Positions 1 to 64,000 are shown, counted from the stretch's first letter. The stretch: DNA of 64,000 nucleotides from Arenicellales bacterium (GCA_963662635.2 CAXXFC010000004.1:8559-72558); one strand, 5' to 3'. Notes: a model not told the origin generated them from the letters alone. Made by a program: numbers and translations.

Positions 1-606
1 TACCGCATGTACCGCGTACGGGTTGTCAGGACGCAATCCGAGTGATTGTCTACCGATTTCTTCGGCATGAGTAAAATCCCGATTTTCTTCCAATCCGAAT
101 GCATAAAATCCCAGAACAAACTCATACCCTGGCATTGATTCGTCCCACAGATTAAAAACCCGGGCGACGACATCGCGTTGTCCTACAACGTCACCAAGTA
201 GAACATTTGTAAAATGAATAAGCGCCAGTGCAAATATGTCGTATGGATATTTTGTAAGTACATGTTCCCATGTCTGTACTGCTGCAAAAAAATCACCTTT
301 CAACCAACTTTCCGCTGCTGCCAGATGTCCCTTCTCGCGATCGTTCAGCGTGCTATTGAGTTTCCGTGCTTCATTGACTGAATTTACTAGTTCGTCATAA
401 ATTCGAGTTTCCATAGCCTGCGTCAACCAACCCGCTCGAAAAAGCCAGCCCATGGCAAAGCCCGGATGCTCTGCAAGCACCTTGTCAATTACAGCGATCG
501 GATCATGACGAAAAGACAGCGCACATTCTAGAGCGGTATTGAAACCTTCCACAGCATCAATGTCATGGTATGAGAAATATGTTTTTATGCAATCCCTGTT
601 AATCAT
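1..606 (-). CDS. TPR protein, TTC38-like family (N-terminal part; 3' end runs off the window)
   Basis: Not in the ORF track (no stop in window). Minus-strand translation from ATG at comp(604..606) stays open to base 1: MINRDCIKTYFSYHDIDAVEGFNTALECALSFRHDPIAVIDKVLAEHPGFAMGWLFRAGWLTQAMETRIYDEL... The helical-repeat composition resembles bacterial TTC38-type proteins (recall only). Confidence 0.45.
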   Translation of the reverse strand, partial: MINRDCIKTYFSYHDIDAVEGFNTALECALSFRHDPIAVIDKVLAEHPGFAMGWLFRAGWLTQAMETRIYDELVNSVNEARKLNSTLNDREKGHLAAAESWLKGDFFAAVQTWEHVLTKYPYDIFALALIHFTNVLLGDVVGQRDVVARVFNLWDESMPGYEFVLGFYAFGLEENRDFTHAEEIGRQSLGLRPDNPYAVHAV

Positions 607-717
607 AATCTCTAAACAATTTGTGCCAAAAAATCAATACAGCGTAATATTAACATATGAAAATACTCACCAAAACGAATATTTAATATTTCTTACATGA
701 GTTTTTTTCAAGTTAAT

Positions 718-1575
718 CTACTGAATGAGGATCTTTAGCAATGCGGAAAGTTGGGGCGACAAATCTGACCTGGCGTGTACAAGTGCACCTATGTGTCGAT
801 GAAAAACCGGGGTCCCAAATGGAACTGTTCTCAAACGAGGAGGGAATGGACGTGCACCATTGCATACAGGTACGATGGACACACCAAGACCGGCACTGAC
901 TAATGAAGAAATTGCGTCAAGCGCATCAATTTCCATATTAGCGGATACCTTGATTTTTCGACGGTTAAGTTCCTGCTCAATACTTCTTCCTGCCCAAGTC
1001 TTTCGGTTGAACCAGATAAATGGATTTGAAGTAAGGAGATCTACATCCGTTTCCCCTTGGGTGTGAATCGGCGCGATAACAACGAAGGGTTCTTTTGCAA
1101 TATCGTGCCAAACCAATCCTTGATGCACAATACCCGATTTTGTGCAGACAGCTATATCTAATTCGTCGCGTAGCAATTTGTCGGCCAATTCAGCAGAACC
1201 ACCGCTCCTAACGTCCAACTGCAGATGTGGATGTTCTCTTCGAAGAGAGCTGAGGACCGCTGGCATAAAACTTGAAAGACTGGTATATACCGCACCTACC
1301 GTCAGCTTCCCCCTTACCAAGTGATCGGTTGTTGTGCGTTTCGCCTCATCCAGCAATTCAATTATCGTCTGACTCTGTTTGGCCAATACCTGACCTCTAG
1401 CTGTCGGAATAGGGGGGCGACTGGACCGGTCAAACAGGCAAACTCCCAGCTCGTTTTCCAGCGATTTAATCTGCAAACTTACAGCGGACTGCGAAAGTCC
1501 GAGTTCTTCTCCGGCCGTAACGAAAGAACCAGTCTTTACGACTGTACATAAAGTTCTCAGGTGACGTATATCCAT
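718..1575 (-). CDS. LysR-family transcriptional regulator
   Basis: ORF 718..1596. N-terminal HTH MDIRHLRTLCTVVKTGSFVTAGEELGLSQSAVSLQIKSLENELG is typical of LysR. Start moved to the MDIRHL Met (cat at 1573..1575). Confidence 0.85.
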   Translation of the reverse strand: MDIRHLRTLCTVVKTGSFVTAGEELGLSQSAVSLQIKSLENELGVCLFDRSSRPPIPTARGQVLAKQSQTIIELLDEAKRTTTDHLVRGKLTVGAVYTSLSSFMPAVLSSLRREHPHLQLDVRSGGSAELADKLLRDELDIAVCTKSGIVHQGLVWHDIAKEPFVVIAPIHTQGETDVDLLTSNPFIWFNRKTWAGRSIEQELNRRKIKVSANMEIDALDAISSLVSAGLGVSIVPVCNGARPFPPRLRTVPFGTPVFHRHIGALVHARSDLSPQLSALLKILIQ

Positions 1576-1873
1576 TTCAACTATAGGGCACCACAATTTA
1601 CCCCGAATTTTGAGTTTCCCATAGTGGCGGACATTGAATTATGAAGATTCCTACACGTATGGACCGCATTATTCGAATATTCTGTTTTTCGGATACGCAA
1701 TTGCGCAATACCCAGCCTGAAATACCTCCTCATCCGAGCATCATCGTCCTCGATTTTTCTCATTCGAGCAAAATCCGCCTTATGTCCCCGATACACGAAA
1801 AATGCAAGGGACTTCCTGACATCAATCAATTTAACATGTTTGCATTTTCGCATTATCGGGAATGAAATCAGCA

Positions 1874-2536
1874 CTACTGGCCCTGAGGTGGAATAAAACC
1901 GACTGTTATGCCGCTATGGCAACCATGCGCGATTTACGTCGACCAGTATGGAGGCCGGGTATTGGTTGTGGCTATTGGATCGGACGGTTTGGAGATTTTC
2001 GCGTGCTCGGCAAGCCGAGTCGATTTGACTAAATCCATAGCACCGAATCCACCTGCCTCTTCGTCGACAACGCTATGTAGCGCCAGATGATCTTCGAACT
2101 CCATCCCAAATTTGCGAATACTATGCACCGCGGTGATACACGATGCAAGGCCGCTTTTCATGGCGACTGCCCCTCGCCTCCAAATACAGCCATGCTCTAT
2201 TAGCGCACCAAACGGTTCCCGTTGCCAAGTTGACGAATCACCGACAGGGACGGCATCAATGTGTCCACACAGAATCAGGCTTTTTTCATCGGTACCTTGC
2301 CACTCGCCTGTCACGTTGGGGCGGTCGGGAAAAACATCCCAGCTTTCAGTGGCGAAGTCGTTTTCCACCAACGCAGTACGAACCAATTTCTGTGCATCGG
2401 ATTCTCGATTCAAAGCTTCATCTGCTTGGAATTTCAGATTGACGGTAGGAATTTTAACCAAACACTGTTTCAATTCAATGACATAGTCCGACTCTATATC
2501 AATCTGCACCCAAACGCTTTCGACAATGTTCTTCAT
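1874..2536 (-). pseudogene. M20 (ArgE/DapE/ACY1-type) metallopeptidase, truncated remnant
   Basis: ORF 1934..2536 (200 aa) has the N-terminal half of an M20 peptidase (LILCGHIDAVPVGD, SVVDEEAGGFGA) but stops at TAA 1934..1936. Family members are usually ~380-420 aa. The in-frame continuation to 1874 reads IAHGCHSGITVG, possibly a relic. Only ~280 nt remain before the LysR gene, so the C-terminal half is absent. Confidence 0.6.
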
Positions 2537-2541
2537 TTTCT

Positions 2542-3180
2542 TTATCCTCGCAGTTCTTCGAGTTGTTCCTGAGTGGTCAACTGCCGACAGTACCCCTTGA
2601 TCGCGGAGAGCGAACGATCATGGCGTTCCTGACTATAGGTCGTGCAGGCATCGGTGATCAGGGTGACCAGATAGCCGAGGTCACATGCGTCGCGAACTGC
2701 GCTTTCCACGCACTGATCCGTCACGAGTCCGCTGATGACAATCTGGCGCACCCCAAGATTACGCAGAATGTAATCAATGTTGGTGGAGATAAAGACCGAC
2801 GACGAGGTTTTCGGCAACCAGATCTCGTCGTCATCAGGCTGAAGCTGGTCGATTACACGACCGTCCCACGATCCCTTGGGATTATGAAACCCAGTGATCT
2901 TGTAATCGAGGCTGCGGTCACGTCCGTCTTTTGTCAGACTCTCAATTGTCGTATACATAACCTCAATTCCAGCGTGCCGAAACGATTCTTGCAATTTCTG
3001 CATATTGGGAATGACATGATTTTCGAGCCGGTCGAAAAAATACCGATACTTTCTATCGATTTCTGACTGCGACAGGCATCTATACTCCGAGCCGTCACGA
3101 TGGGCACTGAAATTCTGCACATCGATGAATAGCAATACTGAATGGGCAGACGAAAGTGCAACTTCCCTGGTTAAATTCAT
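2542..3180 (-). CDS. isochorismatase-family cysteine hydrolase
   Basis: 212-aa ORF. The D-K-C triad contexts are visible (LLFIDVQN, WLPKTSSSVF, LVTDQCVES). ATGA start/stop overlap with the upstream gene at 3177..3180. Confidence 0.8.
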   Translation of the reverse strand: MNLTREVALSSAHSVLLFIDVQNFSAHRDGSEYRCLSQSEIDRKYRYFFDRLENHVIPNMQKLQESFRHAGIEVMYTTIESLTKDGRDRSLDYKITGFHNPKGSWDGRVIDQLQPDDDEIWLPKTSSSVFISTNIDYILRNLGVRQIVISGLVTDQCVESAVRDACDLGYLVTLITDACTTYSQERHDRSLSAIKGYCRQLTTQEQLEELRG

Positions 3181-3959
3181 TGGTTCTCCTTTTCGAGAAA
3201 TTGGTCAATTGATCGGGATAACAATAAAGCCCAAGATCGACACGATTCGTACGAATAGAGATGATCGTTTCGGATTTCGATCAGACTGTGAGCCAAACCT
3301 CGTCGCTCGCCATGATAGGGAACAAACCAATCGTTGTCATCCGTGATGACATATGGTTCGTTCATCCCTATTGTGGTTGTGGGTTCGAAATGCCTTACGG
3401 CGTCAGCCAACTTCTGAGATGTCGCGGCATCTTTTCGAAATATAAAAGCCAAATCCCAAGGTCGCTGCTCGTAGTTGAAGAACGGCGTGAAACTGTGGAT
3501 CGAAAAAACGCCGATTCGGCGATGCCGATCCAAGACTTCTGAAATTGTATCGTGAAAAGGAACGTATATCTCTTCTATACGTTGCCTGCGATCTTCAGAA
3601 GCCAAGTTATGATTGCCAGGGATATCGATGCCTGCACTTCTGTAGGGAATGGCGTCTTCGGCGCAAATCGGCCGGTTACAGTCGATTACAAGTCGGCTGT
3701 AGGGTTGCATGACAAGGGGAGCACTGAGAAATTCAGCCATCTGCATGGCAACATGCTTCGCACCAATGTCATAAGCGATATGACGGTGCATATCTGCCTT
3801 CGATATACCGAGGTTTCCAAGTTCCATAGGTATTGACTGCCCCGCATGCTCGCAGACCAAGACAACTGGACTCTTGCTGAATTCGTTAACCAACTCCAGC
3901 GGGCGGGGATCATCCTCCCATAGTAATGTTTTCTTTTGCTCTTTTCCTAAAAATAGCAT
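3177..3959 (-). CDS. N-formylglutamate amidohydrolase (FGase) family protein
   Basis: 260-aa ORF with family-typical strings VVLVCEHAGQSIP, HRHIAYDIGA, FSIHSFTP. Confidence 0.75.
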   Translation of the reverse strand: MLFLGKEQKKTLLWEDDPRPLELVNEFSKSPVVLVCEHAGQSIPMELGNLGISKADMHRHIAYDIGAKHVAMQMAEFLSAPLVMQPYSRLVIDCNRPICAEDAIPYRSAGIDIPGNHNLASEDRRQRIEEIYVPFHDTISEVLDRHRRIGVFSIHSFTPFFNYEQRPWDLAFIFRKDAATSQKLADAVRHFEPTTTIGMNEPYVITDDNDWFVPYHGERRGLAHSLIEIRNDHLYSYESCRSWALLLSRSIDQFLEKENQ

Positions 3960-4487
3960 CCTACGCGACCGACAAAACCGAAAGATCCACGCAATTTGTG
4001 TTTATTTGATATGCATCTATACTTAACTCAGGATAGGGTTCATCGGTCTGATGCCGATGGCGGCTTGCGGAAGTCGTACAAAATTCTGCTGCCTACCACC
4101 GATGGTTGAACAGGTCGACGAAAGTGTCTGCGTTATCCTGCATGTATTGGTGCGATATGCCATGAAAGGTTTCGAGCAGAAGTCTTTTCAGACTGCTGAT
4201 TACCACAGGCATTTTCGGCAGCCAGCTGTTGGTCTCATCGGCGGCGTATTTAAGAGTCCATTTGAGCTTAATGATCGCTTGCTGTTTCAAATTAAAATTT
4301 CTTTGTGAATTCAAGAATTTATGTAGGATATTATTCTATTTTCTGCATTATGTTCCGACTTAGTGCAGAGTCATACTGTCTAAACCTCCGCAAAATAAAA
4401 ACCACCCTGGCTTTGACACAAGGTTGAATTAGGCTTTTGGTTGTAATATCCTGAATATCTCAAACTGTCACATTGACAAAAAAAATA

Positions 4488-4595
4488 CACCAAAATCTGG
4501 CTGATTGACAACCAACTGCATCTGAACAACTGGACTTGTCAAGGCTAATCCTATAGCCACTAATTCGTCGTCCCTGACTTCGCCAGATTTTGGTG
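4488..4595. repeat. 108-bp element bounded by a perfect 14-bp inverted repeat, with a nested 7-bp inverted repeat
   Basis: caccaaaatctggc (4488..4501) is the exact reverse complement of gccagattttggtg (4582..4595). Inside it, ttgacaa and ttgtcaa form a second inverted pair. It lies in the 854-nt divergent intergenic region 3960..4813. Confidence 0.7.
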
Positions 4596-4813
4596 CTTTC
4601 GGAAAATACCATGTTAAATAATATATCATAATTGATACAATAGTATAAATTGATTAGATTATTTCATAATTTAAACTGATAGTAAAACGAAACTCGTCGA
4701 AAATTCACATGCAGAAATTAGCCATTCAGACCTGCAATTCTTTTAATTTTGACTGAAGCGTTTGGCCCGTTAAATGCTACCAAGTTAGTTCAAATCTGAA
4801 TATCTGCTTCGAG

Positions 4814-5647
4814 ATGTCTTTGAGTCTACAGATTAAAGAGAAGTCGAAAGACTTTACGAAATCAGAACGAAAAATCGCGACTGTACTCTTGTCCGACTAT
4901 CCGTTCGCGGGACTTGAAACAATCCATGCGCTGGCGGAAAGAGCGCATGTTTCAGCACCGACAATTACTCGATTTGTGCAGAAATTCAACTGTAACGGCT
5001 ATCAGGAATTTCAACGGGTGCTGATATCTGAACTGAAGGAAGGGCAGCAGTCTCCGATCGATCTTCACCGCCGTTTGATGCCGATTGATGACGGATTTCT
5101 GCAGACATTTGTGAAACGGACATCGGAAGTCTATACGCGAGTTGGTGAGGTTATCACCGATGATCAGTTCAAACGCATTAGCCGCATGCTGGCAGATAAG
5201 AAACGAAAAAACTTCCATATAGGAGGACGAATTTCTGATGCAATTTCGCAATACCTGTCCCGTCATCTGAGACAAATCAGGAATCACGTCTGTCATCTAC
5301 CCTCCGACTCCGAAGTTTGGCCCGAATATTTGTTGCGTATTCGCAGCCGTGATATTGTCGTGATGATAGATTTTCGGCGTTACGAGCCTCGACTTTTGGC
5401 CTTCGCCGAACGAGCCGAGGGAGAGCGTGGCGCACAGATTATTTTAATCACCGATAAGTGGCTTTCGCCTATCGCCCGCCATGCAAAAGAGATCATCGCG
5501 TTACCTATTCAATCCGGTACAGCCTGGGACACGTATTGCGGAGCTCTTGGTTTGATTGAAGCATTGATCACTTATATCGGCGAGCAAGATTGGGAAGCGA
5601 CACAACAACGCATCAGCAATTGGGACAAATTGCGCTTGAAAAACTAA
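4814..5647 (+). CDS. MurR/RpiR-family transcriptional regulator (HTH + SIS domain)
   Basis: 277-aa ORF. N-terminal HTH_6-like SERKIATVLLSDYPFAGLETIHALAERAHVSAPTITRFVQKFNCNGYQEF, with a SIS-like C-terminal half. Confidence 0.85.
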   Translation: MSLSLQIKEKSKDFTKSERKIATVLLSDYPFAGLETIHALAERAHVSAPTITRFVQKFNCNGYQEFQRVLISELKEGQQSPIDLHRRLMPIDDGFLQTFVKRTSEVYTRVGEVITDDQFKRISRMLADKKRKNFHIGGRISDAISQYLSRHLRQIRNHVCHLPSDSEVWPEYLLRIRSRDIVVMIDFRRYEPRLLAFAERAEGERGAQIILITDKWLSPIARHAKEIIALPIQSGTAWDTYCGALGLIEALITYIGEQDWEATQQRISNWDKLRLKN

Positions 5648-5650
5648 GCA

Positions 5651-6964
5651 ATGAAACGCGAACCTTTGATCATTGCTGCTACGAGTGACATCGCGGGCAA
5701 ATTTCGTGGGAAGGCATTTCCGTTAAGTCAGTTCGAGAAGCGGTTAAAGCGCGGCATCGGTTGGACGCCGACTAATGTTCAAATTACCTGCTTTGATTCT
5801 ATTTCTGATAGTCCCTATGGCGCGTTGGGCGATTTGGTTTTGATTCCAGACCCTGAAACTCGGGTTGATATTGAGTTTGACGACGGGTTACCGAAAGAGC
5901 GTTTTGTTTTAGGAGATATTCATGAAACTGATGGAACACCTTGGGAATGCTGTACTCGCTCAATTTTGAAATCCGCGCTGGATCGTCTTCAAGATGTTGC
6001 CGGTTTGCGTATATTCGGTGCTTTCGAGCACGAGTTCCATTTCGTCACCGGAAAATGTCCGCTTGGCAGTGCTTACACAACAGCTGGATTTCGTGCTGAA
6101 CGTCAGTTCGGAGAGGTGCTTGTTTCTGCAATAGAGCAAGCCAAGCTCGCACCAGACACCTTTATGAAAGAATATGGTATCAATCAGTACGAAGTCACTG
6201 TCGGGCCAGTATTGGGTGTTAGGATCGCTGATCACGCAGCGATTCTTCGAGAACTCGTTCACATCGTCGCGGAACGCTTGCAACTGAATGCGAGTTTCAC
6301 ACCATTACGACATCCTGACAGTGTAGGCAATGGTGTTCATATTCACCTGAGTATCCGCAACGAGGAAAGCATACCAGTGACATATGATTCAACCAGCCCT
6401 CACGGACTCAGTCCGATTGCTGGACAGTTCGTCGCTGGTGTATTGAAATACCTTGATCGAATTGTCGCTCTAACTGCACCGAGTGTTGTTTCCTACAAGA
6501 GACTGATACCACATCGCTGGAGTGCGTCATTTAACAATTTAGGATATCGCGATCGCGAAGCTTCGGTTCGCATTTGCCCGGTATCCGATCTAAGTGATGT
6601 CGAAATGTCTGAGCAGTTCAATTTTGAATTTCGTGCCGCCGATGCTGCTGCTAGCCCTTATCTGGCACTTGCAGCAATAGTTCATTCCGGTGTGCAGGGA
6701 ATTCAAGAGGGTCTCGATTACCCAGAGGTCACCGAAGAAGATTTGTCTTTGTTATCGCCGAACGACCTTGCAGGTCGTGGATTAACCCGTCTGCCACAAT
6801 CGCTTGAAACGGCGCTTGCGAACTTCGAAAAAGACAGGATTGTAACCGATTGGTTTCCGCGGGACTTTGTTGAAATCTATGTCAAGCACAAACAGGGCGA
6901 AATAGCCTACCTGGCAGATAGCACCGAGGCTGAAATCTGCGACGCTTACGAAGCAGTCTATTGA
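5651..6964 (+). CDS. glutamine synthetase-family ligase (gamma-glutamyl-type, substrate unknown)
   Basis: 437-aa ORF. GS catalytic-domain strings are present (FGAFEHEFHF, KEYGINQYEVTVGP, GNGVHIHLS, SYKRLIPHRWSA, REASVRI). It starts 4 nt after the rpiR stop. Confidence 0.75.
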   Translation: MKREPLIIAATSDIAGKFRGKAFPLSQFEKRLKRGIGWTPTNVQITCFDSISDSPYGALGDLVLIPDPETRVDIEFDDGLPKERFVLGDIHETDGTPWECCTRSILKSALDRLQDVAGLRIFGAFEHEFHFVTGKCPLGSAYTTAGFRAERQFGEVLVSAIEQAKLAPDTFMKEYGINQYEVTVGPVLGVRIADHAAILRELVHIVAERLQLNASFTPLRHPDSVGNGVHIHLSIRNEESIPVTYDSTSPHGLSPIAGQFVAGVLKYLDRIVALTAPSVVSYKRLIPHRWSASFNNLGYRDREASVRICPVSDLSDVEMSEQFNFEFRAADAAASPYLALAAIVHSGVQGIQEGLDYPEVTEEDLSLLSPNDLAGRGLTRLPQSLETALANFEKDRIVTDWFPRDFVEIYVKHKQGEIAYLADSTEAEICDAYEAVY

Positions 6965-6983
6965 TTCACGCGGAGAATTTCGA

Positions 6984-8037
6984 ATGGCTAAAGCTCTTCA
7001 GTTGAAAACTGCTCCTTCTGACCTTGCAATGGTTCCGTTCGTCAGTGTTGAAAATATGATGCAAATTGTCAATTCTATCGGTATGGAAGCAACCTTGTAT
7101 GAACTCGTTTCGTATATTGAGGAAGATTTTTGCCGTTGGGAGCAATTTGACAAGGCACCTCGTATAGCCAGTTATTCCGAAGATGGAGTCATCGAGTTGA
7201 TGCCGACATGCGATGGCTCGATATACGGTTTCAAGTATGTCAATGGACATCCCAACAACGCGGGCAAGGGTTATCAAACTGTTACCGCGTTTGGATTGCT
7301 TGCGGATTTGTCGAGTGGCTATCCCGTTTTGTTATCTGAAATGACTATATTGACAGCTTTGCGCACAGTTGCAACATCGGCGATGGCAGCCAAATACTTA
7401 GCACCGACAGGTTCAAATACTATGGCGATCATCGGTAACGGCGCACAATGTGAATTTCAGGCGATGGCATTTAAAGCGATACTAGGGGTCGATACGGTTA
7501 GGCTCTATGATGTGGATGTTGCTGTCACCGCCAAAGCAATTCGCAATCTTGCCGGCCGGGATGTTCGAGTCATTTCTTGCAATTCTGCACAGGAAGCAGT
7601 TGCCGGAGCGCAAATCATCACTACATGTTGCGCTGGCAGGCAAAATGACTGTCGATATGGTCGACAAAGGCGTTCATATAAACGCAATCGGAGGCGATTG
7701 TCCCTGTAAAACCGAGTTACATCGCGACATCCTGTTGAGATCTGACATATTTGTCGAATTCACTCCACAAACCAGGATTGAAGGGGAAATCCAGCAATTG
7801 GACAAAGATCATGTTGTAACCGAAATCTGGCAGGTGATTGACGGCAGCGTTGCAGGTCGAATTTCCGACAAGCAAATCACGCTGTTTGACAGTGTCGGAT
7901 TTGCAATCGAAGATTTTTCTGTATTGCGCTTCATCCGCAGCCAACTCCTGCAAACAGGTCAATATGCAAACTTGGACATGCTTGCAGATCCCGACGACCC
8001 ACGTGACCTGTTCGGCATGATTATGCGTTCCGCATAG
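6984..8037 (+). pseudogene. ocd: ornithine cyclodeaminase, interrupted by a single-base frameshift (or sequencing error)
   Basis: ORF 6984..7709 matches OCD up to ...AVAGAQIITTCCAGRQ. ORF 7507..8037 (+1 frame) continues MTVDMVDKGVHINAIGGDCPCKTELH...TRIEGEIQQL...FDSVGFAIEDF. The frames join if one A of the A4 run 7642..7645 is removed. Confidence 0.85.
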
Positions 8038-8611
8038 GAAAAATATCTTCGGGAATCTCACCGGGTGTATGCGAGGTGGGGTATAAGTATTCAGACGAAA
8101 TGGCTTTGAAGGATTCATGAGTCCAGTAGCACCTGCCCGAGTATTCCGTCAACCTCTTCAAATAGAATAAACCAGTGTTCATTTCGATTCACTCGGGGCA
8201 GTGCTCGTCTATTTTTATCTTCAGTATTCTCCGAAACTTTGGGCGGGTAGCCGCATATTAGCGATGGGACAACTTAGACTTGAATGTTCACTGGCGAAAT
8301 ATAGGTTCAATTGAGTTGTCATTATCATCCGAGGGGGATTGTCGGCTGCTCCACTACAATCCTTTGATGTTTGATGCCATATACTATTGTCTCGTTACAG
8401 AAAATATACCAAGAAGAATCGTCCGGTGCAGTATTTCACCACGAAATATAATTAAAAAATCCACCTTGAGAATTGAATAAAAACTTGACTTGATTTTATG
8501 AATTTCAGAGTAAAATACGCCGAATTCTTTTCATCTATTGAGATTAGAATTCAGTTGTTTTATTCGGACTAGTTTTGTCCACAATCTCCACTCGCAATTG
8601 GTCCGCAAGTT

Positions 8612-9304
8612 ATGGAAAACATAGATGATATTGATCTTTCAGCACTGTCTGATGATGAACTGGTTGAGCAGATGCACGATGACCTGTATGACGGGTTGAA
8701 AGAGGAAATCGAAGAGGGAACTCAGATCTTATTGAGCAGGGGATGGGAGCCATATGCAGTGCTTCAGGATGCCCTTGTTGAAGGGATGCGAATTGTTGGC
8801 ATTGACTTCCGCGACGGAATACTTTTCGTGCCGGAAGTTCTTATGTCAGCGAACGCCATGAAAGGCGGGATGGCAATTCTGCGTCCACTTCTGGCAGAAA
8901 CCGGTGCGCCTACCATTGGAAAGATGGTTATCGGGACCGTCAAGGGCGACATACACGACATCGGTAAGAATCTCGTGGCGATGATGCTCGAAGGTGCAGG
9001 ATTCGAAGTAATCAATCTAGGGATAAATAATCCCGTGGAAAATTATCTTTCCGCTCTTGAGGAACATAAGCCGGAACTTCTCGGGATGTCGGCATTGCTG
9101 ACTACGACAATGCCATATATGAAAGTTGTCATTGACACTTTAGTCGAGCAAGGTATCCGGGATGACTATATAGTAGTCGTTGGCGGTGCTCCTTTGAATG
9201 AAGAATTCGGAAATGCTATCGGGGCGAATGCATACTGTCGTGATGCAGCAGTTGCTGTTGAAACCTGCAAGGAATTGGTGGCTGAGCTGCGGGCAGCGAG
9301 TTAA
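8612..9304 (+). CDS. cobalamin-binding corrinoid protein (MtbC/MtgC-like; B12 cap + B12-binding domain)
   Basis: 230-aa ORF with the DxHxxG motif (KGDIHDIGKNLV) and SALLTTT...GGAP. There is an acidic N-terminal extension (MENIDDIDLSALSDDELVEQMHDD). Confidence 0.85.
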   Translation: MENIDDIDLSALSDDELVEQMHDDLYDGLKEEIEEGTQILLSRGWEPYAVLQDALVEGMRIVGIDFRDGILFVPEVLMSANAMKGGMAILRPLLAETGAPTIGKMVIGTVKGDIHDIGKNLVAMMLEGAGFEVINLGINNPVENYLSALEEHKPELLGMSALLTTTMPYMKVVIDTLVEQGIRDDYIVVVGGAPLNEEFGNAIGANAYCRDAAVAVETCKELVAELRAAS

Positions 9305-9366
9305 CCACGATATCTTTTCTACTCTTCCTCATTCCCTCCATTCAACCAACCTTAATGAACTGATTT

Positions 9367-10281
9367 ATGACCGAAACCGTTCTATCTTCTCCGACCAGGA
9401 CGGTCGTGATTGGATATGAAAAACCATTTTGTGTAATTGGCGAGCGAATCAACCCGACAGGCAGGAAGCTTCTTGCGGCGGAAATGGCTCTCGGTGACTA
9501 CAGTCGAGTTGAGGCGGATGCCTTGGCGCAAATTCAGGCCGGGGCGCATATGCTGGATGTCAATGCAGGTATTCCTCTGGCTGACGAACCCAAGATTCTG
9601 GCCGAAGTGGTTCAGCTTGTTCAGTCGCTGACTGATGTACCTCTTGTTTTGGATTCTTCCATTGTCGCTGCATTGGAATCTGCACTGTCAGTGTACCAGG
9701 GACGCCCGCTGGTGAATTCGGTGACCGGAGAGGAAGAGCGATTGGAAACAGTTCTGCCTTTGGTCAAGAAGTATGACGCTGCAGTGGTCGCGATTTCCAA
9801 CGACGAAACCGGCATATCGGAAGATCCTAACGTACGTTATGAGGTGGCAAGGAAAATAGTCGAAAGGGCGGAAGACTATGGAATTGCCCGTTGCGACGTG
9901 GTTGTCGACCCACTAGTCATGCCGATCGGTGCCATCGGTCTGGCTGGTCGACAGGTGTTCGATATCGTGCACAGGTTGCGTACGGAACTGAAAGTCAACA
10001 CAACATGTGGTGCTTCCAATATCAGTTTCGGATTGCCAAACCGCCAGGGTTTGAATGCGGCGTTCCTGACGATGGCCATAGGTGCTGGAATGACCTCGGC
10101 AATTACCAGTCCGTTACATCCGGAAATTATGAGTGCCATCATGGCTGCCAACGTGATGATGGGCACCGACCGCGAATGCCGAGCGTGGATTTCTAAATTC
10201 CGCGAACCGGTTAGCGATCTGGACGGTGGAGAGCGAGCTGGTCGTCGAAACCGGGCTCGAAGACGAAGGGCAGTACACTAG
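9367..10281 (+). CDS. methyltetrahydrofolate:corrinoid methyltransferase (pterin-binding, MeTr/AcsE/CmuB/MetH-pterin-domain-like)
   Basis: 304-aa ORF with a pterin-binding TIM-barrel signature (VIGERINPTGRK, MLDVNAG, LVNSV, CGASNISFGLP). The C-terminal tail is unusually Arg-rich (RAGRRNRARRRRAVH). Confidence 0.8.
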   Translation: MTETVLSSPTRTVVIGYEKPFCVIGERINPTGRKLLAAEMALGDYSRVEADALAQIQAGAHMLDVNAGIPLADEPKILAEVVQLVQSLTDVPLVLDSSIVAALESALSVYQGRPLVNSVTGEEERLETVLPLVKKYDAAVVAISNDETGISEDPNVRYEVARKIVERAEDYGIARCDVVVDPLVMPIGAIGLAGRQVFDIVHRLRTELKVNTTCGASNISFGLPNRQGLNAAFLTMAIGAGMTSAITSPLHPEIMSAIMAANVMMGTDRECRAWISKFREPVSDLDGGERAGRRNRARRRRAVH

Positions 10282-10370
10282 TCGTTGTGTTGAGTAGTCT
10301 TCAACTGGCAGTTGGAACACCTGACTGAATAGCTTCGGGAATTGAATCTCAATTTCATGGGCGGCTTGGG

Positions 10371-12395
10371 ATGACTCAGAATACTGATTCCATGGTAGTT
10401 TTTACCCCGTCCGGGCGACGGGGTAGGTTCCTGAAAGGTACAACAATCCTTCAGGCTGCACGCTCATTGGGCGTGGACTTGGACTCGGTCTGCGGCGGCC
10501 GAGCAATGTGTGGGCGCTGTCAGATCGAACTAAGTACCGGGACATTCGCTAAGCATGGCGTTGAGTCGCGACACGAACACCTGAGTTCATTGAGTGAGGT
10601 TGAGACGGAGTACGCCAAATCTCACGAGTTTCTTGATGGACGCAGACTGGGGTGTTCCGTCAAAATACTGGGGGATGTTGTCATTGATGTCCCTCCCGAA
10701 AGCCAAGTTCATCGGCAGGTTGTCAGAAAACGCGCCGAGGTCCACGCAATCAATCTGAATCCTGTCGTTCGTATGTACTACGTTGAAGTACAGGAACCGA
10801 ACATGCACGATCCGTCGGGCGACTTGCAGCGTTTGAAAGACGCTCTTGAGTTTGACTGGAGGCTGGAGAATCTTTCCTGCGATCTGAGGCAGATTCAGCA
10901 GTTACAGAATGCTTTGCGAGAGGGTGAATGGAAGGTTACCGCCGCGGTACATGATGGATCACAGATAGTGGCGGTTTGGCCGGGTTTCAGGGATCAGGCC
11001 TATGGGTTGGCGATTGATGTGGGTTCAACCACGATCGCCGCACATCTGTGCGAACTGTCAAGCGGAGAGGTCGTTGAGTCCGCCGGAATCATGAATCCTC
11101 AGATCCGGTTCGGTGAGGATCTGATGAGCCGGGTGTCATATCTGATGATGAATCCCGGGCACGAGAAGGAAATGACTCAGGAAGTGCGTCGTGCCATCCA
11201 GAAATTGGCTGAAAATGTTGCCGAATCCCATGGCATCGATGTGGAGGACATTCTCGATCTAGTCTTTGTCGGAAATCCTGTGATGCAGCATCTCCTTTTG
11301 GGGATCAGTCCAATAGAACTTGGTGGCGCACCGTTCGCCCTGGCGACCGATGAGTCCGTAAGTATCTGGGCGAATGAGCTCGATCTTTCCCTTCATCCAA
11401 ATGCGCGCGCATTCATTCTGCCATGTATTGCCGGACATGTTGGTGCCGATGCTGCAGGTATGGTACTGTCGGAACAGCCGTACCTCAGTCAGGAAAACAT
11501 GCTTCTTGTTGACGTTGGAACCAATGCGGAGATCATACTGGGTAACCGCAACCGAATGGTCGCGGCATCTAGCCCTACCGGGCCGGCGTTCGAAGGCGCG
11601 CAGATCAGCAGTGGTCAACGTGCCGCACCGGGTGCGATAGAACGATTGCGAATCGACAAAGAAAGCCTGGTTCCAAAGTTCAAAGTCATCGGTTGTGATC
11701 TTTGGTCGATTGAAGAGGGATTTGAAGACGGAATCAAGGAATTCGGAGTAACCGGAATTTGCGGTTCGGGAATCATAGAGGCTATCGCTGAGATGTATCT
11801 GGCTGGAATAATCGATTCCGATGGAGTGATTCAAGGTAATCTTTCCGACCGAAGTGAGAGAATCATCGCAGATGGACGGACATTCTCTTATGTGATTCAG
11901 GCCACGGCACCGAGAGTTGTTGTTACCCAGAATGATGTCCGAGCGATTCAGTTGGCAAAGGCAGCACTGTATGCAGGTATACGCTTGCTTATGGACCGTC
12001 TTGGTCTGGAGGAAGTTGATGCGATACGACTGGCTGGCGCATTCGGAAGTCATGTCGATGTCAAGTATGCAATGGTCCTGGGTATGATTCCAGATTGCGA
12101 ACTGAGTCAGGTAACCTCTGCTGGTAACGCTGCTGGTACTGGTGCAAGAATTGCTTTGCTGGACCGTAACTCCCGAAGCGAAATACGTCAGGTCGTTCGT
12201 AATATCGAGAAAGTGGAGACGGCGGTGGAACCAAGCTTTCAAGCTTACTTTGTTGACGCAATGGCAATTCCACACAAGTCAGCAACATTCCCTCATCTAA
12301 GTAAAGTTGTGGATTTGCCGAAAACAGATACTCTTTCGAGAGATCAATCAAGTCAGCGTCGCAGAAGACGACGAGCTGTTGGCCGGGCAGGCTGA
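10371..12395 (+). CDS. corrinoid reductive activator (RACo/RamA-like): N-terminal [2Fe-2S] ferredoxin + ASKHA ATPase (DUF4445)
   Basis: 674-aa ORF. Plant-type ferredoxin Cys cluster (CGGRAMCGRCQ ... C) followed by ASKHA strings (GLAIDVGSTTIA, LLVDVGTNAEI, GICGSGIIEA). The C-terminal tail is QRRRRRRAVGRAG. Confidence 0.8.
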   Translation: MTQNTDSMVVFTPSGRRGRFLKGTTILQAARSLGVDLDSVCGGRAMCGRCQIELSTGTFAKHGVESRHEHLSSLSEVETEYAKSHEFLDGRRLGCSVKILGDVVIDVPPESQVHRQVVRKRAEVHAINLNPVVRMYYVEVQEPNMHDPSGDLQRLKDALEFDWRLENLSCDLRQIQQLQNALREGEWKVTAAVHDGSQIVAVWPGFRDQAYGLAIDVGSTTIAAHLCELSSGEVVESAGIMNPQIRFGEDLMSRVSYLMMNPGHEKEMTQEVRRAIQKLAENVAESHGIDVEDILDLVFVGNPVMQHLLLGISPIELGGAPFALATDESVSIWANELDLSLHPNARAFILPCIAGHVGADAAGMVLSEQPYLSQENMLLVDVGTNAEIILGNRNRMVAASSPTGPAFEGAQISSGQRAAPGAIERLRIDKESLVPKFKVIGCDLWSIEEGFEDGIKEFGVTGICGSGIIEAIAEMYLAGIIDSDGVIQGNLSDRSERIIADGRTFSYVIQATAPRVVVTQNDVRAIQLAKAALYAGIRLLMDRLGLEEVDAIRLAGAFGSHVDVKYAMVLGMIPDCELSQVTSAGNAAGTGARIALLDRNSRSEIRQVVRNIEKVETAVEPSFQAYFVDAMAIPHKSATFPHLSKVVDLPKTDTLSRDQSSQRRRRRRAVGRAG

Positions 12396-13828
12396 TGACA
12401 GCGGATTTGATTATTACCGGTGGTCGGGTAATTGACGGTACCGGCGACAATTCGAGGATTGCTGATGTAGTCGTCGACAAAGGCCGAATCACAGGTGTCG
12501 GTGATTTCACGAATATTGAGGCAGAACGCACGCTGAACGCGGTCGGAAAATGTGTCGCACCGGGATTCATTGATGCCCACACGCACGATGATCGCGTGCT
12601 TCTTTCCTCACCGGATATGTCGTGCAAGATTAGTCAGGGTGTGACGACAGTCGTGACCGGAAATTGTGGAGTCAGCCTGGCACCTCTTGCGAATGTTGAT
12701 CCGCCACCACCGCTGAATCTTTTGGGTGATAGGCAATGGTATCGATTCGCAACCACTGCTGCCTATGCCAATGAATTGTACGAGGAACCACCCGCAATCA
12801 ACTCCATGATGCTTGTCGGGCATTCTACATTGCGAATTGCTACGATGGACCGATTGGATCGTCCTGCAACAAAGCGGGAGATTCTGAAGATGGAAAAATT
12901 GGTCGATGCGGCGATGGAGCAGGGCGCGAGCGGTTTCAGTACCGGCCTTGAGTATCCGCCCTCAATCCGAGCTTCTGAAGAGGAAGTCATTGCCCTGGCG
13001 AAACGGGCTTCCATAGCCGGGGGCATCTATACCACGCACATGCGCAACGAAAGTGATGATGTGCATCTTTCAATTGATGAGACGGTACGCGTTGCCAGGG
13101 AAGCTGACATCAGTACGGTAATTTCCCACCATAAGACCTGTGGAAAGAACAATTTTGGCAGAACCTGCGAAACACTGCCCCAGATCGAGGCGGCAAAGAA
13201 ATTCGTTCGCCTCAACTTCGATGTTTATCCCTATATCGCCAGTTCTACTTCTCTGCTTCCACAGTATTTGGGTAAATCCGAGCGGGTGTTGATTACATGG
13301 TCTGATCCGTATCCGGAATGCAGCGGAAAGGAATTGAGTCAAATTTGTGAAGACTGGAAAATCAGCACAGACGAAGCGGTCGATTTGCTGTCGCCAGCGG
13401 GAGCCATTTATTTTCAAATGGATGAGGAGGACCTTCAAAGAGTATTGAAGTTTCCAGGTTCAATGATCGGCTCCGATGGATTGCCCAGCGATCGGTTTCC
13501 ACACCCTCGTCTTTGGGGAACATTTCCTCGTGTATTGGGTCACTATAGCAGAGACCTCGGGCTATTTTCGCTAGAAGAAGCGGTTGCACGGATGACTGGC
13601 AACACGTCGGATACTTTTGGAATTACCGACCGGGGTTACATTAGAGAAGGTTTGTCTGCGGACATTGTTGTATTTGACCCGGAAACAGTCATTGACACAG
13701 CAAGTTTCGACGATCCAATTCAACCGGCAACGGGAATCGAATCGGTTTTCGTCAATGGTGACTTAGTTTACGAAGACTATCAATGGACTGGAAATCGGCC
13801 TGGTGTACTTTTGTCGCGCGCTGCATGA
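12395..13828 (+). CDS. N-acyl-D-amino-acid deacylase (D-aminoacylase) family amidohydrolase
   Basis: 477-aa ORF with VAPGFIDAHTHDD, SQGVTTVVTGNCGVSLAP and GSDGLP. Its ATG overlaps the upstream stop (TGATG at 12393..12397). Confidence 0.8.
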   Translation: MTADLIITGGRVIDGTGDNSRIADVVVDKGRITGVGDFTNIEAERTLNAVGKCVAPGFIDAHTHDDRVLLSSPDMSCKISQGVTTVVTGNCGVSLAPLANVDPPPPLNLLGDRQWYRFATTAAYANELYEEPPAINSMMLVGHSTLRIATMDRLDRPATKREILKMEKLVDAAMEQGASGFSTGLEYPPSIRASEEEVIALAKRASIAGGIYTTHMRNESDDVHLSIDETVRVAREADISTVISHHKTCGKNNFGRTCETLPQIEAAKKFVRLNFDVYPYIASSTSLLPQYLGKSERVLITWSDPYPECSGKELSQICEDWKISTDEAVDLLSPAGAIYFQMDEEDLQRVLKFPGSMIGSDGLPSDRFPHPRLWGTFPRVLGHYSRDLGLFSLEEAVARMTGNTSDTFGITDRGYIREGLSADIVVFDPETVIDTASFDDPIQPATGIESVFVNGDLVYEDYQWTGNRPGVLLSRAA

Positions 13829-13859
13829 CGGAATTTTTAGAATTTCTAGAGACTTACCG

Positions 13860-15830
13860 TTAAGTGTCCACCTGACCGGAGACTGAAACGGTGATTTGGG
13901 ACTCGATGAAAATCTTTTGTCCTCCCAGACCATTAATGATGTTGTCATTGCGTTTTGTCTCTATGCGCGCTTCGACCGGATTCACCGAAACTGCACGATT
14001 TCGAGCAAGATTTTCAAGTTCGTTAGTTGCCACTTCAGCAGCCTCGTCAAGATCGGAAAAGTCCTGAATACCGTTCGGTGTGTGTATGCGATAGACTCCA
14101 TCTGCGGGCGAGGTGATCAATCCTGAAACTCGTTGGGAAACACTACCTGCAGCCGCACCCACAGCGTTTCCTACTTCTGAGTGTTTTGGTATGTCGTACG
14201 AGAGATTCAGGCGCGATGCAACCTCGGGATAGATTGGCAACGCCGGTGCACCTACCACAGCTAGACTTCCGGCAATGGACAACTCTACGTTCACCAGTCC
14301 GGGATCAGATTTCGAAATTGCTTTCGCCAAAAGATACTCACCAACGTCAACGTGATGGTGTTCTGCAGATTCTGAACGAATTGCAGCCCGAACTAGCACT
14401 TCGCATGATTTATGAATCACAGCTTCGATTACATTCTCGCAGAACTGTTCCTGACTATCCCAACTCGGCTCCATGCCACTTACAAATCCTCTCGTCCAAA
14501 GTTGGGCGGCAAGTGTTGCCCCCTCAACAGACCATCGATTCATTTTGCCCAGTACATGTAAAGCGTCAGTCGGTGTGAAAGCACACATTTGAACTAAATC
14601 CAAGACTCGGAGTCGGTTGAACGCACGCAGCATTCGACCATCCCTGAAGAGATCTTCACAACTGATGGGTCCTTCTTCCATCAATTCCCATAACTTGTTG
14701 TCAATTCTGTTGAGATTCTGAACATCTACAGTTGATCGGCGACGAGTCAGAAAACATCCTTGATATTCTTGCGGTTTACGTTTCAACTGCTTTTTCAGAA
14801 TGTCTACGATTTCAGGATATTGGTAGCTGAGAGAAGAGATGGGCATGGCACGATTTGGACCTATACCGACTGGATTTGTGAATGAGACCAGACTGTCTCC
14901 GCCCAAGCCCACAGTAAAAACATCAACGGCTTCAACAAATGTCTTGAATTCGCCAATATTTGCACCTTTACGGTCAATTCTCGGTTCGCCGCCAGAAAGA
15001 ATCGCGATATCAGTTGTCGTGCCCCCGATGTCCGAGACAATTGACACATCGCCACGGGATAGTCGGCTGGCACCTACGATACTGGCTGCTGGACCGGATA
15101 ACACGGTTTCCACCGGGCGGACTTTAGCAACGTCGGCACTGATCATTGAACCGTCTCCCTTGACAACCATGAGGGGAGCGACGACATTGTGGTCTTCGAG
15201 TTCCTTGGAAACGGTTTGAACCAGCTCAGTGATCGGTGCGATCAGTCGCGCGTTCAAGACGGCGGTTGTCGCACGACGCGGCGCGTCGAGATTTGCTGTC
15301 AGTTCATGGGTACAAGTGACCGGTCTGTCCGACAGTTGCAAAATCAGGTTCCGAATTGCGATCTCATGCGCATTGTTCCGCACCGAGAACATACCTGCGA
15401 CCGCAAATGCAGAGACTGACTTTGCGTATTTCCTTATCGCGGTTTCCGCCTGTTGCAGATCGATCGGTTCTGATTCATCGCCGTGGGCGGTATGTCCCCC
15501 GTTCAGGAACACTGCCGGGTCATCGCGTAAGGCGGTATTCAGTTTTGCACGGTTTAAGGATTCTGGTTTATGCCCGATCAACAATAGACAGACAGAGCCT
15601 CCGCGTCCCTCCACAATGGAGTTCGTAGCCAGGGTGGTTGAAATCGCAGTAACCTGGACACATTCTGAGAGCGGCAGTTCATCCGAATCTATACGTTGGA
15701 TAGCTTCGCGGATTCCGATCGATAAGTCGTAGTGTGTCGTAAGTGTTTTAGCGGTTCGAACGATACCGCTATCATTGTCATATAGGACAGCGTCTGTATA
15801 AGTCCCACCTGTGTCGATTCCTAGGCGCAT
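13860..15830 (-). CDS. hydantoinase/oxoprolinase A (HyuA)-family protein
   Basis: 656-aa ORF. The N-terminus MRLGIDTGGTYTDAVLYD and DIGGTTTDIA are typical ASKHA/hydantoinase_A motifs. No HyuB-type partner is adjacent. Confidence 0.7.
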   Translation of the reverse strand: MRLGIDTGGTYTDAVLYDNDSGIVRTAKTLTTHYDLSIGIREAIQRIDSDELPLSECVQVTAISTTLATNSIVEGRGGSVCLLLIGHKPESLNRAKLNTALRDDPAVFLNGGHTAHGDESEPIDLQQAETAIRKYAKSVSAFAVAGMFSVRNNAHEIAIRNLILQLSDRPVTCTHELTANLDAPRRATTAVLNARLIAPITELVQTVSKELEDHNVVAPLMVVKGDGSMISADVAKVRPVETVLSGPAASIVGASRLSRGDVSIVSDIGGTTTDIAILSGGEPRIDRKGANIGEFKTFVEAVDVFTVGLGGDSLVSFTNPVGIGPNRAMPISSLSYQYPEIVDILKKQLKRKPQEYQGCFLTRRRSTVDVQNLNRIDNKLWELMEEGPISCEDLFRDGRMLRAFNRLRVLDLVQMCAFTPTDALHVLGKMNRWSVEGATLAAQLWTRGFVSGMEPSWDSQEQFCENVIEAVIHKSCEVLVRAAIRSESAEHHHVDVGEYLLAKAISKSDPGLVNVELSIAGSLAVVGAPALPIYPEVASRLNLSYDIPKHSEVGNAVGAAAGSVSQRVSGLITSPADGVYRIHTPNGIQDFSDLDEAAEVATNELENLARNRAVSVNPVEARIETKRNDNIINGLGGQKIFIESQITVSVSGQVDT

Positions 15831-15986
15831 AACTTGTCAATCAGACCGATCAAACAGTCGAAAAGAATCTATTGGTGACCTGAGCGTCAGATCTCAGTTA
15901 ACGCGATGGAATCTTCCGACCAATAGAGGAATCCTGATCGGTACGTCAGAAACAAGTCCAACTTCAGTTGGCTACAGCCAATCGGC

Positions 15987-16988
15987 TTAGTCAGTTCCAT
16001 TGACTCTGACGACGATGCGTCCAACAATCGATCCATCCATGAACTGGTCGAACGAAGCGGGAAGGTTATCAAATTCAACCACCTCTTTCACAATCAGATT
16101 CATATCCGCAGGTTTCAGGTCCGAGCACATTCGCTCCCATGCGTTATCTCGAACTTCCCTTGGCATCTCAAGCGAGTTGATGCCCAGCAGGGAAACCCCT
16201 CTTAGGATAAACGGCATCACAGTCGTTTTGAGTCCGACTCCACCGGCAAGCCCAACTGAACCGATATTGCCCCAAGGCTTGACGGTTCTGGTCAGCCAAC
16301 CCAGAATATCCCCACCGACGTTGTCAACCGCACCACCCCATTGCGCTCTCTCCAGAGGTCGATCACCCATATCCAAGCTGTGTCGATCAATCAGTTCGCC
16401 GGCTCCTAGCTGTCGAAGATATTGCTCATGCTGTTTTTTTCCTGAGAGTGCGATGACATCGTAACCCAAGCCGGAAAACATACTGATCGCGAAACTCCCG
16501 ACCCCTCCGGTCGCACCGGTGACTACAATCGGTCCGCGTTCGGGAATCTGTCCATTATCTTCCATTCGAATGACTGCGATCGCTGCAGTGAATCCAGCGG
16601 TGCCAAATGCCATCGCATCATATTCTGAGAGCCCCGATGGCATCGGCACAATACAATCACCCGGAACTCTAGCGTATTCTGAGTAACCACCGTCGTGAAT
16701 CTCAGACAACCCACAACCCACCACGAGTACAGAATCGCCTTCTTTGTAGCGCGAATCATTCGAGGCAGCAACTTTTCCTGCCAAGTCGATTCCACCATTG
16801 AGCGGGTACTTCCGCAAAATCCGTCCCTTCCCAGTCGCAGCAAGGGCATCTTTGAAATTGATCGTGGAATAACTCGTTTTGATTACGACATCGCCCTCAG
16901 TCAGGTCGTCAAGCGACATATTCGTGAAATTCGCAGATATGGATTTATCTTCGCCTTGGCTGATACGGTAACTGCGGAATGTATCCAT
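15987..16988 (-). CDS. YhdH/AcuI-family NADPH-dependent oxidoreductase (acrylyl-CoA reductase-like)
   Basis: ORF 15987..17036. Start moved to MDTFRSYRI (GGAG 7 nt upstream). Strings INFKDALAATGKG, GGYSEYARVP and VTGATGGVGS match the MDR/YhdH family. Confidence 0.75.
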   Translation of the reverse strand: MDTFRSYRISQGEDKSISANFTNMSLDDLTEGDVVIKTSYSTINFKDALAATGKGRILRKYPLNGGIDLAGKVAASNDSRYKEGDSVLVVGCGLSEIHDGGYSEYARVPGDCIVPMPSGLSEYDAMAFGTAGFTAAIAVIRMEDNGQIPERGPIVVTGATGGVGSFAISMFSGLGYDVIALSGKKQHEQYLRQLGAGELIDRHSLDMGDRPLERAQWGGAVDNVGGDILGWLTRTVKPWGNIGSVGLAGGVGLKTTVMPFILRGVSLLGINSLEMPREVRDNAWERMCSDLKPADMNLIVKEVVEFDNLPASFDQFMDGSIVGRIVVRVNGTD

Positions 16989-17280
16989 TTTGTTCTCCTT
17001 GGGTATGTAGGGATTTAGTCCGAATACTTGGTGCAAAGAAAATTTCGAATAAAGTTCGACAGTTTCTAATCTAATTCACAATCTTCAAAGCACGCAGTAT
17101 TTTATAGCACTTCGAATTTTCAACGCACTCATCCTCTGTTCGCGGCTGTTTTTCTGGCTTCCGAGGCTGTCAAAAATTTTCCAATGATAAGGCGTTAAAA
17201 AATAATCAAAACATAACAAAAAATTGTTGTATATTTTTGCGACTTTTTATTTTTTTGCTGACTTAATTTGACGACAAACA

Positions 17281-18231
17281 ATGAGTTTCACACAATATGC
17301 GCAAGCAACAACCCGGCTACAGAGAAGCGAACTGGCAGTTCCAGGATCGCGGCCGGAATTCTTCGAAAAAGCGGCGGAATCCAACGCTGATTTCATCTTT
17401 CTCGATTGTGAGGACGCTGTTATTCCAGATGATAAGGAACGCGCACGTCACAACATCATCCAAGCACTGAATGAAATTGACTGGAAGGGCAAGACAATGT
17501 CTGTTCGGATCAATGGATTGGATACGCACTATATGTACAGGGACGTAGTGGATATTGTCGAGCAAGCAGGGAATTGCCTCGATACGATTCTGGTTCCGAA
17601 AGTCGGTCATTCTTCTGATGTATACATGGTTGACTGCTTGCTCACCCAGATCGAGACAGCAAGGCAACTGAAAAGGAAAATCGGCATAGAGTGTCTAATT
17701 GAAACCGCATTGGGAGGTGCCAATGTGATGTCTATTGCACAATCAAGTGCGAGACTCGAGGCATTGCATTTTGGAGTGGCCGACTATGCGGCGAGCATGC
17801 GTGCGCGAACAGTGAATATCGGAGGGCTAAACCCGGATTATCAGTGTGACGGAGCATTAGGTGATCAGTGGCACGCTACGCTGGTAAATATGGTGACCGC
17901 ATGTCGTGCGTATGGGCTTCGGGCGATTGATGGACCCTATGGAGACTTTAGCGACCCCAACGGATATCGCGACGCCGCGAAGCGCGTTGCTGCTTTGGGT
18001 TATGAGGGTAAATGGGCAATTCATCCGAGTCAGATTGATCTGGCTAATGAAATCATGTCGCCTCCGGAACAGGAAGTGCACCGAGCCAAGTGTGTTCTGA
18101 AAGCGTTGGAGGAAGCTGCGAAGGCTGGCAGAGGTGCCGCCGAGTATGATGGAAAGATGATTGATGCGGCATCCGAAAGAATGGCAAGAAACATCGTAGC
18201 GCAGGCTGAACTCATTGCCAATAAGTCCTGA
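17281..18231 (+). CDS. mcl: L-malyl-CoA/beta-methylmalyl-CoA lyase (HpcH/CitE family)
   Basis: 316-aa ORF, near-collinear by recall with Methylobacterium MclA (RSELAVPGS, IFLDCEDAV, INGLDTHYMYRDVVDIVE, GVADYAAS, IDGPYGDFSDPNGY, GKWAIHPSQIDLAN, EEAAKAGRGA). Confidence 0.85.
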   Translation: MSFTQYAQATTRLQRSELAVPGSRPEFFEKAAESNADFIFLDCEDAVIPDDKERARHNIIQALNEIDWKGKTMSVRINGLDTHYMYRDVVDIVEQAGNCLDTILVPKVGHSSDVYMVDCLLTQIETARQLKRKIGIECLIETALGGANVMSIAQSSARLEALHFGVADYAASMRARTVNIGGLNPDYQCDGALGDQWHATLVNMVTACRAYGLRAIDGPYGDFSDPNGYRDAAKRVAALGYEGKWAIHPSQIDLANEIMSPPEQEVHRAKCVLKALEEAAKAGRGAAEYDGKMIDAASERMARNIVAQAELIANKS

Positions 18232-18302
18232 CAGACTGCTTGACGGTTCAAGGGTCGTCAATTGGTTAATGAAAGTTTATAAAACAGGGAGTTACATCAG
18301 AA

Positions 18303-19490
18303 ATGGATATTCACGAATATCAGGCAAAGGAAATTCTATCGGGTTTCGGAATTCCGGTCCCTAGAGGAGGCGTTGCCTACAGTCCCGAACAGGCAGTCTA
18401 TCGCGCCAATGAGATTGGTGGAGAGAAATGGCTGGTCAAGGCACAGATTCATTCAGGTGCGCGCGGCAAGGCAGGTGGGATCAAGTTTTGCCACAATGGC
18501 GAGGAAATCTGGAATGCTTCGGAAAGTTTGTTGGGTCAGCGACTGGTTACCCACCAAACCGGAAGCCAAGGCAAGCTCGTATATCGCCTCTATGTCGAGG
18601 AGGCTTTTGAGATTGAACATGAGTATTACATCGGTTTTGTTTTGGACCGACAGAAAGAGCGAATTGCAATTGTCGCGTCATCCCAAGGTGGTATGGAGAT
18701 CGAAGAGATAGCCTCAGTTGATCCGAATTCAATTGTCAGGGCTACAGTTGAGCCTGCCGTTGGAATGCAACCATTCCAAGCACGGGATATAGCCTTTGCG
18801 TTGGGAATTGACAGGCGACTCACCAGTCAGGTTGTTACCACACTGCTTGGATGTTATGACGCACTCGTCAATCTCGATGCCATGATGGTCGAGATCAACC
18901 CTCTTGCTGTAACTAAAGAAGGTGCACTGGTTGCTCTGGACGCAAAAATGGGATTCGATGACAATGCTCTTTTCAGAAGACCGAGCATTTCAGAATTGAG
19001 AGATAAATCCCAAGAAGACATTCGTGAGATGCGGGCGGCCGACCGCGGTTTGAATTATGTTGGCCTTGATGGAAATATCGGTTGCATTATCAATGGTGCC
19101 GGACTGGCGATGGCAACTATGGACATTATCAAGCATGCCGGTGGTGAGCCTGCCAATTTTCTGGATATTGGTGGGGGTGCAACACCGGAACGCGTTGCCA
19201 AAGCAATTCATTTGGTTTTGTCCGACAGTAAAGTCGAGACGGTTGTCGTCAATATATTTGCGGGAATCAATCGGTGTGATTGGGTTGCCGAAGGTATTGT
19301 TCAAGCTGTCAGCAATCTCGAATTGGACATTCCGTTGGTGATCAGATTGTCAGGGACAAACGCTGACAAGGGGCGTGAAATATTACTGAAAAGTGGACTT
19401 GACTTCTATATCGCGGACACGTTGAAAGAAGTCGCGAAAAAAGCGGTTGATGCATGGAAGAAACACCGAGAGAGAATGGAGGCAGAATAA
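18303..19490 (+). CDS. mtkA: malate--CoA ligase (malate thiokinase) beta subunit / SucC paralogue
   Basis: 395-aa [63 protein letters not shown] and [15 protein letters not shown] closely resemble MtkA. It lies immediately downstream of mcl. Confidence 0.8.
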
Positions 19491-20377
19491 TGGCGATTTT
19501 GATCGACAGGGATACAGCTGTAATCGTCCAGGGATTTACCGGACAGACCGGTACATTCCACTCGATGGAAATGATTGAGTATGGAACGAATATTGTCGGC
19601 GGTGTTACGCCGGGAAAAGGCGGAACCACAAATTTGAACAGACCAGTGTTTGACACCATGCGCGAAGCTGTACAGGCGACAGGTGCAACGGCAAGCATTT
19701 CGTTCATCCCACCGCCATTTGCAGCAGACGGCATCATGGAAGCAGCTGATGCAGGAATCAAATATTGTGTTTGTATTTCTGATGGCATACCGGCTCACGA
19801 CATGATTCGTGTGAAGCGCTATATGCGTCGTTACAGAGCGAAGGACAAAATGATCCTGACCGGGCCAAATTGCGCTGGCACAATCAGTCCAGGTAAATCA
19901 ATGTTGGGAATCATGCCTTCGCACATCTACAAGGAGGGCTTCGTTGGAATAATTGGAAGGTCTGGAACATTGGGATACGAAGCAGCTTCGCAGTTGAAAG
20001 CCCATGGTATCGGAGTCTCGACCAGTGTGGGCATAGGCGGTGATCCGATTAACGGTAGTTCCTTTCGGGATCATCTCGAGCGATTTGAAGAAGATCCGCA
20101 AACCAAGCTGGTCGTGATTATTGGCGAAATTGGCGGACCTCAGGAAACAGAGGCTGCTGCTTTTTTTCGTGACCATATGAAAACCCCCGTTGTCGGATAC
20201 ATTGCAGGTCTGACAGCGCCCAAAGGGCGACGTATGGGACACGCTGGTGCAATCATCTCAGCCTTTGGAGAAAGTGCCGCGGAAAAAGTTGAGATTCTCA
20301 CGGAATGTGGAGTCAAAGTTGTACCCAGTCCGGCGGAATTTGCTGAGACAATTTCAGAGGAATTGGAGAAACTTTAA
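19490..20377 (+). CDS. mtkB: malate--CoA ligase alpha subunit / SucD paralogue
   Basis: ORF 19454..20377. Start placed at [24 protein letters not shown], whose ATG overlaps the mtkA stop (TAATG at 19488..19492). CoA-ligase alpha strings are present (GPNCAG, SRSGTLGYE-like GRSGTLGYE, MGHAGAI). Confidence 0.8.
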   Translation: MAILIDRDTAVIVQGFTGQTGTFHSMEMIEYGTNIVGGVTPGKGGTTNLNRPVFDTMREAVQATGATASISFIPPPFAADGIMEAADAGIKYCVCISDGIPAHDMIRVKRYMRRYRAKDKMILTGPNCAGTISPGKSMLGIMPSHIYKEGFVGIIGRSGTLGYEAASQLKAHGIGVSTSVGIGGDPINGSSFRDHLERFEEDPQTKLVVIIGEIGGPQETEAAAFFRDHMKTPVVGYIAGLTAPKGRRMGHAGAIISAFGESAAEKVEILTECGVKVVPSPAEFAETISEELEKL

Positions 20378-20508
20378 ATTTTGCGGCGATTTCAATTGTG
20401 CAGTGAACAATCTTCAAGATGCTGGAATTGATGCTTGTTGTGTTTTCCTTGAGCTAACCAATATAGAGTAAGGCTAGTAAAAAAAAAATTAATTCAATGC
20501 AAGGATGT

Positions 20509-20758
20509 TTAACTTCTGAATTTTCGGACGTTGCAGAGGTGCTGTGAGCTGCTGGAAGAACAGTTGGTGCCGTGTACGGATAGCGTCAGGTAGCAGAGAT
20601 CGTCGATGATCAGCAGCGTGGTTCGGGTGTAAAAACATAGCTTGGACTGATCTGTTTGGCGCGCTGCGCCAGTGAGTCGATCAGTTCGGCCAGCGTGCAC
20701 CGGTACACGCTATTGCCAGCCTTGAACGCACAGATTCCGAGCACACGCAGGCGAGGTA
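20509..20758 (-). mobile_element. decayed fragment of an IS21-family istB (helper ATPase) gene
   Basis: Three minus-strand frames together spell IstB-like segments: LGICAFKAGNSVYRCTLAELIDSLAQRAKQ / TTLLIIDDLCYLTL (Walker B, cf. LLIIDEIGYLP) / QLFFQQL (cf. LFFQVI). Stops and frameshifts lie between them. There is no istA and no full istB. The fragment is locally more GC-rich than its surroundings. Confidence 0.55.
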
Positions 20759-20759
20759 G

Positions 20760-20779
20760 TTATGTGGAACTCCACATAA
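20760..20779. repeat. 20-bp palindrome ttatgtgga-ac-tccacataa next to the IS remnant
   Basis: Read directly: the 9-bp arms are perfectly complementary with a 2-nt centre. Located between the istB relic and the stop of the 20863..22131 gene. Confidence 0.7.
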
Positions 20780-20862
20780 CCATCTAGCTGGCTCAGTGGG
20801 CCCAGTTGCTTCATTTCCAAATGCTTCTTAAATCTGATTCGGATTGTTGTAATTTCGTCGCT

Positions 20863-22131
20863 CTACTCGATAGGTTCCCCCCATACTTGAAGAACTTCGT
20901 TGATCGCTTCAACTAATTTGTCAACGAGATTTCCCTTGTTCTCCCATTCAATTATTGTGTCGAGACAGCAATCGTAAGAAAGTTCAAATCTAGGGCTTAT
21001 GTTCATCTGGTTATATTCGTTTTCTATCACGTCGTTAACTATCGCCATATCATCTTCAGTCAGTAGTGGTGGTAAAATCTGTTGCCATTGATTGACAATA
21101 TTCATAAACCCGTCTGCATTGTGCTGGCCTATTTGGCACTGATTCTCGGCAAAATATTCCCAGTAATCTTCGCATTCTTTATTAGTCTTGGTTTCGCATA
21201 CAGACCAAGCACGTGATATGCGGAGATTTGGCACAATTTTCCAACCGTGGTTGCCAAGATCCATGAATTGGTCTTGATTTGCGTTGTTGAAAAAGCGACG
21301 AGCCTGTTCAACTTTAACCCCAGGCCACAATCTTACAGTGAGTAGATTCTGCTTCGCACTACGCCAAATACATATGTATTCAGCAATAGTGTTTGGTCGG
21401 TACAAACAGTTATTCTTGCGCTCAGTCTCATTCACATGCCCCACGATTTCGTTCAGTAGTAGATTTATCCTTCGATCTAATGCTATATCACCTTTACAAA
21501 GACGAAATGTTCTGTACGGAGTCAGATTGAGGTTTTTTTTACCACCGAAACGCTCCACATAAGACAAAAAGTCAACTATTAATTTACGAGCAGTAAAGTT
21601 GGAGAAATTTAATTGCATGTATTCAAGTAAACTTTCCAAAAGTCCTGACCACTCCAAAAATACCGGTTGCTTCACGAGTTCGATAGCGTCGATATCTTCT
21701 ACTGGGTTTTGTGACGGATTCAGTTGCTCACAACAAATATCCTCGCGTGAAGGTTTGTTTTCGATAATCAGAGTTGTTCCGTCCGGATATTCGATCACTC
21801 CATCGTATATTGCATTTTCAAGTCTCCATGTAATTTTTATGTCTTGTTGACAATCACTTACGTCATCAGTAATTAGAACTGACACAATGCGAGTTGTTTT
21901 AGCCTCATCAAAACGTCCTTTTTGTGTGACCACACTAACTTGACCCAAAGATGAATTGACAATAGCATTGTCTTCACATAACTTAGATTCCACTAGGTTT
22001 CGAAAAAACCACTGAAAGAATGGGATAGACTCGATGACACACAAGAAAGCCCAAGTTAATCTGTCTTCGTGATATTTGTTATTGTCATGACGTGCTCTTA
22101 CAGGGTTAAACAGTTCTGGCCTTCTTTTCAT
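20863..22131 (-). CDS. hypothetical protein with a PD-(D/E)xK nuclease-like motif set
   Basis: 422-aa ORF with a good RBS (GAGGAG 5 nt before the ATG). Motifs: helix HEDRLTWAFLCVIE (E22), then YDGVIEYPDGTTLIIENKP (D110 ... E124-N-K126). AT-rich. I cannot name a family. Confidence 0.45.
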   Translation of the reverse strand: MKRRPELFNPVRARHDNNKYHEDRLTWAFLCVIESIPFFQWFFRNLVESKLCEDNAIVNSSLGQVSVVTQKGRFDEAKTTRIVSVLITDDVSDCQQDIKITWRLENAIYDGVIEYPDGTTLIIENKPSREDICCEQLNPSQNPVEDIDAIELVKQPVFLEWSGLLESLLEYMQLNFSNFTARKLIVDFLSYVERFGGKKNLNLTPYRTFRLCKGDIALDRRINLLLNEIVGHVNETERKNNCLYRPNTIAEYICIWRSAKQNLLTVRLWPGVKVEQARRFFNNANQDQFMDLGNHGWKIVPNLRISRAWSVCETKTNKECEDYWEYFAENQCQIGQHNADGFMNIVNQWQQILPPLLTEDDMAIVNDVIENEYNQMNISPRFELSYDCCLDTIIEWENKGNLVDKLVEAINEVLQVWGEPIE

Positions 22132-22560
22132 CTCCTCTGTACATTCATCAAATTCGCTTATCGCATACTATGGTAGTAACTTTTTCAATTTTGCCAGTAA
22201 CAGCCCCCAACAGAATAAATCGGTATAACTCTTGTATTGAAAAATATTCACATTGACTGTGAAAAACGACAATGTACCCCGAAACCAAGAATATGAATAG
22301 TGACTTCCGCCAACTACACTTTCGCCCATGTCATCGAGTCAACTCTACAGTAAGCCCCGAATATGGCTGGGATCGCCAGACAGAGGAAACAACACCATTG
22401 CCGGTGGCAGACAATGGCGGAATTGATTCAAAATTTAACATCATTCATGGCGGACGGGGAGATCGTTTGGCCACCGATCATGGAGGTATTTATGCGGAAG
22501 TTTAATCCCTTCAGGTAGGTACCTCCAAAAGAATTTCCACGCGTCAATAATTTATCCTCG

Positions 22561-25532
22561 TCAATTTCGTACAATCGGTTCTGCGCACCATGAACTGCGA
22601 ACTAAATCGACAGACTCAAGGATTGTCGAAGAATGACCAAGTAACTTGACTAGGACAGCTTCATCCAATACCTTTCGTGTTTTGTCGATGTGCGCTTGAT
22701 TGGCTGGTAAGAAAGACCGCTCCTTGAATTCATTAAAGATATCGTTGCACTTTTCCAGTTGTATGTCCGTTAGGGTGCGAGGGTCTAAGACTACCAATTT
22801 ATCGTGTTGAGATACTTGTACCATGGAACGTCCTTGATGTTGTCTGGTTCCCATCCACCAAAATGACAATAAACCCAGCGTGGAATTTGCCCATAACAAT
22901 ATAGGAATTTCCCATTCTCTGTTGTTTAGCACTAAATTTGGCCACGCTCTGCCACCAATTGACTTGGCTGGAGTAATGCACATCGCCAGTGATTGTGATT
23001 TCAGGGAAAAGTCACAGTTGATGTGCAATTGAGTGGCGTATGTATCCCAAAGTTCAACCGCTCGTGCATCGCAGTTTGGTCTGACAAAACATTGGCAATC
23101 CGGCGCGACAACAAGTTGCCGCTCTCGACTGGCATCATGATTCCAAAGAGCTGGATAAAGCGGGGGAGGATCACCTTCGGCCAATAAGACAGGAGCTTTT
23201 TCAAATGGACCTCGTGGTTCATCGTCTTTTTCATGTGGTGCTCCACTGATGTCCAAGTGATGCAATCCTCTCTTGCCGATTTCGTGTAAGCTTGTCATGC
23301 CAATATCCAAGTAATCCGGCATCCGAGGCAGTTTGATGCGTTTGGTCTCACATATTCCTCTTGATACGGGCACTAATGTCTGAACAGAACTTACACCTGC
23401 GCACCCACCTGTATTGAGTGGCGCCGAAACAAAACTGCCAATAGGGTTAGTATTTGAGCACTTGGAAAACTGAATAAGCCCGCCATCTGATTCAGGTAAT
23501 TCGTGAATCAATCTTGCAACAGTAGTTGCCTCCAACAGTGATTGAGGACGGCGATTCAAGTTCACGAATAGAGCATCTTCAGTTCTCTCGTCATCTTCAG
23601 ATTCTCTTTTTGTTGCGACTATCAGCCCTTCCGCCATTCCTGTATCAGCCGAAAACGCCTGACCTTTAACTTCGGAAGTGGCAACCGATATAACGACGAC
23701 ATCCCGATAATTTTCTGCGATCAGTTGTCTGGATTTTCGCCACGCCTCTCCTTGTGTAAATGTGAAAGGAAGAACGAAGGCTAAGTGGCCGTTAGGAGCA
23801 AGTTTTTCGTGGGCTAGATCTAGAAAGTTCGAGGCTAATCCGGCATTGCCATGACCAGCAATCAGACCATTTTTTCTTTTTGACCGAAGTTCAGAATTAA
23901 TGCCCTTCAATAGACGTGACATTTCATATTGTTCCGCTCTTGACGTGTCAAAACCGGCGAAAGAAGGCACTGGAATTCCTAATTTTGCAGTGTCATGTGT
24001 TGTGGGTCGAGTAAATGGGGGTTCATTATGATCACATCTAATGAATTCCGATGAACAGTTATTGTCTCATTGGGATCTTTATCCCGTAACCCTCTGAGTA
24101 TGCCTCGGCCCAGTGAAAACAGAGATTCTGTATCTTGTTCAATCATCAGGTCCAAAGAACCGATTTGCGGGATGTTCTGGTCGTTGAATCCATACGGCAT
24201 TGTTACAATTTTTGTTCCATCGAAAACCACGTTCGGATGTGCATTTGATACGGTTGAGGCTGTTAGGTGGGTAGCCGCTGGCATAATGTCAAATGCCAGT
24301 AAAGAATTATTGACCATCGATGAATGAATCATTGCATCGTCGCATCCTCTTCGTCGATGCTGAGAGAGAATAGTATGATACATCGCTCCGATCAGGGTCC
24401 CAGTGCCGCATGCGAAATCCGCTATCCTAAGTTTCTTGACTTCGTCCGCATCTTGCCAATCGATTTTCGTTCGCAACGCAATCAGCTCTGCAAGCAATAC
24501 CGCAGATTCGGGGCGGGTATAGAAAGTAGCAAGAAATTTTCTATCAGAAATCAATCGCTGAAACATGCGGCCTGACAGATCATTCAGACTCGTTGCTCCA
24601 ATCTCGGCCAGCTCACTGGCTGTGTCATGCAGGCGATTCAAGACCTGATTGGCCTGTTTATTCGGTAATACATCAAGCAAATCTGCAGCGATTTTAAAAA
24701 TTGGCCAATAGTTGACGTTATTTACAATCCATCTCCAACAATCAATGACACTCTTTTTGTGAAGTCCAGTGGAAACCGAGAGGGAACTTAGTGGTTGAAT
24801 GTTCTGCTCACCTTCCAATCGTGAATGAAACATTAACGCATTTGCAATGATGGCAATTGCCATACGGTCAGTTTGATCTCCCTGAGACTGGTGTAAAAAT
24901 TTTGCTATGTTTTCGTGAACTGTTTTCTTTGATGATTTGATCAGGTTTGCAGCCTGTGATACACCTTTTTCTAGGACATCGGTACTTCTTAGAATCAGCG
25001 ATTCAGAAAGGGAAACGACTTCCAGACATTGGCAGAGATCATCTACATCGCCAGTTATCCATCCCTCATCCGGCCATCTTTCAATTTCGCAGTCTTCGGT
25101 AATTGAGTAAACACAGAAAGTGAATTGACATCGTAATATAACGGTGTCAATCGCACTCTGATCGTATGTTCTGAATTCCTTGGGAATTTCAATGGCAAAC
25201 ACATGCTCAATTTTCTTATTGTTTTCCGCAAGACGTTTACCTAGACGAGATTCCGCATCTTTTTCGACAGTACGTGCGGGCAGATATTCAAGTTCAAGTA
25301 TCACAGGTGACCTGTCTTCAGGAGATAGCAGGATATCAGGTTGATGACTTGGATTTTCTTGCAGAACCTGAGTTTGTTCTACTCGAATTGAAGAACGCCA
25401 TCGGGTATTCTTCGTTCGGAGTGCCCGACCGAAAGCATCATTGAAAACTGATTCTGTAGCGGAAGCCATTAATGAATGAAATACTGATTGGCGACGAATA
25501 GATATATTGTGAATTTTGTCTGATAAAAACAT
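22561..25532 (-). pseudogene. ~990-aa gamma-class N6-adenine DNA methyltransferase with large unassigned N- and C-terminal regions, split by a 1-nt frameshift in the NPPF motif (or sequencing error)
   Basis: ORF 23979..25532 has FYTRPESAVLLAEL and RIADFACGTGTLIG (motifs X/I) and ends DVIIMNPHLLDP*. ORF 22561..23970 continues in the neighbouring frame. Adding one C to the C5 run (plus-strand G5 at 24017..24021) gives DVIIMNPPFTRPTTHDTAKLGIPVPSFAGFDTS..., which restores NPPF and one long ORF. Confidence 0.8.
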
Positions 25533-25819
25533 CTATGGTCAGCAGTAGCTGATCGCCCCGTCCACCATGAAAAGGTGATATATCTCAAATCAGCCCATCG
25601 TCTGAGGGAGCCCGAAGACAGCAAGGTTACGGGGATTGCTGTAGGGCTGACCTGATGACAAGCGCGAAAGAGTAGGAAATCGAAATTATTTTCCATTTTC
25701 ATGGGGTAGGGGTGGTTTTGTCTTTTTTTTTACAACTTTGGTGTAAGTATTTTTCAAGGCAAATAGACCGTTGTTCCGCAATCGTTCACACTGGAATGCA
25801 TAGATCAACTGAGTAGTGT

Positions 25820-27601
25820 TTATTCGGCATCTTGGGCGGTATCTTCTTCGATAGATTTGGCGAGCATTCGTCCTGCCAGATCTTCGCCTTTGACTGTTCG
25901 TCGATAGCGCTGGTTCTTGCTGGTTGGCTTATCCGGCAATGTGAGTTCAATCAAGCCAGCTTTGAGGGCGGGCTGCAAGTAGGATTTGGCGAAGTATTTT
26001 CGATGGTTGAGGTTTAGCGCATCCTGCAATTCTGTCCGTCTCATCTCTTTGTCAAGAGCCCCGATCACTCGTTCAACCTGTCGAGTGATCGGGGCGGTAT
26101 CTTGGGCGGTATCTTGGGCGGTATCTTGGGCGGTATCTTGGGCGGTATCTTGGGCGGTATCTTGGGCGGTATCTTGGGCGGTATCTTGGGCGGTATCTTG
26201 GGCGGTATCTTGGGCGGTATCTTGGGCGGTATCTTGGGCGGTATCTTGGGCGGTATCTTGGGCGGTATCTTGGGCGGTATCTTGGGCGGTATCTTGGGCG
26301 GTATCTTGGGCGTTTGATACAACATTCATCTTTGAATGTGCTGGAAGTCGGACTAAAAACGATGTTCGGTAGTCATCACTTTCAAATATAGGCTCCGATG
26401 ATCCATTTTGCCGCATGGCTCTAAATATCTTTGGAACACCGGTTGATCTTCCTTCGGCTAAATCTAATTCCTTTAAAAACTCACCAACACGACGGTTTAG
26501 ATAGCGTCGGTTGACAGCTCGTCCTTTGCGAAGATCTTCCATACGGACAGATCTGTCAGCACCCGGATAGCTGATGATTATTATTTCGTCTGAACTGACA
26601 CGAACTTCCACAGGCTCTCGAATTTCGTATGAGCGGTGGTAGATGGCATTGACTAATGCTTCTTCTATCGCATCAATCGGAAAATTCCAGAATCTTTCCG
26701 CTTCGGGTCTGTCTGGATGTTTGACTACGACTTCTTTCAGATAGTTTCGTTGAATGAAACTAATCGCTTCCCGCAGAATGAGCCATATTGGCCCGCGAAA
26801 TTCCTTTTCTTCAAAGACATCGCCACCCGGGCCATCGGGAAACCATACAACATCTATCTGAGTGACCGGAAAGTAGTTGTGAGGTTGATCGTTAAAGAAA
26901 AGTAACCCCACATTTTTTGGAAACATTGCCTCTGGGGGGCCGCCGACAATATTCATACGTTGCCCCAGGTCACCAATCGAGAGCTGATCTGATTGCGACT
27001 CGAGTTCACTGCCGACCTCTGAAAGATATTGCCGGATGAGTCGATAGGACAAGTCATACAGCGAAGCTATTTGGCAATATCTATCGTCGAAGGGAACCGT
27101 TGCAGCCAGCCCCAGCAACTCATTTTCATCTGAACCCTTTGCGCGAACAGTACTACTATGCTTGCGGATGTAATAGGCCCATTCGGAATTTCTTTTTGAG
27201 AGGTCAACTTTTGCCCTGTAGGGGCGGGTTTCTCCACCGGGAACCCAAAGAACCAAAATAGTACGCCCATTGAAGACATATGTCGCCGTCCGCGAGTGGT
27301 AGTAGGGCTGAATCGCAGAATTTCCGAGATTCAACAATTCTCTTTGTATTGAATCAATCTTGTTCGGATCGATGCCTACCGGCGGCATTGAGGGGCGACC
27401 ATCCCGTGCCTCTACACCTATGACCACGTAACCACCACCGAGATTGTGAAAGTCATTGGCAAATGCACAGATTGTGTGCAGAACGCTCTTTGGATTCCAA
27501 CCCTTCTTGTATTCAATTCGCTCGCCTTCGACCGAGCGTTGACGTATCAAATTTTCAAAGTTGATGGGAAGTTTATTGATCATGGTATAGTCGGCGTGCA
27601 T
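25820..27601 (-). CDS. AlbA_2 (Schlafen-like) + HATPase_c_4-like + C-terminal winged-helix protein ('RecG-like putative transcriptional regulator' family) with an (AQDT)18 insert
   Basis: 593-aa ORF. N-terminus ERIEYKKGWNPKSVLHTICAFANDFHNLGGGYVVIGVE (AlbA_2). Middle ALVNAIYHRSYEIREPVEVRV...EGRSTGVPKIFRAM (HATPase_c_4-like). C-terminus LIELTLPDKPTSKNQRYRRT. Confidence 0.75.
   Translation of the reverse strand: MHADYTMINKLPINFENLIRQRSVEGERIEYKKGWNPKSVLHTICAFANDFHNLGGGYVVIGVEARDGRPSMPPVGIDPNKIDSIQRELLNLGNSAIQPYYHSRTATYVFNGRTILVLWVPGGETRPYRAKVDLSKRNSEWAYYIRKHSSTVRAKGSDENELLGLAATVPFDDRYCQIASLYDLSYRLIRQYLSEVGSELESQSDQLSIGDLGQRMNIVGGPPEAMFPKNVGLLFFNDQPHNYFPVTQIDVVWFPDGPGGDVFEEKEFRGPIWLILREAISFIQRNYLKEVVVKHPDRPEAERFWNFPIDAIEEALVNAIYHRSYEIREPVEVRVSSDEIIIISYPGADRSVRMEDLRKGRAVNRRYLNRRVGEFLKELDLAEGRSTGVPKIFRAMRQNGSSEPIFESDDYRTSFLVRLPAHSKMNVVSNAQDTAQDTAQDTAQDTAQDTAQDTAQDTAQDTAQDTAQDTAQDTAQDTAQDTAQDTAQDTAQDTAQDTAQDTAPITRQVERVIGALDKEMRRTELQDALNLNHRKYFAKSYLQPALKAGLIELTLPDKPTSKNQRYRRTVKGEDLAGRMLAKSIEEDTAQDAE
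26091..26311 (-). repeat. perfect tandem repeat, 12-bp unit gggcggtatctt x 18 plus a 5-nt partial copy, in frame (AQDT)n
   Basis: Counted directly: 216 nt of identical units at 26091..26306, then gggcg. No mismatches at all. Confidence 0.95.
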
Positions 27602-27603
27602 TA

Positions 27604-27712
27604 GAACTGGTTCATCTTCAATAGTGAGTATTCATCCATGAGGCAGATCGTGCAGTCGACACAAACATTTCGTTTAGTTGCAGTTTTCACTAAATTAGCT
27701 CGAACTGGTTCA
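27604..27712. repeat. 11-bp direct repeat gaactggttca (27604..27614 and 27702..27712) just upstream of the AlbA_2 gene start
   Basis: Read directly. The first copy lies 3 nt upstream of the annotated start codon (27599..27601) and the second 98 bp further upstream. Confidence 0.6.
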
Positions 27713-28093
27713 GGCTTGATTGGATTTTTTTGGATGCCTTGAGTGAGAAGAACATCAACCTATTTCCGTCACTTCGAACTTGCTATGAGACAAAAATTTA
27801 TTGATTTCAGCCAGTTGATGTTGAATTATATTCGAACAATACATTCTCACGGTATGGTAAATCCACCCGAACATTCGGATAAACAGTAACTTGAGAGATA
27901 CCGCTGAAATCTTTCGCTATTACCGATATTTGATTCGCACGCCAACACCAAGTTGGATTAATTTCCGATAACGTTATTGAATACACTTGATTCGAAGTAG
28001 TTCTGTAGTTGTATCAGATTGATCGTCTGCCAGCGGAATTGAATTCCTTTTGTTCTCTATAATTCCGAGTTTCATGAATTCACATCAATCGAA

Positions 28094-28450
28094 ATGGGAG
28101 GTCCCGTGACAGAGGAAACAATTTTCAGCAAGATTATCAGAAAGGAAATTCCGGCGGATATCGTCTACGAGGATGATTTAGTGCTGGCATTTCGTGACAT
28201 TGCACCGCAAGCTCCTGTACATTTTCTGATCATACCCAAGAAAGTCATTTCAACAGTGAACGACATATCTGAAGACGATGAGGTGACACTCGGACGATTA
28301 TTTTCAGCTGCTGCCAGGCTTGCGAAAGAGCACGGTGTCGACGAAAGCGGTTATCGCTTGACGGTCAATTGTAATTCTGATGGAAGGCAGGAAGTATTTC
28401 ATTTGCATATGCACCTGATGGGTGGCCGTATGATGCAGCGTATGGGGTAG
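28094..28450 (+). CDS. hinT: histidine triad nucleotide-binding protein (purine nucleoside phosphoramidase)
   Basis: [44 protein letters not shown]...[13 protein letters not shown] closely parallels E. coli HinT. The true start may be the GTG at 28106 (GGAGG 5 nt upstream). Confidence 0.85.
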
Positions 28451-28582
28451 ATATGGTTGACAGCTGATGGGCTGAAGATATTGGATTGAGCATGCTCCAC
28501 AATATTTGAGCGAATATGTTCGGACTCGACAGGTGGGTCAAGAGCAGGGGACTGAATATTCAATCCCGTATTTGTCGGGAAT

Positions 28583-28948
28583 TTATTCGGTTTGAGCTGC
28601 TGTCTCCTCGTTGGGTTCCTCTTTGCCTTCCTGCTCAACTTCACGAACGCGATCATTCTCAAAATAGATCGTTACGCGCTCCTTGAGTACTATATTCCTC
28701 GGATTGCCGACTATTGTCAGTATGTAATCCCATCGGTCCGGATTGAATGTGTCAACCACCAAAGGTGTACCTAAAATAGCCTGCACTTCGTCTTTGGTCA
28801 TTCCACTTTCAACTCTCGATACATTCTCAGCATCGGTTATCTGTCCCTGATGGATGTCCGGTCGATAGACCGCGCAGCCGGATAGTGCAATAGCACCTGC
28901 CAGTGCCATACAGAATAGGCAATGTAATTTATTAAAATAATTTCTCAT
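28583..28948 (-). CDS. bamE: outer-membrane protein assembly factor BamE (SmpA/OmlA lipoprotein)
   Basis: 121-aa ORF with a lipobox (ALSGC), then VYRPDIHQGQ...GMTKDEVQAILGTP...DRWDY. Confidence 0.85.
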   Translation of the reverse strand: MRNYFNKLHCLFCMALAGAIALSGCAVYRPDIHQGQITDAENVSRVESGMTKDEVQAILGTPLVVDTFNPDRWDYILTIVGNPRNIVLKERVTIYFENDRVREVEQEGKEEPNEETAAQTE

Positions 28949-28961
28949 ATAATTGAAAGAA

Positions 28962-29447
28962 TTAAATTATTTCTCTTTGCACTGCAATCTCATCGCAGTC
29001 GGTAAATTTGTGACACTTGATGCAGACACCCCAAACTTTTTCAGGGAAGATAGACTTCGGAACTACGTGAAATCCTAGATTCTGGAAGAACCCAGGCACG
29101 TAAGTCAGAGCCATGACGCGCGACAGTCCCAATGTTCTAGCTTTTTCTATCAGAGCCTCTACGAGTGTGCCACCCAACCCTCGATGGGTTGATTCGCTGT
29201 CAACTACAAGACTGCGGATTTCGCAAAGCGTTTCAGAAAAGATTTCCAGCGCGGCACATCCCTGAACAGTTCCGTTGACTTCCACAACACTGAACTTCAT
29301 CAGGTTGTCATAGATTTCATCCTTTGAACGCGGCAGAAGCACACCGGTAGACATATGAACTTCCATCAGCTTGAAAATTCTATCGACATCCGACGCCATG
29401 GCATCCCGGACTATTGGTTTGTGCAGTAACTCAGCGGCGTGCATCAA
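28962..29447 (-). CDS. GNAT-family N-acetyltransferase (ArgA C-terminal-domain-like)
   Basis: 161-aa ORF (TTG start in the track) with an acetyl-CoA-binding stretch LVVDSESTHRGLGGTLVEAL. It overlaps the recN stop by 4 nt. Confidence 0.7.
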   Translation of the reverse strand: MMHAAELLHKPIVRDAMASDVDRIFKLMEVHMSTGVLLPRSKDEIYDNLMKFSVVEVNGTVQGCAALEIFSETLCEIRSLVVDSESTHRGLGGTLVEALIEKARTLGLSRVMALTYVPGFFQNLGFHVVPKSIFPEKVWGVCIKCHKFTDCDEIAVQREII

Positions 29448-31110
29448 TTAATTCCATTTGCGAGCATTTCTTTTGCATGTTCGACAGTACGATCGGTAAT
29501 TTTAGCACCACCGAGCATACGCGCTATTTCATTTATACGTTGATCGCGGTCAAGCAAGTTGACTTCGACACTGGAAGTCCCTGCTGTTATTTTCGATACG
29601 TTCATTTGCTGATGTCCCTGCGCAGCCACCTGTGGCAGGTGGGTAATACAGATGATCTGCACCGATTGTCCGAGTGCCTGCAACAGCTTACCCACACGTT
29701 CGGCCACTCTCCCACCGATTCCGACATCTACTTCGTCAAAAACAATGGTCGGAACTTTTGCTACATCAAGAGATGTCACTTGAAGCGCGAGACTCAGTCG
29801 AGACAGTTCACCGCCGGAAGCGACATCCGAAAGCGCACCAATGGCTTGCCCTGGATTGGTTGAAACCAGGAATCTGGTGTTCTCATAACCGAAACTCTCG
29901 AATTGCTCCGGGTCGGTTTCAGCAAGTTCGATTTCGAACACACCGCCCTCCATTCCCAAATTCTGCATGTGACTGGTAATCAGTTGTTCGAACTGGACTG
30001 TCTTCGACTTACGTCTGTCGCTGATCCTTGACGCAATTCTGTGATACTCGCGTTTGTATTCCTCTATATTCGAATCGAGGTGTGCGATCTTCTCAAGTCT
30101 GTTCTCATAAGTTTCGATTTTAAATTGCAGTGCTTCCATCGCGGAGGGCAGCTCATCTGCATCAACATCGTGAACCCGCGCCAGCCGCTGCAGTGCGGCC
30201 ATTCGTTGCTCGATTTCCTCGATGTCGCCAGGGTTGTGTTCGATGCGATCTGCGAGGGTTCGCAGTTCCCGGGCGACATCATCCACACGGAATTTGGCTT
30301 CTTCCAACAACTCAATGTGAGATTGGATGGTGGAATCGAATTCGCTGAGTCTGAGCAATTGTCTGGTGTATTCGCTTAGTGTTCCGCTCACAGTCGACTC
30401 ATCAGAGTAGAAAAGACCTAGCGAACCTCACCCAGTGTGGACGAAAGCTCCCCTGAATGGGAAAGTTGGAGCAACTTTTCCTTTAAGGCTGAAAATTCAT
30501 CTTTCTCGGGTGTCAGTTGTTGAAAAACCGCATGCTGATCGCGCAGAAACTCAAGATGCTGCTCATAGCTTGTCTTAAGTTGTTCGGCATCCGATCGATC
30601 TGATTCTGCCTTGTGAATTTGTCGGGAACTATCAGAGAGTCCGTTCAAGTCTTCTGAGTTGCCGGCAAAGCCATCCAGAATGCCTCTCTGAGTCGTCGCC
30701 TTGAGCAACATGTGATGTTCGTGCTGACCGTGAATGTCAACCAAGGTAGACCCGAGGTCTCGCAAGGTTTGCAATGATGCAGAACTACCGTTGACGTAGA
30801 CCCGGGTGGGCTTGACTGTGAAGATTTCTCGATGGATGATACAGGTTGAACCGGTATACAGATTATTGGATTGAAGTAATTCAACCGTACGGGAATTGCT
30901 TGCCTCAAATTTAACCGTTATTTCCGCCTTTTCACAGCCTTCCCGGACAATACCGGCATTGGTGCGTGCACCAAAGGCAAATTTCAGAGAGTCTACAACC
31001 AGAGATTTCCCGGCGCCTGTCTCACCTGTTATGACTGTCAGACCCTGGTCGAACTCAACCTCGACTTCCGGAATCAATAGATAATTTTTGATATGAAGGG
31101 ACTTGAGCAT
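29444..31110 (-). pseudogene. recN: DNA repair protein RecN, split by a 1-nt frameshift (or sequencing error)
   Basis: N-terminal half at 30418..31110 (MLKSLHIKNYLLI...ITGETGAGKSLVVDSL). C-terminal half at 29444..30391 (...GGELSRLSLALQ...IVFDEVDVGIGG...QIICITHLPQVAA). Minus-strand reading ...LGEVR* in one frame and LGLFYSDESTVSGTLSEY... in the next. Inserting one nt within 30418..30430 fuses them. Confidence 0.85.
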
Positions 31111-31126
31111 TCTTGAATCGATCGGA

Positions 31127-31978
31127 TCAAACACCCAACCCGAGTTTCTGTCTTAGTGCGTTGTAGAAGGTATGACCGGTAATACGAATGAAATTCACTG
31201 TGTGTCGGTCGCGCTGCACTACGATTCGTTCATTACCAGAAAATTCGGCACGGACGTGGCCATCCACTACAAGACTGGCATTAACTGGTGCCACGTCATC
31301 TAGGTGTATGTCGATACTGCTGGTATCACTCAGTACAATCGGTCGGTGCGTCAAGGTATGTGGATTGAGCGGTACCAGTTCCAGAGCGGGTAACGTCGGA
31401 TATAGCACTGGCCCACCTGCAGAAAGCGCATACGCTGTTGACCCTGTCGGAGTGGCAACAATCACACCGTCCGCGCGTAAATTCGTCATAAAGTTACCAT
31501 CAACTGAAATTTCAATATCAATTAGGCGACCATAGTTTGATTTATGGACAACAATGTCGTTCAAGGCGCTGAATTTCTTGATCTGTTCGCCCGATAGTGT
31601 GATTGTAGCGGTCAACATCATACGAGTTTCGATGGAGTATTCGCCATCGAGTGCTAAATGCATTGATTCCTCAATCTCGCGTACTGCGACATCGGAAAGA
31701 AATCCACGTCTTCCGATGTTGACTCCCAGAACCGGTGATTTACAGCCAGCACGCAATCTCGCAACATTCAAGAATGTCCCATCGCCGCCGACAATGATTG
31801 CCAGATCAAGCTCATCGTCGTCGATTCCCTGATTTTTCTCGCTCTCGAGAATCGACGTGAAATACTGTCGATGCGTGATCGAATTCGAGTCGAGTATGAC
31901 GGCAATTTTGTCGATGACCGAGGTGACAGCATCGTCTTCAAGATTACCGAAAATTCCAATGGTTTCGAATTCAGCCAT
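31127..31978 (-). CDS. nadK: NAD(+) kinase
   Basis: 283-aa ORF with the GGDGTFL motif (AIIVGGDGTFLNVAR), and TPTGSTAYALSAGGP. Confidence 0.9.
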   Translation of the reverse strand: MAEFETIGIFGNLEDDAVTSVIDKIAVILDSNSITHRQYFTSILESEKNQGIDDDELDLAIIVGGDGTFLNVARLRAGCKSPVLGVNIGRRGFLSDVAVREIEESMHLALDGEYSIETRMMLTATITLSGEQIKKFSALNDIVVHKSNYGRLIDIEISVDGNFMTNLRADGVIVATPTGSTAYALSAGGPVLYPTLPALELVPLNPHTLTHRPIVLSDTSSIDIHLDDVAPVNASLVVDGHVRAEFSGNERIVVQRDRHTVNFIRITGHTFYNALRQKLGLGV

Positions 31979-32286
31979 TTTTCGTTACCAGTTTTACGAA
32001 TATATTCAGACCAATGGTTTTGGTATACAACTAAAATTGCGGATTACCGGGGAATTTTCGGGCAAACAAAATTGGTCTATTTCCGCTGCGATTTGCGATT
32101 AATTACTCAAAAGTGTTTGGTATCGCGGTTTGAGACAGCTACTCATCATAAAATTCGTCTCAAATTCCTGAATTTCATGCAATCGGTTATATACTTGAAT
32201 ATGGTAGAATTATGCACTCAATTTTACTCTGTAATTACCGAAAAGGATAATAGCGGATCTTATCTAGGATAGTATAAAGATAGGCT

Positions 32287-33342
32287 ATGGGAAACGCTGA
32301 CTTCAGGCTCGATGAACGATCCGAAAACTTGCTGCGTATGTTGATTGCCCGCTTTATTGATGACGGGCAGCCAGTTGGTTCACGCACGCTCTCTCACGAA
32401 TCGGGCATGCAACTGAGCGCGGCAACGATCCGGAATGTCATGGCGGATCTGGAAGATATGGGATTGATACGGGCTCCTCACACCTCGGCGGGACGGATAC
32501 CGACCGCATTAGGGTATCGGTTGTTTATCGATACACTCCTGACGGTCCGCCCCTTGAGGTCTGCAAAGGAACAAGAGATCAAGATTCGACTCAATGAGGA
32601 AAGCGACGCTAAAGTACTGATGTCGACGGCATCCAATTTGTTGTCTGATGTGACACAGTTCGCTGGCATAGTATTCCTGCCGAAGGCTTCTGTCGCAAAA
32701 TTTCGGCAAATCGAATTTGTCAGTCTGCCCCGGGCACGCGTACTTGTCATTCTGGTAACTGAGGATGGCCAAGTTCAGAATCGCGTGATCAGCAATGATC
32801 GGAATTATTCCGCATCGGAATTGACTGAGGCGGCTAATTTCTTTAATTCAACTTATCGCGGCAAGTCACTCTCCGAAGTCAAGGATCATCTGCTGAAAGA
32901 AATGAAGAGTGACAGCGATCAGATCAATCAACTGATGCAGACCGCGATTACAATTGCGAAGAGTATGTTCAGTCAGGAAATGCGCGATGAGGAAGACGTT
33001 GTTGTCAGCGGCGAAGAGAATTTGCTCAATGTGCCGGATTTGGCCGCGGTTGAAAAAATAAGGAAAATATTCGAGACCTTCAAAACGCGACATTCGTTAC
33101 TGAGTCTGCTTGACCAGAGTATCAGGGCACGCGGTGTGTCAATTTTCATCGGAAGCGAGTCCGGTTACGAAGGCTTGGATGAGTGCAGTGTGATTGCCGC
33201 GCCTTACGAGGTGGAAGGGCAGAGTCTTGGCGCTATCGGTGTGATTGGACCGACTCGAATGCCGTATGACCGGGTGATTCCAATTGTCGATGTCACCGCG
33301 AAAATGTTGGGCAATGCATTGACGCACCTGACTCACGATTGA
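32287..33342 (+). CDS. hrcA: heat-inducible transcription repressor HrcA
   Basis: 351-aa ORF with LDERSENLLRMLIARFIDDGQPVGSRTL...LEDMGLIRAPHTSAGRIPT. It lies upstream of grpE-dnaK-dnaJ. Confidence 0.9.
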   Translation: MGNADFRLDERSENLLRMLIARFIDDGQPVGSRTLSHESGMQLSAATIRNVMADLEDMGLIRAPHTSAGRIPTALGYRLFIDTLLTVRPLRSAKEQEIKIRLNEESDAKVLMSTASNLLSDVTQFAGIVFLPKASVAKFRQIEFVSLPRARVLVILVTEDGQVQNRVISNDRNYSASELTEAANFFNSTYRGKSLSEVKDHLLKEMKSDSDQINQLMQTAITIAKSMFSQEMRDEEDVVVSGEENLLNVPDLAAVEKIRKIFETFKTRHSLLSLLDQSIRARGVSIFIGSESGYEGLDECSVIAAPYEVEGQSLGAIGVIGPTRMPYDRVIPIVDVTAKMLGNALTHLTHD

Positions 33343-33361
33343 AAAAAATTTCAATTTCCCT

Positions 33362-33389
33362 CTTGAAATTCTGATTTAAATTCTTATCT
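33362..33389 (+). promoter_or_regulatory. possible sigma32-type promoter for grpE(-dnaK-dnaJ)
   Basis: cccTCTTGAAA (33362..33368), a 14-nt spacer, then CTTATCT (33383..33389), compared with the consensus CTTGAAA-N13-15-CCCCATnT (the last seven consensus positions match 5/7). The -35 element sits inside an 8-bp AT inverted repeat, aatttcaa (33347..33354) / ttgaaatt (33363..33370). Confidence 0.35.
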
Positions 33390-33440
33390 CGTTGATGGGT
33401 AAAGCGAGCTAATCGCAATTCATTTTGTACAGGTACCAAT

Positions 33441-34121
33441 ATGGAAGATCAGACCAAGCTGGATCAGCACGGTAACGGTGCCGGAGAAGTCGTGAATAAA
33501 ACGAATGAGGTGGAGCTGGAGATACAGGATTCCACCGATAGTGGGAATGACAGCGACTTGACGGTGGAGAAAGAAGACACCGCAGATTCTGAGCAGCAAG
33601 CCGAAGGACTGTCCGCTGAGGAAATGGTTCCTCTGCTGGCGGACGAGATCAGTCATTTAAAAAAGGAACGTGACGAGCAGTTTGAACGCGTTCAGCGGGT
33701 ATCAGCTGAATATTCGAATTATCAGAAACGAATGGATCTGGAGATTCAGAAAGCGCGGAAATATTCGATCGACCAGTTTGCCCGGGCCATGCTGGACGTG
33801 ATGGAAAGCCTGGATCAGGCTTGTGATACCGAACAGACGGATGAACCGGACCCGACAGCAGTTGCCATGCGGGAAGGTATGGAGCTGACACGCAAGCAAT
33901 TACTGAGCGCGTTTGAGAGATTTGGCATTGAGGAAGTCAACCCTGAACCGGGCGTGGCGTTTGACGCAAACTTTCATCAGGCTATGACGATGCAACCCAG
34001 TACGGAAATTCCGCCGAACCATATCAGCGAGGTCTTCCGAAAAGGTTATCGTATTCATGACAGATTATTGCGGCCGGCGATGGTCATTGTGACTTCCCGA
34101 CCGGCTGAAGAAACCGAATAG
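33441..34121 (+). CDS. grpE: nucleotide exchange factor GrpE
   Basis: 226-aa ORF with an acidic N-terminal leader, then RVSAEYSNYQKR...GYRIHDRLLRPAMV. Confidence 0.9.
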   Translation: MEDQTKLDQHGNGAGEVVNKTNEVELEIQDSTDSGNDSDLTVEKEDTADSEQQAEGLSAEEMVPLLADEISHLKKERDEQFERVQRVSAEYSNYQKRMDLEIQKARKYSIDQFARAMLDVMESLDQACDTEQTDEPDPTAVAMREGMELTRKQLLSAFERFGIEEVNPEPGVAFDANFHQAMTMQPSTEIPPNHISEVFRKGYRIHDRLLRPAMVIVTSRPAEETE

Positions 34122-34141
34122 ATCGATTTGAAAACACTTTA

Positions 34142-34168
34142 TTTATATGGATATCGACTCCATATAAA
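34142..34168. promoter_or_regulatory. perfect 10-N7-10 inverted repeat tttatatgga-tatcgac-tccatataaa between grpE and dnaK
   Basis: Read directly. It spans 27 bp and lies 38 nt upstream of the dnaK ATG. Its function is unknown. Confidence 0.5.
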
Positions 34169-34206
34169 GCATAGATTGAAAATTTTAAGTTCAATAGGAG
34201 CTGAAA

Positions 34207-36126
34207 ATGTCGAAAATAATTGGAATTGACTTGGGTACGACAAATTCCTGTGTATCCGTTTTCGAAAGCGGCGAGACCGCCAAGATTATCGAAAATCAGG
34301 AAGGCGATCGAACGACTCCATCCATTGTCTCGTACACCGAAGACGATGAGGTTTTGGTGGGCCCGGCAGCCAAGCGCCAGGCAGTCACCAACCCTCATAA
34401 CACATTGTTCGCGGTCAAACGCCTGATTGGGCGTAAGTTTGCTGAGGATGTGGTACAGCAGGACCTCGATCTCATGCCTTACAAGATCGTAAAGGCCAGC
34501 AACGGTGATGCATGGGTCAAGGTTGGAGGCAATGAACTCGCACCACCTGAAGTCGCCGCCAGAATTCTGCAGAAACTGAAGCAGGCAGCTGAGGATTACC
34601 TGGGAGCAACCGTCACCGGAGCGGTGATTACTGTCCCGGCATACTTTAATGATTCTCAGCGACAGGCAACCAAGGATGCTGGGAAGATTGCCGGGCTTGA
34701 TGTAAAGCGCATCATCAATGAGCCGACTGCAGCAGCACTCGCGTACGGACTCGACAAGCAGGAAGGAGACCGAAAGATTGCAGTCTACGATCTCGGCGGC
34801 GGAACATTTGACATTTCCATCATCGAAATCGCCGATGTGGATGGTGAGCATCAGTTTGAAGTATTGTCAACCAATGGTGATACTTTCTTGGGCGGCGAAG
34901 ATTTCGACCGTCGGGTGATTGACTATTTGGCCGATGAGTTCAAGAAAGATCAGGGTATGGACCTGCGCGGTGATCCACTGGCCATGCAAAGATTGAAAGA
35001 AGCTGCGGAAAAAGCAAAGATCGAGCTGTCTTCAAGTAGCCAAACAGAAGTGAATCTGCCTTACATCACTGCGGACAATACCGGACCAAAGCACATGAAC
35101 TACAAGCTCTCGCGGGCAAAGGTCGAATCTTTGGTCGACGATTTGATCGCAAGAACTGTAGGTCCCTGTAAAACAGCGCTGAAGGACGCAGACGTTTCTG
35201 CAAACGAAATTGATCATGTTATCTTGGTCGGCGGACAGACACGGATGCCGAAAGTTCAGGAGACTGTGGCCAAAATCTTCGGCAAGGAGGCCCGAAAGGA
35301 TGTCAATCCGGACGAGGCTGTGGCTGCGGGCGCGGCAATCCAAGGCGGTGTTCTCGGTGGCGATGTCAAGGATGTTCTGCTGCTCGATGTCACACCACTC
35401 TCTCTCGGCATTGAAACGCTGGGTGGAGTGATGACCAAGCTGATCAAGAAAAACACAACGATTCCTACCAAGGAGACCCAGACTTTTTCGACTGCTGATG
35501 ACAATCAGATGGCAGTTACAGTCCATGTAATGCAGGGCGAGCGCGAAATGGCGGGAGGTAACAAGTCTCTTGGGCGGTTTGATTTAACCGAAATTCCGCC
35601 TGCACCGAGAGGTGTTCCCCAGATTGAGGTGACATTTGATATCGACGCCAATGGCATTATGCACGTATCAGCCAGGGATAAAGCGACCGGCAAGGAGAAC
35701 AAGATTGAAATCAAATCCAGTTCAGGGCTTGATGATGCTGAGATCGAACGTATGGTCCGAGAAGCTGAGGAGCATGCCGATGAAGACCGGGCGATGAGAG
35801 AGAAGGTCGAAGCGAAGAATCAGGCCGAAGGTTTGATTCATTCGGTTCAAAAAACCCTGTCCGAGCTCGGGGACAAGGTTGATGAATCGGAAAAGGGCTC
35901 GATCAAATCTGCGATCAGTGATCTGGAGACAGCAATCGCTTCGGATGCCGACACGGCAGAGATCAAGACAAAAGCCGAAGCTCTGGCAACTGCGAGTCAC
36001 TCGTTGGCTGCAAAGGCATACAGCGATGCGAACGCTCAGACGCAACCAGAATCACCCGAGTCGGGTGACACCGATGGTGTGGTGGATGCTGACTTCGAGG
36101 AGGTTGAAGACGATAAACGAGATTGA
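34207..36126 (+). CDS. dnaK: molecular chaperone DnaK (Hsp70)
   Basis: 639-aa ORF with [26 protein letters not shown] and [11 protein letters not shown]. Confidence 0.98.
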
Positions 36127-36167
36127 TCGTCCAATCGATCAATCCTGAATTTCGCCTGTGAGCTAGG

Positions 36168-37292
36168 ATGTCAAAGCGCGACTACTACGAAGTTCTTGGT
36201 GTACAGCGAGACGCCAGCGACTCGGACATCAAGCGCGCCTATCGAAAGTTGGCGATGAAATTTCACCCGGATCGAAATCAGGATGATTCCAAGACTGCGG
36301 AGTCCCGATTCAAAGAAGCGAAAGAAGCCTATGAGGTGCTTTCGAATTCCGATATGCGCGCACGTTACGATCGGTTTGGTCATGATGGCTTGGAAGGTAT
36401 GCAAGGGCAGGGATTTTCAGGTGCCGAGGGATTCGGAGATATTTTCGGAGATATTTTCAGTGATATATTCGGTGCCGGCAGACAGAGCAGTCGCCAGGCG
36501 CAAGGATCAAATCTGAGATATACACTGGATATTGATCTGGAAGATGCGGTGCGCGGAATTGAGACTCAGATCAGTGTTCCGAGAATGGTGCCATGTGAGA
36601 CGTGTGATGGAAGTGGTGCCAGGAAAGGAACAAAGCCGACCACTTGCGGTACCTGTGCCGGCCATGGACAGGTGCGAATTCAGCAACTGGGATTTTCGCT
36701 GCAGCAAACCTGTCCCAAATGCCATGGGCAAGGCACGATCATCACCGATCCCTGTCATGATTGTGAAGGGCAGGGACGGGTACACAAGACGACAAGGCTC
36801 TCTGTCCAGATTCCTGCGGGGATTGACCACGGCAACCAGATCAGATTGGCTGGGAAGGGTGAAGCTGGGCGGGGAGGTGTCGTCCCGGGAGACTTGTTCG
36901 TACAGATTCGCTTGCGCCCGCATTCGATATTTGAACGCGACGGTGACGATGTCTACTGTGAGATTCCAATCGGATTCAAAACAGCGGCATTGGGGGGCAC
37001 TGTTGAAATTCCGACGCTTGGAGGCCGCGCCAATCTGAAGGTAAGGCCGGAAACCCAAACCGGAAAGGTGATGCGAATGCGAGGGAAAGGTATACGTAAC
37101 GTCCGTAGCCATCAGGTCGGGGACCAGTACTGCAAACTGATAGTTGAGACACCAGTGAATTTGACATCAGAACAGAAGTCATTGCTTGAGAATTTCGATG
37201 AACGGATTTCTAAAGGTGGTGCTCGACATACACCCGGCTTAAGCAATTGGACACAGAGAATCAAATCATTCTGGGAGAAGATCGCTGCCTGA
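36168..37292 (+). CDS. dnaJ: molecular chaperone DnaJ
   Basis: 374-aa ORF with a J domain (DYYEVLGV...HPDRN), a G/F region and four CxxCxGxG zinc-finger repeats. Confidence 0.97.
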
Positions 37293-37354
37293 TGCGCTGT
37301 TAGCGCCGGACGAAGAGTTCGGTTTGAATCAGGCCATTCCCAGAGTTTACTGCA

Positions 37355-39268
37355 ATGCCTGACAGCGCTCAAATTCTCGGCCCGAACGGCCCCTTTAACC
37401 GGTTATACGAATGGTTCAAGGTTCGTTCATGCCAGCAGGAAATGGCCGAGGAAATTGATTCAGCGATTCTTGGCAAGTCCAATCTTGTTGCAGAATCCGG
37501 TACCGGAACCGGTAAAACATTCGGTTACCTGGTCCCACCTCTTGCCGCCGGGAAGAAAACGGTCATCTCCACTCGCACGAAGAACCTCCAGGAACAGTTG
37601 TTCCAGAAAGATCTTCCCTGGGTATGCGACGCACTGAATATTGATCCTGATATCAGGATGCTGAAAGGGAGGAGCAATTACTTCTGTCTGTATCGACATG
37701 ACAGGGTTAGTCGGCAAGGTGACCTTTTCGGAAAAGTTGAAAGAATCAATCGGGTCTATGATTGGGTGATGATGGAGCGAGAAGATGGCGATATTTCGGA
37801 ATATCCCAGATTGTCCCTCGAAAACCGGTCAGCGATCACCTCCACCGCAGAGAACTGTATCGGGAATGAATGTGAATACGCGAAAGACTGCTATGTCAAT
37901 CGGGCGAGGAATGCCGCGAGGAATGCCGATGTACTGATTGTGAATCACAATCTGCTGTGCCTCAATATATTTCACGGCGATGATGAATTCGGACTGTTAT
38001 CATCCAAAGATGTTGTGATTGTCGATGAAGCGCATCGTTTTCCGGAAATTGCAGCGGAGGCTCTTGGTCTCACGGTTTCAACCGAACGACTGGACCAGCT
38101 CTGTAAAAATCTGGAAGAAATCAGTGGAGAACCGTCGGTCAACGCGACATTGGTCGAAAATTCTGTGACGAACATCATTCAGCTCGCCAAAGAGGCGAAC
38201 GACTCGTTGCCTGGAACTGCCGGAACGTTCTCGTTGACTGATGTTGAAAACAATAAACAGTTTATGGCGTGCTACCGCGAGATTTGTGAAGAGATATCGA
38301 CAGTCGCGGGAAATCTCGACCCATTCGCTTCGCCTTCTGTAGAGAAAATTAAGAATCAAGCTGAGATGATTCTGGAAGATGCAACTGATTTGTTTGCCAG
38401 ACAGAGTGAAGAGGATGCCAGTTGGTGCGAGAAAAACCAGAAAGGTTTCAAGGTTTCCAGAGTGCCTTTCGAACCCGGGAGGCAGTTCGGTGCTCGACTG
38501 GATCAATATGACGGCAGTTGGGTCTTTACTTCTGCGACATTGGCTGTGGGTTCGGACTTTTCGCATTTTGCCGGTCGGCTAGGAGTAGATGATTCTATAT
38601 TCGCACAGTGGGAGAGCCCATTTGAATTCGACAAGCAGGCACTGGCTTATTTTCCACCGAATATGCCTGCGCCAAATAATGAAGGATTCGACAAAGCTGT
38701 CGCTGTGTTGGTTAAGGAACTGATGCCAATCACCAAGGGGCGGACATTTGTATTGTTCACCAGTTACCGGGCAATGCGAGCTGTTCACGATATGTTGGAA
38801 GGGAAACTCGACTACACGTTGCTGTGCCAAGGAAGCGACTCAAGTGCGAACCTTCTTGAACGATTTCGCGATGATGGCCATGCCGTTCTGCTGGGAACAT
38901 CCAGCTTCTGGGAAGGTGTAGATGTAAAAGGGGAGGCGCTGTCCTGCGTGATAATTGCGAGGTTACCGTTTTCTCCGCCGGATGTAGTCATGAAAGCGCG
39001 GGAGAACTTTATGGCTTCCAAAGGCAGGAATATTTTCACCGACTGGCAGGTGCCAACCGCCGTATTGACGATGAAGCAGGGTGTGGGACGCCTGATACGC
39101 GATGTTCAGGACAAAGGCATGCTGGTATTGTGTGATCCGAGAATCAGAAGCCATTCATATGGCGATAAGTTTCTGGAAAGTCTGCCACCAATGCGGCGTA
39201 CCGACCGGATCGCAGACGTGAGGAATTTCTTTCGGCATGAAAATTCTGGCGATCAGTTGCGCAGATAG
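37355..39268 (+). CDS. yoaA: DinG-family ATP-dependent DNA helicase, YoaA-like
   Basis: 637-aa ORF with AESGTGTGKTFGYLVP, VVIVDEAHRF, and an Fe-S Cys cluster region (C..NC..EC..C). It is YoaA-sized and adjacent to tsaB, as in E. coli. Confidence 0.7.
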   Translation: MPDSAQILGPNGPFNRLYEWFKVRSCQQEMAEEIDSAILGKSNLVAESGTGTGKTFGYLVPPLAAGKKTVISTRTKNLQEQLFQKDLPWVCDALNIDPDIRMLKGRSNYFCLYRHDRVSRQGDLFGKVERINRVYDWVMMEREDGDISEYPRLSLENRSAITSTAENCIGNECEYAKDCYVNRARNAARNADVLIVNHNLLCLNIFHGDDEFGLLSSKDVVIVDEAHRFPEIAAEALGLTVSTERLDQLCKNLEEISGEPSVNATLVENSVTNIIQLAKEANDSLPGTAGTFSLTDVENNKQFMACYREICEEISTVAGNLDPFASPSVEKIKNQAEMILEDATDLFARQSEEDASWCEKNQKGFKVSRVPFEPGRQFGARLDQYDGSWVFTSATLAVGSDFSHFAGRLGVDDSIFAQWESPFEFDKQALAYFPPNMPAPNNEGFDKAVAVLVKELMPITKGRTFVLFTSYRAMRAVHDMLEGKLDYTLLCQGSDSSANLLERFRDDGHAVLLGTSSFWEGVDVKGEALSCVIIARLPFSPPDVVMKARENFMASKGRNIFTDWQVPTAVLTMKQGVGRLIRDVQDKGMLVLCDPRIRSHSYGDKFLESLPPMRRTDRIADVRNFFRHENSGDQLRR

Positions 39269-39893
39269 GCTGCTGTCTGTCTCGCTCAATATCAATGGCG
39301 AGATAGTCACAAAACATAAACCGTCAAATCGAGACCAGAACGAGTCCGTTTTGGTTCTTGTTGCGAGTTTGCTGTCTGAAGGGCAGATAGCGAAAGAAGA
39401 AATCGACGCGATCGCGTACGGGAAAGGTCCCGGCTCCTATACCGGACTCAGGATTGCGGCAGGTGTCGCCCAAGGTATCGCGTATGGCATCGAAATTCCG
39501 GCAATTCCGGTCTCAAATCTTGCAGCGGTTGCACAAGGTCTACCACACAAGAAAGTCTTGGTCGCGATGGATGCGAAGAGAGATAAACTCTTTGTAGGCT
39601 TTTATGAGAGAGGTGCCAACAATATTGTCGAACCAGTCAGTGAAGATGGCTTGTTCGAAATTCAGGATGTGCAGTTGATCGGAAAGAATTGGAATGGTGC
39701 CGGTGATGGTTGGGATTTACGATATCAGGAACTTGAACGGCGATTTGGAAATCAGATTGACGGATGGGAAGCGAACCGGCAACCATACGCCAAGGAGATA
39801 TCAATTCTCGGTATGGACTACCTCCAACGCAGTTTGGGTGTCGAGCCTTACCTGGCGATTCCAAACTACCTGTCACCTTATCTTTCCAATTGA
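39237..39893 (+). CDS. tsaB: tRNA t6A37 biosynthesis protein TsaB (YeaZ)
   Basis: 218-aa ORF with MKILAISCADRLLSVSL...YGKGPGSYTGLRIAAGVAQG. It overlaps the helicase 3' end by 32 nt. Confidence 0.85.
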   Translation: MKILAISCADRLLSVSLNINGEIVTKHKPSNRDQNESVLVLVASLLSEGQIAKEEIDAIAYGKGPGSYTGLRIAAGVAQGIAYGIEIPAIPVSNLAAVAQGLPHKKVLVAMDAKRDKLFVGFYERGANNIVEPVSEDGLFEIQDVQLIGKNWNGAGDGWDLRYQELERRFGNQIDGWEANRQPYAKEISILGMDYLQRSLGVEPYLAIPNYLSPYLSN

Positions 39894-39934
39894 CGGGTAT
39901 GCCAGCATTCGATGACCGCTGACTGTCTGACGCA

Positions 39935-41254
39935 TCAGCTGTTGGGCTGTTCGTATTCTGAAACTTCGATACTCTGTTGCCCGTTGGCATCCGGGTCTGC
40001 GATCTTCGGGAACACGCGTGCGACCTCGACTGCGCTGCCCTGCGTGCGCACAGTTTCTATGGGATATCCATTGAGAGTGAAGCTCATGCCCGGTCTGGGA
40101 ATATCTTCATAGTGTTTGAGAATTTGACCATTCAAGGTATTGGGACCTTCAGTAGGCAGGTCCCAGTTCATCTTTCGATTTAGATCGCGGACGTTCAACA
40201 TGGCATTGACAAGATAGCTGCCTTTACCTTCTTCTTCCTTAATACCGAAGTTTCCTTCTCTGAGTTGCCATCCGACAATCCCCGCTATTTCATTCATCAT
40301 TTCATTGATGGTGATCAATCCTATGATTTCACCGTATTCATCCACAACGACACCCATATTCCTTTCGTCTTCCTGTAGCCGTTGGTACTGCTCAAGAAGT
40401 CCTGAATTTTCAGGTAGATAAACGGGCTCTTTAAGGTGACTTTCAATGATTTCCTTGGTAATTTGGTTCCTGTCGTGTGCCTGCAGGAGTTCCTGTATGT
40501 CGAGTTCACCTTTGATATGATCAAAAGATTTTTCAAATACGAGCACGCGACTTTGACTTTCCGAAAGAATTCTTTCGACAATATCGGTAATTTCATCGTC
40601 GAATTCGATTGCGTGAATCTCAGCACGCGGAATCATGATGGAGTCAACCGAACTATCACCCAGCTCAAGAACACCAAGCAGAAAATCCATCTGATCTGGC
40701 GCGAAGTGTTGTTCTGAAACTTTTACGGCTTCGCGCAGCTCATCGCTGCTAAGCGATTCTTGATCTTGAGTTTGATGAAATCCCGGTATTAGTTTGATTA
40801 ATTTCACAACAGAACTCAGCAACCAGACAGCCGGGTAAAGCAGTTTCTGAAGAACATCGAGGATATACGCGGCAAAGAATGCGATTCTTTCGGGATAAAC
40901 TGCAGCGATGGTTTTGGGCGGAACTTCCGCCAAAACCAAAATAATGATCGTGATTGCTGCGGTTGACACCGCCACTCCCGCTTCACCATAGTATTTCCAC
41001 GCTAGAATGGTGGTTATGGCGACGGCAGCATTGTTTACCAGATTATTGCCAAGTAAAATGGTACTCAGCAATCGATCGGGTTCTCGAATCAGTTTCTGGA
41101 GAAGAATAGCGCGTCTATTGTTCTTATTCGCTTTATCGGCGAGTCGATAGCGGTTAAGAGCCATCGTAGCAGTTTCCGATGAAGAGAAAAATGCTGACAG
41201 ACAGATCAGCAGTAGCAGTGCGACCAATAATAGGCCGTCAGGTATGTCGTCCAA
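39935..41254 (-). CDS. CNNM/HlyC/CorC-family transporter (DUF21 + CBS pair + CorC_HlyC; YfjD-like)
   Basis: 439-aa ORF with an N-terminal membrane DUF21, a CBS region and a C-terminal CorC_HlyC-type domain. It neighbours ffh, as in enterobacteria. Confidence 0.8.
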   Translation of the reverse strand: MDDIPDGLLLVALLLLICLSAFFSSSETATMALNRYRLADKANKNNRRAILLQKLIREPDRLLSTILLGNNLVNNAAVAITTILAWKYYGEAGVAVSTAAITIIILVLAEVPPKTIAAVYPERIAFFAAYILDVLQKLLYPAVWLLSSVVKLIKLIPGFHQTQDQESLSSDELREAVKVSEQHFAPDQMDFLLGVLELGDSSVDSIMIPRAEIHAIEFDDEITDIVERILSESQSRVLVFEKSFDHIKGELDIQELLQAHDRNQITKEIIESHLKEPVYLPENSGLLEQYQRLQEDERNMGVVVDEYGEIIGLITINEMMNEIAGIVGWQLREGNFGIKEEEGKGSYLVNAMLNVRDLNRKMNWDLPTEGPNTLNGQILKHYEDIPRPGMSFTLNGYPIETVRTQGSAVEVARVFPKIADPDANGQQSIEVSEYEQPNS

Positions 41255-41341
41255 TCGAGTTTTTGATAATATTGCCAGTCGTGTTTAAAGTTTATTGGAA
41301 TTCACTGGAACTTTTCAAATTATTTACACATCAATTTAACT

Positions 41342-42703
41342 ATGTTCGAAACACTAACAAATAGGTTCAGCCAGGCACTGGGAACCATCCGGGGTCGAAA
41401 GGTTTTGTCGGACAAGGCGATCGACGAGACGCTTCGCCAGGTACGGCGCTCACTTATAGAAGCCGATGTCGCTCTGCCTGTGACCTCGGATTTCATCAAT
41501 CATGTAAGAGCAAGAATAACTGGTCAGGAAATTGTATCAAGCCTGACACCTGATCAGACAATCGTGGGTATTGTTCACGAAGAACTCACACGCGTGATGG
41601 GTGGATCAAATATTCCGTTGGAGTTGTCGACCGCCGCACCAAGCGTCATACTGGTTGCCGGGCTTCAGGGAAGCGGTAAAACGACCACTGTTGCAAAGCT
41701 TTCAAGATTTCTGGTCGAGCAGGAAGGCAAGAAAGTCTTGGTGGGGAGTGTTGATGTATATCGGCCTGCTGCAATCGATCAGCTTAGAAGACTGGCAGAG
41801 ATGGTCGGTGTTGATTTCTTCGAGTCAGATGTAAACAGTAATCCAATCTCCATCGCCAAGCAGATAGTCGTAGATGGCAAGAAAAGTGCGTACGACTATG
41901 TCATAGTAGATACAGCGGGGCGATTGCATGTTGACGACATGATGATGGATGAGCTCAAGTCAGTTCATTCGACTGTCTCACCTTCCGAGACATTGTTTGT
42001 TATTGACGCAATGACTGGTCAGGATGCAGTCAATAGTGCTTCGGCTTTCAATGAGGCACTGCCGCTGACCGGTGTTGTCGTGACTAAACTTGATAGTGAT
42101 GCACGAGGTGGTGCCTTGATTTCGGTCAGGCATGTCACTGGCAAGCCCGTCAAGTTCATCGGAGTCGGCGAAGGTACAGATGCGCTGGAACGATTCCATC
42201 CAGATCGACTGGCTTCCCGTATACTTGGCATGGGCGATGTTTTGTCGCTTGTTGAAACAGTCCAGCAGAAATCTGACAAGCAGAAGACAGAGAAACTTGC
42301 GAAAAAGATTACTCGCGGCAAGCGATTCGATCTTGAAGATTATCGTGATCAGATGCTGGAAACACAGAAAATGGGAGGGATTTCGAGCCTTATCGAGAAG
42401 ATGCCCGGGTTGTCTTCAAACCAACTTCCCAAATTGAACCAACTTGAAGCAGATGTAAAACGCGAAATCGCGATCATCAACTCCATGACGCCACACGAGC
42501 GCCAACATCCCGCAGTCATCAGAGGAACCCGACGGGCTCGTATCAGTGCCGGAGCTGGAGTGGAAGCAAGATTCGTGAATCAACTGTTGCGGAAGTATGA
42601 AAAGATGCAGAGAATGACGAGAAAGATGAAGGGCGGGAAATTCAAGGGTCAGAATGCCATGGCAGGGATGGAAGAATTGAAGAGAAGACTGCCTCTGAGG
42701 TAA
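41342..42703 (+). CDS. ffh: signal recognition particle protein Ffh
   Basis: 453-aa ORF with MFETLTNRF, LVAGLQGSGKTTT, DTAGRL and a Met-rich M domain. Confidence 0.97.
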   Translation: MFETLTNRFSQALGTIRGRKVLSDKAIDETLRQVRRSLIEADVALPVTSDFINHVRARITGQEIVSSLTPDQTIVGIVHEELTRVMGGSNIPLELSTAAPSVILVAGLQGSGKTTTVAKLSRFLVEQEGKKVLVGSVDVYRPAAIDQLRRLAEMVGVDFFESDVNSNPISIAKQIVVDGKKSAYDYVIVDTAGRLHVDDMMMDELKSVHSTVSPSETLFVIDAMTGQDAVNSASAFNEALPLTGVVVTKLDSDARGGALISVRHVTGKPVKFIGVGEGTDALERFHPDRLASRILGMGDVLSLVETVQQKSDKQKTEKLAKKITRGKRFDLEDYRDQMLETQKMGGISSLIEKMPGLSSNQLPKLNQLEADVKREIAIINSMTPHERQHPAVIRGTRRARISAGAGVEARFVNQLLRKYEKMQRMTRKMKGGKFKGQNAMAGMEELKRRLPLR

Positions 42704-42785
42704 ACAGTCAGTGGATTGCGTTATTACCTGCTGAAAGTTTCGATATTCAGGCACTCTTGCCGAGTATTTCCCTTGCGTTTGGTTG

Positions 42786-43298
42786 CTAGCCTGAATTATC
42801 GTGAAGCAATGCACATTTGCGCATCCGCTTCATGGTGTAATCTGCATAGCTCCGGTCGCAGAACACCGTGTAATGTTCCGCACCGCAGCGAATGATGAAT
42901 CCTCTAAGTCCAAAAATTTCGGTAAAGGTCGCAGATTTATCCTTGAATTCATGAAGATTCAAAGGAGTGATTTGAGACAACACATCACGCGCGTTGGGCC
43001 CCGTTAAATTGATTCCACGATAGGAATCAGTGACGCAAGTGCACTGGACCAACACGCCTCTGGAAAGTTCGTCCAGATCGGCTGCCAGACCAAGTTCTCG
43101 GCTCATATCTGTCATGACGATGCACCACTTGCGACCAACTCTGCATACCGTGCCTGATTCCCATCGCAACATGGAATAGGGTGTCTCAGGTAAATTCATA
43201 CCCAAGTCCATCAATACCGACCTCATACACTCGGGGGTGCCGCGTACGTCGATCAGTGCGACAGTTTCCTTGAATTGAACGGCAACATCAAATCCCAT
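42786..43298 (-). CDS. soxG: heterotetrameric sarcosine oxidase-family, gamma subunit
   Basis: 170-aa ORF that is last in the B-D-A-G gene order. Sequence-level support is weak; the call rests mainly on position and size. Confidence 0.65.
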   Translation of the reverse strand: MGFDVAVQFKETVALIDVRGTPECMRSVLMDLGMNLPETPYSMLRWESGTVCRVGRKWCIVMTDMSRELGLAADLDELSRGVLVQCTCVTDSYRGINLTGPNARDVLSQITPLNLHEFKDKSATFTEIFGLRGFIIRCGAEHYTVFCDRSYADYTMKRMRKCALLHDNSG

Positions 43299-43301
43299 TT
43301 C

Positions 43302-46256
43302 CTAAATCCTCGTATTTTTGCCATCTGAATCATAGAAAATCGGTTTGGAGACGATTGCCGGTATGATCCTTCCGTACGCGTTGATGTACACCGTTTCATT
43401 CAGTCTTTCGCGGCCATTTGCCAATAGTCCCAGCGCGATTGTACGGTCAAGTGTTGGGCTCCAGACACCTGCCGAGACAAACCCTTCAGAGCGAGTCGCA
43501 TTTCTTGTCGAGACCAGCGGGGCGCCTTCAGGTGGCGGTTCACTCGAGTTTGTCGGCAGAAGGCCGATCAGATGCTGTTGACTGTCACGAGCGCTTCGTC
43601 GGATCTGCATCGCTTTCATTCCAACAAAATCCGATTTTTTCTTTGAAACGATCCATGACATACCAAGATCATAAGGATCGACTGTTCCGTCCACTTCGTG
43701 TCCAAGTGATATAAATCCTTTTTCTACTCGCAATACATGATTTGCTTCAGAGCCGATCGGACAGATGTCGAATTGCTCACCGACTTTCATCAAGTGGTTC
43801 CATAGACCAAGGCCGTAGCGTGCTGGAGTATTGATTTCAAAACTAAGTTCACCGGTAAAACTGACTCTGAAGACCCTTACGGGCATACCGGCAAAGACTC
43901 CCTCTCGCATAGACATGAAAGGAAAAGAGTCAGCCGCGAAATCTATATCCGATTCGGTGCTCTCAAGCAGTGTCCGGGCCAAAGGACCACATACGGTTGC
44001 GTTCGCCCATTGACTTGTCACGGGCGTAAAAAGGACATTCAGGTCGGGACGTTCCACATTGATGAAACTGTCCAATCGAGTTTCAAGAAGGTTTCCGTTG
44101 CCGGTTGCTCCAGACATGAGATATTCTTCGTGACCCAGCCGAAATGTCACACCGTCGTCAAAAATACGGCCATCTTCAAATAGCATGAGACCGTATTTTC
44201 CTTGCTGAATTTCCAGGTTCTGAAAGGAATTCGTATACATAAGATCCAGCAGAGTTTCAGAATCAGGTCCCTTGATTGCAAATTTTGCAAGTGGAGAGCC
44301 GTCATACATGGCAACACCTTCGCGAACTTTCCGACATTCCCGTTGAATCGCTTGGTCCATTGTTTCGCCGGGACAGGGGTAGTAGCTCGGACGAACCCAT
44401 CGCGCACCCGCTTCAAACATTACGGCTCCAGCCGATTTATGCCACTCGGTCATCGGTGTATGGCGATAGGGTAATACAACGTCGTCGCTGCAACTTCCGG
44501 CAAGCTCACCGAATTCAACAGGCGTATATGGCGGTCGGAACGTGGTTGTACCGACTTCATCCATACTAACTCCAGTATGTTTCGCTACGACACCGATTGC
44601 GGTTACATTCGCTGTCTTGCCCTGGTCCAGTCCCATGCCAGTCGTCGTATAACGCTTCAGATGCTCTATGCTTTCATATCCTTCTCGCAGGGCAAGATGC
44701 AAATCATTGACGGTGACATCCCCGGCGAGATCAATAAACGCCTTGCCGCTTCGGTTGGCGAGCGGCACGCTCCAGTATTCCTCGATGCCATAGTCAGCGT
44801 TGAATTGATCATTGACTTGGAGACTTGGCAGTGCTGGAACAGGGAATCCAAGTACCGTTGCAGCCGCCTGTCCTGCCTTGAAGCCGTCCCTGATACTATC
44901 CTGAAGTTTGAGACTGCCGCGGGCAGCACCAGCCACAAGCGAATTCTGTAGCGTTTCTGCGGGGACAAAACCATGAATCTGTTCGTTGTATTCAAGACAT
45001 CCTCCGGATTGCGAAAACAGATGCACAATAGGATTCCAGCCGCCCGATACACATACAAGATCACAATCTATTTTGCTTTTGAGTTGCTTGGTTGTTCGAG
45101 AATGAATTGTGACTCCCGTCACTCTCTTGTTCCCGTGAACCTTCTGGACGATACTATCCAGATAAATTTCAGTCCCCTGTGACACAATATCCCGAATGCG
45201 GTCATCCACTCGGCTTCTGACATCAACTACTGCAGCGATCGATATGCCGGCGTGATTCAGATCAGAAACAGTACGGTATGAGGAATTGTTGTTGGTAAAT
45301 ACGACAGCTTTCTGCCCCGGTTTGACCGCAAAATTGCGTATATAGGATGAAACTGCTGATGCGTGCATCACACCCGGTCGATCGTTATTCTCAAACACTA
45401 TCGGTCGTTCGAACGCACCGGTTGCAACTATCACTTGCCTGGCCCATACCCTGCGGCTGCGTCGAAGTAAATTTTCCGGCCTTGGAGACCGTTCGGAAAT
45501 AACTGCATGATTTCCTTCGAGATATCCCCATACAGTTGCGTTTTGAAGTCGGGATACATACGGATTGGCATCGAGTTCCTCAACGACTTCGGAAATCCAT
45601 TCAATGCTACTCTTGCCGTCAATTTCCGCGGAACTCTTCAGCAGGCCCCCGCCGGGCTGTAGCATGTCGTCAGCCAAGATCACCCTCGCGCCAGCCCTAG
45701 ATGCGGCGAGTCCGGCACACAGGCCAGATGGGCCTGCTCCGACGATCAGAACATCACAATGGTCATAACAGCTCGCGAAAGATCTCAAAGGCGTCGAATC
45801 GGGGGCGTGACCGAATCCGGCTGCCTTTCTGATAAGCGGCTCAAACAGGTGCCAATGCGGCCACATGAATGTCTTGTAATAGAATCCCGCCGGAATAATG
45901 GGTGACAGCAACCGAAGGGCAGTTCCAACATCGAATTCCAGACTGGGCCAGCAATTTACGGATCTTGCAGTCATACCCTCTGAAAGTGGCATGACGCTGG
46001 CAAGCATGTTTGGAGCATCTTCATTGCCGTCGATCTGAACCATCGATGACACGTCGGCATAACCTGAGGCGCAGAGTCCGCGAGGTCGATGATATTTGAA
46101 ACTGCGCGAAATGACATCTATTCCATTCGCCATGAGAGCGGATGCAAGTGTATCACCCTGATAGCCAGTATATTTTCGGCCGTTGAACTCGAATCCGATC
46201 GATTGACTGCGGTCGATGAACCCTCCGCTTGAAAGCCTGTTCGATCGATGGGACAT
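43302..46256 (-). CDS. soxA: sarcosine oxidase-family, alpha subunit
   Basis: ORF 43302..46343. Start set at MSHRSNRLSSGG. Strings GDTLASALMANG, RSFKYHRPRG and VLIVGAGPSGL, plus a C-terminal GcvT-like folate-binding domain. Confidence 0.85.
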   Translation of the reverse strand: MSHRSNRLSSGGFIDRSQSIGFEFNGRKYTGYQGDTLASALMANGIDVISRSFKYHRPRGLCASGYADVSSMVQIDGNEDAPNMLASVMPLSEGMTARSVNCWPSLEFDVGTALRLLSPIIPAGFYYKTFMWPHWHLFEPLIRKAAGFGHAPDSTPLRSFASCYDHCDVLIVGAGPSGLCAGLAASRAGARVILADDMLQPGGGLLKSSAEIDGKSSIEWISEVVEELDANPYVSRLQNATVWGYLEGNHAVISERSPRPENLLRRSRRVWARQVIVATGAFERPIVFENNDRPGVMHASAVSSYIRNFAVKPGQKAVVFTNNNSSYRTVSDLNHAGISIAAVVDVRSRVDDRIRDIVSQGTEIYLDSIVQKVHGNKRVTGVTIHSRTTKQLKSKIDCDLVCVSGGWNPIVHLFSQSGGCLEYNEQIHGFVPAETLQNSLVAGAARGSLKLQDSIRDGFKAGQAAATVLGFPVPALPSLQVNDQFNADYGIEEYWSVPLANRSGKAFIDLAGDVTVNDLHLALREGYESIEHLKRYTTTGMGLDQGKTANVTAIGVVAKHTGVSMDEVGTTTFRPPYTPVEFGELAGSCSDDVVLPYRHTPMTEWHKSAGAVMFEAGARWVRPSYYPCPGETMDQAIQRECRKVREGVAMYDGSPLAKFAIKGPDSETLLDLMYTNSFQNLEIQQGKYGLMLFEDGRIFDDGVTFRLGHEEYLMSGATGNGNLLETRLDSFINVERPDLNVLFTPVTSQWANATVCGPLARTLLESTESDIDFAADSFPFMSMREGVFAGMPVRVFRVSFTGELSFEINTPARYGLGLWNHLMKVGEQFDICPIGSEANHVLRVEKGFISLGHEVDGTVDPYDLGMSWIVSKKKSDFVGMKAMQIRRSARDSQQHLIGLLPTNSSEPPPEGAPLVSTRNATRSEGFVSAGVWSPTLDRTIALGLLANGRERLNETVYINAYGRIIPAIVSKPIFYDSDGKNTRI

Positions 46257-46264
46257 GGGATTCG

Positions 46265-46507
46265 TCAGTCCTGTTCCAATTGGTGTGTTAATGTATTTCT
46301 TCGCAGTCGAAACCACTCTCCACAACCTTTGGAGTGACACCAATCCTCTTCAATCCATCCTTTGGAATTAATTCGATCACAAATATGTTCCACCCATTGC
46401 TCATCGGTCATTGATGAAGCGAGTGGCCTTGTCGGGCGAACCTCACCGTTACAGTGAAACTCAGACTCTGAGCGCAAACCACACCATGGACAATGAATGA
46501 GCAGCAT
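46265..46507 (-). CDS. soxD: sarcosine oxidase-family, delta subunit
   Basis: Start set at MLLIHCPWCGLRSESEFHCNGE (Zn-ribbon-like; 80 aa) inside ORF 46265..46702. Confidence 0.8.
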   Translation of the reverse strand: MLLIHCPWCGLRSESEFHCNGEVRPTRPLASSMTDEQWVEHICDRINSKGWIEEDWCHSKGCGEWFRLRRNTLTHQLEQD

Positions 46508-46545
46508 GATTAGAAATAACTGTTCAGCGTCATGTGGGATGTGCT

Positions 46546-47808
46546 TCAGTGAATCGGGACGGTTGTCCCACTTTCCATCAGAAAGTTGAGGGTATCGAAA
46601 CGGTTCAGTGTGTAGCAAGCGGAAAGAGGGTGCGGCTCGTCTTTCGCAATCGTGTGAGCTAATGTCAACCCTCCCGCTGGAATCGCCTTGAAGCCGCCCC
46701 ACCAGCCGGCGCTGACATAAAATCCCTTAACCGGTGTTTTTGAAATTATGGGACTGCCATCTCGTGCGAACTCCAAAGCCCCTCCCCATTGGCGAAGAAG
46801 TTTCAGGCGTCGAAAAGTCGGGAAAAGTTCCAGCAGACCTGCGACTGTGCTGTCGAGGACTGCGAGTTTACCTCCTCGACGAAATGAGATTTGCTGCGCG
46901 TCGGTAATTCCTCCGATTACCAATTCACCTTTGTCGGAGTGACTGAGATAAACCTGTAAATCCGGGCAATTTACAACCACGTCGAGTACCGGTTTAATTG
47001 GTTCGGATACAAAAGCTTGCAGATTGAACGTCTGCAGTGGCAGGCGGGTACCGGCCATTTCTGCGACACCCGAATTCTCACCGCCTGCCACAGTCGCAAT
47101 CTTATTGGTTTTTATCGGACCGTGATCTGTTTCCAGGCCGGATATCTCACCGTTCTCCGCGCGCTGAATTCCGGTGATCGCGACATTCTGAATGATATCG
47201 ACACCATACGCACTCGCCGCGCGTGCGTATCCCCAGACGATGGCATCATGACGGGCGATACCGGCTCTTTCTTGTACCGACCCGCCCAGAATTGGTAAAC
47301 GACACTCCTTCATCGGGGCCAGCACTGGAATTCTGCGCCTTACTTCATCTGCGCTAAGCATTTTGAATTCCACACCTTGCAGATTCATGTTCAAGGAACG
47401 CCGCCGCATATTACGCATGCTGGTATTGGTGAGCAGTATGTCAACCTCGCTCCTTTGGCTGAACATGATGTTGTAATTCAGGTCGCGACTCAGTGTTTCA
47501 TACAGTTGAAGCGATTTGTCAAAAAATCGGATACTGTCTTCGCGAAGATAGTTGGAACGGATGACTGCGGTGTTTCGACCGCTATTACCGCCTCCTATCC
47601 AATTTTTCTCCAATACCGCAACTTTGCGAATTCCGTGGTTCTTGGCAAGATAGTACGCGGTGGCGAGACCATGACCTCCACCACCGATAATTACGACTTC
47701 ATAATCTGGTTGCAGAGGAGGGCTTTGCCAGGCTCGTCCCCAGTTTTTGTGGTTGTGGAACGCACCTTTAGCCAGAGCACCGAGCGAATAACGCTGTTTG
47801 GGCTTCAT
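46546..47808 (-). CDS. soxB: sarcosine oxidase-family, beta subunit (FAD)
   Basis: 420-aa ORF with YEVVIIGGGGHGLATAYYLAKNHG and GGGNSGRNTAVIRSNY. Confidence 0.85.
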   Translation of the reverse strand: MKPKQRYSLGALAKGAFHNHKNWGRAWQSPPLQPDYEVVIIGGGGHGLATAYYLAKNHGIRKVAVLEKNWIGGGNSGRNTAVIRSNYLREDSIRFFDKSLQLYETLSRDLNYNIMFSQRSEVDILLTNTSMRNMRRRSLNMNLQGVEFKMLSADEVRRRIPVLAPMKECRLPILGGSVQERAGIARHDAIVWGYARAASAYGVDIIQNVAITGIQRAENGEISGLETDHGPIKTNKIATVAGGENSGVAEMAGTRLPLQTFNLQAFVSEPIKPVLDVVVNCPDLQVYLSHSDKGELVIGGITDAQQISFRRGGKLAVLDSTVAGLLELFPTFRRLKLLRQWGGALEFARDGSPIISKTPVKGFYVSAGWWGGFKAIPAGGLTLAHTIAKDEPHPLSACYTLNRFDTLNFLMESGTTVPIH

Positions 47809-47851
47809 GTCGGAAATTCCCGCAGTGCGAAATGGATCAACAGGAATAAAG

Positions 47852-48604
47852 TCAATGCGAAAGAATCTGACTTAGAAAAAGCTCGGAACGATTGCTCTTC
47901 GGGTTCGTGAAGAATTGTTCAGGCGGAGCAACTTCAACAATTTCACCGTGGTCCATGAAAACCATTGTGTCTGCGACCTGTTTGGCAAATCCCATTTCGT
48001 GCGTGACGACAATCATTGTCATCCCACCTTCAGCAAGTTCCACCATGATATCCAAAATACCGGAAATCATCTCGGGGTCGAGTGCGGATGTCGGTTCGTC
48101 AAAGAGCATCATTTCAGGGTCCATGCACAAAGCACGCGCTATGGCTACACGTTGCTGTTGTCCACCGGATAGCTGACTAGGATATTTTCGAGCCTGTTCA
48201 GGTATTCGAACCTTCTCCAGATACTTCATCGCTCGTTCCGTCGCTTCGCTCTTGGAAAAGTTTAAATTTCGTATCGGGCCCAGCATCAGGTTCTGCAATA
48301 CCGTAATGTGAGGGAACAGGTTGAAATTCTGAAAAACCATGCCAACCTTGCGACGCACCGCAAGAATTTTCTTAGGATCATTGACTACCAGATCCCCATT
48401 AATCAGAATCTCACCCGCCTCAAACGTTTCAAGCAGGTTTATGCAGCGGATCATTGTTGATTTTCCAGATCCTGAAGGGCCGCATACCACAACACGTTCA
48501 CCTGAGTTCACTTCCAGATTGATGTCCCAAAGGGCACAGAACTGACCGAACCATTTGCCGAGCCCCTTGATCTGAAGAAATTGATTTGCTTCGGATTTAC
48601 TCAT
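47852..48604 (-). CDS. polar amino-acid ABC transporter, ATP-binding protein
   Basis: 250-aa ORF with GPSGSGKST, LSGGQQQRVAIARAL and LFDEPTSALD. Confidence 0.9.
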   Translation of the reverse strand: MSKSEANQFLQIKGLGKWFGQFCALWDINLEVNSGERVVVCGPSGSGKSTMIRCINLLETFEAGEILINGDLVVNDPKKILAVRRKVGMVFQNFNLFPHITVLQNLMLGPIRNLNFSKSEATERAMKYLEKVRIPEQARKYPSQLSGGQQQRVAIARALCMDPEMMLFDEPTSALDPEMISGILDIMVELAEGGMTMIVVTHEMGFAKQVADTMVFMDHGEIVEVAPPEQFFTNPKSNRSELFLSQILSH

Positions 48605-48646
48605 AATGTTTTCCTTGACGAAATCCTGTTAATGTAACTGATACTG

Positions 48647-49558
48647 TTAGTGTTTTTGTATTCCCATTCCTGTACGTTCAAAGCGTTGGAACAATATTGC
48701 CAATGGGAAACACATCATGAAATACAGTGCTGCGGTCAGCATCCATGCCTCGAAAAAATGTGTAGTTGTATTGGATACGTCCTGGGTCAGAAATGTCAGT
48801 TCCTGAACAGAAATCAGAGAGACGATACTTGAATCCTTTACCAGAATGATGAATTGGCCGGCCAGCGGTGGAAGAATGGTTTTCAATGCCTGTGGAAGTA
48901 CGACATCACGCAAGACAAAAAACCTTGAAAGTCCGACTGCCCGGGCAGCTTCCCACTGTCCCTTGCCGATCGACTGGATTCCAGCCCGTACGATTTCTGT
49001 GATATACGCACCTTCGAAGACTGCCAGGCAGATCAGCCCGGCGAGAAAATTCGTGAAAAGTCCGATCGGTCCGAATAGCGTTTCGAGCACCGCAATCGTA
49101 GTTGGCGATGCTGTATACGCGATGTTGTCCAGTCCCAGCAGGGGAATGATTTGGCTGCTGATGAAGAAATAGAATACAAATATGAATACTACGGGCGGGA
49201 TGTTACGGATCAATTCAACATAGAGACGGCTGCCGGCCTTGAGAAACAGACTGTTACTCACTCGACACAGGCCCATCACGATTCCGATGACGGCGGCGAT
49301 GACGGTCCCCCAAAAAGCCAGCCTGAGTGTCATCGCGACACCTTTCAGGAACAAATTGGGTAGGATGTCTCCGGTTACCTCGTCGATTCGGATGAAGTAC
49401 TCAAATATCAGCCCCCAATTCCACTGGTACACCAAAACATGTTCGACACGATAATAAGTTGCGGTAATGACCGCGGCCACTACGCTGATCACAAAAATAT
49501 CAAGCCATGTGACGCGCTTCGCTTTTTTCAATATTGGCGGTGGTCGATTCTCAGGCAT
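48647..49558 (-). CDS. amino-acid ABC transporter permease (His/Glu/Gln/Arg/opine family)
   Basis: 303-aa membrane ORF with an EAA-loop region (QWEAARAVGLSRFFVLRDVVLPQAL). Confidence 0.85.
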   Translation of the reverse strand: MPENRPPPILKKAKRVTWLDIFVISVVAAVITATYYRVEHVLVYQWNWGLIFEYFIRIDEVTGDILPNLFLKGVAMTLRLAFWGTVIAAVIGIVMGLCRVSNSLFLKAGSRLYVELIRNIPPVVFIFVFYFFISSQIIPLLGLDNIAYTASPTTIAVLETLFGPIGLFTNFLAGLICLAVFEGAYITEIVRAGIQSIGKGQWEAARAVGLSRFFVLRDVVLPQALKTILPPLAGQFIILVKDSSIVSLISVQELTFLTQDVSNTTTHFFEAWMLTAALYFMMCFPLAILFQRFERTGMGIQKH

Positions 49559-49631
49559 GGCAGTTCTGGTTCAAAAAGAGAGCGGAACTTCCCCGAAATC
49601 AGATCGGGGAAGTTCTCGACTGCGCTGATGT

Positions 49632-50459
49632 CTACTGTTCCTCGATTTGGTCTGCCCATGTCTGGGTTGTGAACCAAAAGTCGTGACGGTCTTTCAGCCA
49701 ACCATTACTGGTATTGACCAGAATCCAATTGCTGAAAAAGTTCAACGCATCAGGGTCGCCTTTACGCAGAGCGAATGCCTCATCACCAGTCGTGAGATTT
49801 TCTTCTGTCGGCATGAACAGCTTGTCAGGATACCTGCTCATCCAGAATCTCGGCTTCGGTGCACTTGAAATCATCGCATGGGAATTGCCATTGACAACTT
49901 CCTGAAACGCTTGCGCATCGTCATCAAACCTGCTTACATTGGCTTTTGGAAACATTTTCTGTGCCACGTTGCAGGGTGTTGCGCCCCGACGACAGGAAAT
50001 AGTTACATCCGATGAATTAAAGTCCGGAACAGAAAATCCATCTGCCAAAGCCTTATTCGCAACCATCTGTTGTCCGGAGTGCGCATAAGGTGCAGTGAAG
50101 TTCACGGTCAGGTTGCGTCCGGGTGTGATTGACATACCGCCGATGATCACGTCAAATTTCCGAGCGATTAGCGCCGGGATGATTCCGGACCAAGCGGTCG
50201 GCACGAATTCGACTTGGACACCCATATCTTCGGCAACTTTGGTCGCGACATCAATTTCAAACCCGATCAGGTTGCCTTGTTTGTCGCGCATTGCCCAAGG
50301 TACGAATGTGGACATTCCAACGCGAAGAACGCCGCGCTTTTTGATTTCCTCCAGTACGCTGTCTGCGGAAAGTTCCTGGGAACTTGCACCAGCCAAACCG
50401 GAAAAAGCGATCAGTGCTGCAGCCGCTACAGCGGCAAATATAGTTTTAATTTTCATCAA
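49632..50459 (-). CDS. ABC transporter substrate-binding protein, family 3 (polar amino acid)
   Basis: 275-aa ORF with a signal peptide, and GFEIDVATKVAEDMG and DVIIGGMSITPGR. Confidence 0.85.
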   Translation of the reverse strand: MMKIKTIFAAVAAAALIAFSGLAGASSQELSADSVLEEIKKRGVLRVGMSTFVPWAMRDKQGNLIGFEIDVATKVAEDMGVQVEFVPTAWSGIIPALIARKFDVIIGGMSITPGRNLTVNFTAPYAHSGQQMVANKALADGFSVPDFNSSDVTISCRRGATPCNVAQKMFPKANVSRFDDDAQAFQEVVNGNSHAMISSAPKPRFWMSRYPDKLFMPTEENLTTGDEAFALRKGDPDALNFFSNWILVNTSNGWLKDRHDFWFTTQTWADQIEEQ

Positions 50460-50495
50460 TTTCTATCTCCATAGATATGATAGTGAGGTAATACG

Positions 50496-51341
50496 TCATC
50501 TGCCTCTTGTGACTCTCGATTCGAGCCAGGAGACAAACAACGAAAGAGACACAGTTACCGCAAGATAGATTGCGGCGACAGTGAACCAGATTTCGAAGGC
50601 CATGAAGGTCTCCGATATTATGTTCAACCCTTCAGTGGTGAGATCAGCCACTGCTATGACGCTGACAATCGCAGAATGCTTGATTAGATTGATTATCAGG
50701 CCAGTCATCGGTGGGAGTATCAGGGGTATGGATTGAGGGAGTATGATGTAGCGGAATCGATCAGTCCGCGTGAAGCCCAGCGCGTTGCTGGCTTCGGTCT
50801 GACCTCTCGGCACCGATTGAATTCCAGCACGGATTATTTCCGCCGCAAAAGAACCCTCAAAAAAACCAAGACAGAGCACACCGGTCCAGAATCGGTCTAT
50901 ACCGATTATCGGGGCGATTATGAAGTAGAACAGGAACAGCTGGACAAGAAGGGGTGTGTTTCGGATCAGTTCGAGGTAAACATTCGCAAGAAGTTTGCCC
51001 GAAAATGAATTGGACATGCGAAGAAGCGCTGTAATCAATCCGATCGCGACGGATAGTACCATGCTGAAAATTGTGATTTCAAAAGTCACAATCAACCCTT
51101 TGATCAGGCGGCCATGAATGAATTCGCCGTCTACAATTCGATAGATGAATTGATCGACCCGATACCATTGCCAGTTGTACTGCATCGCCTGGGCACCTTG
51201 TAAAATTACCCAACTGATCAATATGATGAGTATCAGTAATTGCGCGATATCTATGAGAGGTGACTTTCGCGTAAACAGCAAGCCCGGTCTCGGTGGTGGT
51301 GGCCGGTCATTTTGAATATTCTGTTTTCTAGTAAAAATCAT
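50496..51341 (-). CDS. amino-acid ABC transporter permease (second subunit)
   Basis: 281-aa membrane ORF with an EAA-loop region (GQTEASNALGFTRTDRFRYIILPQSI). Confidence 0.85.
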   Translation of the reverse strand: MIFTRKQNIQNDRPPPPRPGLLFTRKSPLIDIAQLLILIILISWVILQGAQAMQYNWQWYRVDQFIYRIVDGEFIHGRLIKGLIVTFEITIFSMVLSVAIGLITALLRMSNSFSGKLLANVYLELIRNTPLLVQLFLFYFIIAPIIGIDRFWTGVLCLGFFEGSFAAEIIRAGIQSVPRGQTEASNALGFTRTDRFRYIILPQSIPLILPPMTGLIINLIKHSAIVSVIAVADLTTEGLNIISETFMAFEIWFTVAAIYLAVTVSLSLFVSWLESRVTRGR

Positions 51342-51449
51342 ATGTAGTTTCGAACATTGACGTATTTCGTATCACATATCAGTCTGTGAATGAATCCATT
51401 TATTTATTTCATTTAGCAATAAATCTGAAGATCTGCTCAACGATTAATT

Positions 51450-52034
51450 TTATTGTTGGTTTCCGAACAATCTCGCATGAAGTGCTTTGCGAAACACTGA
51501 CCGGGATTCGGAACTGTGAATGGTTACATAGTCTCGCGGATAGGACTCACCGGGTTTTACGTGGAGATTTACGAATACAGGGCCTTCAAGTTCAAGAATA
51601 TGTTTGATCCTGGGCTTGAAATCTGCGATATCGCCGAAGGCGAATGAATGTCTATAACCGGCGATTCGAGCCAACTCCTCAAACTGAAGAATTTTTGAAT
51701 CCAGGATTGGGAATTCGCCGTTCACCTCATAGGTCCGATTGTGCATGACAAAGTGCACCAGATTCCCGGGTGCAGCGTGCCCGATGGTGAACAGACTGCC
51801 GAGGTTCATCAATAGGCTGCCATCACCATCAAGCACCACTACTTTTTCGTTTGGCGCACCTAACGCGATTCCAAGACCATGAGACGAAGCCTGACCCATA
51901 GCACCGGTACAAAGATAGTTCAGCGGGTGAGGACGAATTTGCATCCAATCGAATATACCCTGATATGCACCTACGGCAATCCCGTCGGTGTAATATGCGG
52001 CCAGTGCCTTCAAGGCGTCATCCCTTCGTAGCAT
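51450..52034 (-). CDS. TPP-dependent decarboxylase, beta (TPP/PP-binding) subunit, sulfopyruvate/phosphonopyruvate decarboxylase family
   Basis: 194-aa ORF with the TPP-binding motif region VVVLDGDGSLLMNLGSL. It is paired with a separate PYR-domain subunit immediately upstream. Confidence 0.65.
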   Translation of the reverse strand: MLRRDDALKALAAYYTDGIAVGAYQGIFDWMQIRPHPLNYLCTGAMGQASSHGLGIALGAPNEKVVVLDGDGSLLMNLGSLFTIGHAAPGNLVHFVMHNRTYEVNGEFPILDSKILQFEELARIAGYRHSFAFGDIADFKPRIKHILELEGPVFVNLHVKPGESYPRDYVTIHSSESRSVFRKALHARLFGNQQ

Positions 52035-52036
52035 AA

Positions 52037-52564
52037 CTAATCGGCTGATGGGTGCTGTGATATCAGAAAGACTACAGGTTGCGATAGCTCATAAGCTTGT
52101 TCAATTCTGGCGGACAGTTTCCCAACGGACACATCGTCATCAACCAGATAAGTCGTTAGTTTCATCGCTTCGCAGATGGGCTGTACGATTCGAATTCCGA
52201 GGCGATCTGACTCCAAAGGGTCTCTTCCGTCAGATTCCATACCCTGCAAACCGACCAGCATCACAATAGGTAGTTGGTATTCGACAGCAATGGCTCGAAT
52301 AGCATTGATTGAATCCAGAAAGCCCGTGTGCTGAATCAGAAGTACCGAACGCTGATTGCAGTACGATAGTCCGGCACAAATCGAAACGCCTTCGTCTTCC
52401 TTGCATACCGGAATAAGTCTCACATTTGGATCTTCTCTCAGCGGCCACAGCAACCCTGAACAGGTCACGATGTCAGGTAGTGCGACGACTGTTTGCACGC
52501 CGGCATCATTTAAAGCGGAAATGATTGACGGGCCCTTCAAGGTTGCTGAGATATTGGCAGTCAA
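52037..52564 (-). CDS. TPP-dependent decarboxylase, alpha (PYR-domain) subunit, ComD/Ppd-like
   Basis: 175-aa ORF with a PVCKEDEGVSICAGLS...LIQHTGFLDSINAI architecture, like ComD. ATGA overlap with the upstream aminotransferase stop. Confidence 0.65.
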   Translation of the reverse strand: MTANISATLKGPSIISALNDAGVQTVVALPDIVTCSGLLWPLREDPNVRLIPVCKEDEGVSICAGLSYCNQRSVLLIQHTGFLDSINAIRAIAVEYQLPIVMLVGLQGMESDGRDPLESDRLGIRIVQPICEAMKLTTYLVDDDVSVGKLSARIEQAYELSQPVVFLISQHPSAD

Positions 52565-53694
52565 TGGTCAAGTGTTCCGGTGCGGGTGTGTTGATGTTCG
52601 AAGAACAGCCGCAATGTATCCAAAACTTCGTTCATTTGTTGCGGAAAGCCCAACGTGAAACGCAAATGTTCGGAGAATGAATCTGACATTAGACGTCTCG
52701 CAAGAATTCCATGAGAGCGAAGAAAGTCGTACGCATTCTTCGCTGAATGAACAGGATGCGGGAAACGCGCAAGTACGAAATTTGTCTGGCTCGGAATGAC
52801 TTCCAGCTTAAGCCGTTTAAGTCCGTCCGAGAATTCAGTTCGCACTTTGAGGTTCTGTTCGTATACGAATTCCGAATGCGACCGATCATTCAGCGCCGCT
52901 AAACCTGCTTTGTATGCGACATTGGAAAGCGGAAACGTCATACCAATCTTTCTAACCGCATCAGCCACCTCAGGTGCTGCATACATCCATCCCAGACGTA
53001 AGCCGGCCAATCCGTGAATTTTCGAAAATGTTCTTGTCATGACTGTATTCTTTGACTCTTCGATCAGAATTTTTGGGTTTTCGAACTCCTTTGCATCGAC
53101 ATATTCCATATAGGCTGAATCCAAAACCAGCAGGACAGTGTCGGGAAGACCGGCATGCAGTCGAAGGATTTCACTTCCGGGTAAGTATGCTCCGCTTGGG
53201 TTGTCCGGATTCGCCAGCATGACAACTCTGGTTCTGTCGGTCACACATTCCAGAATCCGGTCAATATCGGCAGTGAAATTTCGATCAGTTGCCTTGATCG
53301 GTTTGGCGTTTGCCGTATGGGCGAAGTTTGGAATCCTTTGATAACCGTTGACGCTGCAGATCAGTTCATCGCCCGGTTGCAGAAATGATTGTGCGATTCG
53401 AAGCAGCAGATCGTCAGAACCGTGTCCACAGACGATACCTTTAGGATCGATGTTGTGAATCCTGGCAATTTGAACTGTCAGGTCGCGGACTGCATCGCCG
53501 GCGTAGCGATACATGGACTCACTACTTTTTTTTACAGCTGCGATAGCGGACTGACTAGGGCCGTATACACTTTCGTTAGAAGAAATATCAATACGAATTG
53601 TGGGCAGGTCATCTGAGTTCTCGATGACCATGTGGGGTTTGATCCTGCTGAGGCCAGCATGCGGTCGTACCCCACCATATGTTTCAGACAGCAT
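52561..53694 (-). CDS. PLP-dependent aminotransferase, class I/II (HisC-like)
   Basis: ORF 52561..53775. Start placed at MLSETYGG (cat at 53692..53694). Strings NPDNPSG and TFSKIHGLAGLRLGW (PLP Lys). Confidence 0.75.
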   Translation of the reverse strand: MLSETYGGVRPHAGLSRIKPHMVIENSDDLPTIRIDISSNESVYGPSQSAIAAVKKSSESMYRYAGDAVRDLTVQIARIHNIDPKGIVCGHGSDDLLLRIAQSFLQPGDELICSVNGYQRIPNFAHTANAKPIKATDRNFTADIDRILECVTDRTRVVMLANPDNPSGAYLPGSEILRLHAGLPDTVLLVLDSAYMEYVDAKEFENPKILIEESKNTVMTRTFSKIHGLAGLRLGWMYAAPEVADAVRKIGMTFPLSNVAYKAGLAALNDRSHSEFVYEQNLKVRTEFSDGLKRLKLEVIPSQTNFVLARFPHPVHSAKNAYDFLRSHGILARRLMSDSFSEHLRFTLGFPQQMNEVLDTLRLFFEHQHTRTGTLDH

Positions 53695-55045
53695 CTGGAT
53701 ACTTGAGCGAAATTTCGTGTTTGATGAAATCGATTCTTTCCGAAATCGAACACTTCTCCGACGATTCGTACACATCCATTACGCTATTCATGACATCCTC
53801 AATATATTTGTTGTCATTCTGAACCGGAGGTAATGACAGAACTGTATCTCCGCCATATGTTCTGAAAGGAGTTTTTTTGGTACCCGTGATTCGGACCACA
53901 GATTTGCCATTTGCCACGGCTCGGATGTCCTTTCTCAACCGTGCACGAAGCATGGCGACACCTTTGTCAGTGCTGCCCAGATATTCGCGCTTGTGCACAT
54001 TCATCGGGCCCTGGCTCGTCCAGGCGTCCCAGTCGCCGGGATTGCTTTGACGTTCGTCGTACGAACGATGCGCGGTCTGTCCGTAGAAATCCACAGTCTC
54101 CCAGCCGACGTTGTCTCGGCTTCCTTGACGGAGCACTTCGTCCTTATCGTTGAAGTGACGCCAGCCGAATTTGCGGCTGTTTGTGTCGTCAAGCGGAACA
54201 ACCCACTTTGTGAGACTTGTTCGGCCGAAGATTTTGGGTTTGTCCATTACCTGAAACATTCCACCGTTCTGCGCGAGGTTCGGTAGCAGATAGTCGTGAA
54301 ATCGCAGGCGCAGAAGATCCCCGGTCCTTCGGGCATGAGCGTAGAGAATACCTTCCGGACGACTTCGGTAGACGACAACGGGTAATTCGGTAAAGTGCTC
54401 AAGGCCGGGAAACTGCGGTCCGCTTATCCTGCCGTGCAGGAAAACACTGTGAAACGGATCAATAGCATTCTCGGTTTCCTGCAGCCAGTTATTCGGAGAA
54501 TGAATGGAGTAGGGCACCAGGTCATGATCTGGAATTGCCATGGAGTCCATGAATGGAAATTCAGTCATTTCCTCCGGTGGTCCCATATACGCAAATATCA
54601 AACCCCTATATTCGTGAACCGGATACGCACCCTGGCAGATCTCGTGACGAATTTTGCTGTCTTCCGGTTCGCCTGGAGTATCCAGAATGGTACCATCAAC
54701 GTCGAAATGCCAGCCGTGATAACAACAACGTATTCCGCGCTCTTCAATGCGTCCGAATTCCAAAGATGCCCGTCGATGCGCGCAGTGTCTATGCAACAGT
54801 CCGACTTGTCCGCTGAGATCTCGGAATATGACCAGGTCCTCGCCCAGGATTCGAATAGCCACCGGGGTCCCGCTGTCCAATTGCGAAGACATCGCCACCG
54901 GATGCCAGAATCGTCTGAGATATTCGCCACAAAGGGTGGATGGTCCCACATGTAGAAATTCGGAATCAGGGTTCAACTGATTTCGAATTGAATAGCCATC
55001 GAAGGCTTTTCGTGACCATCGTGTTTCTTGTATTTTGCTTTCCAT
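53684..55045 (-). CDS. Rieske [2Fe-2S] non-haem-iron oxygenase, alpha-type (phthalate-family monooxygenase/demethylase-like)
   Basis: 453-aa ORF with the Rieske motif CAHRRASL...CCYHGWHF and mononuclear-iron region NWLQETENAIDPFHSVFLH. Confidence 0.8.
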   Translation of the reverse strand: MESKIQETRWSRKAFDGYSIRNQLNPDSEFLHVGPSTLCGEYLRRFWHPVAMSSQLDSGTPVAIRILGEDLVIFRDLSGQVGLLHRHCAHRRASLEFGRIEERGIRCCYHGWHFDVDGTILDTPGEPEDSKIRHEICQGAYPVHEYRGLIFAYMGPPEEMTEFPFMDSMAIPDHDLVPYSIHSPNNWLQETENAIDPFHSVFLHGRISGPQFPGLEHFTELPVVVYRSRPEGILYAHARRTGDLLRLRFHDYLLPNLAQNGGMFQVMDKPKIFGRTSLTKWVVPLDDTNSRKFGWRHFNDKDEVLRQGSRDNVGWETVDFYGQTAHRSYDERQSNPGDWDAWTSQGPMNVHKREYLGSTDKGVAMLRARLRKDIRAVANGKSVVRITGTKKTPFRTYGGDTVLSLPPVQNDNKYIEDVMNSVMDVYESSEKCSISERIDFIKHEISLKYPDAV

Positions 55046-55285
55046 GAAGGAGTCCGCCTCTTCAAGTAGTCATTGGGCTTTCAGCGCAGCAATATTTTTG
55101 AACAGAGTTTTATCGGATTCATTATAAAGATGGAAGCACTCGGTATAATAAAAAATCCTTTCCATGCTTTTCCATCTTTAAGCGTTGGTGAAGTGGTAGA
55201 ATTTCGACTAGTGATTTCGCCGAACAATCACATTGTCGGACTATTGGACTGTATTTCGCAGAATTTATACTAATTACAAGTCTAG

Positions 55286-56473
55286 ATGAATGACTCAATT
55301 CTCCACCCTGCAGACGTCGAGGCACTGAAAAAAGTCCATTCAGTTCGTCCGATGCTACGCGACCATCAGCGGGCGAGGGATGCACTGAACATTGACACCA
55401 ATGTGCTGTTGCACGCGGGGCCGGCATTTTCGTCTCCATCACTCGTCACCAAGCCAATACTGAACTCAGCGAGTGCCGCACTTGTCTTTGAGGGGATTGC
55501 ACACGATTTTAACGAAGCTCGAAAACTCATTCTTTCGGGCGAAGTCATACTGACTCCTGCTCAAGACTGCGGTGTCGTGGTACCGCTCGCCGGAGTTGTT
55601 TCTTCCTCTATGTGGCTTCATGAAATTGTTGATGTGGCGGGTAAGGCACCTCCAGCATATGCCCCTCTGAATGGCGGAAATGGGCCGGCGATGCGACTCG
55701 GACAGTTCAGCGACGATGTAATCGCTCACTTCCATTGGCTGAACGGTGAATTGATGGATACGATTGCATCGGCGCATTCCCATGATATTGATCTCATCTC
55801 GATTGGTGCCCGTGCTCTGCGAAGAGGGGATGACTGTCACGGAAGAACGAAAGCCGGTACCGAATTTCTGTTAGATGAATGGCATCCGAAAATCGAATCA
55901 TATCCAACAGCCTATGAGTTTCTTCGTCAAAGTCCCATGTTCTTTCTGAATCTTTGGATGGCCGCATGCAAGTGCATGCTATCGGGAGCCGCTGATACGC
56001 AACATAGTAGTCTGCTTACCGCTGCCGGTGCGAACGGGTTTGAATATGGATTTCAAGTTGCTGGTATACCCGGGAAATGGTTTACCGGACCGTCGGCTCC
56101 ACCTCAGGGGGATATTGGACAATTCTCACCTGAAAGAGCACTCGGGGCGATTGGTGACAGTGCCATTGTCGATATCGCTGGTTTTGGTGCTATGGTGCTG
56201 GCCCTTGCACCTGAACAACAGAAAGCGTTCGATGGGTTTGTACCGGACGACGCATTTGAACTGCCACCATTGCTTTTACCGAAAATTCATTCTGATTTCG
56301 GAAATCTCAAAATACGTGTGGGTATCAATGCACGTACCGTAGAAGAGAAAGGAAGAACTCCGATCGTTGCGCTGGGAATTCTTGATAGAGAAGGCGTGGC
56401 TGGACGGTTAGGTGGTGGCATATTCCGATATTCTCCCGAAGTTTTCAACACAATCTGCATGAATCTGGACTGA
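55286..56473 (+). CDS. DUF1116 (YlbE/AllH-like) protein
   Basis: 395-aa ORF. LLHAGPA, FEGIA, FFLNLWMAACKC, WFTGPSAPPQG and GDSAIVDIAGFG parallel E. coli YlbE as I recall it. Confidence 0.6.
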   Translation: MNDSILHPADVEALKKVHSVRPMLRDHQRARDALNIDTNVLLHAGPAFSSPSLVTKPILNSASAALVFEGIAHDFNEARKLILSGEVILTPAQDCGVVVPLAGVVSSSMWLHEIVDVAGKAPPAYAPLNGGNGPAMRLGQFSDDVIAHFHWLNGELMDTIASAHSHDIDLISIGARALRRGDDCHGRTKAGTEFLLDEWHPKIESYPTAYEFLRQSPMFFLNLWMAACKCMLSGAADTQHSSLLTAAGANGFEYGFQVAGIPGKWFTGPSAPPQGDIGQFSPERALGAIGDSAIVDIAGFGAMVLALAPEQQKAFDGFVPDDAFELPPLLLPKIHSDFGNLKIRVGINARTVEEKGRTPIVALGILDREGVAGRLGGGIFRYSPEVFNTICMNLD

Positions 56474-56476
56474 ATC

Positions 56477-57748
56477 GTGACTGCGCTCAATGAACTGTCG
56501 CTGAGAGATGTAAGCGAATTGATCAATCGGGCTGAGATCAGTCCGAATGAACTTCTTGCTGATTGTTTTGCGCGCATTCATCTGCGTCACCGCGAAGTAC
56601 TGGCATTTACGTATTTCGATGAGGATTTGTCAATTTATAAAATGTCTCAATTGGGAGTGAACCAGCCAGCAAGACCTCTTTACGGAATTCCTGTCGGAAT
56701 CAAAGATATTATGGATACCTCGGATTTCCCGACGACGAAGGGCAGTTCGATCTACACTGATTACTATCCTCAACGCGATGCTGTATGTGTCACAATGTGC
56801 AGAAACGCCGGTTGCGTGATTCCGGGAAAGACTGAAACAACGGAGTTTGCATACTTTTCACCCGGTAGAACTCGAAATCCTCATAACCTGTTGCACACTC
56901 CCGGCGGTTCATCTATGGGGTCGGCTGCTGCAGTTGCAGATTTTATGCTTCCACTGGCGCTTGGATCGCAGACGGCAGCGTCGGTTATCCGCCCAGCCGC
57001 TTATTGCGGTGTTGTCGGTTACAAGGCGAGTCGCGGAATGTTCAGTTTGGAGGGAGTCTGTGGGCTGGCTCAGAGTCTCGATTCCCTGGGTTTCTTCGTT
57101 CGAGAGGTGGACGATCTACTGCTGCTTCGCAACGCATTATTTGGTGAGGCCGAGCGCGATCATCAGTTATCTTCGAATCTTCGCATCGGTTTGGTGAAAA
57201 CAGCTCACTGGAACGAAGCAGAATCTTGTCAACGAGAAGTTGTCGAGACTGTAGCAGATCGGCTGTCGCGCAGCGACTGCGAGGTTGAGGAAATTCAGAT
57301 AGGACCGTCTGATGGCGCGCTTTCGATTGCACAGGCAACTGTCATGGCATATGAGGCCAGTCGCTCTCTTGATTACGAATACACAATGTTCAAGGACTTG
57401 CTGAGTATTCAGATAAAAGAGCTGATTGAGACTGGCCAGAGAACGAGTTTTGAAGACTACATGAATGCACGTGGTCTGGCCGAGCTGTGGCAGCGTAAGC
57501 TCAGGACAATTTTTGAGCGAGTTGATATTTTGCTGACTCCGAGTGCTCCCGGTGAGGCTCCTTTAGGACTCGATGCAACCGGCGATCCCATATTCAGTCG
57601 AATGTGGACCTTGCTACAGGTTCCATCCATTACATTACCGGTAGGTTTCGGACCAAATAAACTACCGCTGGGAATCCAACTCATCGGTGCGTACAACAAG
57701 GACGATCTTTTGATCAGTCAAGCACAGAAAGTTACAGAGTTGCTGTGA
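56477..57748 (+). CDS. amidase (amidase-signature family)
   Basis: 423-aa ORF (GTG start 4 nt after the upstream stop) with the AS signature GGSSMGSAAAVA, plus GIKD and GKTETTEFA. Confidence 0.85.
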   Translation: MTALNELSLRDVSELINRAEISPNELLADCFARIHLRHREVLAFTYFDEDLSIYKMSQLGVNQPARPLYGIPVGIKDIMDTSDFPTTKGSSIYTDYYPQRDAVCVTMCRNAGCVIPGKTETTEFAYFSPGRTRNPHNLLHTPGGSSMGSAAAVADFMLPLALGSQTAASVIRPAAYCGVVGYKASRGMFSLEGVCGLAQSLDSLGFFVREVDDLLLLRNALFGEAERDHQLSSNLRIGLVKTAHWNEAESCQREVVETVADRLSRSDCEVEEIQIGPSDGALSIAQATVMAYEASRSLDYEYTMFKDLLSIQIKELIETGQRTSFEDYMNARGLAELWQRKLRTIFERVDILLTPSAPGEAPLGLDATGDPIFSRMWTLLQVPSITLPVGFGPNKLPLGIQLIGAYNKDDLLISQAQKVTELL

Positions 57749-58782
57749 CCGAATACGCCAATCCGTTACTGGAGCGAACTCGATTCTGGACTGACATGGA
57801 TTTCGTGTCACCGGGTAAGCGTTCGGGAGAACTGAGGTTCAAGTATTCAAACAACGAACTTGCGCTTGGATATATTCCGATCCCAGTTGCCACCATTGTG
57901 AACGGAACCGGACCGACGGTGCTCATGATCGGTGGGGTGCACGGCGATGAATTTGAGGGTCCGGTAGCGCTGCTTAAATTCTTCCATCATGTTGACATGA
58001 GCGAAGTTAGTGGAAGAATAATCATACTTCCTGCACTGAACTTTCCGGCTGTCGATGCGGGATCAAGGGTATCGCCATGGGATGATGGCAATCTCAACAG
58101 AGCTTTTCCTGGTGATGCCGACGGGAGTCCGACTGAAATGATTGCGAATTTTTTGGAAACAGCGATCATGCCGGTTTGTGACGCTGTACTGGATCTGCAT
58201 TCGGGTGGCAAGGCTGCTTGGTTTGCACCATGCTCGATGGCTATGCGAAATGAAAACGCAAGTCTTACTGAAAAGAATCTGGAACTTGCTGTGGTATTCG
58301 GAACTGAAATCGTCTGGCTGATGGGTGAATTAAACGATAATCGGAGTGTCAATAACGGTGCGCTTCGGAACAATCTCCCGATGATTTCGGTGGAACTGGG
58401 CGGCGGAGGTCAAATCACACCGGAAACTCTAAGAGTCGGGGAAATGGGTGTCCACAACTTTCTGAGATATCTGGGAGTTCTTGAAGGCGAACTGCAACCA
58501 AGAAGCCCTTCACCCAAATTCTTGGAGTTCAATTCACCGTCACAGTCGAGCTACGCTCCGCACAGAGGACTATTCGAACCTAATTTCACACCGGGCGACA
58601 GTGTCATTGCCGGCCGAATTGCAGGCTATATCCATCATTTTGAGGATATGTCCAAGCCTCCAACCGAGATCAGATTCCCCGTCGATGGCATCGCTATGGT
58701 ACGTTGCCATCGAGGACTCGTGGAACACGGAGAACTTCTGGGTATGTTTGGTTTGGAGGTTGATCCTCCGAAGAGTCAATAA
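57745..58782 (+). CDS. succinylglutamate desuccinylase/aspartoacylase (AstE/AspA) family deacylase (DoeB-like)
   Basis: 345-aa ORF with GGVHGDEFEGP and DLHSGG. Its GTG start overlaps the amidase stop (GTGA at 57745..57748). Confidence 0.75.
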   Translation: MTEYANPLLERTRFWTDMDFVSPGKRSGELRFKYSNNELALGYIPIPVATIVNGTGPTVLMIGGVHGDEFEGPVALLKFFHHVDMSEVSGRIIILPALNFPAVDAGSRVSPWDDGNLNRAFPGDADGSPTEMIANFLETAIMPVCDAVLDLHSGGKAAWFAPCSMAMRNENASLTEKNLELAVVFGTEIVWLMGELNDNRSVNNGALRNNLPMISVELGGGGQITPETLRVGEMGVHNFLRYLGVLEGELQPRSPSPKFLEFNSPSQSSYAPHRGLFEPNFTPGDSVIAGRIAGYIHHFEDMSKPPTEIRFPVDGIAMVRCHRGLVEHGELLGMFGLEVDPPKSQ

Positions 58783-58807
58783 GGTATCTGAGCCGACAAA
58801 CAAGCAG

Positions 58808-59431
58808 TCAGCGAGCCGGTATCAGCCAGGTTTCGGAAATAGCCATAAAAGCGGTGCTCATTTCCTTGCCGAAGAATTGCCGTGTAGTAACCGAACCTGA
58901 AAGTTGTCGGCCATTGATAGAGATGCTGGCATCTTTCGATTCGAGGAAAACACTGTACATTTCGTGCTCACCGGTTGCCGACGCTTCGGCTGCCACTTCC
59001 GCGGCAAACGGCTCTTGAAGTTGACTCCATTTCATCGTTACTTCCAGATCGTCGCCGGATACCAATTTTTCGATCCATTCCTCCCGTAGATCACCGCTTG
59101 TGTATGCTTGGTCTATTTGTCGGAAAGTCATTGCGTCCAATCCTTTTCGCCCTCTGAAAGAGGGGAACTTGGACATATAGTCCCGAATCAGGTAACGTGT
59201 CAATTCTTCATTGTTGGTAAGGCATATATTATTGGCACCTGGTAATCCCATAGCATCGTCCGGCTGTTCCAGGACGATCATCGTTTCCCCGGTTCCGTGT
59301 GGGGAGAGATTGACGCGGAAGAATATTCCGAGCGAAGTCCAGTCTCCTGTCGGGTCCTCTTTCAGGTAAATTCCGGGGTTGTCTCCGGACCATTCTACTT
59401 TTCCAGGGTTTCTAGGGTTCAGTGGATCCAT
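58808..59431 (-). CDS. hypothetical protein (no family recognised)
   Basis: 207-aa ORF with a strong RBS (GGAGG 7 nt before the ATG). Protein-like composition. I recognise no motif. Confidence 0.55.
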   Translation of the reverse strand: MDPLNPRNPGKVEWSGDNPGIYLKEDPTGDWTSLGIFFRVNLSPHGTGETMIVLEQPDDAMGLPGANNICLTNNEELTRYLIRDYMSKFPSFRGRKGLDAMTFRQIDQAYTSGDLREEWIEKLVSGDDLEVTMKWSQLQEPFAAEVAAEASATGEHEMYSVFLESKDASISINGRQLSGSVTTRQFFGKEMSTAFMAISETWLIPAR

Positions 59432-60122
59432 TTTTTAACCTCCAAATTTCGCCAATCTTGTTGTAACAAGCTGCGAATAAAACTATAGAAATTGATTGAT
59501 ACGATGGTACTCTCAGACTCACAATCAGCGATGAGGATTGTCAGTACTGATGAAATAACATGTTCTTATCATTATTGTGGTTTGTATTCAAAATTGTATC
59601 ATCAGATCAAATTTATCTGTTGTCTACGACCGAAAGTGACAACTCGGGATTCAGGATTAAAGCTTCATCAACTAAATGACTTAATATATTGATATAAAAA
59701 ACAAACAGGCTTGCTTTTGGTTCTTCTGCACGTATTGAATAGGCTTACGGGACCTGAACGTGGAAAATTTCTCGCTAAATTGCCAGGACGCGATTTCAAC
59801 TCACGGTAAGGAAGCCTTGAGATGCATTATAGAGCCAAGATTCTGAATTGGCTTGTTGAGCAAACCTGCAGTTTTTCTCCGCCTACACTTTGTTGCGCTT
59901 GTCTGAGATATGCGGTACGAAGGCACTTTCGAATAGCTTAGATTACGGAATATGATTCCTTGAATGTGAGTTGTATCCTCATCGCTCGTAAGGGGAAATT
60001 TCACCTGCTTTGAGTGCCCCATGTTCCTCACACGATCGACCATAATTCACGTCGGCAACTAGAAAATATATTTTCTTAGCGATGCGCTACCCGATACATA
60101 CACCTGAGGGTTGAATCATTGT

Positions 60123-60995
60123 TTATACGGAAGCCTTGGTGTTTCGCATCTCCGACTGTGAAAGGAAAACGATCGCAAACACGATCAGTACGGAGCCGAA
60201 AATTGTCCACGAATCCGGAAACTCCTGAAATACGAGCAGTCCGATCACTGCAGCCCAGACGAGTCTGGTGCAGTTCACCGGAAGGACTACCGTTGCATCA
60301 TACATCTCTAAAGATTTCGTCATGCCGAGATGGCCGATTGTCCAACACAATCCAATCAAAATAATTTCCACGGATTGCTGCAATGTCATGGGCATCCAAA
60401 CGGGATATGCGCAAATTGCAGATACCAAGCTAGTCACCACGAGTGACCATGTTATTATCACTGTCGGTGTTTCCGTTCGGGCGAGTACTTTCGATACGAC
60501 CTGTGCCAGACCCCATATTAATGAAGCCAGCAGGATCGCGTAGGCTCCCAATGAGGCGTCAATGTATCCCGGTCGTAGGATTGCGAAAATTCCAAAGAAT
60601 GTAACAAGAATGCTGACCAATCGATGAGAATTCATAACTTCCCGCAGAAAAACGACTGATAGGATTACGGCGAAGACGATACCGACAAAGCTGAGAGACG
60701 TTGCTTCAACGAGTGGTGTCAACGTCAATCCGAAGAAATAAACTAAGTTTGCAAAAGCGACTAGTAAGCCCCGAAAGATAAGCAGATTCTTGCGTTGAGA
60801 CTGGAATAGGGACGGTATTCTGAACTTTGAAAGAACAGCGAGTGAAATCAACCCTACAATGCTGCTGACAAAGGTTATCTGAAAACTGTGAATATCTTGC
60901 CCAAGGTGTCGCACCAGCGCCTGCATGGTAGCAAGAAACAATGTCGAAGTCGCCATCAACAGGATTGCGCCTGTGACTGGTGGAAAACGCTGCAT
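60123..60995 (-). CDS. DMT-superfamily (EamA-type) transporter
   Basis: 290-aa ORF with ~10 hydrophobic segments and two EamA-like halves. Confidence 0.75.
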   Translation of the reverse strand: MQRFPPVTGAILLMATSTLFLATMQALVRHLGQDIHSFQITFVSSIVGLISLAVLSKFRIPSLFQSQRKNLLIFRGLLVAFANLVYFFGLTLTPLVEATSLSFVGIVFAVILSVVFLREVMNSHRLVSILVTFFGIFAILRPGYIDASLGAYAILLASLIWGLAQVVSKVLARTETPTVIITWSLVVTSLVSAICAYPVWMPMTLQQSVEIILIGLCWTIGHLGMTKSLEMYDATVVLPVNCTRLVWAAVIGLLVFQEFPDSWTIFGSVLIVFAIVFLSQSEMRNTKASV

Positions 60996-61075
60996 TTGCT
61001 CAATATTTGTAGAAGACTGCCGACACGACTTGTGTCAGTTGGATTGCAAGACGAGAATGTTCAGCTGCTATTGGT

Positions 61076-62158
61076 TTATTCTGCGTTTAAAACCAATGAA
61101 TCTGGCGCGTTCCAGCATACTTCAACCTGTGTATCGGGGTTTAAAGGAACTTGATCCGGCCGTTGTTCCACCAGAAATGGTCTGCTTGCTCCAACATCAA
61201 CAAACACGTCCAGTAGATTGCCGGAAAAAGTAGAACTGATGACTTTACCCGGGATGCAGTTGTCATACCTGTCTTCGTGTCCCGACTTGCCGATAACAAG
61301 TTTTTCCGGCCGGATGCCGACGCAGAGAGATTTGGACATTGCTTCGGCTTCTGTAGTGATATTTGCGCGAATTTTAAGGTCATTGAGAATATTCAGTTCA
61401 GCGACCTCTCTGGATTTGCCCAACAGTTTTGCATCTAGCAAATTGATGCGTCCGACAAAATCGGCAACAAAGGAACTTTGCGGAAAGTTATATATATCCC
61501 TTGCCGTACCGACCTGTTCAACTTCACCGTTTCTCATAACGGCAATTCGATCGGACATGTTCATTGCTTCAGTCTGGTCGTGGGTGACGAAAACCGTTGT
61601 AATCTGCAATTCCTGTTGAATTCTCCGCAACTCCAACTGCATGGCTTCCCGGAGCTTAAGATCAAGAGCGCCTAGCGGTTCGTCCATAAGCAAGACTCTA
61701 GGTGGATATGCGACGGCTCGCGCTACTGAAATTCGCTGTGCCTGTCCGCCGCTCAGTTCTGAGGGATAACGTCCTTCCACACCTGGTAAGCGTACAAGTT
61801 CGAGTAATTCCCCGACCCGGTCATTGATTTTCTCTTTGGGAGTACGTCTTTCCCGAAGGGGAAAGGCGATGTTTTCCTTTATGGTGAGATGCGGGAAAAG
61901 TGCATAGTCCTGGAAAACCATTCCGATTTCCCGTTTCTGTGGGGGAAGATTCGTTATGTCCTGATCTCCCAGCAGAATCTGTCCCTGATCCGGGTCGTTG
62001 AATCCCGCAATCAGCCGGAGCGTGGTTGTTTTGCCGCAACCAGAGGGTCCGAGGAGGGTGATGAATTCACCCTCCTCAATTTCCAAACTAATAGTCTTAA
62101 GAGCGACTACACTGCCAAATGTCTTGGTGACATTCCGTAGAACGACGCGCTGTGACAT
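61076..62158 (-). CDS. ABC transporter ATP-binding protein (PotA/MalK-type with C-terminal TOBE-like domain)
   Basis: 360-aa ORF with GPSGCGKTT, LSGGQAQRISVARA and LMDEPLGALD. Confidence 0.9.
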   Translation of the reverse strand: MSQRVVLRNVTKTFGSVVALKTISLEIEEGEFITLLGPSGCGKTTTLRLIAGFNDPDQGQILLGDQDITNLPPQKREIGMVFQDYALFPHLTIKENIAFPLRERRTPKEKINDRVGELLELVRLPGVEGRYPSELSGGQAQRISVARAVAYPPRVLLMDEPLGALDLKLREAMQLELRRIQQELQITTVFVTHDQTEAMNMSDRIAVMRNGEVEQVGTARDIYNFPQSSFVADFVGRINLLDAKLLGKSREVAELNILNDLKIRANITTEAEAMSKSLCVGIRPEKLVIGKSGHEDRYDNCIPGKVISSTFSGNLLDVFVDVGASRPFLVEQRPDQVPLNPDTQVEVCWNAPDSLVLNAE

Positions 62159-62194
62159 TGCTGGCGATCGGAAGAATCTATTGCGTTACCGCTC

Positions 62195-63256
62195 CTACTG
62201 GGCGATTGCTCTGTTCCACTGGTCGGTCCAGTCCGGAATGATGACCTTCGAATAGTCGACTCTCAGTTGGTTGGCAACTTTTTCTGGATCCAAAACAATC
62301 ATTTCCGCTACAAGCGCGTCATCGGCCATTGATTCAAAGACACTCAGATTGACAGGAACCAGGCCGGTTTTTATCGCCATTTTCAACTGGTAGTCGGAAC
62401 TGATGAACTGATTGATATACCATTGGGCAGCTTCGGCGTTTTTGCTGTTTTTCATGACACCCCACCAGCCTTCTGAAGCGACACCCACAAGCTCGTCATT
62501 GATGCGTGGATGGACGCTTGTAACATTCTGCCCCGCGAGTTTTTTGGCGCGCAGGCACCAGCCTGCATGAACGACTGCTGCAATGATGTCTCCGGACTCA
62601 AATTGTGCCATCGTCTCACCTCCACGAGCCCAGAACTTGAGAACATTCATCTCTTTGACGAGTTTCAGACCCGGCTCAATGTTGGTTTCGTTACCACCTT
62701 CAGCAAACGTTACACCGGCCAGACCGGTAAGACCACCACCTGAATTGATGTCAGGAAACTGAAGCCGTCCGGCAATTTTTGGATGCACGAGATCGCGATA
62801 GGTTTCAGGCACTGGAATTCCTTCTTCTGCAAATTTGTCCTGATGGTAGCAGATGACTTCCTGGGTTTCCCAAGACCCGACCAACCACTCGTTATAGCGG
62901 CTTTCGGCCAGGAATTCAGTGTTGGGCATCAGGCTCAAATCCAGTGGGTGAAGCACGTCCAGTTCATGATAGTCTTTGACCTGAGCGGCAAGAATTTCCA
63001 CAACGTCAAATGGCGCTTGACCGCGTGCGGCGACAATTTTTGCGAAATTCGCTGCCGGGGAACCGGTAACGAACTCAACTTTCCCGCCTTCCGCTTCAAA
63101 CTTCGATACGATATTCTCCACCTGGTTGTCTTTCCACAAACCTCCCCACGTACCAACGAGCAGCGTAACACCATCAAATTGGCCTGCCAAGGCTGATGAC
63201 GAAAAAAATATTGCAATGATTAAGCCAGTCAAAGCTTTTCTAGCTGTTTTAAACAT
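62195..63256 (-). CDS. ABC transporter periplasmic substrate-binding protein (family 1, PotD/AfuA-like)
   Basis: 353-aa ORF with a signal peptide. It lies directly upstream of the ATPase. Substrate unknown. Confidence 0.7.
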   Translation of the reverse strand: MFKTARKALTGLIIAIFFSSSALAGQFDGVTLLVGTWGGLWKDNQVENIVSKFEAEGGKVEFVTGSPAANFAKIVAARGQAPFDVVEILAAQVKDYHELDVLHPLDLSLMPNTEFLAESRYNEWLVGSWETQEVICYHQDKFAEEGIPVPETYRDLVHPKIAGRLQFPDINSGGGLTGLAGVTFAEGGNETNIEPGLKLVKEMNVLKFWARGGETMAQFESGDIIAAVVHAGWCLRAKKLAGQNVTSVHPRINDELVGVASEGWWGVMKNSKNAEAAQWYINQFISSDYQLKMAIKTGLVPVNLSVFESMADDALVAEMIVLDPEKVANQLRVDYSKVIIPDWTDQWNRAIAQ

Positions 63257-63629
63257 TTCACACTTCCTCAGTTACTATTTTTCTAATCGATAATTTAATT
63301 TTCAGTTTGAGACGAAGCAGATATACGGGTTGGGACCACCTCGCTTTTGCCAAAAGCCAACCAGACTATCGTCTTGCTTCATACACACATTTCTAAACTG
63401 TTTGTAGAGTTTACTACAAAACACGATGAAAACCATAAACTACTGAAAAGATGAGGTGATGTTTACATTTGTCGGTTTACTGCCTAGTCCCTGCACTTCC
63501 ACTTCGCTCTCGGTCGGTGGAAGCGAAATTTATCTTTGGCAAATTAAGAGCGGCAAGAAATTTATTGATCGCTAAGTTTGTCAGAAGGGCGATCATAGTT
63601 CTTGGGAATGTCAAACTAGCCTGGTACGA

Positions 63630-64000
63630 TTACCCCACACCGCGAGAACCGCCTACTTTCAAAAGCGCATCGAGTCCGATAACTTTTTGAACGAGCAAAA
63701 GCAGGCACAGGCAAATGATAATGACTAATGTAGCAGATGCCATCAGGCTCGGTTCGAAATCATTTTCAAGTGCGAAGAATATTTCGACTGGATAGGTAAC
63801 GAATCCAGGTGCACTAAGAAATATTGCAACTGGAACATCCGAAAACGAAACCATGAACGCGTATAACGCGCCCGCATAGACTCCGGGCATGATTACTGGC
63901 AGGGTGACGCGGAAAAACGCACGCCTCGGTGATGCTCCATGAATTACAGCGGCTTCCTCCAGCCGCGTATCGAATCTTTGCAGAATCGCGGTCACAGTTC
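63630..64000 (-). CDS. ABC transporter permease (PotC-like), C-terminal part; 5' end off the window
   Basis: The ORF track shows 63630..63995, and the frame stays open to the window edge. EAA-loop region LEEAAVIHGASPRRAFFRVTLPVIMPG. Confidence 0.75.
   Translation of the reverse strand, partial: TVTAILQRFDTRLEEAAVIHGASPRRAFFRVTLPVIMPGVYAGALYAFMVSFSDVPVAIFLSAPGFVTYPVEIFFALENDFEPSLMASATLVIIICLCLLLLVQKVIGLDALLKVGGSRGVG

Follow-up and report, generated by a model that had tools for sequence, protein, structure and literature searches.

A corrinoid methyl-transfer trio in Arenicellales, probably a shared core for MttB-type methyltransferases encoded elsewhere, and its D-aminoacylase-family neighbor

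A corrinoid system composed of MtgB, MtgC, MtgD and MtgE, together with RamA and DUF1638, has been described in Ruegeria pomeroyi DSS-3 and other aerobic marine bacteria (Mausz et al., PNAS 2025; PMC12478193). The MtgC-DUF1638-MetF2-MtgD-RamA gene set is found in Ruegeria and Sinorhizobium, and genomes with mtgCD hold several pfam06253 ORFs each, “up to seven” (PMC12478193). In Eubacterium limosum, a single carrier (MtqC), a single MT2 (MtqA) and a single activase (RamQ) serve the MttB paralogues MtpB, MtcB and MtyB (PMC8604678).

The window analyzed here is a stretch of 64,000 nt from a member of the Arenicellales. An initial annotation of it described an operon of four co-directional genes at 8612-13828, encoding a corrinoid protein, a pterin-binding methyltransferase, a reductive activator and an amidohydrolase, and both the ORFs and their domain matches agree with that description (Table 1). 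The TGATG overlap that it reported between the last two genes was likewise confirmed, the activase TGA lying at 12393-12395 and the amidohydrolase ATG at 12395-12397, as was its statement that the window holds no MttB-, UroD-type or homocysteine-domain methyltransferase. A HyuA-like ATPase gene converges on the operon across a 31-nt spacer. The leader 5′ of the corrinoid gene matched no Rfam family at E ≤ 1, cobalamin and THF riboswitches included, and its promoter-like sites were not in excess of the shuffled expectation.

Table 1. Positions of the operon genes, the leader and the convergent ATPase gene within the window
Feature	Position	Strand	Domain matches
Leader, 574 nt, 5′ of corrinoid gene	8038-8611	+	
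Corrinoid carrier gene	8612-9304	+	PF02607 (B12-binding_2) + PF02310 (B12-binding)
Pterin-binding methyl-THF:corrinoid methyltransferase gene	9367-10281	+	PF00809 (Pterin_bind)
RACo/RamA activase gene	10371-12395	+	Fer2 + RACo_linker + Raco_middle + RACo_C_ter
D-aminoacylase-family Zn amidohydrolase gene	12395-13828	+	Amidohydro_3 + Amidohydro_1
HyuA-like ASKHA ATPase gene, without partner	13860-15830	-	Hydant_A_N + partial Hydantoinase_A

The first three genes form a trio of recognizable components. In translation, the corrinoid protein carries the DxHxxG motif as GDIHDIG and has a strongly acidic N-terminal segment; within the order, orthologues share 83-100% identity with it. Its best NCBIfam models are two for glycine-betaine-specific MtgC, both matched below cut-off (NF047996, 209 bits where 370 are required; NF047995, 177 where 310 are), and it is therefore no close orthologue of the characterized anaerobe proteins; it is predicted to be an MtgC/MtqC-like carrier. 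The pterin methyltransferase exceeds the cut-off of the methyl-THF:corrinoid methyltransferase model PRK07535 (361 bits against 259) and is a putative MtgD/MtgA/MtqA-like enzyme acting between methylcorrinoid and THF. Its C-terminal tail is poly-Arg, with eight Arg among the last 20 residues (top 4 of 2664 ORFs), and this tail is kept across the order. The activase, by its domains a [2Fe-2S]-ASKHA reductive activator of corrinoid proteins, also ends in a poly-Arg tail. Among the inferred carrier partners that were checked, an Arg-rich terminal peptide is present on both of these trio enzymes, all 13 MttB proteins of the genome, its homocysteine (Hcy)-binding protein and one UroD-type enzyme.

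The initial annotation had asked whether the catalytic partner of the trio is encoded elsewhere or is replaced by a different fold, and had named a genome search for such partner genes as a check. This search returned MttB, UroD-type and Hcy genes outside the window, which bears out the first of the two options. The genome contains 13 MttB-superfamily (PF06253) genes scoring 253-745 bits, 12 of them uninterrupted and one with an in-frame TGA, and none lies inside the window. There are three corrinoid proteins in all; since the other two each adjoin their own UroD-type methyltransferase, only the set in the window has no MT1 of its own. No homologue of the window’s corrinoid, pterin-methyltransferase or activase proteins occurs in the 13 MttB neighborhoods, which instead contain DMGDH-like FAD/GCV_T enzymes (six copies), an aminotransferase, an aldehyde dehydrogenase, M24 creatinase-like genes and an MFS transporter. 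The pairing of each MttB with one of the three carriers is putative.

The same association extends through the order. Among 243 Arenicellales genomes surveyed, including 36 of the window’s own family (f1), an activase orthologue is present in 204 and MttB in 213; every activase-positive genome is also MttB-positive (204/204), and 30 genomes lack both. In sister families MttB adjoins the orthologous trio: at least 36 genomes have their best MttB no more than 6 kb from the activase orthologue, as read from coordinates, and 6 of 12 fetched loci include a gene 67-71% identical to one MttB of this genome (MttB1). All 12 sampled loci outside f1 also have DUF1638 between the corrinoid and pterin genes, with MTHFR there too in three. 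DUF1638 is missing from this genome and from 36/36 f1 genomes; elsewhere in the order, 164 genomes have it. Family f1 also has no local MetF2 at the trio.

We consider it likely that the trio is the Arenicellales version of an MtgC + MtgD/MtqA + RamA/RACo core, a shared hub for the MttBs, and that the amidohydrolase is a late-joined hydrolase that methyl transfer does not need. The mechanism is drawn from homologous systems that have been reconstituted or tested genetically, the lineage itself being uncultured (MAG). The roughly 13 MttB-superfamily enzymes, scattered in amine-catabolic islands, would methylate the Co(I) of the carrier from quaternary or methylated amines, and the pterin enzyme would then hand the methyl group to THF for C1 oxidation and the serine cycle. 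The ATP-dependent activase would rescue carrier that has been oxidized to Co(II) by returning it to Co(I). The amidohydrolase, by position, would be co-transcribed with the trio and dispensable for methyl transfer; it would have come to lie beside the trio once, in the f1 ancestor, from an older module of amidohydrolase, GbdR-like regulator and HyuA-like ATPase.

The amidohydrolase aligns with a D-aminoacylase of solved structure (PDB 1M7J) at 535 bits and 54% identity over 473 residues (4-476) without gaps. The metal and catalytic residues H67, H69, C96, H220, H250 and D366 (1M7J numbering) are present unchanged in the window protein and 15/15 linked orthologues; the HTHDD and GNCG stretches, read earlier as metal-ligand contexts, indeed align with H67/H69 and C96. 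The backbone-binding residues Y192, K252, Y283, S289 and R377 are also kept in the window protein, and the YPY hinge motif of the inserted mobile alpha/beta domain, a motif whose role in the N-acyl-D-amino-acid deacylase family has been described (PMC12149444), is present. Judged by these residues, the amidohydrolase is an ordinary, catalytically intact D-aminoacylase-type enzyme. The side-chain pocket is changed at four positions (F191E, M254C, L298G and M346Q), and the solved enzyme has a less polar and less acidic one. Throughout the linked clade E191 is invariant (16/16 sequences, window included), and the specificity position L298 varies freely there (G, E, P, S or R). Because of the changes to E191 and G298, the preferred substrate is uncertain.

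Whether the linkage of amidohydrolase and trio is conserved across genomes had been posed as a further check, and it proved to be confined to one family. The amidohydrolase gene adjoins the activase gene in 30 of the 36 f1 genomes; among the 243 genomes, none from another family shows this. In those 30 it is on the same strand with a gap of 0-167 nt, despite rearranged flanks. In six genomes of the same genus the amidohydrolase is gone altogether, with the trio intact and the HyuA-like ATPase kept. Approximately 170 trio-bearing genomes outside f1 have no linked amidohydrolase, and most of them have no copy at all. The linked amidohydrolases form one clade (support 100/100) nested among Arenicellales sequences, and they change much faster than the trio (59-96% identity versus 78-100%). 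The amidohydrolase is probably a lineage-specific passenger of the operon and almost certainly not its methyltransferase.

Away from the trio, the amidohydrolase has other associations: families f9 and f10 have it in a module together with a GbdR-like AraC regulator and the HyuA-like ATPase. In f9, f10 and f1 alike, an AraC/DJ-1 regulator lies between the amidohydrolase and ATPase genes. This regulator is 44-65% identical (59-65% outside f1) to one located beside the trio and MttB1 in families f5, f8 and f11, each match being the best or only copy, and the regulators of the two kinds of locus look orthologous. The ATPase has 656 residues, with domain matches confined to residues 2-328 and none in the C-terminal half, and no HyuB-type gene adjoins it. 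Full-length, single-copy orthologues occur in 166/243 genomes, all of them MttB-positive (166/166). In 33/36 f1 genomes no more than 5 kb separates the ATPase gene from the trio or amidohydrolase; the gene stands beside the trio in f1 and f8 and is mostly distant from it in other families. It coexists with DUF1638 and does not replace it.

These associations bear on a second reading, in which the amidohydrolase, HyuA-like ATPase and GbdR-like regulator are true accessory members of a betaine/methylated-amine regulon, with the hydrolase unmasking or finishing a substrate rather than acting as methyltransferase, for instance through removal of the acyl group from an N-acylated D-configured or cationic amino compound that enters or leaves the MttB/corrinoid route. 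Such membership would account for the short same-strand spacing kept in 30 genomes, the resemblance of the module’s regulator to that beside the trio and MttB1, the restriction of the ATPase to MttB-positive genomes and its proximity to the trio in f1 and f8, and the clade-fixed glutamate. It sits poorly with the six congeners that lost the hydrolase and kept trio and ATPase, with the many trio-bearing genomes of other families that have no linked copy, with the free variation at position 298 and with the faster divergence of the hydrolase; moreover, no known MttB reaction product contains an amide bond. We regard full membership as rather unlikely, although the tight linkage and the orthologous-looking regulator are compatible with a genuine but non-essential functional tie that the amidohydrolase and the system may share. 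A speculative form of this idea, which we hold to be quite doubtful, is that the hydrolase, the partner-less ATPase and the GbdR-type regulator make up an unrecognized accessory branch of a B12-dependent methylated-amine regulon; the hydrolase, with its fixed Glu, would deacylate an N-acylated, cationic or methylated D-amino compound into or out of an MttB substrate, and the ATPase would service the carrier in a family without DUF1638.

The direction of methyl flow had also been left open in the initial annotation, with a split MetH as one possibility, and this remark fits the Ruegeria core, which works both ways (PMC12478193). The present genome encodes one standalone Hcy-binding protein (PF02574, 334 aa) on contig C2, with an Arg-rich tail like those of the trio enzymes, and tblastn of the 93% complete genome gave no fused pterin/B12 match of the kind expected for a fused MetH. 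The standalone protein and the missing MetH suggest that the core doubles as a split methionine synthase, probably by running in reverse together with this protein. A short MetE-like gene is present, so this role may be redundant. A narrower reading limits the trio to the work of a split cobalamin-dependent methionine synthase, passing the methyl group from methyl-THF through the corrinoid to homocysteine, with the 13 MttBs using other carriers or none; it would agree with the same two observations and with the split MetH of like build in Phaeobacter and Ruegeria (PMC12478193). We nevertheless judge it very improbable: activase-positive genomes fall wholly within the MttB-positive set, MttB adjoins the trio in the sister-family genomes noted above, each of the two remaining carriers has a UroD-type partner, and the Ruegeria core performs both jobs (PMC12478193).

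That the amidohydrolase is itself the missing substrate:corrinoid methyltransferase, a new fold acting as MT1, was attractive because no other operon member lacked an assigned role and because, in this genome, the hydrolase and the activase are translationally coupled, but is now hardly credible for an orthodox D-aminoacylase homologue with a full hydrolase active site, no Arg-rich terminal peptide (unlike the inferred carrier partners checked), older partners in the regulator and ATPase, and no place in most trio-bearing genomes, all in a genome where canonical MT1 genes are plentiful.

Compared with the D-aminoacylase of Alcaligenes faecalis DA1 (1M7J), the amidohydrolase shares overall sequence, all catalytic residues and the YPY hinge and differs in the four pocket residues, with E191 clade-fixed and the published specificity position 298 variable; the N-acyl-D-amino-acid deacylase family, reviewed in PMC12149444, is not known from a corrinoid-operon setting. 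The proposed hub resembles that of E. limosum in that one carrier/methyltransferase/activase set is common to several MttB paralogues in separate clusters. E. limosum differs in being an anaerobic acetogen, in supplying the Wood-Ljungdahl pathway and in having its carrier gene apart from mtqA and ramQ, whereas the present genome is gammaproteobacterial, has the trio in one operon and contains serine-cycle-type (malyl-CoA lyase-like) genes.

The Ruegeria system, compared by description and gene content, has in common with this genome a separate carrier, a bidirectional pterin methyltransferase, a RamA-type activase, pfam06253 paralogues elsewhere, a standalone Hcy module and no classical MetH, and the sister families share with it the adjacency of carrier, DUF1638, MetF2, pterin enzyme and activase. 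Family f1 departs from it by having neither DUF1638 nor a local MetF2, and the present genome by the attached D-aminoacylase and HyuA-like ATPase and by its 13 MttB genes, against “up to seven” (PMC12478193). With these comparisons the apparent anomaly of a corrinoid operon without a substrate enzyme disappears, since MttB-based amine demethylation normally has such a hub layout. The trio is probably a further case of a known betaine-demethylating, probably methionine-making system, and the aerobic MtgBCD(E) system is extended to the Arenicellales, where it is nearly universal (204/243 genomes) and, in the genome studied here, unusually expanded.

The four co-directional open reading frames proposed in the initial annotation were found with exactly the boundaries proposed, and the overlap of the activase stop with the amidohydrolase start was seen as TGATG (table). 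The first three genes, encoding a corrinoid carrier, a pterin-binding methyltransferase and a RACo/RamA-type activase, are referred to here as the trio; a HyuA-like gene converges on the amidohydrolase, with 31 nt between the two ends. The reported lack of a substrate methyltransferase was borne out, as no MttB-, UroD-type or homocysteine-domain methyltransferase is encoded in the window. An Rfam scan of positions 7000-17500 (E<=1) matched neither a riboswitch nor any other RNA within the 574-nt leader, and a promoter and terminator scan gave no signal exceeding shuffled expectation, so that the operon boundaries are drawn from spacing only. Upstream, two overlapping reading frames take the place of a single ornithine cyclodeaminase gene. 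The same split (241 + 126 aa) is found in a 96%-related genome; it is therefore inherited, as a frameshift or pseudogene, and does not stem from an error in sequencing one assembly. The locus from this relative (L009), the closest one, also carries an 856-aa gene without a Pfam match and a DDE transposase between its acuI-like and malyl-CoA-lyase-like genes, an insert that is missing from the window.

Coordinates of features in the window (plain positions), on contigs C2 and C6 of the same genome, and in the L009 locus
Feature	Location	Strand	Assignment or remark
Corrinoid protein (carrier)	8612-9304	+	B12-binding_2 + B12-binding (Pfam); two MtgC models are best NCBIfam, scores under cut-offs
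Pterin-binding methyl-THF:corrinoid methyltransferase	9367-10281	+	PRK07535, 361 bits, exceeds cut-off
RACo/RamA-type activase	10371-12395	+	Complete: Fer2, linker, middle and ASKHA domains
Amidohydrolase	12395-13828	+	Amidohydro_3/Amidohydro_1 protein
Stop/start overlap	12393-12397		TGATG
HyuA-like ATPase	13860-15830	-	
Poly-Arg tail, pterin enzyme	10225-10281	+	
Poly-Arg tail, activase	12330-12395	+	
Ornithine cyclodeaminase	6984-8037		ORFs 6984-7709 and 7507-8037
Insert in relative	L009 15249-19155		Corresponding window stretch 17037-17280
Interrupted MttB gene	C6:1270143-1271594		In-frame TGA
Intact MttB paralogue	C6:1277004		
MttB1 gene	C6:96265-97803		
Paralogues of ~810 aa	C6:91728, 1681281, 1683713, 1278610, 1217150, 680431		Adjoin MttB genes
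Second carrier's cluster	C6:353120-361499		
Third carrier's locus	C6:748972-755977		
Hcy-binding protein	C2:10390-11394		334 aa
MetE-like gene	C6:2132731-2133639		Open frame 366 aa

Of the two explanations first offered for the missing methyltransferase, a partner encoded elsewhere is the one that holds. The window is C4:8559-72558 of an assembly of 3.73 Mb (93% complete) that has Arenicellales (Gammaproteobacteria) MAGs as its nearest public relatives. This assembly contains 13 MttB family matches (PF06253, 253-745 bits), none of them in the window, which resolves the puzzle of a corrinoid operon with no substrate:corrinoid methyltransferase (MT1). Twelve of these genes have no internal stop and are therefore non-pyrrolysine members; the other is divided by its in-frame TGA into pieces of 481 and 172 aa and is probably a pseudogene, with an intact paralogue 5.4 kb away. 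In the genome, tblastn detected no more than three corrinoid proteins and two activases. The second carrier belongs to a complete corrinoid system of its own, comprising an MTHFR-like gene, a 223-aa gene, a pterin methyltransferase, a UroD-type methyltransferase, the carrier, a RACo protein, a CobW-type GTPase and a GntR-like regulator (the last assigned by eye). The third adjoins a 457-aa UroD-type methyltransferase, a 384-aa polytopic membrane protein without a Pfam match, a 4Fe-4S protein and a molybdopterin oxidoreductase; it is unusual for a corrinoid methyltransferase to be paired with a Mo enzyme of the respiratory type. Since both of these carriers lie beside UroD-type enzymes, the window set is the sole carrier system that lacks an MT1 of its own, and the carrier neighbourhoods likewise leave the 13 MttB genes as the sole MT1 genes without a carrier.

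The neighbourhoods of the 13 MttB genes contain nothing homologous to the carrier, pterin enzyme or activase encoded in the window. These neighbourhoods hold six DMGDH-like FAD/GCV_T enzymes, an aminotransferase, an aldehyde dehydrogenase, a TMADH-like flavoenzyme, M24 creatinase-like proteins and an MFS transporter, as would be expected of islands that catabolise different methylated amines. The six are the ~810-aa paralogues, and the one that was scanned has the architecture of a DMGDH-type FAD oxidoreductase joined to GCV_T. This suggests that demethylation starts in each island with a B12-dependent step and continues with oxidative, THF-dependent ones.

The pairing of the trio with MttB extends across the order. 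Among 243 genomes, an activase orthologue was found in 204 and MttB in 213, and all 204 activase-positive genomes were MttB-positive; nine genomes, mostly incomplete, had MttB without the activase, and 30 had neither gene. When the coordinates from both searches are combined, the best MttB lies within 6 kb of the activase in at least 36 sister-family genomes, and in 6 of the 12 sister loci fetched the orthologous trio (carrier 83-89%, pterin enzyme 69-75% and activase 62-72% identical) is adjoined by a gene 67-71% identical to MttB1, one of the 13 genes above. All 12 sister loci have DUF1638 between carrier and pterin enzyme, and three also have MTHFR and its C-terminal-domain gene there. DUF1638 occurs in 164 genomes of the order and is absent from all 36 genomes of the window's own family (f1), for example from window positions 9305-9366; the activase has been kept in f1 despite this loss.

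The amidohydrolase has a much narrower association with the trio. Within f1 (three genera), it follows the activase at 0-167 nt in 30 of 36 genomes, with differing flanks, and the stop/start overlap was seen in the closest species only. The remaining six, all of the window's genus, have no amidohydrolase anywhere and an intact trio; in five of them the activase is followed, at 0.1-2.3 kb, by the HyuA-like gene. The trio is found in ~170 genomes of the other 13 families, and an amidohydrolase homologue in only 32 non-f1 genomes (29 of them activase-positive; 36-60% identity), never adjacent to the activase where coordinates of both genes were listed. Conservation of the linkage across genomes, raised in the initial annotation, is thus limited to f1, with loss in six congeners. 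In the tree, the linked amidohydrolases form one clade (support 100/100) whose nearest relatives are other Arenicellales sequences, indicating a gene native to the order and a single origin of the linkage. In two other families (f9 and f10), the amidohydrolase, a convergent AraC/DJ-1 (GbdR-like) regulator and the HyuA-like ATPase form a module away from the trio, and this gene order is kept in two f1 genera; the window's genus has lost the regulator. The amidohydrolase therefore has its older and stabler partners in the regulator and the ATPase and not in the corrinoid genes. Its position in the operon reflects a change of gene order peculiar to the family, and it is dispensable for the trio.

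It is possible, though we consider it unlikely, that the regulon of the trio includes the amidohydrolase and the HyuA-like ATPase as non-essential accessories. The module regulator is the best or only copy (44-65% identity) of the one that families f5, f8 and f11 have next to the trio and MttB1, and 166 genomes, every one MttB-positive, have a single copy of the ATPase, which adjoins the trio in f1 and f8; however, the six congeners retain the trio with no amidohydrolase. As candidate substitutes for DUF1638 both proteins were rejected: the distribution of the ATPase is not complementary, most of its 166 genomes also having DUF1638, and six genomes have neither the amidohydrolase nor DUF1638. 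The suggestion that the amidohydrolase is a replacement MT1 is not supported, given an orthodox D-aminoacylase-type enzyme, MttB genes elsewhere and those same six genomes.

Rather than a methyltransferase, the amidohydrolase resembles the D-aminoacylase of Alcaligenes faecalis (crystal structure 1M7J), to which it aligns over its whole length without gaps (535 bits, 54% identity). Residues H67, H69, C96, H220, H250 and D366 (1M7J numbering) are identical in the window enzyme and all linked orthologues, as are Y192, K252, Y283, S289 and R377, which we take to be backbone-binding residues. The side-chain pocket differs from that of 1M7J (F191E, M254C, L298G, M346Q); E191 is fixed throughout the linked clade and position 298 is variable there (G/E/P/S/R). 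Given the intact residues and the altered pocket, a working D-aminoacylase-type hydrolase is predicted, its substrate probably more polar or cationic. In this enzyme family, L298 is a specificity position and YPY the hinge (PMC12149444). A search for amidohydrolase paralogues near the MttB islands showed that the genome has none.

Terminal peptides may also separate the amidohydrolase from the proteins of the corrinoid system. Both the pterin enzyme and the activase have C-terminal poly-Arg tails, with 8 Arg among the final 20 residues; these tails rank in the top four of 2664 ORFs and are conserved order-wide, with variable linkers. All 13 MttB proteins have Arg-rich N-terminal peptides, which take 5 of the top 6 genome-wide ranks, and the Hcy-binding protein ends in SRKRGGRRRS. 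The carrier has an acidic, highly conserved N-terminal segment, and the amidohydrolase and HyuA-like ATPase have no Arg-rich peptide. All of these terminal features take extreme places when ranked genome-wide. Together, the Arg-rich peptides and the acidic segment may be a shared docking code; if the peptides dock on the carrier, the MttB proteins, pterin enzyme, activase and Hcy protein would be its partners and the amidohydrolase would be excluded.

The direction of methyl flow had been left open, with transfer to THF and from methyl-THF both entertained; both are probably used, neither alone. The genome has a single, standalone Hcy-binding protein, and no fused MetH was found in the 93% complete assembly. 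Its short MetE-like protein, with a Meth_synt_2 domain only, may be a 'core' methionine synthase that possibly draws on methylated corrinoid too. The standalone Hcy-binding protein and the lack of a fused MetH fit a dual-role model of demethylation and methionine synthesis. In Ruegeria pomeroyi, one carrier and pterin enzyme are essential for both glycine betaine demethylation and methionine synthesis (PMC12478193). The system described in 2025 in this and other aerobic marine bacteria comprises MtgB (pfam06253), MtgC, the bidirectional MtgD, the Hcy-binding MtgE, RamA, DUF1638 and MetF2; pfam06253 ORFs number up to seven per genome, and diverse methylated compounds are proposed to use the Mtg route (PMC12478193). 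In Eubacterium limosum, one carrier, one methylcorrinoid:THF methyltransferase (MT2) and one activase serve several MttB paralogues encoded elsewhere, as reconstituted (PMC8604678). The sister-family trio loci share the gene set of the Ruegeria Mtg system, and the trio, judged from sequence, belongs to this known system, here in a new lineage.

Follow-up and report, generated by a model that had tools for sequence, protein, structure and literature searches.

Gene content and composition of the mtkB-hinT interval

The stretch analysed here (the window) comprises 64,000 nt of one strand of DNA from an Arenicellales bacterium, and positions are counted from its first letter. ORF calls in the window place three genes between mtkB, which ends at 20377, and hinT, which starts at 28094. 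All three lie on the minus strand, as a sequence-only reading of this DNA had described. By increasing coordinate they encode a 422-aa nuclease-like protein (20863-22131), a frameshifted Type IIG-like R-M enzyme with an adenine methyltransferase (MTase) core (22561-25532), and a 593-aa prokaryotic Schlafen (pSlfn) protein with an AlbA_2 domain (25820-27601). The interval also holds an IS21 istB scar and a gene-free, AT-rich spacer (27602-28093, GC 0.378), from which the Schlafen gene and hinT diverge. The length of this spacer, previously put at about 490 nt, was measured as 492 nt. No Rfam families were found in the spacers.

The scar on the left (20509-20729, minus strand) is a decayed fragment of the gene for the IstB helper ATPase of IS21, as had been proposed. 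By blastn, the region 20480-20790 shows 76-85% identity with annotated istB genes over 52-77 nt, and its translation retains a Walker-B remnant, LLIIDD. The match with the NCBIfam model IS21_help_AAA (IstB) is weak (E = 0.02). Next to it, about 80 nt downstream of the stop codon of the nuclease gene, an inverted repeat read directly from the sequence forms a near-perfect hairpin (20751-20788; core GTTATGTGGA/TCCACATAAC), possibly a terminator. Another hairpin with a 10-bp stem and a T-rich tail, also terminator-like, separates the stop codon of the MTase gene from the start of the nuclease gene (22393-22419, minus strand). Direct repeats flanking the island amounted to just chance-level 14-mers, and no remnants of a Type I system were found within the window.

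The GC content is 0.479 for the window and 0.442 for the mtkB-hinT region, the lowest value for any 7.7-kb stretch in a scan of the window being 0.4408. By gene it is 0.398 for the nuclease, which is below the 1st percentile of same-size windows, 0.442 for the MTase and 0.486 for the Schlafen gene. The region had been called an AT-richer insertion. The first part of this description holds for the nuclease gene, the MTase gene and the spacers, but not for the block as a whole, the Schlafen gene being genome-typical in composition. As to insertion, a recent arrival is not supported: comparison of the junctions showed that a sister Arenicellales genome (L007, OY762925.1) has the same block, istB scar included, at its mtkB-hinT junction, at deep synonymous divergence. 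The assignment of the region as a restriction/defence locus is upheld by the analyses below.

A frameshifted Type IIG-like enzyme

The MTase gene is split in two minus-strand ORFs, 22561-23970 (469 aa) and 23979-25532 (517 aa). The break had been recognised before, and it can now be placed in a C5 run (24017-24021, minus strand) inside the codons for N-P-P-F, which is shorter by 1 nt than the C6 run of the intact ORF in L007. On the gene strand the site reads ATGAAC CCCC ATT, and a single added C restores ...IIMNPPFTRPT... within an ORF of 990 aa. The frameshift appears to be recent, because dN/dS versus L007 is 0.13. A conserved phase-variation tract at NPPF was ruled out: a C-run of five or more is present there in only 6 of 84 homologues. 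Other members of this family are also split, in genomes without a 422-aa-type nuclease nearby.

Homologues of 950-1120 aa form about 3000 full-length clusters at 90% identity, and members of the family are called 'hypothetical protein' in the source annotations. Both signatures of a gamma-class N6-adenine MTase are present. In the AdoMet motif D372-FACGTG378 (DxxCGTG), residues D372, C375, G376 and G378 are invariant in 80/80 homologues, as are N504-P505-P506, which are followed at position 507 by F in 79 homologues and by Y in one. The Pfam match with the Eco57I MTase (E = 2.8e-5) is just under the Pfam cut-off. PADLOC gave E = 0.005-0.03 for Type IIG models, 9e-10 for mad2 over the MTase core, and 0.02 for PglX. 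The best Foldseek match is BpuSI (3.4e-10, full length), followed by PglX/BrxX, BsaXI, LlaBIII and DrdV. The NPPF motifs and the BpuSI fold match thus agree with the gamma-class MTase call and place the protein with Type IIG enzymes.

The sequence-only reading had left both termini unassigned, which is no longer so. According to the Foldseek alignments they would correspond to an N-terminal nuclease with a helical connector and to a putative C-terminal target-recognition region. In the N-terminal domain, the motif PD66-x13-E80xE82 (P65-D66, E80 and E82, with R96) is invariant in 69-70 of 70 homologues. That the domain is a nuclease is suggested by this motif, by its secondary structure and by a Foldseek alignment that spans several domains at low TM; a profile of the N-terminal domain alone gave only noise against the PDB. 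The C-terminal region of about 350 aa lies within the full-length structural alignments, but its sequence matched none of the TRD families. As the protein would carry its own nuclease, a separate one is not needed.

Like BpuSI (Type IIG; PDB 3s1s), the repaired protein combines a predicted PD-(D/E)xK-type N-terminal nuclease, a helical connector, a gamma N6A MTase and a putative C-terminal recognition region; as for BpuSI-type enzymes, its gene stands alone and DxxCGTG precedes NPPF. In contrast to BpuSI, whose nuclease motif is PD-x15-ExK (PMC3185434), the island family has a PD-x13-ExE triad, and sequence similarity is not detectable outside the MTase core. The window copy further differs from intact Type IIG enzymes by its frameshift. 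PglX/BrxX of BREX and mad2 of MADS are also large gamma-class adenine MTases (Foldseek 2e-7 to 3e-6), but the island family has an invariant nuclease motif whereas those proteins need multi-gene partners (PglZ, BrxC and others). Both systems were considered and rejected. In MADS, mad6-8 are mandatory (bioRxiv 10.1101/2023.03.30.534895); the island has three ORFs only, none of which matches mad6, mad7 or mad8, and just a partial mad2-like MTase core. For BREX, ORFs for PglZ, BrxC and BrxL are absent between mtkB and hinT, and the PglX match mentioned above is all that PADLOC detected. By analogy with BpuSI-type enzymes, the chain would recognise a specific site, use AdoMet to methylate it in the host, and cleave incoming DNA that lacks this methylation, close to the site. 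The 1-nt deletion in the catalytic NPPF codons would turn this enzyme off in the present genome.

An apparently orphaned Schlafen protein

The domains proposed for the 593-aa protein were all retrieved by Pfam: SLFN_AlbA_2 (PF04326, 3e-12), a GHKL-type HATPase_c_4 (6.5e-9) and a wHTH (Fic-like_C, 4e-23). The Ex4ExK motif, catalytic by prediction, is intact (E25-GERI-E30-Y-K32). A (QDTA)18 linker is encoded by a perfect in-frame tandem repeat of 12 nt x 18.4 (26092-26312, minus strand; 100% matches in TRF). Identity within the family is 55-74% across phyla. The three close homologues (59-66% identity) are all located in or next to hsdR-hsdS-X-hsdM operons: two are translationally coupled inside the operon and the third is two genes downstream of hsdM.

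This arrangement corresponds to the HisKinase-HTH architecture, which represents 19.2% of pSlfn (PMC13056530) and is closely linked to BREX loci, in at least 1017 taxa (PMC12839542). The island protein shares with it the Ex4ExK SLFN/AlbA_2 domain, a minimal GHKL/HisKinase-like ATPase, the C-terminal wHTH and an adjoining methylation-based restriction gene. It differs from the usual members in being outside a Type I or BREX operon and in its unusually long, perfectly repeated linker. Phage protection was demonstrated for DUF262 and Ig-like pSlfn fusions, whereas no defence phenotype was reported for the HisKinase fusions tested, and tRNA cleavage with phage defence is known for other pSlfn architectures only (PMC13056530). 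From this published family work, the protein is predicted to be a sensor-regulated, tRNA-cleaving abortive-infection effector. Operons of Type I R-M or BREX systems would be its usual home, and here it appears to be orphaned.

A family of solitary nuclease-like proteins

The 422-aa protein, whose gene is intact, has a PD-(D/E)xK-like N-terminal domain and a C-terminal alpha/beta domain. The E...D...ExK motif set that had been noticed in it is conserved throughout its family: E22, D110, E124 and K126 (E124-N-K126) are invariant in 34/34 aligned members. In the AF2 model (pLDDT 86.9) the motif is carried by strands 111-114 and 119-126, with E22 in the preceding helix. The family comprises 1081 representative clusters (at least 1000 at 50% identity). 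Searches against known families and folds were negative. No match was found in Pfam, PADLOC, NCBIfam or PHROGs, nor in Pfam for the 34 members; the family profile had no match in the PDB, and Foldseek gave none at E <= 1e-3 in PDB or BFVD. The C-terminal domain, compared by Foldseek with PDB and BFVD, did not match known modified-base reader folds. A nuclease domain common to this family and the MTase family was not detected either (hhalign probability 0.4%). This family is the one element of the island for which no known counterpart was detected.

The neighbourhoods of its relatives include genes for pAgo/SIR2, Type I HsdR, AbiE and ParE. The small ORFs beside the relatives in loci L001 and L006 are unrelated. 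A link with serine-cycle clusters was considered and not retained, the 'mtkAB' match at locus L027 (49-51% identity) being possibly succinyl-CoA synthetase; with this case discounted, a single extra one is left, L001.

Solitary restriction nucleases with a PD-(D/E)xK domain are known among Type IV-like enzymes, Mrr and PvuRts1I/AbaSI being examples. From what is generally known of these enzymes, the 422-aa protein resembles them in standing alone: it has a D...ExK motif and a second domain but lacks a methylase partner. Defence or mobile genes are frequent around its family, as is the case for such nucleases. Unlike Mrr or PvuRts1I/AbaSI, it shows no sequence or fold similarity to them (PDB profile, Foldseek) and no modified-base-binding domain was recognised. 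Most likely the 422-aa protein works on DNA without partners, for instance as a restriction nuclease that depends on modification or spares self DNA in another way, this being the weakest step of the proposed mechanism.

Reciprocal frameshifts in a sister genome

The sister genome L007 carries the same three genes in a complementary state. There the MTase gene is intact, the nuclease gene is frameshifted and the Schlafen gene is truncated, whereas in the window it is the MTase gene that is frameshifted and the nuclease gene that is intact. The second frameshift lies in an A8 run (gene strand) inside the nuclease gene (21533-21540, minus strand), which is A9 in L007 according to pairwise alignment and split tblastn HSPs. 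Only four indels were counted in 8.3 kb of alignment, and the two longest runs both differ. Both frameshifts fall within homopolymer runs and may have arisen during assembly. Synonymous divergence is unequal along the block, dS rising from 0.02 (nuclease) through 0.11-0.30 (MTase) to 0.70 (Schlafen gene), which indicates separate evolutionary histories for the three genes. For the Schlafen gene dN/dS is 0.135. The value for the nuclease gene is 0.77, almost neutral, and its deviations at conserved columns number 18/80.

Three neighbours, probably not partners

Taken together, the mtkB-hinT interval is probably a small defence island, old and in part decayed, in which three independent single-gene modules are neighbours and not partners. 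Among 21 genome loci and three look-ups with nuclease relatives, tblastn matches to the MTase and the AlbA_2 protein occurred in L007 only. None of the 20 other loci of nuclease relatives had an MTase or AlbA_2 match within 10 kb. Conversely, nuclease or AlbA_2 partners were found at 0 of 83 MTase-family loci, i.e. the look-ups L004-L006 and 80 metagenomic loci; the latter, 715 kb in all, were searched with 34 nuclease-family queries and AlbA_2. All-vs-all clustering and Pfam and PADLOC scans of the neighbours revealed no recurrent neighbour of the nuclease or MTase family. In particular, the absence of a conserved neighbour in the 80 metagenomic loci and L004-L006 points to self-sufficiency of the MTase. 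Weak mad2/mad3 matches near MTase relatives, without mad6-8 alongside, were not taken as MADS. Since mad1, mad2 and mad5 of MADS are homologous to R-M components, we read these neighbours as Type I-like M/S genes.

The alternative that survives best, though unlikely, is a two-gene unit in which the Schlafen protein would be a backup abortive-infection effector coupled to the Type IIG-like enzyme, the 422-aa protein being independent. The coupling of its homologues inside hsdR-hsdS-X-hsdM operons in two cases of three, with the third near hsdM, and the BREX linkage of the same architecture are consistent with this. So is the position of the Schlafen gene, co-oriented with and 287 nt upstream of a PglX/HsdM-related MTase gene, which mirrors the Type I position upstream of hsdM, and so is the retention of both genes at the locus in L007 despite deep divergence. 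However, the 287-nt gap leaves no overlap, and a Schlafen homologue is present at none of the 83 Type IIG-family loci, although a family with such identity across phyla is easy to detect. Moreover, the Schlafen gene is truncated beside an intact MTase gene in L007 and the reverse is seen in the window, so that neither gene needs the other for its retention.

In another model, which we consider very improbable, the 422-aa protein would be a Type IV-like, modification-dependent nuclease attacking DNA methylated by the Type IIG-like enzyme, and each genome would have lost one of the two. The reciprocal frameshifts (C5 versus C6 in the MTase gene, A8 versus A9 in the nuclease gene) among so few indels speak for it, as does a nuclease family that is always solitary, with no methylase partner. 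The layout of an N-terminal nuclease followed by a second domain resembles, in architecture only, what is commonly known of PvuRts1I/AbaSI. Against this, only two genomes are concerned, and both indels are in homopolymers, including the two longest runs, which are prone to slippage and to errors of assembly. The lack of a recognisable modified-base reader fold in PDB and BFVD also argues against the model; simple decay would explain the near-neutral dN/dS of the nuclease gene and its departures from conserved columns, and MTase-family members are split elsewhere without such a nuclease nearby. The related proposal of a new solitary defence-nuclease family with a PD-(D/E)xK core and a C-terminal domain unmatched among known folds, modification-dependent and incompatible with Type IIG methylation, leading to opposite losses in sister genomes, is likewise improbable.

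Finally, a single three-part R-M-like system, with the 422-aa protein as restriction nuclease, the protein of about 1 kaa as methylase and the AlbA_2 protein as accessory or regulator, was the simplest interpretation of the sequence-only reading and would account for three co-oriented, adjacent genes between unrelated housekeeping genes and for the identical trio in L007, but it is hardly credible now. It is largely refuted by the absence of co-occurrence outside L007 (0/20 and 0/83), an outcome that the sequence-only reading had itself listed as refuting. An invariant nuclease motif and a Type IIG fold match belong to the MTase protein itself, and the terminator-like hairpin that divides the MTase and nuclease genes counts against one unit. 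If the two were a cognate Type II pair, an intact nuclease beside a broken MTase would kill the cell. Finally, dS differs among the three genes.

Significance

With three independent modules as the preferred reading, nothing changes at the level of systems: known kinds of genes account for the parts of what is a typical small defence island. Two of its components are of use for annotation. The BpuSI-like single-chain nuclease-methyltransferases, in spite of their abundance, carry 'hypothetical' labels and are barely seen by PADLOC, Pfam and NCBIfam. The family of about 420 aa, with its many clusters, invariant D...ExK motif and confident model, could reasonably be included in experimental screens for defence genes. 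Two sister genomes with reciprocal frameshifts provide a testable hint that the methylase and the nuclease may be incompatible.

Gene content and composition of the island

The interval between mtkB (19454-20377) and the HIT-family gene hinT (28094-28450) is probably a small and old defence island, now decaying, whose three modules are autonomous; this is the best-supported reading of the locus. ORF calls confirmed the coordinates and gene content proposed in the sequence-only reading, i.e. three minus-strand genes encoding a 422-aa protein (predicted nuclease, 20863-22131), a methyltransferase (MTase, 22561-25532) split into 517-aa and 469-aa ORFs, and a 593-aa AlbA_2 (Schlafen) protein (25820-27601). 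The IS21 scar noted in the left spacer is indeed a decayed istB fragment, with blastn matches to annotated istB, a weak NCBIfam match and an LLIIDD remnant. A near-perfect palindrome, GTTATGTGGA AC TCCACATAAC, separates this scar from the stop codon of the nuclease gene (20751-20788) and may represent a terminator or a residual IS end. The GC content of the region (0.442 versus 0.479 for the window) is near that of the lowest 7.7-kb stretch of the window. The description of the block as AT-richer holds for the nuclease gene (0.398), the MTase gene (0.442) and the spacers (0.378 for the 492-nt right spacer), but not for the AlbA_2 gene, whose value of 0.486 is genome-typical.

The 422-aa family of predicted nucleases

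A word-indexed search with the 422-aa protein returned 110 clusters (top identity 39%), and a profile search of 1.84 billion representatives returned 1081, 341 of them below 1e-30; most of the best 150 of these 1081 clusters are ~400-440 aa long, with some shorter fragments. Residues E22, Q70, Y109-D110-G111 and E124-N125-K126 are invariant in the family. In a confident AF2 model (pLDDT 86.9, pTM 0.82), D110 and the ExK motif are on neighbouring strands that follow the E22-bearing helix. The protein has no match in Pfam, PADLOC, NCBIfam, PHROGs, PDB (by sequence or fold) or BFVD, and is unrelated to the nuclease domain of the MTase protein. No conserved neighbour of the family was found over 21 genome loci and three look-ups, the surroundings being housekeeping genes mixed with ParE toxins, integrases, transposases, Type I HsdR, AbiE and pAgo/SIR2 modules. 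Among loci L009-L027, two have strong pAgo and SIR2-APAZ matches within 5 kb of the relative, and Type I HsdR, AbiEi/AbiEii and four ParE toxins occur near others. In another gammaproteobacterial MAG, a 38%-identical relative (L001:10001-11230) is likewise located just downstream of a serine-cycle cluster whose mcl, mtkA and mtkB are 74-83% identical to those of the window; this placement may reflect a shared hotspot or coincidence. The same relative adjoins an N6_N4 MTase and ThaI pair and a ParE/Phd pair.

The MTase is a Type IIG-like protein

At the split site the gene strand reads ATGAAC-CCCC-ATT, and one extra C yields a 990-aa frame that reads IIMNPPFTRPT there. Since unbroken full-length homologs are abundant (~3000 clusters of 950-1120 aa, top identity 59%), the gene is disrupted in the window. 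Sequence libraries detect the MTase core only (Pfam Eco57I, 2.8e-5; PADLOC mad2, 9e-10, partial; Type IIG models at E of at least 0.005), and family members are named 'hypothetical protein' in the sources. In Foldseek, the AF2 model (pLDDT 71) aligns along its full length with its best match, the Type IIG enzyme BpuSI (3.4e-10); PglX/BrxX, BsaXI, LlaBIII, DrdV and CamA rank next. DxxCGTG and NPP are conserved without exception (80/80 homologs), and the residue after NPP is F in 79 and Y in one; P65-D66, E80, E82 and R96 are invariant in 69-70 of 70 metagenomic homologs (34-45% identity). The family has PD-x13-ExE where BpuSI has PD-x15-ExK at the corresponding place (PMC3185434). Given these motifs and the BpuSI correspondence, the termini that had been left unassigned can be attributed to the protein's own predicted nuclease and connector (N-terminal) and to a putative recognition region (C-terminal). 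The gene is solitary in 83 other loci, with no recurrent neighbour.

Further split copies of the family are known, several near NPPF and others elsewhere in the gene. P0376, P0377/P0378 and P0381/P0382, relatives in other genomes, are independently split within ~15 codons of NPPF, by frameshifts directly after NPPFT and after ILPP and by a nonsense codon. In three metagenomic copies the break lies at other places in the gene. The NPPF C-tract as a conserved phase-variation switch was rejected, since a C-run of at least 5 at the NPP codons occurs in just 6/84 homologs.

The AlbA_2 protein is a Schlafen

This protein comprises SLFN_AlbA_2, HATPase_c_4 and Fic-like_C wHTH domains, with the Schlafen catalytic motif E25-x4-E30-x-K32 intact. 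Its architecture is of the 'HisKinase-HTH' type, to which 19.2% of prokaryotic Schlafens belong (PMC13056530). Proteins of this type have been presented as accessory RNases with close links to BREX loci, in at least 1017 taxa (PMC12839542). The family is conserved and has very many members (>3700 matches at 55-74% identity). A perfect in-frame tandem repeat of 12 nt x 18.4 (26092-26312) encodes (QDTA)18 in the linker between ATPase and wHTH; homologs have from 4 to ~18 imperfect QDTx units, some with a duplicated wHTH, and linker length seems to be a fast-changing, variable family trait. Close homologs are inside or beside Type I operons in 3/3 contexts examined, two of which show the order hsdR-hsdS-X-hsdM with 4-nt overlaps. 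This habitual place upstream of hsdM suggests that the Schlafen gene could be loosely paired in function with the Type IIG enzyme, which we consider unlikely. No hsd genes are present in the window.

Comparison with the sister genome

The Arenicellales MAG OY762925.1 (L007) has the same order mtkB-nuclease-MTase-AlbA_2-hinT. Synonymous divergence between the two genomes is low from ADH through mcl, mtkA and mtkB to the nuclease gene (dS 0.015-0.045), climbs along the MTase gene (0.11, 0.22, 0.30), and is high in AlbA_2 (0.70) and in six genes of the right flank (0.49-0.68). This step (window 15677-32388) points to a recombination boundary inside the MTase gene. It looks like the end of a ~8-10 kb tract, serine-cycle genes included, that recently underwent homologous recombination. 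The island, or at minimum its AlbA_2-MTase part, is therefore older than the split of the two lineages, and the idea of a recent insertion is not borne out for that part. L007 also carries a 4.9-kb insertion between ADH and mcl (L007:14917-19818; between window 17126 and 17216), with a 342-aa DDE_Tnp_1 transposase and an ORF of 911 aa without Pfam match.

Four indels separate the genomes in 8.3 kb, every one in homopolymers. Two are reciprocal coding indels: the MTase is broken in the window (C5) and intact in L007 (C6), and the nuclease is intact in the window (A8) and broken in L007 (A9). The remaining two (20478-20489 and 17238-17243) are in non-coding A/T homopolymers, one of which (A10) is the segment's longest run. 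The L007 Schlafen gene is truncated where the repeat begins. The MTase dN/dS of 0.13 indicates selection until recently, so that its frameshift is young or an error. For the nuclease gene, dN/dS is 0.77 (16.5 non-synonymous against 5.5 synonymous changes; p ~0.001 in Fisher's test with the left housekeeping genes as reference), and the window protein deviates at 18/80 highly conserved columns. This pattern fits relaxed constraint and speaks for a genuine frameshift, at least in L007. A methylase-versus-nuclease conflict would account for these reciprocal losses; this attractive minority reading is improbable, as it rests on two genomes and homopolymer indels.

One system or three genes

The sequence-only reading of the three genes as one three-part restriction-modification-like system is essentially refuted, because, among 21 genome loci and three look-ups, MTase and AlbA_2 genes were found beside a nuclease relative solely in L007, 34 nuclease-family queries and AlbA_2 gave no matches in 715 kb around 80 MTase relatives, and a terminator-like hairpin separates the MTase and nuclease genes. 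A lack of co-conservation in other genomes is the outcome that the sequence-only reading had itself named as refuting it. The locus is overall an ordinary case of a known kind. Its Type IIG-like family is under-annotated, not new in principle, and the 422-aa family is the sole part of the island that matches no described family in the libraries searched.
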